From NCBI GenBank assembly GCA_009914755.4, contig CP086569.2, forward strand, positions 8,672,001-8,736,000: DNA of 64,000 bases, in the 5' to 3' direction. Origin of the DNA: the human T2T-CHM13v2.0 reference genome, Homo sapiens. The notes below the pieces were generated by a model, which saw nothing but the letters and a program-made list of their open reading frames with translations, did not search any database and was not told the DNA's origin. Of this stretch, positions 1 to 64,000 are shown in pieces. Numbering within the stretch: the first letter of the stretch is position 1; the number at the start of each line of letters is the position of its first letter. The position numbers and the translations under genes were made by a program.

Positions 1-3000
1 CTCTCCTAGGATCATGGAAATATGCTGCGTATCCCAGTGAGAAGACAGGCGAGAGTCCACTGCCGACGCACTTCCACGGAGGTCTCCTTCTCTGCCAAGC
101 CGCAGAGACTTGTCCCTAGGCAGCGGTGACATATGTTGTGACTCTAGCCAGAGCTCACAATCAGGCCTGGTGCCCTAAGAGTAGTGCATGTACCTTTGTG
201 AGGCAGGCTCAGGTTCCAGGCCATCAGAGATGTCAGCCTGCCTAAGCAGAGGAAAATGGTACAGGCAGAAGTGACCTGTTATTGTGAAAAAGGCTGCCTG
301 TCAAAATCCACTGCAAGACCCCAAAAGTCTCAAACTCAGGAACCATTCATGCCATCTCTGTTGCTGGGTCCTGCTGGAGGAGAAGACATTTTGATACTGT
401 GAGGTGGTCGCTGGAAACTGATCTTCTGACTCCGTTGCAGAAAGAGGCTTTGTGTAAGGATTGGGTCCCCTGGGAAATGAAATATATTCTGATGGGTTGT
501 TGAGGGTTCTTCGGGTGATAGAATCATACCTGAGACCCCAGAGATGGGTGTCAGAGAAAGATGGCTGGACTCTTGCCATCACTGCCTCTCTTCACTGTGG
601 GCCTTGCAGAAGCTCTCTGGGAAAGGCAGGAGCCATGATAAAGGCAAGTCCACTGTGGAGCAGTTTTGTCACACTCCGGATTGACATCTCACCAGAGCAG
701 ATGAGGTTGATACCCTGTCTCAGAGGCCATATGTGTTGATGGCAAGCATGATAAGGGTGTCCAGTACTGCTGATGAGGAGCACTGTGGATTCCCCATGAC
801 AGCAAAGAAAAATCAAAGCTTACCTGAGAGAATGAGATGCCTTGTGCTGGAGACTAATCAATGTTCACTGATTCCTGTCAGAGGACCCAAAAGCATCCGG
901 AAAAGTGCAAACAACCTCAACCCCCAAAAGGAGACAATGACCCACAACCTGGAGTGTAGACAGCCTACCCAAAGTCCCTTTTGCTCTCTGCAATCCGTGG
1001 CATCTAAATAATCTGTGGTGAGAGACAGCTTTATCTAGCAACAGCCCAATGAAAGAAACCCTCCACAATGAAAAGCCTATGCAGATGAAATGAAATAGAG
1101 GCTAGATTACCAGGCAAAAGCCAAACGTGACTGGCTTCTTCTCATCCTGCAGGAATCATGCAGCCCTCCAATAGAAGCTTGAGAACAAGAGTTTCCTTGT
1201 TAGCAGATGTAATAGGAATTTATGGTTTTGAAAGTATCAAAGCAGCCCAGTAATTGAAACCTGATGGTGTTTAGAAGGAAACACTCATGAAATGGATTCC
1301 AGTAAGGGTTGTTCTCTGTGACTGGGAAATGATTAGTGTGGAAGTCCTTGAGCCAGATGCAGGAAATCCTAGGCTGATAACAAATATGGAAGTCAGGAGA
1401 AGAAGAGGACAAGTCTGCAGGCCACATCACACCCAGCATCAATCCATTCCACTTCCATTTGTCTCCTGGCACGAAAGCCCTCCAATTGTCAGTTTTCTAA
1501 AATGGCCTTAATTTGCCCTCCAAATGTTCCTTGCAGGTTGGGGTACTCCCAACTGAACACAGAGCCATGGTGTGGACTGCTTGCACAATTAAAGGAATGT
1601 GGCGATGGAGTTGGAAGCGCCTTCTGTATCGTCTGTCTTCATTTTTTTGCAGGAGAAGTTGCGGGACCCCATCCACCCTTCACCAGATTGTATCCTCACC
1701 CCTATCTTATCTTATTGCTGCTTACACTGTATGTCCTAGGATGAAATCCCAACATGATGGAGGAGTCTACCCTCATCACGTGAAGCAACAAGCTCTCCTG
1801 TGAACTGAATTCGAGGTAAATAAAAGGAGCCCTGAGGACAGGACTGCTAATGTCTCTCACTGAGTTTGACAAAGGACAATGAAACACTGGGAGATGTCTG
1901 CTTTTTGGTGTACTGTGCTATGTACTGTTTTTTTTTTGTTGTTTTCTTTTGTTTTCATTTTTTTGTTTTGTTTTGTTTTGTTTTTTCCAAAGAGAGGTGA
2001 TTTGTATGCCAGCGGGTCTCTGCCTGCCTTCCAATTCACTGCGGACTCATGATCCACAGAAAAGTAAAGAACACAAGTACTCGCAGCCCAAGCACAGCCA
2101 GACAGACAGACCAACAAAAGGTTGTGTGACTGAAAGAAATGAAGCACTGAAGTGCGTTAGCCACATTCCTTTAAGCAGACTCCATTTACAGTCACACACA
2201 CACACACACAAACAATGTCCAGCACACACACAGACATCAAACATTCTCAACAATTCCACAGAAACATGCAGCCCAGCACTTTCTGAGTCTGTGTAGTTCT
2301 GCAGGAAGCCCCACATGGGATAGAGCAACCCGGGGAACACAGGCAGGCTGTATCTAGAAATCACAGTGCAGCAAGTTTCAAAAAGACTCACCCCTACAAT
2401 GTCTAGGCAGGCCTAAGGAATCCTGCAGATTCTTTTGGAACATTAGGGATATTGAAGATTCTTCCTGGAGCTCTGCTTGATGTTTCTGATGTTTCTTCAG
2501 GCTGGCTGATGTCTGTCCTCCCCTAGGATCATGGAACTGTCCCCTGGATCCCACAGAGAAGACAGGTGAGAGTCTTCCACTGACAGACCTCCACGGATGT
2601 CTTTTCCTCCACCAAGTCACAGGGACTGGTCACTAGGCAATGGTTAAATTCACTGTGAGGCTAACCAGAGCTCACAGTCCTGGTGCTCTGAGACTGGCAT
2701 ATGTGCACTCATGTGGCAGGCTTGGGCACCATGCTGTTAGAGCTGTCAGTCTCCATCAGCAGAGGAAACTGGGACAGGCAGAGCCAGCCTGGTATCAGAA
2801 AAAAGGCTGCCTGCAAAAACCTTCTGTGGGACCCTAAATGTCTCAATCTCAGGGACCCTTCTGGCTGTCTTGGTGGTGGGCTTTTGCTGAAGTAGGAGGC
2901 TTTTCAAGACTGAAGTGGTCACTGGAAACTGCACTTCTGTCTCCATTCTTGAAAGAAGCTGTGTGCAAGAATCACGTCCATTGTGGATCGGAATATAGTC

Positions 3001-6000
3001 TGTTGCTTGTTGCGGGTTCTTTGAGCAATAGAATCATACCTGAGACTCCAGAGGTGGGTGTCAGAGGAAGGTGGCTGGGCTCATGCCCTCACTGTCTCCC
3101 TTCATCCTGGGCCTCATAGGGGCTCTCTGGGAAAGGTACGAACCATGACAAAGGCAAGCCCAACGTGAAGCAGTGTTCTCACTCATTGGACTGGCCTCTC
3201 ACGGGTGCAGATGAGGTTGATACAGTGTATCAGAGGCCGTCTGTAGCAAAGGAAATCCTAAAAAGGGTGTCCAGTGGTGCTATTGTGTATCACTGTGGAT
3301 TCTCCATGGAAGCAAAAAGTCAAGGCTCCCTTGAGAGAATGAGATGCCTTGTGCTGGAGTCCATGCAATACTCAATGATTTCTGTTAGAAGACCCAAAGC
3401 CTCCTGCAAAGTTCAAGCAACCTCAGCCCCCACAATGAGACAATGGCCCACACCCTGGAGTGCAGCCAGCCAACATGAAGTCCCTTTTGCTCCCCGAAAT
3501 TCCTGGCAGCCAAGAAATCTGGGGTGAGAGGCAGGGCAATGCAGGAACAACCCAATGAAAGAGCCCCTCCACAATGATAAAGGACTTGCAGATGAATTGA
3601 AACAGAGGCTAGATTACCAGGCAATGCCAGACAAGGCTGCCTGCTATTCATCATACCGGAATCTTGCAGCCCTCTGAAAGAAGTAGGAGAACAAGAGTTT
3701 CCTTGTTGGCAGCTGTAACTGATATTTACAGTTTTAAAAGTATCAAAGCTGCCCAGTCATTAAAACTTGACAGTGTTTAGAAGGAAACCCTCATGCAGTG
3801 GATTCGAATGAGGGTCATCCTCCATGAACTGGGAAATTTATTGTGGTAGACATTTAGACAGATCCAAGAAACCCCAGGCCAATGGGGAAAATGGAAGTCA
3901 GGAGAAGAGGAGTCAAGTGTGAAGGCCACATCCCACCCAGCATCAATCCATACCACACCCATTTAGTTCTGGGTATGACAGCCCTGAAATTGGGAGTTTG
4001 CCAGGATGGTTGAGTATGCAGTCCAAACGTTCTCCGCATGTAGAAGTACTCCCACCTGAACTCCAGGCCATGATGTGGATGGCTTGTGCAATTAAGGAAA
4101 TGTGGGGATGCTGTTGGAAGTAACTTCTGCACCATCAGTCTTCACCTTTTTTGCAGGTGAAGGTGTGGATCTGCATGAAAACCTCACCAGATTGTATCCT
4201 CACCCCTGTTTGACCTTATTGCTGCTCACACTATATGTCCCAGGATGAATTCCCAAGACAATTGAGGAGTGCTCCCTCACAATGTGAAACACCTGCTCTA
4301 CTGCGAACTGAATTACAGGTAAATTCAAGGGGCCCTGCCAACAGGACTTCTAGTGTCTCTCCCTGGGTTAGCCACAGGCCAATGAAACAGTCGAAGATGT
4401 ACATTATTGGGTGAGGTGTGCTCCTCTTCTTTCTAGTAGAGTGGCTTTTTTTTTTTTTTTTTTTTTTTTTTGCAGGTGTAGGAGATTTGGACCATGGCAG
4501 GTAACAGCCAGCCTCCCAAATCACTGTGGATTCTTGATCCACAGAAAAATAAAGAACACAGAGACCTACAGCCCAAGCAGAGCCACACAGGCCACCAAAA
4601 GTTTGGGAAACAAAAAAAAAGTGCTGCAGTGCATTAGCCTAATTCACTTACACAGACTCTGCTTAAACTCACACACACACAAACACACACACACACAAAG
4701 CCACACACACAGAGACATCAAAACTCACAACACTTTCACAGAAATTACAGCCCTACTGGTCCTGAGGCTGCATGGTTCTGCAGGAATCCCCACCTGGGAG
4801 AGAACCATCCCAGGCAACACAGGTGGGCTGTACCAAGAAATCACAGCAGGGGCAAGTTTCAAAAAGACTCAACCCTACAATGTCTAGGCAGGCCTGAGGT
4901 ATCCTACAGATTCTTTTGGATCCTTAGGGATTTTGCGGATTATTCCTGGGGCTTTGTTTGATCTTTCTTCATGATGGCTTATGTCTGCCCTCTCCTAGGA
5001 TAGCCAAAACATCCTGTGGATCCAACAGAGAAGACAGGCGAATGTGTACTTCCAATACACATCCATGGTGGTCTCCTTCTCCACCAAGCCCCAGGGACTT
5101 GTTGCTAGGCAACACTGTCATTCATTGTGACGCTTGCCAGAGCTTACAGCTCTGGCCTGGTGACAGGACACTAGCACATTTGCATTCGTATCACAGGCTT
5201 GGGGGTCCAGCTGTCAGAGCTGTCAGGCTGCCTAAGCAGAGAAAAGTGGTATAGGGAGAGACGGCCTCATGCTGGGAAAATAGCTGCCTGAGATAACCCA
5301 CTGAGAGACCATAAAAGTCTCACTGTCAGGTCTTTTTTGGGCCATCTTCTTGGTCAGGTTTCACTACAGGTGGAGCCAATTTGAGACTGTGGCCTGGTTG
5401 CTGGAAACTGTACTTTTAACTCCATTCCTGAAAGAGGCTGTGAGCAGGAATCAGGTCCCATGGCAATTGGAATATAGTCTGTTGAGTTGTTGAGGGGTCT
5501 CTGGGTGATGAAATCATACCTGAGACTGCAGAGGCTGGTGTCAACAAAAGATGTCTGTGCCCTGGATGTCACTTCCTGCCTTCATCCTGGGCCTCACAGG
5601 TACTCTCTGGGAAAGGCAGGAACCACGACAAAGGCATGTATATGGTGGAGTAGTTTTCTCACACCATGAACTGGCCTCTCATGGGTGCAGATGAGATTGA
5701 GACAGTGTCTCAGAGGACATTTGTTGTGACTGTAAGCCTGAAAAGGGTGTGCAGTAATACTGGTTAGGGGCAATGTGTACCCTCCATGAAAGCAAGAAAA
5801 AAATCAATGCTCATGTGAGAGAATCAGCTGAATTGTGCTGAAGTCCAAGCAATGCTGAAAGACTTCTTTCAGAGTACCCAAAAGCCACCTGCAAAGTGCA
5901 AGCAACCTCAGTTCCCAAGATGAGATCACAACCCACAATCTGGAGTGGAGCCAGCCTACCTGAAGTCTCTTTTGCTCTCTGAAATCCACAGTATCTGTGG

Positions 6001-9000
6001 TGAGAGGAAGTCCCATACAGCAACAGCCCAATGAAACACCCACTCCTCAGTGAGAAAGGACATGCAAGCACAATGAAACAGAGCCTAAATTACCAGGCAA
6101 AAGCCAGACACGGCTACCTGCTTTTCATCCTACAGGAATCATGCAGCCCTCACATAGAAGTGGGAGAACAAGAGTTTTCTTGTTGGTGGCTTTAACAGAA
6201 ATTTATGAATTTATGGTTTTAAAATATCTCAGCTGTGCAGTCATTAAAACTTCACAGTGTTTAGAAGGAAACACTAACACAATTGATTCTCATGAGGGTC
6301 GTCCTCTGTGAACTAGGAAATATTTAGTGTGGAAGGCATTGACCAGATCCAGGATGAGGATCATGAAAGAAAGGAAAAGAAGAGGTAAGTGTAGGGGCCA
6401 CATCCCACCCAGCATCTATCCATCTTGCTTTCATCTGGCTTCTGGTATGAAAGCCCTCAAGTCGGGAGTTTGCCAGCATGGCCCCAGTTTTCACTGCATA
6501 TGTTCCATGCACGTTGGAGTACTCCCACCTCAACACTCGGTCATGTTGTGGACTGCTTGTGCAGTTAAGAGAATGAAGAGATGCAGTTGGAAGTACCTTC
6601 TGTGTCATCTGTCTTCACCTTTTTTCAGGTGAAGGTGCAGCACCCCATCCACCCCTCACTACATTATATCCACACCCCTAACTAACCTTATTGATGTTCA
6701 CACTCTCTGTCCCAGAATGCAGATGATAGAGGAGTGCCCCCTCATGATGTGAAGCTCCTACTCAGCTGACAACCAAATTTGACGTAAATTCAATGGGGCC
6801 TGCGGACAGGAATGCTAGCATCCCTCCCTGAGTTGGCCACAGGACAATGAAACACTAGATGTCTGTTCATGGGTGTGGTGTGCACCTCTTCTTTCTGGAA
6901 GAGTGGCTTCTTTTGCAGGGGGAGGTGATTTGGATCCCAGCTGGTCTCAGTCAAGCTCCCAATTCACTATAAGTTCATGATCCACAGAATAAAAAACATG
7001 GAGCCCTATAGCCCAAGCAGAGCCACAGAGACAGCCCACCAAAAGCTTGGGAGAATTAAAAAAAAAAAAAAGAAGAAGAAGAAGAAGAAGCTCTGCAGTG
7101 CATTAGCCACATTTTTTTAAGCGGACTCCACTTACAGGCATACAGACAGAGACACAGACACACACACACACTCAAAGCCACACACACAGGCAGATACCCA
7201 ACAATTGCAACACTCCCACAGAATCACACAGCCCAGTAGCTTCTGAGGCTGCGTGGTTCTGCAGACAGCCCCACTTGGGAGACAGCATCTTTGGGTATAC
7301 AGGTGGGCTGTACCAATAAATCACAGTGGGGCAAGTTTCGAAAAGACTCACCCCTACAACTTCTAGGTAGGTCTGAGGCATCATGCAGATCCTTTTAGAT
7401 CCTTAGGGATTTCGTGATTTATTCCTTGGGCTCTGCTTGAGATTTCTTCAGGCAGCTCACGTCTGACCTCTCTTAGGATCATGGGACTATTTCATGGATC
7501 CCACAGATAAGGCAGGCGAGAGACCACTGCCAACGCACCTCCAGGGAGGTATCCTTCTAAGTCGAGCCACGAGTGGCTTGTGGACTCGTGGACTTGTGGC
7601 TAGAATACGGAGGCATTTATTGTGATGCTAACCAGAGCTCACAGCTCAAGCCCCGTGCCTTAAGACTAGCGCATGCGCATTCACGATGGAGGCGTCCACG
7701 CTAGGCTTTCAGAGCTGTCAGCCTGTCTATGCAGAGGAAAATGGTACCGGCAGAGCCTGCCTGATATCGGGAAAAGTCGGCCTACAAAAACCCACTGGGA
7801 GACCCTGAAAGTCTTGATCTTAGGGCCCCTTCAGATCATCTCTATGGTCAGGTCACGCTGGAGGTCAAGGCATTTCATGACTGTGAGGTCGTCGCTGATA
7901 ACTGCTTTCCTGACTCCATTCTTGAAAGAGGCTGTGTGCAAGAATCAGGTCCATGGTGATTGGAATATAGTGTGGTGTGTTGTTGTGTTCTTTGGGAGAC
8001 AGACTCATACTTGGGACCCCAGAGGCAGTTGCAGTGTCAAAATATGGCCAGGCTCTTGACCTCACTGCCTCCCTTCATCCTGGGCCTCACATGGGCTCTC
8101 TGGGAAAGGCAGGAACCAGGACAAAGGCAAGTCCAAGATGGATCAGTGTTCTCACACCTCTGACTGGCCTCTCACAGGTGCAGATGAGGTTGAGACAGTG
8201 TCTCAGAGGCCATCTGTGGTGATGGGGATGTCCAGTAGTGCTGCTGAGGGGCACTGAGGATTTCCTATGAGAGCAGAGAGAAATCAAGGCTTGCCTGAGA
8301 GAACGAGCTGCCTTGTTCTGGAATCCAAGCAATGTTCAATGATTCCTGTGAGAAGACCCAACAGCCTCCTGCTAAGTGCAAACAACCTCAGCAACCACAA
8401 TAAGAGAACGATCCACAACCTGGAGTGCAGCCAGCCTACCTGAAGTACCTCTTACTCTCTGCAATCCCTGTCAGCTGAATAATCTGTGATGAGAGGCAGT
8501 CCCAACCAGTCCCAAAGAAAGAACCCCTCCACAATGAGAAGGCCATGTAGATGAAATAAAACAGGGGCTAGATTACCAGGCAAAAGCCAGTCATGGCTGC
8601 CTGCCTCTCATCCTACAGGAATAATGCAGCCATGTGACAGAAGTGAGAAAACAAGAGTTTCCTTGTTTGTGGCTGTAGCGAGAATTTGTGGTTTTAAAAG
8701 TGTCAAAGCAGCCCAGTCATTAAAACATGAAAGTGTTAAGAAGAAAGCAGTCACACAATGGATTCCCATCAGTCACGTTGTCCATGAAGTTGGAAACATT
8801 TAGTGTGGAAGTCATTGAGCCAGACCCAGGAAACCCTAGGCCAATGAGGAACATGGAAGTAAAGAAAAGAAGAGGCAAGTCTGGAGGCCATATCCCACCC
8901 AGCATCGATACATTCCACTCCCATTTGGCTCTGGGTGTGAAAGCCCTCAAATGGGAAATTTGACAGGGTGGCCTCAATTTGCACTCCAAATGTGGCTTGC

Positions 9001-12000
9001 ACGTTGGAGTACCCCCACCTGAACACCAAGCCAAGATGTGGACTGCTTGTGTAATTAAGGGAATGCAGGGTTGGAGTTGGAAGCACTTTCTGTGTCATCT
9101 GTCTTCATTTTTTTTTTTTTGCAGGTGAAGTTGCAGGACCCAATCTTCCCCTCAGCGGTCGTATCCTCACCCCTGTCTAACATTATTGCTACTTATACTC
9201 TATTTCCCAGGGTGAAATCCCAAGATGATTGAGGAGTGCCCCCTCACAACTTGAAGCAACTGCTCAACTGGGAACTGAATGCTAGGTAAATTCAAGGGGC
9301 TCTACAGGCAGGACTGCTAATGTCTCTCCCTGGGTTGGCCGCTGGACAGTGAAACACTGGGAAATGTCTGTTTGTGTGTGTGGGCGGGGGGGTATGCTCT
9401 TCTTTCTAGAGGAGTGGCTTTTTTTGTTTCAGGTGGAGGTGATTTAGTGCATCTTGGCACTCCTCCTAATTCACTGTGGATTCAAGATCCACAGAAAAAC
9501 AAAGAACACTGAGCACTTCAGCCCTAGCAGAGCCACACACAGGCCACCAAAAAGTTTGGAGACTCAAAAAAAAGAAACACTGAAGTGCATTATCCACATT
9601 ACTTTAAGCTGATTCCACTTACAGGCACACACACATGCACACACAAACACACAATGACACACACACATGCAGGCATCTAACACTCACAAAACTCCCACAG
9701 AAACACACAGCCCAGCAGCTCCTGAGGCTGCATGGTTCCACAGGAAGCCACATCCGGGAGAGAGCAACCCCAAGGAACACAGGTGGGCTGTACCTACATA
9801 ACACAGCGGGAGAAGGTTCAAAAAGACTCACCCCTACATCGTCTAGCAGACCTGAGCAATCCTGCAGAGATTTTTGGATCCTCACAGATTTCACAGTTTA
9901 TTTCTGGGGCTGTGCTTGATGTTTCTTCAGGCTGGCTCACTTCTGTCCCCTCCTAGCATCATGGGAATATCCCTTGCATCCCACAGAGAAGATAGGTGAG
10001 AGTCCACCACCTATGCAACCTCATGGAGGTCTCCTTCTCTGTTAAGCTGCAGGGACATGTCACTATGCAATGGTGACATTCATTGTGGCACTAGCCAGAG
10101 CTCACAATCAGGCCTGGTGACCTGAGACTAGCATATGCACATTCCTGAGGCAGGCAAGCAGAGGAAAATGGTGTAGGCCAAGCTGGCATGATGTCAGGAA
10201 AAAGGCTCCCTGTAAAAACCCATTGTAGGACCCTAGAAATCTCCACCTCAGGGCCCCTTCAGGTTGTATACATGGACGGGTCCCACTGAAGGAGGAGGCA
10301 TTCTGAGACTGTGAGGTAGTCACTGGAAACTGCTTTTCTGACTCCATGCCCAAAAGAGGCTGTGTGCAAGAATCGAATCCCATGGGGATTGGGACATAGT
10401 CTTGTGTGTCGTTAAGTGTTCTTTAGGTGCTAGAATCATACCTGAGATCCCAGAGGTGGGTGTCAGCGAAAGATGGCCAGGCTCATGACCTCACTTTCTC
10501 CCTTCATCCTGGGACTCGCAGGGCTATCCAGGAAAGGCAGGAACCATGACAAAGGAAAGTCCACGGTGAAGCAGTGTTCTCACACCTTGGATTGGCCTCT
10601 CACAGGTTCAGTTGAGGTTCAGACAGTGTCTCAGAGGCCGTCTGTGGTGATGGGGATGTCCAGTAGTGCTGTTGAGGGGCACAGTGGATTCCCCATGAAA
10701 GCAAAGAAAAATCAAAGCTCATCTGAGAGAACAAGACACCTTGTATTTGAGTCCAAGCAATGTACAAAAATTCCTGTCAGAGGACCCTAGAGCCTCCTGC
10801 AAAGTGCAAACAACCTCAACCCCCATAACAAGAGAACGACTCCCAACCTGGAGCACAGCCAGCTTACCTGAAGTCTCTTTTGCTGTCTGAAATCCATGGC
10901 AGCTACATAATGTGTAGCAATAAACAGTCCCGTCCTGCAACATCCCAATGAAAGAGCCCCTTCACAATGAGAAACCTGTGCTGATGAAATGAAAGAGAGA
11001 CTAGATTACCAGGAGAAAGCCAAACACAGCTGCCTGCATCTCTTAATAAAGTAATCATCCAGCCCTCCGAAAAATGTGGGAGAACAAGACTTTCCTTGTT
11101 GGCAGCTGAAATGGGACTTTACAGTATTAAAAGTATCAAAGCTGCCCAGTCATTAAAATGTGACAGTGTTTAGAAGGAAACACTTTTGCAATGGATTCCT
11201 ATGAGGGTCATTCTCTGTGAACTGGGAAAAGTTTAGTGGGCAAGTCCTTGAACCAGACACAGGAAACCCTAGGCTGACTGGGAACATGGAAGTCAGGAAA
11301 AGAAGAGGCAAGTGTGGAAGCCACATGACACCCAGCATCAATCCATTCCAATCTCATTTGGCTCTGGGTATGAAAGCCCTCAAATCGTAAGTCTGCCAGG
11401 TTGGCCCCAATTTGCACTCCAAATGTTTCTTGCACATTGGAGTACTCTCACATGAACACTGGGCCATGGTGTGGACTGCTTGTGCAGTTAAGGGAATGCA
11501 AGGATGGAGTTGGAAGTGCCTTCTTTGTTACCTGTCTTCATTTTTCTGCAGGTGAAGTTGTGGGACTCCATCTACCCCTCACAAGATTTTACCCTCACTC
11601 CTATCTGACTTTATTGCTGCTCAAACTCTATGTCCCAGAATGAAATCCCAAGACAATGGAAGAGTGCCCCTTCATGTGAAACACCTGCTCACCTGGGAAC
11701 TGAATTCCAGGTAATTTCAAAGGGCACTGTGGACAGGACTGTTAATGTCTTTCCCAGGGTTGGCCACAGGAAAATGAAACACTGGGAGATGCCTGTTTTT
11801 TTGGTGTGGTGTGCTCCTCCTCTTTCTAGGAGGGTGGCTTTTTTCTCAGGGGGAGATGATTTGGATGCCAGCGGGTGTCGGCCAGCTTCCCACTTCACTG
11901 TGGATTAATGATCCATAGAAAAATAAAGAACACAGAGCCCCACAGCCAAAGCAGAGCCACAACCACAGGCCAACAAAAGGTTGGGAGACTCAAAAAAAAG

Positions 12001-13250
12001 AAGCGCTGAAGTCTGTTAGCCACATTCCTTTAAGCCTACTCCACTTACAGGCACATTCCCCCCTGCCCTTCCCACACACACACACAATGCCACACACACA
12101 CACACTCAGACATGACCACTCCCAACACTCTTACAGAAACATACAGCCAGCAGCTCCTGAGGCTGCATAGTTCTGCAGGAAGACCTACCAGGGAGAGAGC
12201 AACCCCCATTAAAACAGGCATGCTGTACCTAGAAATCGCACTGTGGCTAGTTTCAAAAAGACTCCCCCCCTACAAAGTCTAGGCAGGCCTGAGGAATCCT
12301 GTAGATCCTTTTGGCTCCTTAGGAATTTCGTGGTTTATTCCTGGGGCTGTTCTTGACATTTCTTCAGGCTGGCTCATGTCTGCCCTCTCCTGCGATCATG
12401 GGACTATCCTGTGGATTCCACAGATAAGACACGCAAGAGTCCACCACCGATGCACCTCCACGGAGGTCTCCTTCTCTGTCAAGATGCAGAGACTTGTCAC
12501 TACGCAACGCTGACGTTCATTTTGACGCTAGCCAGAACTCACCATCAGGCCTCCTGCCCTGAGACTAGCGCATGTGCATTCATTAGGCAGGTCCAGGGAG
12601 CCCGACTGTCAGAGCTGTAAGAGCTGAAGAAGAAGATGGTTCAGGCAGAGGCAGCCTGTTACAGGGGAAAAGGCTGACTGCGAAAACCCATTGCGGGACC
12701 CTAAAAGTCTCGAACTCAGGCCCATTTGGGTCGTCTACATGGTCTGGACCTGCTGCGGGAGGAGGCATTTCAAGACTGTGAGGTGGTCGCTGGAAACTAC
12801 TTTTCTGACTCCATTCTGGAAAGAGGCTATGTACAAGAATCCGGCCCCACTGGGATTGGAATATACTCTGGTGTGTTGTTGCAGAGGTGATAGAATCATA
12901 CCTTAGGTGATAGAATCATACCTGAGACCCCAGAGGCGGGTGTCCGCGAACGACGGCCGGCTCTTGCCCTCACTGCCTCCCTTCGTCATGGGACTCGCAG
13001 GGACTCTCTAGGAAAGACAACAACGACGGCAAAGGCAAGTCCAATGTGGAGCCGTGTTCTCTCACTTTGGACTCGCCTCCCACTGGTGCAGATGAGGTTG
13101 AGACAGTGTCTTAGAGGCCGTCAATGGCGATGGCAAGCCTGGAAAGGGTGTCCAGTAGTGCTGCTGAGGGGCCCTGTGGATTCCCCAATGAAAGCAAAGA
13201 AAAATCAAAGCTCGCCTGAGAGAACTAGTTGCCTTTTCCTAAAGTCCAAG
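1..13250. repeat. Macrosatellite-like tandem array. The unit is about 2.44-2.52 kb with about 5.35 copies. Unit starts are near 1, 2517, 4990, 7468, 9948 and 12386; the last unit is partial (about 865 bp).
   Basis: The motif ctctcctaggatcatgg...cccacagagaagacaggcgagagtcc recurs at a spacing of 2437-2516 bp. Long stretches between units are collinear at roughly 75-80% identity. Each unit carries small internal poly-T, (AC)n and (GAA)n tracts at homologous positions whose length varies between copies. No ORF is conserved between units. Confidence 0.9.
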
Positions 13251-13467
13251 CTCTGCCTCCCGGGTTCACGGCATTCTCCTGCCTCAGCTTCCCGAGTAGC
13301 TGGGACTACAGGTGCGTCCAACCACGCCCAGCTATTTTTTTGTATTTTTAGTAGAGACAGGGTTTCACCGTGTTAGCCAGGATGGTCTAGATCTCCTGAC
13401 CTCGTGATCCACCCACCTTGGCCTCCCAAAGTGCTGGGATTATAGGCATAAGGCACTGCACTCAGCC
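13247..13467 (-). mobile_element. Alu SINE fragment: the 5' three-quarters of the Alu, lacking the 3' end and A-tail. It abuts the end of the tandem array.
   Basis: Reverse-complement Alu consensus, ...ctccgcctcccgggttcacgccattctcctgcctcagcctcccgagtagctgggactacagg...gcctcccaaagtgctgggattataggca. Confidence 0.9.
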
Positions 13468-27107: not shown

Positions 27108-27835
27108 TGTGAGAGGTGAAGCCACCTGGACTTCCTGGGTCGAGTGGGGACTTACAGAAGTTTTCTGTCTAGCTAAAGGATTGTACATGCACCAATCAGC
27201 ACTCTGTGTGTAGGTGAAAGTTTGCAAATGCCCCAACCAGCACTCTGTAAACAGGCACCAATCAGTGCTCTGTGTCTAGCTAAAGGTTTGTAAACACAAC
27301 AATCAGCACTCTGTAAAACAGACCACCAGCACTTTATAAAATGGACGAATCAGCAGAACGTGGGTGGGAACAAACAAAACAATAAAATCTGGCCACCCCA
27401 GCCAGCAACAGCCACCTGCTTGGGTCACTTTCCACTCCGTGAGAGCTTCATTCTTTTGTTCTTCATAATAAGTCTTGCTGCTGCTCACTCTTTGGGTCTG
27501 CACTAACTTTGTGAGCTGTAACACTCACCACGAGGGTCTGTGGCTTCATTCCTGAAGTCAGCAAGACAGCAAACCCACCAGGAGGAACAAAGAACTCTGG
27601 ACATGCCACCTTTAAGAGCTGTAAAACTCACTGCCCAGGTCTGCGGCTTCACTTATAAAGTCAGCAAGACCAAAAACCTACCAGAAGGAAGAAACTCCAG
27701 GCACATCTGAACATCTAAAGGAACAAACTCCGGACACACCATCTTTAGAACTGTAATACTCACTGCGAGGGTCCATGGCTTCATTCTCGTAGTCAGTGAA
27801 ACCAAGAACTCACCAGAAGCAACCAATTCTGGACA
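27108..27835 (+). mobile_element. ERV9 5' LTR (LTR12 family).
   Basis: The hallmark LTR12 reiterated motif caccaatcagcactctgt occurs in several copies together with gctgtaacactcac/gagggtc.gtggcttcattc blocks. A matching partner lies at 33862-34527. Confidence 0.85.
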
Positions 27836-29113
27836 TACTTTGTTGATCCCGATGGGACACTCACCAAGCGGTGAATACCATCGGACCCCTTTCACTTGCT
27901 ATTCTGTCCTATTTTTCCTTAGAATTCAGAGACTAAATACTGGGCACCTGTTGAACTGTTAAAAGTGACTAGCATGGCCACCAGACTAAAGACGTGAGTG
28001 TCAGGCTTTCTGGGAAAAGGCTCTCTAACAAACCCAGACTCTTTGGAGTTGGGAGTGTTGGTTTGCCTGGAACCAACTTCTGCTCTTCCTGTACTTCTGG
28101 GATGAGCCAGGGGTCAACAGAAAGGAAAGCCATTCAGTTCTGGGGTCCCAACAAGTTGGTGGACCCAGTGGCCATGAGCAGAACTCTCAAAGTCATGTCG
28201 CCCAAGCGAGACTCGCCCATCTATCCTATCTATCCTGATGCTTGCCTCCTGGGTCCTAATGCTTGTCAAACTTCCTCTTGCCTTTCTTCTCCTAGGCTAG
28301 TCCTGCTTCTAAAAACCACTCCTTGTCACTGGTGTTTTCTAGTTTATCCTATAAGAATGATTTCTAGTATAAACTTCAGGGTGCTTTTACCTTCTTTAGC
28401 TACCCAGGCTCACCAATCAGAAAGACATAATTTTTGCCCAAAGCCCCATCAGGGGTTAGGGTTACTATCTGGAATTTTAGGATGCTTCCTTAGACTGGCA
28501 GGCCTAAAATAAGCAATTCCTGAAGCTAGGATATGAAGAGCTTCAGAAATGGTATCTTTCCTATTCATATGAAGACAAAAGGCATCACTCTTCCAACTCT
28601 TGAGATCCCTTCCCTTACTCAGGGTATGGCCCCCCACTTCATATTTGGGGCCTAACATCATTATAGGACAGTTGTAAGATCCCAATACTAACAGGAGAAT
28701 GCTTAGGACTCTACAAGGTTTTCAAGAATGTGTCAGTAGGAGCCACTAAATCCAATTTTTCTTGGTCCCCTGCACCTTTGCCACCCTAGGAGGAGAGGCA
28801 AAGTTGCAGGTTTTTCAGAATGTGTCAGTAAGGGCCACTAAATCCAACCTTTCTCAGTCCTGTTTGTGGTCTAGGAGGAAAACTAATGTTTCTGCTGCTG
28901 CATCAGTGAGTGCAACTGTTCCAATCAGCAGGGTCCAGGGACGATTGTGGGTTTCTGGGCAAGAGGTGTTTCTGCTGCTGCATCAGTGAGTCAACTATTA
29001 TGATCAGCAGGGTCCAGGGACTGTTGTGGGTTCTTGGGCAAGAGGTGTTTTTGCTGCTGCATTGGTGAGCACAACTATTCTGATCAGCAGGGTCCAGGGA
29101 CCATTGTGGGTTC

Positions 29114-29656
29114 TTGGGCAGGGGGAGAAACAGACAAACCAAAACTGCTGGTTGTTTTGTCTTTCAGATGGGAAACTCTCAGGTATCAACAGGCTCACCC
29201 TTGGAATTCATCTTAAGCCACTGGGACCAATATGACCCACAAACCCTGAAAAGCAGGAGGCTCATTTTTTTCTGCACTATGGCCTGGCCCCAATATTCTC
29301 TCTCTGATGGGGAAAAATGGCCACCTGAGGGAAGTATAAATTACAATACTATCCTGCAGCTTGACTTTTTCTGTAAGAGGGAAGGCAAATGGAGTGAAAT
29401 GCCTTATGTCCAAGCTTTCTTTTCATTGAAGGAGAATACACAACTATGCAAAGCTTGCAATTTACATCCTAGAGGAGGACCTTTCAGGTTACCTTCATAC
29501 CCAGCCTCCGCTAATCTCCCTTGCCCAGAAGGAAACAAGAAAAGAAATCTCCAAAGGACCACAAAAACCCCCAGGCTATTAGTTATGTCCCCTTCAAGCT
29601 ATAAGGGGAGGGGAATTTGGCCCAACCAGGGCACATGTCCCCTTCTCCCTCTCTGA
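29114..29656 (+). pseudogene. ERV9 gag remnant, N-terminal/matrix region (180-aa ORF).
   Basis: The ORF begins MGNSQVST. It sits in the expected position between the 5' LTR and pol, and is the longest ORF in the window. Confidence 0.6.
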
Positions 29657-30246
29657 TTTAAAGCAGATCAAGGCAAACCTGGGGAAGTTTTCAGATGATC
29701 CTGATAGGTACATAGATGTCCTACAGGGTCTAGGGCAAACCTTCAATCTCACTTGGAGAGACATCATGCTATTGTTAGATCAAACCCCGGCCTTTAATGA
29801 AAAGATTGTGGCTTTAGCTGCAGCCTGAGAGTTTGGAGATACTTGCTGTCTTAGTCAAGTAAATAATAGAATGACAGCTGAAGAAAGGCTCAAATTCCCT
29901 ACCATTCAACAAGACATTCCCTGTATGGATCCCCACTGGGAAATTGACTCAGATCATGGGGACTGGGAGTCATAAATATCTATTGACCTGTGTTCTAGAA
30001 GGACTAAGGAGAATTAGGAAGAAACCATGAGTTATTCAATGATGTCCAACTTAACTCAGGGAAAAGAAGAAAATCCTTCTGCTTTCCTTGAGCAGCTGTG
30101 GGAGGCCTTAAGAAAATATACTGCCCTGTCACCCAACTAACTCAAGGGTCAGTTGATTCTAAAAGATAAATTTATTACCCAATCAGCCACAGATATCAGG
30201 AGAAAATTCCAAAAGCAAGCCCTGGGCCCTGAACAAAATCTGGAGG

Positions 30247-30249
<3 letters not shown>

Positions 30250-30291
<42 letters not shown>

Positions 30292-30385
30292 ATTTTGAGA
30301 CAAAGTCTTTCTCTGTTGCCCAGGCTGGAGTGGAGTGCAGTGTCACCATCTTGGCTCACTGCAAGCTCTGCCATCTGGTGGCATT
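30250..30385. repeat. (TTA)n microsatellite followed by about 90 bp of truncated Alu, nested inside the ERV9 internal region.
   Basis: (tta) repeated 13 times, then gagacaaagtctttctctgttgcccaggctggagtggagtgcagtgtcaccatcttggctcactgcaagctctgcc. Confidence 0.8.
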
Positions 30386-30779
30386 ATAAAACCTGGCAAC
30401 CTCGGTATTCTGTAATAGGGACCAAGAGGAACAGGCCCAAAAGGAAAAGCGAGATCAGAGACAGGCCACAGCCTTAGTGATGGCCTCAGGCAAACAAATC
30501 TTGGTGGTTCAGAGAGGACAGAAAATGGAGCAGGCCAATCACCTGATAGGGCTTTTTACAAGTGTGGTTTATAAGGACATTTTTAAAAAGATTGTCCAAT
30601 GAGAAAAAGGCCACTCCCTCATCCATATGCACAATGCTGAGGCAATCACTAGAAGGCACACTGCCTCAGAGGGCAAAGGTTCTCTGGACCAGGAGCCCCC
30701 AACCAGATGAACCAACAACAGGACTGAGGGTGACTAGGGAAGCACCAGCTCATATCATCTCCCTCACTGAGCCCCGGGT

Positions 30780-32720
30780 ACATTTAACCATTAAGGACTA
30801 GGAAATTGACTTCCTCCTAGACACTGGTGCAGCCTTCTCAGTGTTAATCTCCTGTCACAGATGACTGTCCTCAAGGTCCATTACCATCCAAGGAATCCTG
30901 GGACAGCCTGTAACCAGGTATTTCTCCCACCACCTCAGTTGTATTTGGGAGACTTTGCTCCTTTCACATTCCTTTCTTGTTATGCCTGAAAGTCTCACAC
31001 CCTTATTAGGGAGGGATATATTAGCCAAAGCTTGAGCTATTATCTACATGAATATGGGGAACAAGTTACCCATTTGTTGTTCCCTATTTGAGGAGGGAAT
31101 CAACCCTGAAGTCTGGGTATTGGGAAGACAATTCAGAAGGGAAAAATGCCTGCCCAATCCAAATCAGTCTAAAAGACCCCACCACTTTTCCTTATCAAAG
31201 GCAATAACCCCTAAGGCCTCAAGCTCATAAAGGATTACAGGATATTGTTAAACATTTAAAAGCTCAAGGCTTAGTAAGGCAATGCAGCAGTCCTTGCAAT
31301 AGCCCAATTCTAGAAGTACAAAAACAGAACCATCAGTGGAGTCTAGTGCAAGATCATAGACTCATCAATGAGGCAGTAATTCCTGTATATCCAGTTGTAA
31401 CAAACCCCTATAACCTGCTCTCTTAAATACCAGAGGAAGCAGAATTTTTCACTGTTCTGGACCTCAAGGATGCCTTCTTCTGTATTCCCCTACACTCTGA
31501 CTCCCAGTTTCCCTTTGCCTTTGAGGATCCCACAGACCACACATTCCAACTTATGTGGATGGTCTTGCCCCAAGGGCTTAGGGATAGCCCTCACCTGTTT
31601 CACTGTGCACTGGCCCAAGATTTGGGCCAATTCTCAAGTCCAGGCAGTCTGGTCCTTCACTATGTGGATGATTTACTTTTGGCTACCAGGTTGGAAGCCT
31701 CATGCCAGTAGGCTACTCTAGATCTCTTGAACTTTCAAGCTAATCAGGGGTACAAGGTCTCTTGGTTGAAGGCCCAGGTTTGCCTGGACCAGGTCAAATA
31801 TCTAGGCTTAATCTTAGCCAGAGGGACTAGGGCCCTCAGCAAGGAATGAATACAGCCTATACTGGCTTATCCTTACCCTAAGACATTAAAACAGCTGTGG
31901 GGGTTCCTTGGAAACACCAGCTTTTGCCAACAATGGATCCATGGATACAGTGAGATGGCCAGATCATTCTATACTCTAATCAAGGACACCCAGAAAGCAA
32001 ATATTTATCTAGTAGAATGGGAACTAGGGCAGAAAGAGCCTTCAAACCCTTAAAGCAGGCCCTAGCACAAGCTCCAGATTTAAGCCTTCCCACAGGACAA
32101 AACTTCTCTTTGTACATCATAGAGAGAGCAGAGATAGCTCTTAGAGTCCTTAATCAGACTCGTGGGACAACCCCAAAACCAGTGGCATACCTAAGTAAGG
32201 AAATTGATGTAGTAGCAAAAGGCTGGCCTCACTGTTTACAGGTGGTTGTGGTGGTGACTGTCTTAGTGTCAGAGGCTATCAAAATAATACAAGGAAAGGA
32301 TCTCACTCTCTGGACTACTCATGATGTAAATGGCAGATGAGGTGCCAAAAGAAGTTTATGGTTATCAGACAATCACCTGCTTAGATACCAGGTGCTACTC
32401 CTTGAGGGAATGTTGTTTCAAATATGCATGTTTTTGGCCCTCAACCCTGCTGTTTTTCTCCCAGAGAATGGGGAACCAATCGAGCATGACTGCCAACAGA
32501 TTATAGTCCAGACTAATGCTGACCAAGATGATATCTTAGAAGTTTCCTTAGGTAATCATGACCTTAACATATTTACCAGTGGAAGTTCATTTGTGGAGAA
32601 TGGGATACAAAGGGCACGTTATGCCATAATTAGTAATGTAACCATACTAGAAAGTAAGCCTCTTCCCCCAGGGACCAGCACCCCATTGGCAGAGCTAGTG
32701 GCACTTACCTGAGCCTTAGA
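30780..32720 (+). pseudogene. ERV9 pol remnants (protease, RT, RNase H). The reading frame is broken and the integrase is largely missing.
   Basis: Protease active site LDTGAAFSVL at about 30810. RT motif LVLHYVDDLLLATR (YVDD) at about 31640-31690. A thumb/connection-like segment (PVAYLSKEIDVVAKGWPHCLQ) at 32017-32340. An RNase H-like segment (TSGSSFVENGIQRARYAIISN...GTSTPLAELVALT) at 32570-32720. Confidence 0.8.
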
Positions 32721-33249
32721 ACTTAGAAAGAGAGAAAGAATAAATATGTATACAGATAGCAAGTATGCTTATCTAATCCTACATGCCTATGCTGCAATAT
32801 AGAAAGAAAGGGAGTTCCTAACCTCTGAGGGAACCCCCATTAAATACCACAAAGAAATTATGGAGTTATTGCATGCAGTGCAAAAACCCAAGGAGGTGGC
32901 AGTCTTACACTGCTGAAGCCATCAAAAAGGGGAAGGGGGGTGGAGAGCAGCAGCCCAAGTGGCTGGCAGAGTCAGGGAAAGACCAGCAGAAAGGAAAGAG
33001 AGAAAGAGATAGAAAGTGACAGAGAGAGAGAGGAAGTGACAGAGAGAAAGAGAGAGAGAGTCAGGGAGGAAGAGACAAAGAAGGACTCAGAAAAAGAGAA
33101 AGAGGGAAACAAACAAGAAGTCAAAGAGAAAGAAAGAGATGGAAGTGCTAAAGTAAAAGCAGTGTACCCTATTCCTTTAAAAGCCAGGATAAATTTCTGT
33201 CTAACCAGCCAAGGCATATTCTTCTTATGTGGATCTTCAACCTACATCT

Positions 33250-33440
33250 GCCTCTCAGACAGTTTTCAAGAAATAACAAAATCTATCCTTACTCTACCAT
33301 CCCAAATAGACTCTGTGGCAGCAATGACTCTCCAAAACCATCAAGGCCTAGACCTCCTCACTGCTGAGAAAGGAGGACTCTGCACCTTCTTAGGGGAAGA
33401 GAGTTGTTTTTACACTAACCAGCCAGGGATAGTATGAGAC
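33250..33440 (+). pseudogene. ERV9 env transmembrane-subunit remnant (immunosuppressive-domain / CX6CC region).
   Basis: LQNHQGLDLLTAEKGGLCTFLGEESCFYTNQPGIV matches the conserved gamma-type TM motif LQNRRGLDLLTAEKGGLCxFLxEECCFY. The upstream part of the same ORF (32990-33150) is a purine-rich (GA-rich) tract giving an artefactual RE/K-rich translation. Confidence 0.8.
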
Positions 33441-33861
33441 AATGACCGGTGTTTACAAGAAAAGGCTTCTGAAATCATACAACAGATTTCAGACTCTTGT
33501 ACCAACCTCTGGAGTTGGGCATCATGGCTTCTACCCTTTCTAGGTCCTGTGACAGCCATCTTGATATTAGTAACCTTTGCATCCTGTATTTTTAACCTCC
33601 TTGTCAAATTTATTTCCTCTAGGATCAAGGCCATCAACCTACAGAGGGTCTTACAACTAAAACCTCAAATGAGCTCAACTAACAACTTCTACCACAGATC
33701 CCTGGATCAACCCACAGGTCCTTTCACTGTCCTAAAGAGTTCCCCTGTGGGGGATATTACAAATGCAGGGCCCCTTCTTTGCACCTATCTAGCAGGAAGT
33801 AGCTAGAGCAGTCATTGCCCTATTCCCAACAACATTTGGGGTGTCCTCTTTAGAGGGGGGG

Positions 33862-34527
33862 GTTGAGAAGTGAAACAAGCAGGACTTCCTGGTTGGAGTG
33901 GGGACTTGGAGAACTTTTCTGTCTAGCTAAAGGATTGTAAATGCACCAATCAGCACTATGTAGAAACACACCAGTCAGCACTCTGTGTCTAGCTAAAGGT
34001 TTGTAAATGCACCAATCAGCACTCTGTAAAGTGGACCAATCAGCATGATGTGGGTGGGGACAAATAAGGGAATAAAAGCTGGCCACCCCAGCCAATAGTG
34101 GCAACCCACTCAGGTCTAGTTCCATGCTGTGGAAGCTTTGTTCTTTTACTCTTCATAATAAATCTTGGAGATGCTCACTCTTTGGTTCCACATTGCCTTT
34201 AAGAGCTGTAACACTCACTGTGAGGGTCTGTGGCTTCATTCCTGAAGACAGTGAGACCACAAACCCACTGGGAAGAATAAGCAACTCTGGACATGCCACC
34301 TTTAAGGGCTGTAACATTCAATGTGAAGGTCTGTGGCTTCACTCCTGAAGACAGTAAGACCATGAACCCACCGGAAGAAAGAAACTCCACACACATCGGA
34401 ACATCTGAAGGAACAAACTCCAGACACATCATCTTTAAGAACTGTAACATGCTCTGTGAGGGTCTGTGGCTTCATTCTTGAAGTCAGTGAGACCAAGAAC
34501 CTAGTGGAAAGAACCAATTCTGGACAC
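33862..34527 (+). mobile_element. ERV9 3' LTR (LTR12 family). Together with the 5' LTR it defines a roughly 7.4-kb provirus at 27108-34527.
   Basis: Collinear with the 5' LTR: gacttcctgg..ggagtggggactt..agaa.ttttctgtctagctaaaggattgta.atgcaccaatcagcac. Both copies end ...gaaccaattctggaca. Confidence 0.85.
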
Positions 34528-36424
34528 AGCTTCCCACTGAGCTTACAACAAGGACCATAGAACTCAACATGGCTGCAGATCCCAAGTGGTCCTGCCTGTT
34601 GCCCTCTCCCATTTAGTCTGCTCAACTGTTTGCAGCCTCATCTGCTCCCACTTTGGGGGCTCTTGATTGTCTTGGGGATTTTGTGTGCATCCTCAATCCA
34701 TTCACCCAGTGCCCACCCTTACCTAATTTATCTAATTTCCTAGGGATTTATCCAACTGAATCCTTAAAGTCACATCAGTTGTGATATCTAACTGTAGAAA
34801 AGTTAATAATGTAATGTTTCTAAAGATAAAGAAATGATTTGTTATTTGTTAGATCATTGATGAGATCACTCTCAATTTAGAAATCAAGAAAATAATAGTA
34901 AATAAAATAAAAGCCCATGTTTGGGATAATAGGTAAAAAAAAGGCTCAGTGCTGAAGACAAATGACAAGACTGATTATTGAAATAACATAAGAATTTATT
35001 GGAGAGACTATTACCTTCCTATATTTTCCAACTGTGTGTTACTACTTACAAGATATTTTATGTTTAAATACTTATATTTTATGTAGTCCATCAATGCAGT
35101 TAACTGATGAAAAGTCCTAGCCCACATCATGATAATCTACATAAATGGTTCTAAACATCCTTAACTGTATAACCTAAAGTAATAAAGTAAGCCTAGACAT
35201 TTAAGCAGGTGAATTATTAATATTTATATATTGAAATTCTGAGAAGGAATGTAAGTATGTCACAGCTCTGGTACAGGACTTGGGACAGTTGTGTAACCAT
35301 GCACCCCATGAACTTAAGGCTCTCTCTTTTACTTCCTACTGGATGGCAAATTCTTAACCGATGGAGACTGAGGGGCAAACTGTCACCTTTATTGGAAACT
35401 CTAGTTAAGCAGAAAAGTCTTCATTTCAGAACATCCTTTCCTGTCAGGTATTTTCTTTTCTCATCCACGGAAACCTGCTACCCAGCCATATTATTACTTT
35501 GACTCAACCTCAGGTGGAGCTAGACAGGACCAATTTTACAACACAGAATCCCATAACTATGAGAAAAGCTAACATATGAAACACTTCATGGTGTAAAACT
35601 TAAATATTTTACTGTTTATCTTTTTATGTAGTTGTTTTCTCTTGCATTTATTTTTGGTGAAGTAAATAAAGTGCAAATCTTCCTTTTTGTGGCATGTCTT
35701 TTCACTTTCTTGATACCGTCTTTCAATGCAAAATATGTTTTATTTTGAGGGAATTTTTTCTTTAGTTGGCTGTATCAGATCTAAGATTTTTGTATCAGAT
35801 CTAAGTCCTAGGTTATGAAGAAGTATCCCTAAGTTTTATTCTAGAGTTTATGTTTTTACCTTTAATAGGTAGGCTTTTGAACCATTGACTGATGAGGAAA
35901 AGATACAATTTTTTTTCTGAATGTGGTTAGTTTGTTGTCTAACAGCATTTGTTGAATTTTATGGTCTTGACTGAATTACAAAATCAATTGACCATAGAGG
36001 TATAGTTGGACTTGACATTCAGTTTCATTGATCTCTATGTGTGTCCTTATGCCAATATTATGCTGTTTTTCTTACTGTTGCTTTTCAGTAATATTTGAAA
36101 TTGAGAAATGTGAGACTCCAAGTTGGTTTTTGTTTTCAAGATTATTTTCACTATTCAGGGTCACTTGAAATTTATATGAATGTTAGGACTGGCTTGCCCT
36201 TTCTGTCAAAATAACTTTGGTATTTTCATAGAAATCACAATGAATTTCTAGATTGCTTTGTGTACTATTGTCATCTTAAAAAAATTATCTTCTAATCCAG
36301 AAACATGGAATGTCTTCACATCTATTCACAGATTCTGGAATTTATTTCAGCAATATTTTGTAATTTTCCATGTCTAAGTCTTGCTCCTTGGTTAAATTTA
36401 TTCTTAAAATATTATTACTGTTGT

Positions 36425-36612
36425 TGTTTTTTTTGTTTTATTTTTTGAGACAGAGTCTTATTCTGTTGCCCAGGCAGGAACGTGGTAATGTGATCATAGC
36501 TCACTGCACCTTTGAACACTTTAGCTCAGGTGGTCCTTCCACATTGGCCTCCCAAGTTACTGGAATTACAGGTGTATATGACTACACCCAACCCATTTTT
36601 TTTTTTTTTTGC
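36425..36612 (-). mobile_element. Partial Alu with a poly-T tail at its right flank.
   Basis: gagacagagtcttattctgttgcccaggcaggaacgtggtaatgtgatcatagctcactgcacc...cctcccaagttactggaattacaggtg. Confidence 0.75.
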
Positions 36613-36894
36613 TGTTTTTAAGGATGAAAAGATGCTTTGCTTTATAATCAATGAAAACATAGTACTTTTAATTGCCCAAAAGTCATAATGCACAAGAACT
36701 CTAAGTTGTATAGTTAACTTCTGGACCATCTGGGTAAAGTTCAAGTGCTTCTTCAAAATTTGTACCTGATAATCTTCCCAAATTGTCCTTAAAGTTCTTA
36801 AATTGTAGCAGTAAAAATAATGACAAGACCAGACACATTTAAACAATACTAAAATTTTTCCAAGGACATAAGAAATTTTAACTCTTATACTGTT

Positions 36895-37160
36895 TGTTTC
36901 TGTGTTTGTTTGTTTGTTTTTTGAGACAGGGTCTCACTCTGTTCCCCAGGCTGGATGCAATGTGCCATCATGGCTCACTGCAACCTCTTACTCTACGGTT
37001 CAATTGATCCTTCTGCTTTAGACTCAGCCACCAACCTGGCCCATTTTAATTTTTTTGTAGAGAAAAGGATGTACCCTGTTGGCTGGGCTCATCTCAAATG
37101 TCTGAGCTCAACTCATCTGACAACCTTGAACTCCCAAAGTGCTGGGATTATAGGCATTGA
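36895..37160 (-). mobile_element. Old Alu (AluJ-like, diverged).
   Basis: gagacagggtctcactctgttccccaggctggatgcaatgtgccatcatggctcactgcaacc...ctcccaaagtgctgggattataggcattgac. Confidence 0.85.
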
Positions 37161-38928
37161 CAAAATGTTTATTACGTCAGGGTCAGTTAAAAAAATCTAT
37201 TTTTTGGCTAAGTTATAAATATACTTATAATGCAATTATTTGTGTAACTCCAGCAATGCTATGGGCAGCTACAAAATCAAAATAGTCTTTTAAAAAAACA
37301 CTAAAAATATCAAAACACCTAGCCCCATTATTTAGTTGTAGAAGAGGTTCATTTATGTCTAATTTTCAGCATTTTCATGTCGTTATTGCTGATTTCAAAA
37401 GCCATATCCAATGGGTAAGGCAAAAGGACCTATGAATTGAGATACTTGTTTATTTCTCAGTTTGTGAAAATCTCCTTAAATTGCTGAGATTGTAAACAAA
37501 TTTAAACTCTATTATGCAAAAAACAGAAGACAATCTTCTTTGTCATTAATTTTGCAGCTACATTGCATACAAGATATGTACTATCTATGAAAAAATACAA
37601 ACTCAACTACAGGTCTTAAACACTGAAAAGAGTTGCCAGTTGATTATAATTTATTTTGTTATATCAATCTAATGTATTTATGTACAATTCGTTGTATTTA
37701 TATAGAATCTGGAAAGTTCACAGCCATCAGCAGTTCTGCAGTTTCAGGTGAAATGGGAATTCAGGAATCTCTGTGGAACTGTGGGTGTAGTGAAATGTGT
37801 AGGTAAAATATTTGCATGCTTTTGGAAGCATTTGTGAAGGGATGTATTTCAAATTGACCTCAACTGTGTCTTTCTCAGCAAAATGATCTGGGACACTCAA
37901 CAAGGGTTTCATTGTTTCTGATGTTTGTGCACGTTCTTCTTTTTACAAGAAATTCAGGGCTCAGAAGATATCCATTTGACATCATGGCATTAGAGCTTTC
38001 ACAACCACTGTAGGTTTTCTCTTCTTCATACATTATGGTTTCAAGTAATTTTATTCTGATTTCCCGGGAGCTTGAAAGGTTTCTGTTTAGCCCCACAGGC
38101 ACTGCAGGGAGGTCCCAATATAGCAGCAAAATGGTTAATTTCTAGCGTACAGAGAAAGATTTTTTGTGTTGATATTTTGTTGTGCTACCTTGCTTAATTT
38201 GTTCACTAGATTTTATAATTTCTTGTTGGTTCCTCCTGGTTTTCTGTGTAGGAGATCTGTGAGTAGTTTTACTTCTTCTTTATACATATGAGTGGCTTTG
38301 TATATATATTTCTTTTCAAATTATTCTAGTGGAACTTTTAGTACAGTGTTGAATACAGTGATGAGAGTGAGCATCAGTGCTGTTCCTCATCTTAAAACTT
38401 TGGTTCCCAACAATTCAGATGATGATTGTTATGGGTTTTGCATAAGGACATTTTGTTATGTGAAAAAATTTGAAACACTGTTTATCGGATTTTGTTATTA
38501 TTAAAATATTTTGACTATCTTTGTGTACTTTCTGAAACAGTTGAGACAAAAGTGATGTTTTTCCATCAGTTACTTTGCATAGTATATCGAAAAGGGATGG
38601 GTTTAGAATGGTGAGAAACCCTTGACTGGCTGAAAAAAGAACTTAATAATTGTGATGTATAATGTTTTCACTATGTACCAAATTCCATGTACTCTTATTT
38701 GGTTAAATATTATGATGTCTATAATTATCAAATTTATTAACATTTAGTTTTTTTCTCCTACTGATACCATATGTTTAATTTAATACACAGTTGGGGTTAG
38801 AAAAAGATATGGTTTGGTGTAATATCATGGGTATTAGGGGTCAGAGTTTTGAGTTGTAGAGGATGTATTTAATATTTTTTGAAGCACGATGGGCAAATAT
38901 TAAGGATAGGATAGAATTTGGGGATTAA

Positions 38929-39213
38929 GCTGGGCTCGGTGGCCCATGTCTATAATCCCAGCAGTTTGGAAGGCCATGGTGGGCAGTTCAGGAGGTCAAG
39001 AGATCAAAACAATTTGGTAAACATGGTGAAACCCCGTCACTACTCAAAATACAAGAAAAAAATTAGCTGGGGTTGGTGACACGTGCCTGTATTCCCAGCT
39101 ACTCAGGAGGCTGAGGCAGGAGAATCACTTGAACCTGTGAGGCAGAGGTTGCAGTAAGCTGAGGTCATGCCACAGCACCCCAGCCTGGCAACAGAGGGAG
39201 ACTCCGTCTCAAA
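38929..39213 (+). mobile_element. Alu on the plus strand. Its A-tail has expanded into the adjacent GAA tract.
   Basis: gctgggctcggtggcccatgtctataatcccagcagtttggaaggcc...cagcctggcaacagagggagactccgtctcaaag. Confidence 0.92.
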
Positions 39214-39555
39214 GAAAAAAGAGAGAGAAGAAAGAAGAAGAAGAAGAAGAAGAAGAAGAAGAAGAAGAAGAAGAAGAAGAAGAAGAAGAAGAAGAAGAAG
39301 AAGAAGAAGAAGGAGGAGGAGGAGGAGGAGGAGGAGGAGGAGGAGAAGGAGGAGAGGAAGAGACGAAGAAGAAGAAGAAGAAGAAGAAGAAGAAGAAGAA
39401 GAAGAAGAAGAAGAAGAAGAGGAAGAGGAAGAGGAAGAAGGAGAAGGAGAAGAAGAAGAAGAAGAAGAAGAAGAAGAAGAAGAAGAAGAAGAAGAAGAAG
39501 AAGAAGAAGAGAAGAAGAAGAAGAAGAAGAAGAAGAAGAAGAAGAAGAAGAAGAA

Positions 39556-39587
<32 letters not shown>

Positions 39588-39592
39588 AAGAT
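39214..39592 (+). repeat. Long (GAA)n trinucleotide tract of about 125 triplets, with GGA/GAG interruptions in the middle.
   Basis: Uninterrupted gaagaagaa... runs are separated by (gga)n/(gag)n blocks. The Arg/Glu/Lys ORF at 39167-39604 is a translation artefact. Confidence 0.97.
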
Positions 39593-39597
39593 TTTGG

Positions 39598-42500
39598 GAA
39601 TTAGGGATGGGGTTTACAATTGCAGAACAAGGTTTAGGATTACATTGTGAGGTAGGGCTGAGGTTGGGATAGGGGTTAGTACAGTGGTAGGATTAGCTTT
39701 AGAGTTAGAGTTAGGGTCAGGGTTAGGTGTTAGGGTTAGACGTTAGAATCAGTGTTAGAAGTTAGGTTTGGGATTGGGTTATGCTTAGGGTTAAGGTAAA
39801 AATGTAGGCATACAGAAGGGTGTTAGGCATTAGGGTCATGGCCTGGATTAGGATTAGTGTTAAGCTTTATGTAGAGGGTAAGGGTTAGAGGGGTTGTGTT
39901 AGGGTTAGTGTTTGCTTAAGCTTTAGGGTTAGAATTTACCATTAGGATTACTGTTTAGGGTTACATTTAGATTTAGGTTTGGGGTTGAGGATTGGGGTTT
40001 AAGGTTAGGGTTAGCATTTATCATTTATGTTTATGGTTATGGTTAGGTGTAAGATTTACTGTTAGGAATATGGCTAGGGTTTTGGATTTAGGGCTGGCAT
40101 GACTGTTAGGGCTGGGTTAGGGTTAGGGTTAGTCGTCATGGTTAGTGTTACAGTTAGGGTTGGGTTTAGAGTTTAGGAGTAGGGTTAGGGTTTATGGTTA
40201 GGGGACAGTTAGGTGTTAGGGTTAGTGATTAGCATTTACCACTAGGGATAGCATTAAGGTATTTCTAGGGTTAGGGGCAAAGATTAAGGTTAGGTTTATG
40301 GTTTAGGGTTAGTTTGGATTAGGGTTTTGGTCTAGGTTTAGGGGTAGGTGTTGGCTTAGGGGTTAGGTTAAAGATTACAGTTTGGGTTTAGTGTTCTGTG
40401 TAAGAGTTACGGTTTGGTTTTATTGCTAGGTTTAAGATTATGTTAGGAGTATGTTAGTATTAGTGTTAAGATTAGGGGTTTTGGATCAGTATTAGTGTTA
40501 GGGTTATGGGATGTAGTTAAAGTTTTTTTCAGTGTTTTTGGGATTTTGTATTTTACAGTTAGAATTAGAGTTAGATTTAGGCATTAGAGTTAGGTTTCGG
40601 GTTAGTGTCTTAGGCTTAATCTTAGGTTTAGGATTCAGAATAATTGTTATGCTTAGGATAAGCCTTAGGTTTCGGTTTTAGGATTGTGGTTAAGTGTTTG
40701 GTTTAGTATTAGGGTTTAGGGTTAGGGTCAGGGGTTAGGATTAGTGTTGGTGTTTAGTATTAGTGTTCAGGTTGGTTTTGGGTTTTTTTGTTGTTGTCTG
40801 GCTATTGTTAGGATTGTGGATATGGGTTAAGATTTGGGCTAGTGTTGGGTCTGGTTTAAGGCTTGGGTTTAATTTTTAATATTAGGGGTAGGCGTTAGAG
40901 CTTGTTTTATGTTTAGGGTATTGTTTAGCATTAGTGTTATTATTAAGGTTAGAATATAGGCTTAAGGTCCTGTGTTTAAGGGAGGGTATGATTTAGGTTT
41001 ATAAACCGGGTTGGTGTTGGTGTAGGGGTAGGGTTAAAGTTGGGGTATCAGGGTTAGGATTTCGGTAAGGGTTATGTTTGAGGTTAGGGTTGGTGTTAGT
41101 CTTACAGTCAGGGTTAAAGTTCAGGGTTACTGTTAGAGTTGGGTTAAGGTTAGGGGTTACAGTTAGTGTTGGGTTAAGGTGTAGGGTAAGGGTTAGGATT
41201 TATGGTTGAAATTTAAGTTCAAGATTAGAGTTATGGTTCATGATGAGCATTAGAGTTTAAGATTAGTGTTAGGGATCAGCATTTGTGATAAGGTTAGTGT
41301 TAGGAACTAGTGTTATATTTAGTGTTTAGGATGAGAATTAAGAGTTACAGTCAGCCTTTATGGTTTAGGGTTAGGGTTATGGTTAGCTTTCAGGCTTTAC
41401 AGTTTGGGTCATGCCTTAGGTTTAATTTTAGGGTTAAGTTAAGAGTTAGTTTAGTTTTAGTGTTAGGGTTCAGTTTTTATGGTTTTCCAATTAGAGTTAG
41501 GGTTATTGTTAGGCTTATGTTTTGGGGTCAGGGTTATGTTTAGTGTTTTAGGGTTTTATAGTCAGAGTTTCATTTAAGGATTATGGTTTTGTTTTGGGTT
41601 AGGGTTTCAAGGTTAGGATTAGGGTTAGGCATTAGGGTTAGTATTTAGGGTAAGGGTGAGGATTAGGTTATTGGATATGGTAAATTGTAGGTTTAGGATT
41701 ATTGTTAGGGTCAGATGGTTTTGTTTAGGTCTTAAGATTAGGGTTAGTTCTAGGATTTAGGATTAGTCTCAGGGTTTAGTGTTAGGGTTAGGGCTTATTT
41801 TTAGTATTTGGGTTTTTATTGAGTTTGACGTTCCGTGTCTTAGTTTTATGGTGAGAGCCTGGGGTTAGGATTAGGTTTAAGTTTAGAATTATTGTATAAG
41901 GTCATTATTAGAGTTATGGTGGTGGCAGGGTTAGGCTTTATGGTTTTGGTTATGGTTAGTGTTTAGGTTTAGGTTAAGGGGTTAAGGTTATGTTCAATAT
42001 TATGATTACAGTTAGGGTTAGCATTATTGGTTAGGGTTAGTGTTAGGTTTATGGTTAGGGTAGATATTTGGGTAACATTAGGGTTAAAGTCACTGTTAGT
42101 GGTTAGGCTCAGGGCTAGGGTTTAATTTTAGGTTTAGGTTTAGGGTTGGTCTAAGGATTAGTACTAGAATTATGGATTGGGTTTAGGTAACAAGGTTAGG
42201 TTTGGCTTTGGGTTTGAGGTTGGTGTAGGTGTAGGTTTAGGGTAATGTTTAGGGCTAGAATTAGAGTTGTGGGGTTAGCATTAGAGGCTAGTGTTAGTCT
42301 TAGGTTAGTGTTAGTGTCAGGTTTGGGATTCAGGTTTAGTGGCTAGGGTAGAATTAAGTGTTAGGGGTTATGGTTAGTGTTAGGGGTAGGATTTTAGTGC
42401 TAGTATTAGGTTTTAAGGGAGTATTGGTAGAGATGGGTTAGTTATTGTTTTATGGTTAGGGTTAGTTTTTTGGGGTTAGGGTTTGGGTTTTATGGTTGGG

Positions 42501-42777
42501 TTTTGGGTTCAGTTCATGGTATGTTTGGGTTGCTGCTGAGTTATGGTTATTATCAGGGTCAGGGTCAGGTTCAGGTGTCAGCATTAGGATTTAGTGTTGG
42601 GATTGGGTTTTGGTTTTTGGTTTGTGTGAGGGGTTAGGCATTAAGATTAGGCATAGTGTTGATGTTGGGGTTGAGGTTGGAGTTTAGGCTTGCTGTTAGA
42701 TCTAGGGTTTTTTGGTTAGGTTTAGGGGTAGGGGTTGGGGTAAGGTTAATGTTACAGTTAGGTTTAGGGTTAGGGTA
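39598..42777 (+). repeat. About 3.2 kb of highly degenerate telomere-like hexamer array: (TTAGGG)n / GTTAGG variants with the G-rich strand on +.
   Basis: Almost cytosine-free G/T/A sequence built from the hexamers gttagg, tttagg, gtcagg, attagg and gttatg. Examples are gggttagggttagtcgtcatggttagtgttacagttagggttgggttt and ggtttagggttagggtagtcctg at the right edge. Confidence 0.85.
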
Positions 42778-45249
42778 GTCCTGAAAAACTGGGTACTGCC
42801 TCTGGAATCCTGGAAAAATTTTTATATGTACAGTTGTTACAGTTTCTTTTCTCACAGAGGGAGGCTGAGACCCATGAATTCTTAGCCTGGTTCATGTCAC
42901 CTGGGACCATCGGGCTGAAGGCCGTGTCCACTTCTGTACTTTACAGTCTTGCTTATAGCACACATGAGCTGTGCTTCTCCCTCCAGGCCAGTGTTTATTA
43001 TGGGCCACCAGAACCAGATTCCCAGGGAATGGGTGTCTCTCTTGTGTAGGAGCTGAGACCAGGTTGGCTCAAGTCAGTTTCCCAGTAAGGACAGAATTGT
43101 GGAAGACATAGGATTTGAGGGGGAGCAGTCCCTCAAATAGAAGAAGTAATGATTTTCTCCATGGGAGTATTCCATCCACCACAAGGCCACACCTTGATGA
43201 AGCTCATGAAAACATATTCTACTCTGACCCATACTGATCTCTCCCTGGCCACCCTTGGACCACAGATCTGCTTCTGTTACTAAACTTTAGCTGAATTTTA
43301 TAGAGTTTCAGGTAGATATGGTAAGTCTTTGGGTCTCCGTGTTTTGTTCTGATTTGGCTCCTTTTATTCAGCACTGCTGCTTTGAGAGTCACCCTGTGGT
43401 GAGTGCATAAGCAATCCATTCCTTTGCATGCTGAGCCACATTCCAGGGTGTGGATATGCTACAGCTTGTTCACCCTTCTCCTGTGGATGAGGGTTTGGGG
43501 CTCTCAGTTGGGACTAGTATACATGGGACTACCATGAACATTTTTTATGTATATAGCCTGTGAACTTGTCTTCATTTCTCATGGTTCATTTTATGAGTAC
43601 AGTGGCCACATCATGTCCTGGTAGGTATGAACTGACTTTAATAAGGAACCACTGATTCTTGTCCTAAGTGTTTGATCTATTCCCTGCTTTCTCTCCTGCT
43701 TCCCCTACTTTAGTCATAATCATCCCTTGTCTCCTTCACACTTCAGTGCAGTAACTTTTTAGCACACTGCCCTTTCTTTACATTTGAAGTCACCAGCTTT
43801 TTCTCCATGTGCTTGCTCTGATGCCCTCTCTAAACTTGCATTCTCTGACCTGTGTGTTACACAATCCCCTCCAAAAACCCTACATATGAAAGGATTTTGG
43901 GAAAAGATTCTGTTACCTAATGAGTATCAGATACCTACATTGGCTCTGGATGGGGGAAAGAAGACTGGGTGGGTCTTGACACCCATTGTCCCAGAAGATA
44001 GAGCTCATCATCGTTGATAAAAAGAAGTCTGGGTGTGTCCTGGATACATGTTCATGTGACTCACAAACTTTTTCTAAATGACACCTGGAGACCTGGCTGT
44101 GGGCTGGAAACTGAGTATGAGTCCACTTGGATGCTGTGTGATTACAGGTAAGTCACTCAGTCACCTGATCCTGGCTGTCCCTTTGCACATGGGATGACCC
44201 ATTTCTTGCAGAGTTGCTGTTAGTTCACCTGAGCAAGACAGCTGCCTGTGGTGGTGCTCAGAAAAAGCTAATTTAAATTTGTTGAAATGGGACAAACCAT
44301 GGATATTAAGTGTTGAGGTCTGGAGTACAGCAGAAAAAGATTCAGAAGACCTTGTAAACCCTGAGGAGGTATCACTGATCACTGGCTGTCTGTGAAGGCA
44401 GCAGAGGAAAAGTGACCTGGGGTTGGAAATGGCCAGTTAGTTGGTCTGTTACAGATAGTTACACAGAAATGAGTGGGGCAGGAGAGGTTTCTCCCCTCCC
44501 ACCCACCTACCAGGAATGTCAGGTCATTGGGTGATGGTTGGACAGTTTTCATATTGCCTCTCTAAAAATGATAATTTAGCAGCTGGAGCCAGAGAGGTAC
44601 AAGCTTCTACTGATCCACAGCTGTTAACATTAAAGTGTTAATTAAATGCAGGCACCAGGGAGAAGAAAAAAGGGCTTCCAATAAAATCTCAGTTATTGGG
44701 CAAGTGAGCTCAGGCATACACATTAAGAGACAAACCCTCAGCGTATGACTTTCAGAGATCACTTTTTAATAAACGTCCTCTCCTGCTGTGAAACTTCCCT
44801 TAGTATCTTTTGCTGCTTTATAGTCCTCAGTCAAAGTCTTTCTTCTGAGAAGGCAAGAATTGTGGTTACTGCAGACCTGGATGGATTCGCCACCAGTAAC
44901 TCAGATATCTTCCACTGTTAACAGGTCTAGGAGCTGGTGGACAGTGTGGCTGGAGTATGTGTCCAGAATGGGTTTGGCCAGGCTCCAGGCCATTCTGGAC
45001 TGTGGAGGGACTTGAACCCCAAGGTGATGGCACCCCATGGAGAGAGCTCACCCTGGTTGGAGAATGCTGGGAAAGGAATTTTGTCTTTTTATCGAGGTAA
45101 AATTTCCATAACATAAAATTAACTTTCTAGATGAATAATTCAGTGACCTTTAGTACATGCACATTTCTGGGCAACTACCACCTCTTAGTTCCAATTTTTA
45201 TTATCCCAAAAGGAAATCCCCTACCTACTAAAGAGGTACTTCCCAATCT

Positions 45250-46130
<881 letters not shown>

Positions 46131-46189
46131 CTATTTTTTCTTTTTCTTCTGTTCATAGAATCATTGACAAACCCAGAATCAATAAGCAC

Positions 46190-46440
46190 ATTAAAATATG
46201 CTCAACATCACTAGCCATAAGCTAAACGAATACCTCAATCACAATGAGATTACCACGTTTTACCCATTGGAACATCTATTTTTTTTTAAGGAAGAGTTGG
46301 AGAGTATGTGGAAAAAGTAGAACTCTTGTGCATTGCTGGTGAGAAAGTGAGATGGTGGTGATGGTTGCACAACTTGAGAATAGTTAATTTCACTGAAATA
46401 CTCACTTAAAATGTTTGAAATGGTAAATTTTGTTATGTAT
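46190..46440 (+). mobile_element. L1 ORF2 fragment in sense orientation on the plus strand.
   Basis: aaaatatgctcaacatcact...aatcacaatgagattaccacg...gaagagttggagagtatgtggaaaaagtagaactcttgtgcattgctggtgagaaagtgagatggtg is collinear with L1 sense ...aaaagatgctcaacatcactaatcattagggaaatgcaaatcaaaaccacaatgagatacca...tggagaaaagggaaccctcgtgcactgttggtgggaatgtaaattggtgcag. Confidence 0.7.
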
Positions 46441-46739
46441 GTTTTATCTCATACAACAAATTTTTCTCAGAACTGTTCCTAAGATAGTTCTATGTGTGAA
46501 GAAAGAAGATGCTCCACTCCTAGGATGAGTAGGAGCCTTTTTATTTATGCTGGTACTACATACTCTTGGCTCTTCCATATGCCCAGCATGATCGCACCAG
46601 CCAGAGGAGTTGACTCCCACCTGGCCCATTTATGCCTCTTTCTATCAGCCTGTTCTCCTATTCAGCTCACTACCTGCCACCTACAAAGCACTGTAAATTA
46701 CAGGTCAGTTTACCATCTCTGTACACATTTCTTCTCTAT

Positions 46740-46920
46740 AATGTCACGGAAATGGGATCATACAATATGTGGTCTCTTCAGACTGGGTTTTTCTGCTTTG
46801 CTTTTTATACATACGATGCATTCATGGCTTTGCATGACCTCATAAATCATCCTATTGTCTTGATGAATAGTATTCTATTTCATGGATTTACCTGGCTTGG
46901 TTATTATTTAAGGGTATCCT
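46740..46920 (-). mobile_element. Second L1 antisense ORF2-C-terminal fragment.
   Basis: cacggaaatgggatcatacaatatgtggtctcttcagactgggtttttctgctttgc...catggatttacctggcttgg matches L1 antisense ataaatggaatcatacaatatgtggtcttttgtgactggcttctttcac. Confidence 0.6.
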
Positions 46921-47607
46921 GATTCCTTAAAGTATTTGGCCATTATCAAGAGAGCAGGTATACAAAATTGCATGTGGTTTTTGGTTAAATGTGAGTTTCC
47001 AAAGTTGTTGTCTAAATACTTAAGTCTGCAAATGTTAGCCTATATGGTGAGGCTATGTTTAGCTTTGGAAAAAAAAAACTGCCAAAATTGTGGCAGAAGA
47101 AATAATATCTTTTAACTTTGCTGTACAATTATGCATTCCACCAGCAAAGAACAAGCATTCCTTTCACCGTTTTCATTGCATTTAAAAAAATTTTAGACAT
47201 ATTATAATATTATAGATGTTCAGTGCTCTCATTGTTAATTTGCTTTCCCCTGACAGCAAGTGATTTTTGGCATTATTTCATTGTTATTGTTTGTTCATTA
47301 TTCTATGACTGCTGCCAAAAAGCATGCATGTGCTGTGCCAAAGAGAAAGAATTTTAAAAATATGCACTCTAAGCTCTACCTAGTAAAAACTTAAAAAAAA
47401 AATGCTAGTACACATAATCATTTATCCTGTTATTTGTTCTAATTTTATGGTTACTAGAAGGAGATAGTAAACTCTAGCTAATGAGACAATGTGGTGAATT
47501 AATCTGATGCGTCATAATATAGAGAACACTTTCAGTCAAGTGATTATTTTACTGGTGTTAAGGGAGCAACAGGAATTCTTTAGCACAAGTTGTTTGTGTG
47601 GGATATT

Positions 47608-47880
47608 TTTCCCTCTCACCCAGGCTGGAATACAACGGTGCAATCTTGGCTCACTGCAACCTCTGCCTCCTGGGTTCATGCAATTCTCCTATCTCAGCCT
47701 CCTGAGTAGTTACAATTACAGGAGACTACCACCACACTCATCTATTTTTTTAATTTTATTTTTAGTAGAGACACTGTTTCCCCATATTGGCCAGTGTTGT
47801 CTCAGACAATTGACAGGTGATCCACCCTCCTCAGCATTTCAAAGTGCTGGGATTACAGGCATGAGCCACTGTGCCCAGCT
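47608..47880 (-). mobile_element. Alu.
   Basis: ctctcacccaggctggaatacaacggtgcaatcttggctcactgcaacctctgcctcctgggttcatgc...gtgctgggattacaggcatgagccactgtgcccagc. Confidence 0.9.
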
Positions 47881-48406
47881 GAGTCAGTTATTTTATCCCT
47901 TTATGGAGGAAAGTTTGGGTTGAAAACCAACCTTCTAATACTTATAAGTGCCTCAAGGCTGTTAGGATAAAAATAAATCTTCCAACCTAAGGATACTTGG
48001 CAGCCTCTAGAACTTTAAGAAAAGCTGAGAAATGAAACATCCAGCTTCCATCTCATTTCAGGAGAGCATCACCAGTGCCTGGGGGACTCTTGGGCCCTGG
48101 AGAAAGGGCAGAGCTGGGGTATGTGGGGATAGCCTTTGGAGCCACTGCTGCTCTGGCAGACACTGCTGCTCTTTAGGGGCATGGAACCTCAGCCTTCAGC
48201 AGAAGCAGCAGGAGATCAGTGAGCAATGTTTTGTGTGCCTGTTTTCCACCTCCATTATCTTCCTTAAGTGAGGTATCTATTCAGGTATTTTCCTTTTAAT
48301 TGTGTTATATTCTTCAGTTTTAGAGTTTCTTTGTATATTTTGCATTCAAGTCATTTTTCAGCCTGTGGCTTTTTGGTTCTCTTTGGATCCTATTTCTTTT
48401 CCTTTT

Positions 48407-48697
48407 TTTTTTTTTAGACAGAGTCCTGCCCTGTCACCTTGGCTGGAGTGCAATGGTGTGATCTCAGCCCAGTGCAACCTCTGGCTCTCAGGTTCAAAGG
48501 ATTCTCCTGCTTCGACCTCAAGAGTACCTGGAATGTCATGTGACTGCCACCACGCCCAGCTAATTTTGTCGTATTTTAGCAGAGAACATCTTTCACCATG
48601 TTAGCCATGCTGATGTGGAACTCCTGACCTAAGGTGATCTGCCCACCTCAGCCTCCCAAAGTGCTAGGATTTCAAATGTGAGCCACCATGCCTGACT
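48407..48697 (-). mobile_element. Alu.
   Basis: A poly-T run followed by agacagagtcctgccctgtcaccttggctggagtgcaatggtgtgatctcagcccagtgcaacc...cctcccaaagtgctaggatttcaaatgtgagccaccatgcctgac. Confidence 0.9.
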
Positions 48698-49269
48698 TTA
48701 AAAACGTGTTTTACGGAGTAGATATTTCAAATTTTAATAAAGGCTACATTATCAATTTTTATTTCTTTCATAGACTGGACAATAACTCAATACCAAATCC
48801 AAGGATATGCAGATTTTCTTCTCTTACAAATTTACCTTAGAAAATTTCAATGTATGAATACTTTTGAGTAATTTTTTTCAGGAAAACTATGAAGTTTGTG
48901 TCTATGTTTATTTTTTTCATATAGTTTCCAATTGTTCTGTTGCCACTTGTGGAACAGATTTATCTTTTCCATTGAAAACTCTTTGTGCCATTGACAAAAT
49001 CTGTTGAGTTGGGTCTGTTTGGGGGTTGCCAATTCAGTTCCACTTATCTACTTGTCTATTAAATCATCAATGCCACACTCTATTGCTCTAGCTTAGTGTA
49101 AGTATTCTGACCCAGATGTGTAAGTTTTTTAACTTTGTCCTTCCTCAGCCTTATTTCATTCATTGTAATTTTAGGAAAAGTTTGTCAATGTCTTTGCCTG
49201 GATTTTGATTGGGATTTGGCAGAAAAAATAATTAGCGTACTGCTCCTAAACAAAAAACTTCTTCCCTAT

Positions 49270-49440
49270 ATTTATTGAGACAAAGTCTCACTTTGTCACC
49301 CAAGTTAGAATGCAGTGGCAAGATCTTAGGTCACTGAGATTATCTGACCTAAGCACCCCAAGTAGCTTGGACCACAGGTGTGCAACACCACGTTTGGCTT
49401 ATTTTTTTGTATTTTTGGTAGAGATGAGATTTTACTGTGG
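49270..49440 (-). mobile_element. Partial, diverged Alu.
   Basis: gagacaaagtctcactttgtcacccaagttagaatgcagtggcaagatcttaggtcactgag...tggaccacaggtgtgcaacaccacg. Confidence 0.7.
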
Positions 49441-50099
49441 AATGAGGAGGCCCAGAGAGGTCTTGGGGTAGAGGAGGATTTTTACTGAGTGCACTCACAC
49501 TCAGTGGACTCAACATCCAAAAAGCTGGGCCCAGAATAAAGACAACAGTTGACTTACACACACTTCAAAAACGGGGTAGGCTAGCTTGAAGCAGGCTTAC
49601 AGCTACAGTGGCACAAAAGCAAGTTTACAGAGGCAGAACAATTTATCAAATTGAGACAGGTTCATAACTCAGAATTACACATGACCATTGCCAAGCAATC
49701 CAGATATCTATTATCTAGGTTTTGCTCTAAAGAGCCTTGCATTGGTTTATCTTATAACTTTCTCTATGATGCCCAGACAGCTGTGGTTCAGGTCTGCTCA
49801 GGCTTCTTGTGACCTTCACTGTACTTCTTTGATAAAACAGAATACTTGAAGTTACTAGCTACAGAGAACAAGAATCTACAAACTCATACACCAAAACAAA
49901 GCAAAATTTGTTTTTCTACTCCCTGTGTTGGCGGAGTGCTGGGAGAGTCTCCAGAGCACATTGCTTTGTGTATGAGCATCTCAGATAGTGTTTACCAAGA
50001 CTTTTCCTGAGTCTGATATGTGACTGTTGCTGCCTGCGGGACAGATCAGCCTAATACAGGAATGCTTACTTCTTTTTCTTTTTAATTTTAATTTTCTTT

Positions 50100-50232
50100 A
50101 TATCTCCAATTTCCCACCTCAGTTTCATCATGTAGCCCAGTCAGGTCTCTAACTCATGGATTCAAGTGATCTGCCTGCATCAGCCTCTGGAAGTGTTGTA
50201 ATTACAGTTGTGTGCCACCATGCCTGGCCTGT
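50100..50232 (-). mobile_element. Partial Alu (right-arm region).
   Basis: tcatcatgtagcccagtcaggtctctaactcatggattcaagtgatctgcctgcatcagcctctggaagtgttgtaattacagttgtgtgccaccatgcctggcc. Confidence 0.7.
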
Positions 50233-50327
50233 CTGCATTTATTTATATTTCTTTTGATTTATCTCAATGGTGACTCATGGCTTTCCAAATGAATTTTGCA
50301 TATTTTGTTACATTTATACTTAATGGA

Positions 50328-50848
50328 CGTGGTAGCACTCCTTACCAGGTGCTGGGGTCTGACTTGCAGACCCTGACCCAGCAATGGATGAGTTAAGTAC
50401 TGTGACACAAAACTATTCTGTTTTGCCAGTCCAGCTGAGTGCATGTGGCACTTACAGATTCCCTGGAGAGTACTGTAAACACTTGTGACTTCAGCCTCCA
50501 TCAGTCAGTGAGATTTGCATTTATTTGGTAAAGATTAATTGACAAAGGTAGGGAGTAAACACCACTAGAAGATAGCTGACACTGTGGATTTCCTGAGTAG
50601 AAAGCAAGTAAGCACCCATGGTACATCAAAGGTTTGTTTTATCTGGGTACACAAGCTAGCCATGTAAACTACTCTGCCTTTCTTTGTACCCACTTTAAGC
50701 TGTTTACTCAAGGTAAGGATTAGATTGCCTTCAGCTGTAACCTTATCCTGAGACTTTTGTAAAAACTTCCAGGCCTTCCAAGAAGGTTTGTGTTTATTTA
50801 TATAACTATGTCTAAAATATTTCCCACCAGACTGATTAAATTCCTACA
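50328..50848 (-). mobile_element. 3' LTR (relative to the minus-strand provirus) of a class-II HERV-K-like ERV, about 519 bp.
   Basis: A direct repeat of 53538-54058 at roughly 82-85% identity. It runs from (c/t)gtggtagcactcct to ...tccctaca, giving TG...CA termini on the minus strand. Confidence 0.75.
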
Positions 50849-51749
50849 TCTCCCTCTTTTCATTTTTGAATCATGTCCTTTTGATTGGAAACTGTAGATG
50901 TGTGCAGGAACAGTTTTTTTCAGGTGAGGCAGTCATTGCTCTTATTCTGGCTTTGCATCCTAGAATTGGAAAATAACAGAAAACAATCATAAGTACAATT
51001 AGCAACATTCTTTTCCAATCAAAGTGTGACCTGGTACTTCAGTTTGATAAGTGCTGTTACTAAGGAACCCCACTGGGGGTTTGTTAACTCCTTCCAGGCA
51101 AGCAGTTATGTTATTAGAAGCTGGAAAGGGAGTGTATCCCCAGATGACAGGGCTGAAAAATGTCAGATTTAGAAGATGGGCTTATTAGAGTGTAGCAGGT
51201 ACAGGTAGTAGGCACAGTGAGAGACTAAAAAGAAATAAATTAGCTGAAGTGAAAGGTGTCTGTGTCCAGAGCAGGATTTGTTTAGTCTTCTGTTTCTTCA
51301 GCATAATGCCTGGGACCTGTGTCCTCTGTGGAAGCCACATCATTTGGGGCTGTGGGTCTTGCACGGCTAATGCCTTCATTTCTGGTAGCAGATTGAGTCC
51401 TGGCCTTGCCATGGAATGGTTTGATGCTTTGTATTGGAATCCAAAGAGGACCTGAGGGGGTGTGGACAAAAGCATACCTTCTTCTCCATGTTAATAATTC
51501 ACTAGGTCCACACAATTCATTACCGTTTACATCCTTCTATAAAACTGAAGGTTTTATGCCTTGAGAGGTTTTAGCAAATTGCTTTTCTACAGCTGATGGA
51601 TAAATAAGGCTTTGCCAATAATGTTACAGCGTCTTTACCACTTCTGCCTTTTTTTTTTGTTTTTTGAGCACATTTTTAAAGGTGAAGTTGGCATGTTCTA
51701 CTATTGCTTGTCCTTGGGGGTTATAGGGGATACCTGTGGAATGTTGCAT

Positions 51750-52400
51750 ATCCCAAGTGTGACAAAATTGTTGAAATTGTGAGCTGGCATAAGCTGTACC
51801 ATTATCAGTCTTAATTTTTGTGGGTCATTCCATAAATGCAAAAGTTAAAATAAGATGTTTAATGACATATAGAGTTGACTCTCCAGGCAGAGTATGTGGA
51901 CTAATTAAATGAGTGTTGGAGTCAACTGATACATGTACATATCTTATTTTTCCTAATTCAAGGATGTGTGTACATCTGTTTGCCATAACTTATTAGGTTC
52001 TAGTCCTCTAGGGTTAACACCTGTTGAAGGAGGGAATGTGTCTGTAAGCTAGCAATCTGGGCATTGTAGGATAATGTGTTTAGCCAGTCTCTGGGTAAGT
52101 TTAAATTGTTTAGATAAGTTTCTCCAATTTTGGTGGAAAAATTGATGCGATTGGGTGACTTGGTCAAGCAGTGATGTCATAACTTGAAGGTCTGCTTGAT
52201 TATTGCCATAAGACAATGGGTCAGGCAGAGAGCTGTATACTTAAATATGTGCAATAAAATAGGATGTGTACTTTGGTCTCACCATTGCTGAAGACAGAAA
52301 AAATGAACACATATGGTAGAGTGTAGAGTGGACTTACTAAGGGCTGTAAAAGCTTTTTAGAGTCAATATAAAGGTTTTAACTTTAGCTTTCTGATTGCTA
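51750..52400 (-). pseudogene. Retroviral integrase remnant (zinc-finger-like N-terminus plus catalytic core), betaretrovirus/HERV-K-like.
   Basis: Minus-strand translation gives ...AKHIILQCPDC..., GVNPRGLEPNKLWQTDVHTS... and [50 protein letters not shown]. These carry the class-II integrase signature DNGxAY...[13 protein letters not shown]. The frame is interrupted by stops. Confidence 0.75.
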
Positions 52401-53537
52401 GTAAACTCAGACTGAGTTAGTGAATTATGTGGTGTCTACTAGACTTCTGCCTTTCCATGTTGATCAGAACCAAGTGTAAACAGTGTTAAAGCATTAGGTA
52501 TGAGGGAGTGAACTATTTTGTCAGTAAAGCATTTACTAGACTTTTGGGAATCACAAATTGGCTGAATATCAAGGGCTGTTAGTAGAATATCACCTATAAG
52601 ATGAATGACTTTGCAATCAGGAAACTCTATTCTAGTGGGGAGGAAAGTTCACTTGTAATTATTCCTTAGCTAACCCATGGTCCTATTGTAATGTCTCTCC
52701 CTTTAGAGGTTATTTTTTTATTTCAATTGGATTTGGAGAGAATCATGTTAGGTGTAAGGAGAGGTAATGGTGGCCACAATTAGAAAGAGGGTTTTCAAAT
52801 TCTTACATTTTACTTAAATCTTAGTAGAGCATCATAATCTGGGATGTCACCTGTAAACAAGAAACAAGGTATTTTGCTGTGGGTGTGTCTCCTGTACAGC
52901 TAGAGAGCTGACCAGGAGGGTCCCTGAGTGGTGGCTGCTTTGCACTTGTAAAGGTGCTGCTTTTCTTCCTTTGCTGGCTTTTTGCTTGTGCCACTTCGTT
53001 CACTGCTGGACAGCTTTTGCCCGCCACTGAGGGAAGAGGAAGTGATAAGGCAGGTGACATTCTCTCCTGCTTCCCCTTTTTAGACTCTTCTGTGTATAAC
53101 AGAAACAAGGCTGCTCTAATTAAAGCCCATAATATTAAAGCTGTTACTTGGAACTGTTGCCTTTGCTTCTGATGTTGTTTAAGATTTTTCCCCACTTTTC
53201 CCAGAGTTCTATGTCTAGCATTCCTTCTTCTAGGAATCATGGGCTTTGCATTAAACAGTTTGCATTAGTTGGTCCCTTAATTGAGCCTGCAAAAGTGATG
53301 CTCTGTTAGCCTTAAGCATTGTTTCAACACTTTTATTTACTGTTTCTCTTCAGTTGATAACTGCTGTATCACGATGAGACCTCAGCTTGACCAATCCTCT
53401 CTGAACTTGGAAAGCCCAAGTGGGCACCAATGACTTACTGATTACTCAGTGACTTGACTGTGCAGTCCCTCTTCACCTTCATGTTTGGGGGATCCATCAC
53501 ATTCCCTTCACAGTGTTCCTCAGACAAGGGCACCAAC

Positions 53538-54058
53538 TGTGGTAGCACTCCTCATGCAGGGGTCTGACCTACAGACCCTGACCTAGCAATGAATGAATGA
53601 AGTACATTGACAAACAAATATTCTGGTATGCCAGTCCAGCTGAGTGTCTGAACTGCTTACACACTCCCGGGAGAGTACTGTAAACACTTGTGACTTTGAC
53701 TTTGATCAGTCAGTGAAACTCGCATTTATTATGTAAAGATTAATTGACAAAGATCCTTAGTAAACACTACTAGAGGGTAATTGATACTGGGGATGTCCTG
53801 AGTAGAAAGCAATTAAGGACCCATGGTACATCAAACGTTAGTTTTAAGACCACATGAGTAAACAAGCTAGCTAGATAACCTACTCTACCTTTCTTTGTAC
53901 TCACTTTAAGCCATTTACTCAATGAAAGGATTAGATTGCCTTCATCCATAACCTTATCCTGAGACTTTGGTAATAACCTTCAGGCCTTCCAAGAAGTTTT
54001 GTGTACGCATCTATAACCATCCTTAAAATTTTTCCACCAGCCTGATTGAATCCCTACA
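53538..54058 (-). mobile_element. 5' LTR of the same HERV-K-like provirus. The whole element spans 50328-54058 on the minus strand, with an internal region of only about 2.7 kb (heavily deleted).
   Basis: Direct repeat of the 50328-50848 LTR. The flanking hexamers AATGGA (50322-50327) and AATTGA (54059-54064) form a possible imperfect 6-bp target-site duplication. Confidence 0.75.
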
Positions 54059-54857
54059 AATTGATTCAGTTTGGGGGTACTATTGTAAATTGTGTGTTAA
54101 TGTTTCAAATTCAATTATTCCTATCCATTATTGCTGATATAGAGAAAAATCAATGGAGTTTGGTCTATTGGCCATCTTCTTTGCTTCTTCTTGTCTTCAT
54201 TCCTATCAAGGCACAGGAAGGTAGGCTCTATTTCACTTCCACTTCCTGAGATTACTGGCTGGATTCATCCTCCCCATATTTCAGAGATTCTTTATGGCTG
54301 CCACTAGGGGATCATGGAGAAGATGCAAGGAGCCCATGCAACACACTGCAGGGCAGCATCCTGGGGGCATCAAACAGGCCTTCCTTCTCCTCAGATGCCA
54401 CCCAGGACATGACTTCAGTGCACTTGGGATACCTGGATCTGCATCCACAGTAAGGATGACATCTCGTCTCCCCTGGAAAGGCCACAACATTGGGAAGTCT
54501 GCTTGCCAGGTGAGGAAAGCTGAGGAAAAAGTGTTCTGTCTGTGGCCCCCAGTACTGAGGAGGGATCACTGCCCTGGGCCTTACTTCCACACCCCTGGCC
54601 TCCAACTCTGACTTTACAAAATTGTTTCTTGAGTGAGGCTGTGATCTTGCATTGTCACAGCCACCAACATGTGCTTCACAGATGATCTGGGCTTGTTTCT
54701 GGGGAGAAATCCTGGTACAGAGAAAGGAGGGGTACTAAGCAGCACCACTGTGACGGGTCAAGGTCAGGGACACATCACACCCTCCATCATCACTTTTACT
54801 CAGGCTTTCATGGTTCATTTTCTTACAGTGCTAAAATAGTTGAAACAATACACATTT

Positions 54858-55155
54858 TTTTTTTTGAGACAGAGTCTCATTCTGTCCCCCAGGTTGGCAA
54901 GCAGTGGCATGATTTCCACCTACTGCAAGCTCCACCTCCCGGGTTCATGCCATTCTCCTGCCTCAGCCTCCTGAGTAGCTGGGACTACAGGCACCCACCA
55001 CCATGCCAGCTAATTTTTTTTTTTTTTTTTTTTTTAGTAGAGATGTGGTTTCACCGAGTTAGCCAGGATGGTCTGGATCTCCTGACCTCATGATCCACTC
55101 GCCTTGGTCTCCAAAAGTGCTGGGATTACAGGCATGAGCCATGGTGCCCAGCCAG
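54858..55155 (-). mobile_element. Alu with a long internal/adjacent poly-T run.
   Basis: gagacagagtctcattctgtcccccaggttggcaagcagtggcatgatttccacctactgcaagctccacctcccgggttcatgccattctcctgcctcagcctcc... Confidence 0.9.
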
Positions 55156-58100
55156 AAAAAAATTTTAAGTAGGTATATTGGAACTTAAATCATTATTTAA
55201 GTTCAAATATACGATGTATACCTTGTTAGCAACCATTTTTCTTTTGTTTAGACGTCACAGTTTAATTGAGAATGAATTTGTTATGGTACTGAAAATGCTG
55301 TTTTATAAAGATTAACATCTTACTTTAGCTGAGATATACTAACTCTATCAAACTTTGATATTATAGCATATTAATTAAAGAAATTTGGTCTCCTTTTTTC
55401 TCAATCTTCACAATTTTAAATAAAATCAGAACCTATTAAAGGTCAGTTAGTACTCAACCATGAGCCTGTATTGTTCAGATGTGACTTCCAGTGAAAGCCT
55501 CCGTAATATGAACAAATTTCTCAAGTATGTCCTGTTAAAAGGAGAACAGATGTTCATTGAACTTTTGCAAATAACTGTATTGTCATGAAAATGAGAACAT
55601 TTTATAAGAGTTTCAGAATTCTGGAGGAATGGGCAGAGAGATGAAAGAGAAATGTGCTGATGACAACCCTCAAACTCTGTAAAATATTTAAAGAGATTTA
55701 TTCTCAGTCAAATAAGAGTGACCAGTTACCCATGACAGAACCCTTCTCAGGAGATTATGAAAAACATGTACCCAAGCTGTTCTGGGAACAACCTAGTTTT
55801 ATACATTTTAGGGAGACATGAGACATCAATCAAATACATGTAAGATATACATTGGTTTGGTTCCCAAAAGTGGGACAACTTAAAATGGGTGGTGGTGCAT
55901 TCTGATTGGCAGTTGGTTTAAAGATTTAAGTTATCCAGAGACATGGAATCAATAGAAAGAAATATCTGGGTTACAATAAATAACAAAGGGTATAGAAACC
56001 AAAGTTTTATCATGAAGAGGAACCCAGAGAAAAGATTATAAATATTTCTTATCAGACGTAAGGTCTGTGTTGATGTTAATGATGGTTAACTTTTTCTGAA
56101 TTGCAAAAGATAGGAGTGTATAATGAAGTATGTCTGATCCTTCTCCCTTTTATGACCTGAACCAACTTTGGAATACCCTTAGCCAAAAAGAGGGGTCCAT
56201 TCAGATGGCTGGGGCAGATTGGGCTTAAAATTTCATTTTTGGTTTACAAATGTTCCACTTCTGTTTACAAAAGTATAATCTATTAAATTGTTATGAGTTA
56301 TAGTTAACTTAATAAAAAAATTCTTAAATCCAGAGATATAGAATATTAAAGAACCAGCAGACTTCCAAATCAAAAAAAGCTGTAAAATTTTACACATTCT
56401 TTATCTGTTCATTCAGTGCAATGTAATCAATTCCCATATTGTTTAATCTTGGGTTAGCAGTGCCATGAACCCATCAGTTTGTCAACTAGAGCTCTGGATA
56501 TTGTTCTTCAGTCCTGTGTTATAATCTTAAAGTTATTTAACAATTGACATCAGATTTTTATATCCAGAGGACCCATCATTGTTGTTTCCATTGGTCTTGA
56601 GGAAGTTCTTTGTTGAAGACAAACATTCTGACCTGTAGCCAACGCAGATGCAGAACCTCTTGGGAAAACATGAGATTGAAATACTACCTACCTGTACATT
56701 ACAAAAGGTGTACAATGGCCATGGTTAAAACTGTAATGGAAACTCATTATATCACAGTTAAACAGGAATTTGTCTGCTTCTGTGGCATACAAAATTTAAA
56801 ATAGTAACTAGAATTATGACTCATAATATTATACTAGGGCATATAATAGATAGGGAGGACATTTACAAATTTCCAGGAATTCCATACAGTTTCTGAAAAG
56901 ATAACATTTTACCAATACAAATACAACCAAGAAAGTTTAAGCATCTTTTCTTATTCGTGTATTTTGTGTACTGCTCATTTCATACTGTTTGTCAAATGCT
57001 AGCATTCCATAGTAGATTGAAAATTTATAAATACACCATCTCATAATTTCTAGAGGCATATGTGTCCTCTATACTAATAAGGCAATGACTCATTATTGTA
57101 GAAAATAATGTTTTTAAAAAGATCAAAATATCTTCAGTCTCTCTGTAAAAATAAGAAGCTACAAGTATATACAGTTCAATTTATGTTTAATAATTAAAGG
57201 TTTAGCATTTTATCTCATTTATAAACATTCTAGAAATTTAATAAACATCTTTCACTTACCGTAGCTTTAAGGTAGCAAATCACTAGAAAGATTTTATAAA
57301 TTATTATTAGATATGCTGTAAAACATAATTATTACTACAATAATGTTGGTCATAAAAATGACAACTTAATTAAAATCAAATATAACTTTTAAGATTTTAA
57401 ATATCTAGTGAATATAATACTGGTTTGTTTGACTGGTAACAAAACAGAATAAAAATGTATGTTTTATTATTTGATAGTGAAAATTCTGAAGACATACTTG
57501 TTTTAGTGAGTCAAAATTATTAAAATAGTGCTACTCACCTAAGTTTTATCAAAATAATCTGCACTTGGAAAACATTTGGATCAGTTTCTGTATTTTCTGA
57601 GTGTTTTGTTAATATTTTACTTATAATTTCTTACTTTTTTGAAGCCAATTTAGAATAGAGCACCTTTAAATGATTTTAGAAATTGTTTGCAATGCCATCC
57701 AGAGATTTGAAAATGTCACCTATAGAAAAGATATGCAAACACACATACAGATAGATCTAAACAGATATCTTATAGCTTTAGTTCTAAAATTTTAGCCACA
57801 AATCAGGCATAAAAATTGTGATTGTAAATTTTAGGTGTTCACTTGACAGGATTAAGGGATACACACATAGCTGGTAGAGTACCATTTCTGGGTATATTTG
57901 TGAGGGTGCTTCTGGAAGTCTTTAAGGAGAGCCTCTATTGATTTAGTCACCATTCTCTTATTGGTACTGAGAGGGAGACTCCATTAAAATGAAGATTTCC
58001 TTAGTAGATGTACATTTTCTTTACAAATGGGTAAGTTCTGCTTTGTTTTCAGTTCCCTTGTGTCTGCATTTTCTTAAAATAATAGGTTCAAAATGATTTT

Positions 58101-58199
58101 TATACCCAAGTGGCATATTTTGTGATGGCATGTTCTGGTCTCCTATAGTCATATATTGGGGAGGCATATTCTGGTTTTCAACACTGTCTTTCATAATTT

Positions 58200-59180
58200 C
58201 TGTACCATCATGCATTCCACCAGCAATGAATGCAATGCTGTTTTTTCCTCCAGCAATTCATTTGTCATGGTTTAAAAACAGTTTAGCAGTTCCAACAAAT
58301 ATAGATGGGCCACACCATCTCGTTGTAATTTTTAGTCCCTTAATGATATATGAAGTTGAACATGTTTCTGTATGCTTGCCATCTGTGTATATTCATCGAT
58401 GATGTACTGCTCAGCTCTTTACTAGTTTAATTGGTAGTCTATTTTATTGCTGAGTGTCAATATTTCTTTGTATATTTTGAGTGAAAGTTATTATTTAGAT
58501 CTGTATTTTGCAGATATTTCTTCTTGGCTGTGGCTTGTCTATTTCCTGAACTAGATTTTTCAGAGTATAAACTTTTGATATGAGAAAGTCTATAATGCTA
58601 ATTATTTTTTCTGTTATGAATCGGCTTTTATGTCACATGTTAAAACTCATGACCAAACCCAAGGTTACATCCCTTTCTTTCTCTGCTTTCTTTGAGAATT
58701 TGTATAATTTTACATTTTATTTCTCAGGACTATGTTGTGGAAAAATTAATGCTAAGTTGGAAAGTTTGCAACTGTGTTCATTTTATTTCCTATGGTTACA
58801 CACACACACAAAGACACACACACAAGCACATGAGAATAGGCTCCATTTCCATTTGAATTTCCAAAATGATGGCACTGAACAATCTGAACTCTGCCTTTAT
58901 TTGGTGCCACAGGTAAGCCAGGAGGGGGCGAATGGTTCCCGCACCATGACAACCACAGGGGGCAGGCGATGCCACCTTTTCTGACCATGGAAACTCCCAC
59001 GTGTTCAACACCGGCTGCCTTAGAGGACGAGACCTGCGTTCTACTCAGCACACACTAAGCACCATCACCTCACTGGGGGACAGATGGAAGCAGAGGTAAG
59101 TAAAAACCTTCCTCTGACTTATGAGCATCAGGGATCCAGTAGAAAGGCCTTGTGGGGAAAATGAGAAATAAAATATTCCA
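58200..59180 (-). mobile_element. Old L1 ORF2 fragment of the same subfamily and region as the 24967-26000 fragment.
   Basis: atgcattccaccagcaatgaatgc... is collinear with 24967-26000 at about 80% identity over roughly 1 kb. It carries the same L1 antisense motifs. Confidence 0.7.
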
Positions 59181-59389
59181 TGGTTTTTAAGACAGTTTTC
59201 TTGTAGTAGAAGGCATACTATGAGAACAGCCTACAAAGCCCTAATTCTCTTTTTCTAACTTCTGCCTGGAAAAAAAAAATTGACGTCAGTTTTTACCTAA
59301 CATTCAAACCTTATAGCACCACCTAGTTGGATTTATTTCTCCATGTGTCCATTCTGTTAGCTCTTTGTATAAACCCTCTAGTCTCCTAA

Positions 59390-59885
<496 letters not shown>

Positions 59886-61417
59886 AAGATAGTTTTGCTA
59901 AAGTGAGTTACATTGGCGTTTTAACAACAAAAAGATGAATTACATGGATAGTAGTCAATTGGTCTCATTATTTGGAAATCCGTAGTTTTACTAGAGCCAT
60001 AGCTACAGAAGGTAGAAATGGGTGTTAGAAACACTCTTTCCATTAAGAGGTCTCACTGAAATCCAACTACTGCATAGTCTCTCCCACACCTTTAGAATAC
60101 CCTGGGAGACTTATGATCCCGGTGAGTCTAGAAAATGCAGAAGGGAAAAGAGCTCTAGCCTCAGAAAAGTGAGGATGATACTTCTGTAGACTAGCCCCTC
60201 CAGATACATGGGTGAAAATTATGCTTGCGTTTATAGGCTCCACCTGTAAGGGTGGCTGTGACGCAGAGGATGTAAAGAAAGTGGAGAAGTGAGATGCCCT
60301 TTCTATCACTCTCTCCTCCCTGGGTCACTTTGAAAGAAGGAAGAAGATGGAGGAATGCCTCTGGTTTTTCCTTTCCCAGATACATAATAAACCATCTTTA
60401 GATTGCACTTTTCTCAAGTGTATACTGAAGAACTGTGATTCTCTTAATCCTGAGACTCTGAAACAAAAGAGATTTATATTCTCATGCACAAGGGCATGAT
60501 TATGTTACTAGCTCCAGGATAAACAGGGCTTTACTCCTGAAAAAAAATGTAAATTTTAGTACTCTTGCAGTCTCACAAATTCACCATACACAATGTAGCA
60601 GATTCTTTTTATAAGGTATCACCCAGGGTTTTATTTTGTTTTCTCACAGCGAAAAAATTAAAAATCATGAAAACAAAGGCTATCATTTGAGTAAAAGTTT
60701 AATAAGCAAATGAAGGAAGCTCTCTGCAGTGGAGAGTGGGGCCCAAGTAGATTACCCACTATGAGGCAGGGTTGGAGGTTTGTATAAGCTCAGAAGAGAA
60801 GAAATGTGATGACTAGTTTGAAACAGCATGACTAAACTTTGCTCAGAGTTTGACCCAGAACCAGTCAGGAGCTGAAATGATTATTCATGGAGGCTATTCA
60901 GATTTTCCTGGCACCTTGGCCCAGGGCCAGTCAGGAGGTAAAGTTAAACCTTGTCCTGAGATCTTAGGCTGAGACCAATCAGAGGCTGAAGTAATGACTC
61001 GTAGAAACTCACCTCCCAGTGAAAAGCATGTTAAAAAATAGAAAGAAAAGTGCCCAGCATAACCCACTGAAGCCAACTGTGTACATGCCCACAGACAAAG
61101 AATAGACTCTTTCCTGGAAGCCTACTGTCTTTGCAAAGAACACAGGAATTTTTATGTTGAACCTTGCTCTCTCACCAGAGTACTTGCAGGCTTTTCTTAG
61201 AAACAATAAAGGTGTGTCTATGTTTGGCCTTTTTAAAAATATATATATACGAATGGGCCAATGTTTGATCCAGTTTTCTTATCGGTGCCTGCAGCTTGAT
61301 TTATCAGGCTTTTTCTCTGCTTGCAGATATTTTACCAATATTCCACCATAACTGCTTAACATTTCTCTGTTATTTTCTCTCTCAGGAATGGAGACACTAA
61401 CTGCTGTTAGGAAAGTG

Positions 61418-61718
61418 GAGTGATGGGCTGGGTGCAGTGCCTTATGCCTGTAATCCAATCACTTTGGGAGGCTGAGGAGGGTGGATCATGAGCTAAGGAG
61501 TTTGAGACCAGCATGGTCAACATGGTGAAACCCCTTCTCTACTAAAGGTACAAAAAATTAGCCAGGTGTGGTGCACACACCTATAATCTTAGCTACCCCG
61601 GAGGCAGGGGCAGGAGAATTGCTTGAACCCAGGAGGCAGAGGTTTCAGTGAGGTGAGATCATGTCATTGTACCTCCAGCATGGGTGACATGGCGAGACTT
61701 TATCTCAATTAAAAAAAA
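61418..61718 (+). mobile_element. Alu on the plus strand with an A-tail.
   Basis: ggctgggtgcagtgccttatgcctgtaatccaatcactttgggaggctgaggagggtggatcatgagctaaggagtttgagaccagc...ctccagcatgggtgacatggcgagactttatctcaattaaaaaaaaa. Confidence 0.92.
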
Positions 61719-64000
61719 ATTGGAGTGACAATATTTCTGGTTACTTTTTTCTAAAGATAAGTATTATTTAAGTTACAGAAGTTAGGGTCTCTTCTGGGGC
61801 TGGTATAAGTGTCCTCAGTAGATAAGTGAATCCACACATCACCATTTGGAGCTTGATAGCCTCTAGATGAGAAGAAATAATTCTGGTTATACCATTGAGT
61901 ATAGATGGTCCAAACATTAACACCACATATACAAGGAAAAGAGGTCTTAACAAAGGAGCTAGTTAGGTCTAAAGAGAAGACTTAAATCTATTAAGAAAAG
62001 ATTGTAGCCAACTGGAACAGAGTCCTCACTTTCTTTCAGTCCACTGACGATTTTAAGTAGGTCATTTAGCACTTGTATTTATTTCTTTATATTTTTACCT
62101 GACTAAAAGTGCTGATTCAGAAGCAGCATGTCTCATTGGATAGTGCATAGGCATTCTCTACTCAGGCCAAAAAGCCATCCAGAGTTTAATTATTCTGCAT
62201 TATCACTGAGGCTAGGAGATTTACCAATTGGCATTAGGCTTCTGTGGCTTCTACAGTTGCCTTCCACCCTTGTTGCATCATGATGAAAATACTAATGGCT
62301 AATTTTTCAAGAAAAGTATACAGAGAAATCAAAATAGGCCACCTGGTCTTGCATGTTTCAATTTTAATTTTTACAGTATAGGATTATAGTGTCATATTTT
62401 CCTCAATTCTCTCCCTCAAAACTCCATGTGATGGCATAGAGACAAGTGATTTATTTTTGTGTGTGCAAGAGAATCTACTCCGAAAAAGGGTCTCAACTGA
62501 AAATGTCACCAGATGATGGTGTCATTTTGGTGAAATATAAAAGTAACATACCAGGATCACTATTATTATAGTACCTGTTCCCATTTAGTGCCCAGGGAGG
62601 ATTAAATGTAGCCAGGGGCCACAGAGAAAGTAAAGCCCCACTTCCTAAACAGATGGTTCTAAGTTGTCATTTGTGAGGGTTCCTGCTAGATTTAGTTTAT
62701 ATCTTGTAAAGTTGCCCCTCCTATGTCTAAGAGGAGATGTAATATCCATACTCAGTACAGTTATTCAGCGTGTTGACTGGAATTCTGCCTGCTGGTTTGG
62801 AATAATCTTTTTGGCAGGTGGAGTTTCAGAAAATCAGAGACACAGCATGTTCTGCCCAGTATCTCTGGTAATCCTCATTACAGGGGCTATTAGTTCAGAT
62901 GTTTCCAGTTCTCCTGCATACATGTAGGATGCCACCATTATAATATATTATACAAGGGTTCAGGATTCCATCTGTGGGCACATTTGGTTGGAAACAAGTA
63001 TTATTTATTATCTGATAATAATGTTGGAAAGAGGCAACATTTCTGCCTATGGGTAATAATTTCTACTAGAAATACCAAAGGAAAAGTCTGGTTAGATTGT
63101 TAATGTTTTTTCATAGTCTTTCCCAAGGTTTGAGGTCACCTGTGCTTTTACTCTCCAGATCTCCACACTCTCAGCAATTACAAGATGGCATTGCCATATT
63201 TGAGATTCTCCAAGTGTGGTTCCTTTTGCCTCTAAAGCAGAGAAAGGTGTTTGCTATTATTCTATCAACTTCACCTAGCCTAAGAGTTTGAGTCTTACAT
63301 TCGAGAAATACGTCTTTCTGGATGGAGTTAAAAGTGATTCCATACAAGATTCCATTCATCCCTCTCAAGTGCTTAATTGTTAAAGGTGAAACTAACAGAT
63401 AGAATACTAATATATTGAGTTCATATAATTAAAGCGTCTGTTTTAAATCTGATAAAATTTTTCAAGGCAAACCTAGAAGTTTGTCTTCTTGTATAGATGG
63501 GCAATGGCTAATATTGTAGGGACCTTGGGGTGCGTGTCAGTGCTACATCTAACAGTAAATGTTAGTAAACTTGACAGTAACAAAATCTTCATGTTTATTT
63601 TTTATTTGTCACTACTATTTTTGCTATAATAATAATGATTAAGTAAAATATTATGGTAATTGAGACTCTCTGTTTGATACTTCACTCAGAAGGTGCTTCA
63701 GTTTATAACCCCACTGCAAGAGGTAAAGTAAGAAACGTAATTTCTATAAGTATTGTGTATTAGATAATTGTATCTGATTTTTTATTGTAATACTTCTAGA
63801 CTGTCAGGGACTGCTTTCACTGTTTTCCAGGCTTTCACTCGAGTGAAATAAATATGAGTCAATTTCCACCATCTTCACAGCTGAGGGAGTAAGGAGAAGA
63901 ATAGTATTAGGTCCCTCCCAACTGGGGTGTAGGGACAGGAGAGAAAGAGGAGGAGCCTACCCCAGTACCAACTCTTCTGGGTTGAATAGAGGGGGATTTG

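What the first reader, a model, noticed from the sequence alone, without database searches (positions are those of the whole stretch)
39598..42777. 3.2-kb degenerate interstitial telomere-like (TTAGGG/GTTAGG)n array directly abutting the GAA tract
More than 500 hexamers fit the telomeric pattern with the G-rich strand on +. They are so diverged that almost no perfect TTAGGG runs remain, and the strand is nearly C-free. An interstitial telomeric block this long is unusual. The known 2q13 fusion relic is under 1 kb, and typical subtelomeric degenerate blocks are 0.05-0.3 kb. The degree of decay implies an ancient origin from one of three routes: a healed break, an ancestral chromosome end or fusion, or a subtelomeric TAR-type block. 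Its orientation would place the ancestral chromosome end to the right of it. The strongly G-rich strand retains many GGG runs, so G-quadruplex potential and replication difficulty are plausible. The neighbourhood (macrosatellite, ERV9, no genes) is compatible with a subtelomeric or ancestral-fusion context.
Basis: partly seen in the sequence, partly recalled or inferred. Interest (0 to 1): 0.8.

Follow-up and report, generated by a model that had tools for sequence, protein, structure and literature searches.

The report
Fossil telomere-repeat array on Y chromosome

Summary
Window 39598-42777 is about 514 hexamer units whose best-fitting unit, among all 5-mers and 6-mers with at most one C, is TTAGGG. 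It is 75% identical to that unit, period 6 dominates, and C is 5.1%.

The run of exact TTAGGG copies (3942 bp, 61 copies) matches one published row exactly: T2T-CHM13v2.0 chrY 8,710,833-8,714,775. The window is therefore Yp11.2, 8.7 Mb from the telomere, between RBMY pseudogenes.

The adjoining GAA tract is the expanded tail of an AluS that inserted into the array. Its target-site duplication matches at 16 of 20 bases.

The units decayed independently of each other. There is no purity gradient, no higher-order repeat and no internal duplication. Transitions at T and A positions match local neutral controls, which suggests an age of roughly 40-70 Myr (my inference). G positions carry an unexplained G>T excess. 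Only two canonical G-quadruplex motifs remain.

By my hand count of the same published tables, chrY holds 20 of the 31 clusters genome-wide that have at least 30 TTAGGG and lie more than 5 Mb from a chromosome end. One of them is an oppositely oriented array 119 kb away.

Verdict: a fossil interstitial telomeric array, a new member of a known kind. Its origin is unresolved between captured telomeric DNA and in-situ expansion.

The parts
39590..42777 (+). Main degenerate (TTAGGG)n array: about 514 units, 75% identity to the unit, G-rich strand on +.
   Evidence: TTAGGG is the best of all 5-mers and 6-mers with at most one C. Period 6 dominates. C is 5.1%.
38795..38928 (+). Probable left stub of the same array, cut off from it by the Alu insertion.
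   Evidence: C is 3.7% and the stub contains GTTGGGGTTAG and TATTAGGGG. It carries the 5' copy of the Alu target-site duplication. Its hexamer order alone is not significant (z = 0.8).
38929..39214 (+). AluS-type element inserted into the array.
   Evidence: It aligns best to an AluSx consensus recalled from memory: 16.9% divergent overall and 11.7% at non-CpG sites. A BLAST hit covers 38929-39210.
39215..39589 (+). The Alu's A-rich tail, expanded into (GAA)n. Tandem Repeats Finder places it at 39226-39588, 121 copies, 92% matches. Pure runs are 26, 18, 20 and 22 copies.
   Evidence: The tract starts directly after the Alu 3' end (...GACTCCGTCTCAAAGAAAAAAGAGAGAGAAGAAAGAAGAA).
38910..38929 (+). 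5' copy of the Alu target-site duplication, GATAGAATTTGGGGATTAAG.
   Evidence: It matches 39586-39605 at 16 of 20 bases. No other 20-mer of the array matches it at more than 14 of 20.
39586..39605 (+). 3' copy of the Alu target-site duplication, GAAAGATTTTGGGAATTAGG.
35560..38790 (-). Old L1 on the minus strand, interrupted by two Alus and other sequence. Its 5'-truncated end abuts the array stub.
   Evidence: tblastn with an ORF2 protein recalled from memory hits 36407-36288 (aa 210-250) and 36117-36022 (aa 310-341) on the minus strand. My own reading of 38160-38760 is that it is the antisense of the reverse-transcriptase region. A Pfam scan gave no hit, so this part is weakly supported.

Best explanation
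This is a fossil interstitial telomeric array in the male-specific part of the human Y chromosome (Yp11.2, T2T-CHM13v2.0 chrY about 8.711-8.715 Mb). It has no evident present function. The sequence records a history in five steps.

1. A nearly pure (TTAGGG)n tract of at least 3.3 kb came to lie inside the Y. I favour capture of telomerase-made telomeric DNA, either by insertion at a break or by a rearrangement that internalised a telomere. After that the block may have been copied together with Y amplicons. This step is inferred.
2. Homogenisation stopped and every unit decayed on its own. The result today is 75% identity, no gradient and no higher-order structure. This step is shown.
3. G positions decayed fastest, with an abnormal excess of G>T and A>T changes. 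The pattern is shown. Its cause is unknown.
4. An AluS inserted about 135 bp from the left edge, and its poly(A) tail grew into a (GAA)121 tract. This step is shown.
5. An old L1 lies against the left edge. This step is weakly shown.

Transitions at T and A positions run at the same level as in neighbouring neutral DNA. From that I infer that the array stopped being homogenised roughly 40-70 Myr ago.

It is not subtelomeric, and in this window it is not a head-to-head fusion point.
For: Location:
- The run of exact TTAGGG in the window spans 38834-42775: 3942 bp, 61 copies, 3576 bp of loops.
- One row of the FuzzyClusTeR supplementary table is identical: NC_060948.1 8710833-8714775, 3942, 61, 3576.
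- The implied window start is 8,672,000, a multiple of 32,000.
- Flanking RBMY pseudogenes lie at 8.56 and 8.92 Mb.

Telomere unit: TTAGGG is the best of all 5-mers and 6-mers with at most one C. The alignment score lies 72 SD above shuffles.

One-time origin followed by independent decay:
- Identity does not change along the array (regression p = 0.65).
- No unit lag from 1 to 299 stands out.
- Internal BLAST hits stay at the 64-66% baseline.
- Derived states shared between units exceed permutation only at lag 1 (z = 3).

Age:
- T>C is 5.6% and A>G 6.8% in the array.
- The controls give 5.6% and 4.2% in the neighbouring 2.48-kb macrosatellite, and 3.1% and 4.1% in 12 local Alus.
- The AluS inside the array is 11-12% divergent at non-CpG sites, which sets a minimum age.

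The Alu inserted into the array: the target-site duplication matches at 16 of 20 bases, against a maximum of 14 of 20 for 3152 other array 20-mers.

Family on the Y: the tables list 9 G-rich and 11 C-rich chrY clusters with at least 30 hexamers more than 5 Mb from the ends. Many form mirror-image pairs of identical size, which I read as the two arms of Y palindromes.
Against: - The mode of origin is not shown. Nothing here separates captured telomerase-made DNA from in-situ expansion of a short seed.
- I could not read the other Y arrays, the X chromosome or any ape orthologue. Common descent of the Y arrays and the age estimate are therefore both untested.
- The G>T and A>T excess shows that decay was not simply neutral. 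That weakens any clock. If all sites are used, the divergence (Jukes-Cantor distance about 0.30) would suggest a far older age.
- The Alu and L1 consensus sequences were recalled from memory.
- The stub to the left of the Alu is array-like in composition only.
Confidence: 0.65

Rival explanations
1. The hexamer satellite grew in place. A short TTAGGG seed expanded by slippage or unequal sister-chromatid exchange in the non-recombining Y, as telomere-like repeats do on the sex chromosomes of other vertebrates, and then decayed. Telomerase and chromosome ends were never involved.
For: - chrY is strongly enriched for such clusters: 20 of about 31 that lie more than 5 Mb from an end.
- The neighbouring 2.48-kb macrosatellite shows a similar level of decay (72-75% pairwise identity; 11.4% from its consensus). 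That suggests tandem arrays formed in this region at about the same time.
- There is a slight excess of shared variants between adjacent units (z = 3), and Tandem Repeats Finder reports local 30-32-bp periods.
Against: - Arrays built by repeated unequal exchange usually keep variant blocks or higher-order repeats. None is seen at any lag, and internal matches stay at baseline.
- That pattern implies the tract was nearly pure when turnover stopped.
- Human ITS in the T2T catalogue reach only 1840 bp.
Confidence: 0.25
2. One reading: the block is a relic of an ancestral chromosome end, a healed break or a telomere-telomere fusion. The array marks the old terminus, which would lie to its right.
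For: - A length of 3-4 kb fits a shortened real telomere.
- The tract was once nearly pure.
- A second array of 58 CCCTAA in 5569 bp lies 119 kb downstream in the opposite orientation (chrY 8,833,647-8,839,216). The pair therefore has the convergent polarity of a head-to-head fusion.
Against: - The two arrays are 119 kb apart, not abutting.
- The window holds no CCCTAA array. I saw no subtelomeric-type repeat beside the array.
- The site is 8.7 Mb from the Yp end.
- Comparable arrays occur in both orientations on what look like palindrome arms elsewhere on the Y. Duplication explains inverted pairs more simply.
- chrX shows no comparably dense cluster outside the pseudoautosomal regions.
Confidence: 0.08
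3. The block is subtelomeric (TAR1-type or a degenerate subtelomeric ITS) and was carried to Yp11.2 by a segmental duplication.
For: Subtelomeric ITS are degenerate. The Y took up many duplications from other chromosomes (established knowledge).
Against: - No other repeat typical of subtelomeres adjoins the block. The flanks are an L1, an Alu and single-copy sequence.
- It has 5% C and only 10 CpG, whereas TAR1 is GC- and CpG-rich as far as I remember.
Confidence: 0.02

Closest known systems
Head-to-head fusion ITS at human 2q13/2q14 (chr2:114,027,333-114,028,210 in T2T-CHM13)
   Same: An interstitial, degenerate TTAGGG array left over from true telomeric DNA.
   Different: - The 2q site is two abutting arrays in opposite orientation, 878 bp in total. 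From memory, it is flanked by subtelomeric duplicons.
- This block has a single orientation and is 3.2-3.9 kb.
- Its nearest opposite-strand array is 119 kb away.
'Diffuse' telomeric-repeat clusters catalogued in T2T-CHM13v2.0 (FuzzyClusTeR preprint, doi 10.64898/2026.03.19.712643)
   Same: The array is literally one row of that catalogue: NC_060948.1 8710833-8714775, 61 repeats. The authors suggest that such clusters may be remnants of highly mutated ITS.
   Different: In the sections I read, the preprint does not describe this locus, its anatomy or the concentration of such clusters on chrY.
Large heterochromatic ITS, and telomere-like repeat accumulation on sex chromosomes of other vertebrates (from memory: Meyne 1990; Ruiz-Herrera 2008; Rovatsos 2015)
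   Same: Telomere-type repeats far from chromosome ends, enriched on a non-recombining sex chromosome.
   Different: Those blocks are defined cytogenetically, span tens to hundreds of kb and are usually homogeneous. This one is 3 kb, decayed and no longer turning over.
Short ITS inserted at double-strand breaks (Nergadze et al. 2004, 2007, cited)
   Same: An interstitial TTAGGG tract in one orientation within ordinary sequence.
   Different: The T2T catalogue of all ITS spans 16-1840 bp, and from memory short ITS are usually near-exact. This block has 514 units at 75% identity.
Alu poly(A)-tail-derived (GAA)n repeats, such as the FXN intron 1 GAA repeat (from memory)
   Same: The GAA tract starts at the 3' end of an Alu and lies inside its target-site duplication.
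   Different: This concerns only the neighbouring tract, not the telomere-like array. At 121 copies with interruptions, it is long for a reference-genome allele.

Membership tests
Interstitial telomeric sequence (ITS), general | Tandem repeats whose consensus is the vertebrate telomere hexamer TTAGGG. | tested here: met
   TTAGGG is the best unit among all 5-mers and 6-mers with at most one C. The per-position majority is T, T, A, G, G, G at 88, 88, 82, 72, 65 and 56%.
Interstitial telomeric sequence (ITS), general | Located away from the chromosome end. | tested here: met
   chrY 8.71 Mb of 62.46 Mb.
Short ITS | A few to a few tens of nearly exact hexamers. | tested here: not met
   514 units at 75% identity.
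Subtelomeric ITS / TAR1-type block | Lies within the subtelomeric domain, next to subtelomeric duplicons. | tested here: not met
   The site is 8.7 Mb from the Yp end. The flanks are an L1, an Alu and single-copy DNA.
Subtelomeric ITS / TAR1-type block | Sequence match to the TAR1 consensus. | not testable with these tools
   No Dfam or Repbase library is available. Composition (5% C, 10 CpG) argues against it.
Fusion ITS (2q13 type) | Two arrays abutting head to head, (TTAGGG)n(CCCTAA)n. | tested here: not met
   No CCCTAA-type block exists anywhere in the window. The nearest one is 119 kb away.
Fusion ITS (2q13 type) | A synteny break or an ancestral chromosome end at the orthologous site in related species. 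| not testable with these tools
   No primate genomes are available here.
Heterochromatic ITS / telomere-like satellite | A large homogeneous block with ongoing turnover (higher-order repeats, shared variants). | tested here: not met
   No higher-order repeat and no internal duplication. Neighbouring units are nearly independent.
Alu-tail-derived GAA repeat (the adjoining tract) | Directly 3' of an Alu and enclosed by the Alu's target-site duplication. | tested here: met
Functional shelterin-binding ITS | TRF1/TRF2 occupancy. | not testable with these tools
   Sequence only: 29 YTAGGGTTR half-sites, five perfect dimers and no trimer.

The most novel reading that the evidence does not exclude
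The human male-specific Y carries a family of old multi-kb telomere-repeat arrays. By size and copy count, the published tables suggest at least 11 distinct arrays in 20 copies. That is about two-thirds of all TTAGGG-dense clusters in the genome that lie more than 5 Mb from a chromosome end. This block is one of them, and it forms a convergent pair with a second array 119 kb away.

The most novel reading not excluded is this. The arrays are dated footprints, roughly 40-70 Myr old, of repeated telomere capture, chromosome healing or fusion-bridge events, or of a burst of telomeric-satellite growth, that accompanied the building of the ampliconic Y. Their shared G>T-biased decay would then be a mutational signature specific to old G-rich telomeric DNA.
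Probability: 0.15. Interest if true: 0.65.

Novelty: new member of a known kind. Interest (0 to 1): 0.35.

Why it matters
The block itself looks like inert fossil DNA. It matters in three modest ways.

- **Length.** It is longer than any locus in a recent human ITS catalogue, so the usual statement that human ITS are short depends on how much decay a search tolerates.
- **Enrichment on the Y.** It led to a chromosome-level pattern that the papers I could search do not describe. Most TTAGGG-dense clusters lying far from chromosome ends are on the male-specific Y, often as mirror-image pairs that look like palindrome arms. If these arrays share an origin, they could serve as datable markers for how and when the Y amplicons were assembled.
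- **Decay pattern.** The array decayed with a G>T and A>T excess that two neutral controls in the same window do not show. That is a testable hint of mutagenesis specific to G-runs in old telomeric DNA.

The long (GAA)121 tract and the G-rich block could also affect replication or assembly locally. The canonical G-quadruplex content is low, however.

Tried and rejected
- **Other telomere-like blocks in the window.** None was found on either strand. The 20-bp minisatellite at 26159-26696, which I suspected might be an inverted telomere-like array, does not score.
- **Higher-order structure, purity gradient and internal duplications.** None was found.
- **Alternative units.** 12-mers such as TTAGGGTTAGTG and 7-mers such as TTTAGGG fit worse than TTAGGG.
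- **Flank comparison within the window.** The two flanks have no other copy in the window. I judged the L1 fragments at about 35.6-38.8 kb and about 45.5-45.7 kb not to be collinear, so the array is not an insertion inside one L1.
- **Pfam scan of the L1-like flank translations.** No hits. L1 identity therefore rests on tblastn with an ORF2 protein recalled from memory.
- **Metagenome scan for the right-flank 30-mer**, hoping for contaminating primate or human contigs. It returned 0 hits. I did not use the second scan.
- **Literature searches** for a description of telomere-like arrays on the human Y, and the ape sex-chromosome paper. Nothing relevant turned up.
- **T2T-Y sequence-class table.** It was cut off in the stored supplement, so I could not confirm whether 8.7 Mb is classed as ampliconic or X-degenerate.
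- **TTY2/TTTY tandem family** as the identity of the 2.48-kb macrosatellite. This was a lead from memory that I could not check.
- **SST1** as the identity of that macrosatellite. This was considered from the literature but not tested against any sequence.
Full report
**What is there**

Window 39598-42777 is a T- and G-rich block with only 5.1% C (T 1273, G 1063, A 681, C 163). Base autocorrelation peaks at lag 6 (0.52). The later peaks drift to 12/13, 19 and 25, which indicates a mean period near 6.2 caused by single-base indels. Tandem Repeats Finder reports only short local stretches with periods of 6, 12, 13, 19, 25 and 30-32, all with low match percentages.

Wrap-around alignment to TTAGGG gives 514 unit equivalents. 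Identity is 75% over aligned bases, or 71% with gaps counted, and there are 134 insertions and 38 deletions. The score is 1594, against -1162 +/- 38 for shuffles.

I scored every 5-mer and 6-mer with at most one C as a candidate unit. TTAGGG came first (1594), ahead of TTTAGG (1247). The 7-mers and 12-mers I tried fit worse.

Forty-nine aligned units are perfect. There are five perfect dimers and no trimer. No other stretch of the window scores as telomere-like on either strand.

**Where it is**

Exact TTAGGG strings spaced less than 3660 bp apart run from 38834 to 42775. That is 3942 bp, 61 copies and 3576 bp of loops.

A 2026 preprint lists all such clusters in T2T-CHM13v2.0. One row is identical in all three numbers: NC_060948.1 (chrY) 8,710,833-8,714,775. 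The implied window start is 8,672,000, a multiple of 32,000, and the strand agrees. I take the location as settled.

The T2T-Y gene tables place RBMY2MP at 8.56 Mb and RBMY1A3P at 8.92 Mb. The window is therefore in Yp11.2 in the male-specific region, 8.7 Mb from the Yp end of a 62.46-Mb chromosome. It is not subtelomeric.

**The GAA tract**

An AluS-type element lies at 38929-39214. It is 16.9% divergent from an AluSx consensus that I recalled from memory, and 11.7% divergent at non-CpG sites. Its A-rich tail runs straight into the (GAA)121 tract. The pure GAA runs are 26, 18, 20 and 22 copies long.

The 20 bases before the Alu match the 20 bases after the GAA tract at 16 of 20 positions. None of 3152 other array 20-mers matches better than 14 of 20. 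This is a target-site duplication, so the Alu inserted into sequence that already existed there. The 134 bp to its left (38795-38928) have 3.7% C and are probably the array's left end, although their hexamer order alone is not significant.

The Alu also gives the array a minimum age.

**Left and right flanks**

Left of the stub lies an old L1 on the minus strand. tblastn with a recalled ORF2 protein hits 36407-36022. My reading of 38160-38760 is that it is the antisense of the reverse-transcriptase region. Pfam gave no support. The L1's 5'-truncated end meets the array.

No array sequence reappears beyond the L1. The right flank has no other copy in the window.

**How it decayed**

- Identity to TTAGGG does not change along the array (eight blocks at 0.72-0.77; regression p = 0.65).
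- No unit lag from 1 to 299 stands out.
- Internal BLAST matches stay at the 64-66% baseline.
- Derived states shared between units exceed permutation only for adjacent units (z = 3).

The tract must therefore have been nearly pure when homogenisation stopped, and every unit then decayed independently. A true telomere edge would be expected to show a gradient from degenerate to pure. An actively exchanging satellite would be expected to show variant blocks. Neither is present.

**Mutation spectrum and age**

| Change | Array | Macrosatellite control, five 2.48-kb units vs their consensus | Alu control, 12 Alus |
|---|---|---|---|
| T>C | 5.6% | 5.6% | 3.1% |
| A>G | 6.8% | 4.2% | 4.1% |
| G>A | 13.0% | 7.5% | 8.5% |
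| G>T | 18.0% | 3.8% | 4.6% |
| A>T | 9.6% | 2.7% | 3.7% |

Transitions at T and A positions are about 1 to 1.8 times the local neutral level. On that basis I infer that the array is of roughly the same age as the local Alus and the macrosatellite's last homogenisation, or somewhat older, about 40-70 Myr. This is an inference, not a measurement.

G positions are different. G>T outnumbers G>A by 275 to 199, against 114 to 223 in the macrosatellite (Fisher p = 1e-11) and 30 to 55 in the Alus (p = 1e-4). A>T is also in excess (p = 0.004).

The TTA positions are 82-88% conserved and the GGG positions 56-72%. From memory, the variant repeats at the base of living human telomeres show the opposite pattern. 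I have no tested explanation for the drift toward T. It means that whole-array divergence overstates the age.

**G-quadruplex and shelterin potential**

The block has 137 GGG runs but only two canonical motifs (G3+, loops 1-7) and six with loops up to 12. Shuffles give 0.5 canonical motifs on average. There are 29 YTAGGGTTR half-sites. The potential is higher than in the rest of the window but very far below that of a live telomere.

**Context on the Y**

I hand-counted the published tables for clusters with at least 30 TTAGGG that lie more than 5 Mb from either chromosome end. The autosomes plus X have 11, including the 2q fusion site and 22q11. chrY has 20.

Many chrY rows are mirror-image pairs of identical size, for example 18,370,882 (G-rich) and 19,342,179 (C-rich), both 5959 bp with 62 copies. 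I read these as the two arms of Y palindromes. The sizes suggest at least 11 distinct arrays.

One C-rich array of 58 copies in 5569 bp lies only 119 kb downstream of this block (8,833,647-8,839,216). The pair is convergent. chrX has nothing comparable outside the pseudoautosomal regions.

A separate T2T ITS catalogue reports 522 loci of 16-1840 bp. As a single locus this block would exceed all of them. I found no paper that describes the Y enrichment.

**Interpretation**

The best-supported account is a fossil interstitial telomeric array. A nearly pure TTAGGG tract of at least 3.3 kb became internal on the Y, stopped being homogenised, and has decayed since. An AluS pierced it along the way.

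I lean toward capture of telomerase-made DNA, because the tract was pure and several kb long and shows no trace of stepwise growth. In-situ expansion in the non-recombining Y remains a serious rival. The reading as an ancestral chromosome end or fusion point is not excluded, but it has no positive support beyond polarity and the distant convergent partner. The subtelomeric reading is refuted by location.

**Neighbourhood**

- A macrosatellite of 2.48-kb units, 72-75% identical to each other, at 1-13251.
- An internally deleted gamma-type ERV with gag MA and env hits at 29.1 and 33.0 kb and LTR12-like 66-bp repeats at 27.2 kb.
- Twelve Alus.
- Several L1 fragments.
- No ORF outside the ERV matched a protein family.

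Noticed in passing
T2T-CHM13v2.0 chrY, outside the window (8.83, 18.37-19.70 and 22.5-26.8 Mb): In the published cluster tables, chrY holds 20 of about 31 clusters with at least 30 TTAGGG that lie more than 5 Mb from a chromosome end. Many are equal-sized mirror pairs that look like palindrome arms. One oppositely oriented array (58 copies in 5569 bp) lies 119 kb downstream of this block. I found no paper describing this.
   Followed up: partly
window 39598-42777: The decay spectrum is abnormal. G>T (275) outnumbers G>A (199) and A>T is in excess, while two local neutral controls show the usual 2:1 excess of transitions. The TTA positions are far better conserved than the GGG positions. The cause is unknown.
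   Followed up: partly
window 1-13251: An old macrosatellite with more than five units of about 2.48 kb, only 72-75% identical to each other. It runs off the left end of the window and ends at an Alu. No ORF in it matches Pfam. Its identity is not established (SST1-like? TTTY-type?).
   Followed up: partly
window 39226-39588: A (GAA)121 tract, 92% pure, with GGA and GAG interruptions and pure runs of 26, 18, 20 and 22 copies. It derives from an AluS tail. It is long enough that triplex formation or length polymorphism is plausible.
   Followed up: partly
window 26159-26696: A minisatellite based on a 20-bp unit (consensus AACACCCATAATACTGATGT, with 40-, 60-, 100- and 120-bp higher periods). 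It is A- and C-rich on the + strand and lies just upstream of the ERV LTR. It is not telomere-like.
   Followed up: no
window about 27185-33437: An ERV on the + strand with 66-bp LTR12-like U3 repeats at 27185-27317 and an 80-bp x 2.9 tandem repeat at 28887-29120. A gag MA hit lies at 29114-29656 and an env hit at 32940-33437. Only about 4 kb separates gag from env, so pol is largely deleted.
   Followed up: partly
window 16975-17545: An AT-rich (TA)n and 22-24-bp minisatellite block with self-complementary arms (17266-17368 and 17370-17472). GC is 25% in this kilobase.
   Followed up: no
window 17102-17161 and 23740-23799: A (CA)n/(TA)n tract and its reverse complement 6.6 kb apart (85-89% complementary over 60-66 nt). 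This is probably a chance pairing of simple repeats.
   Followed up: no
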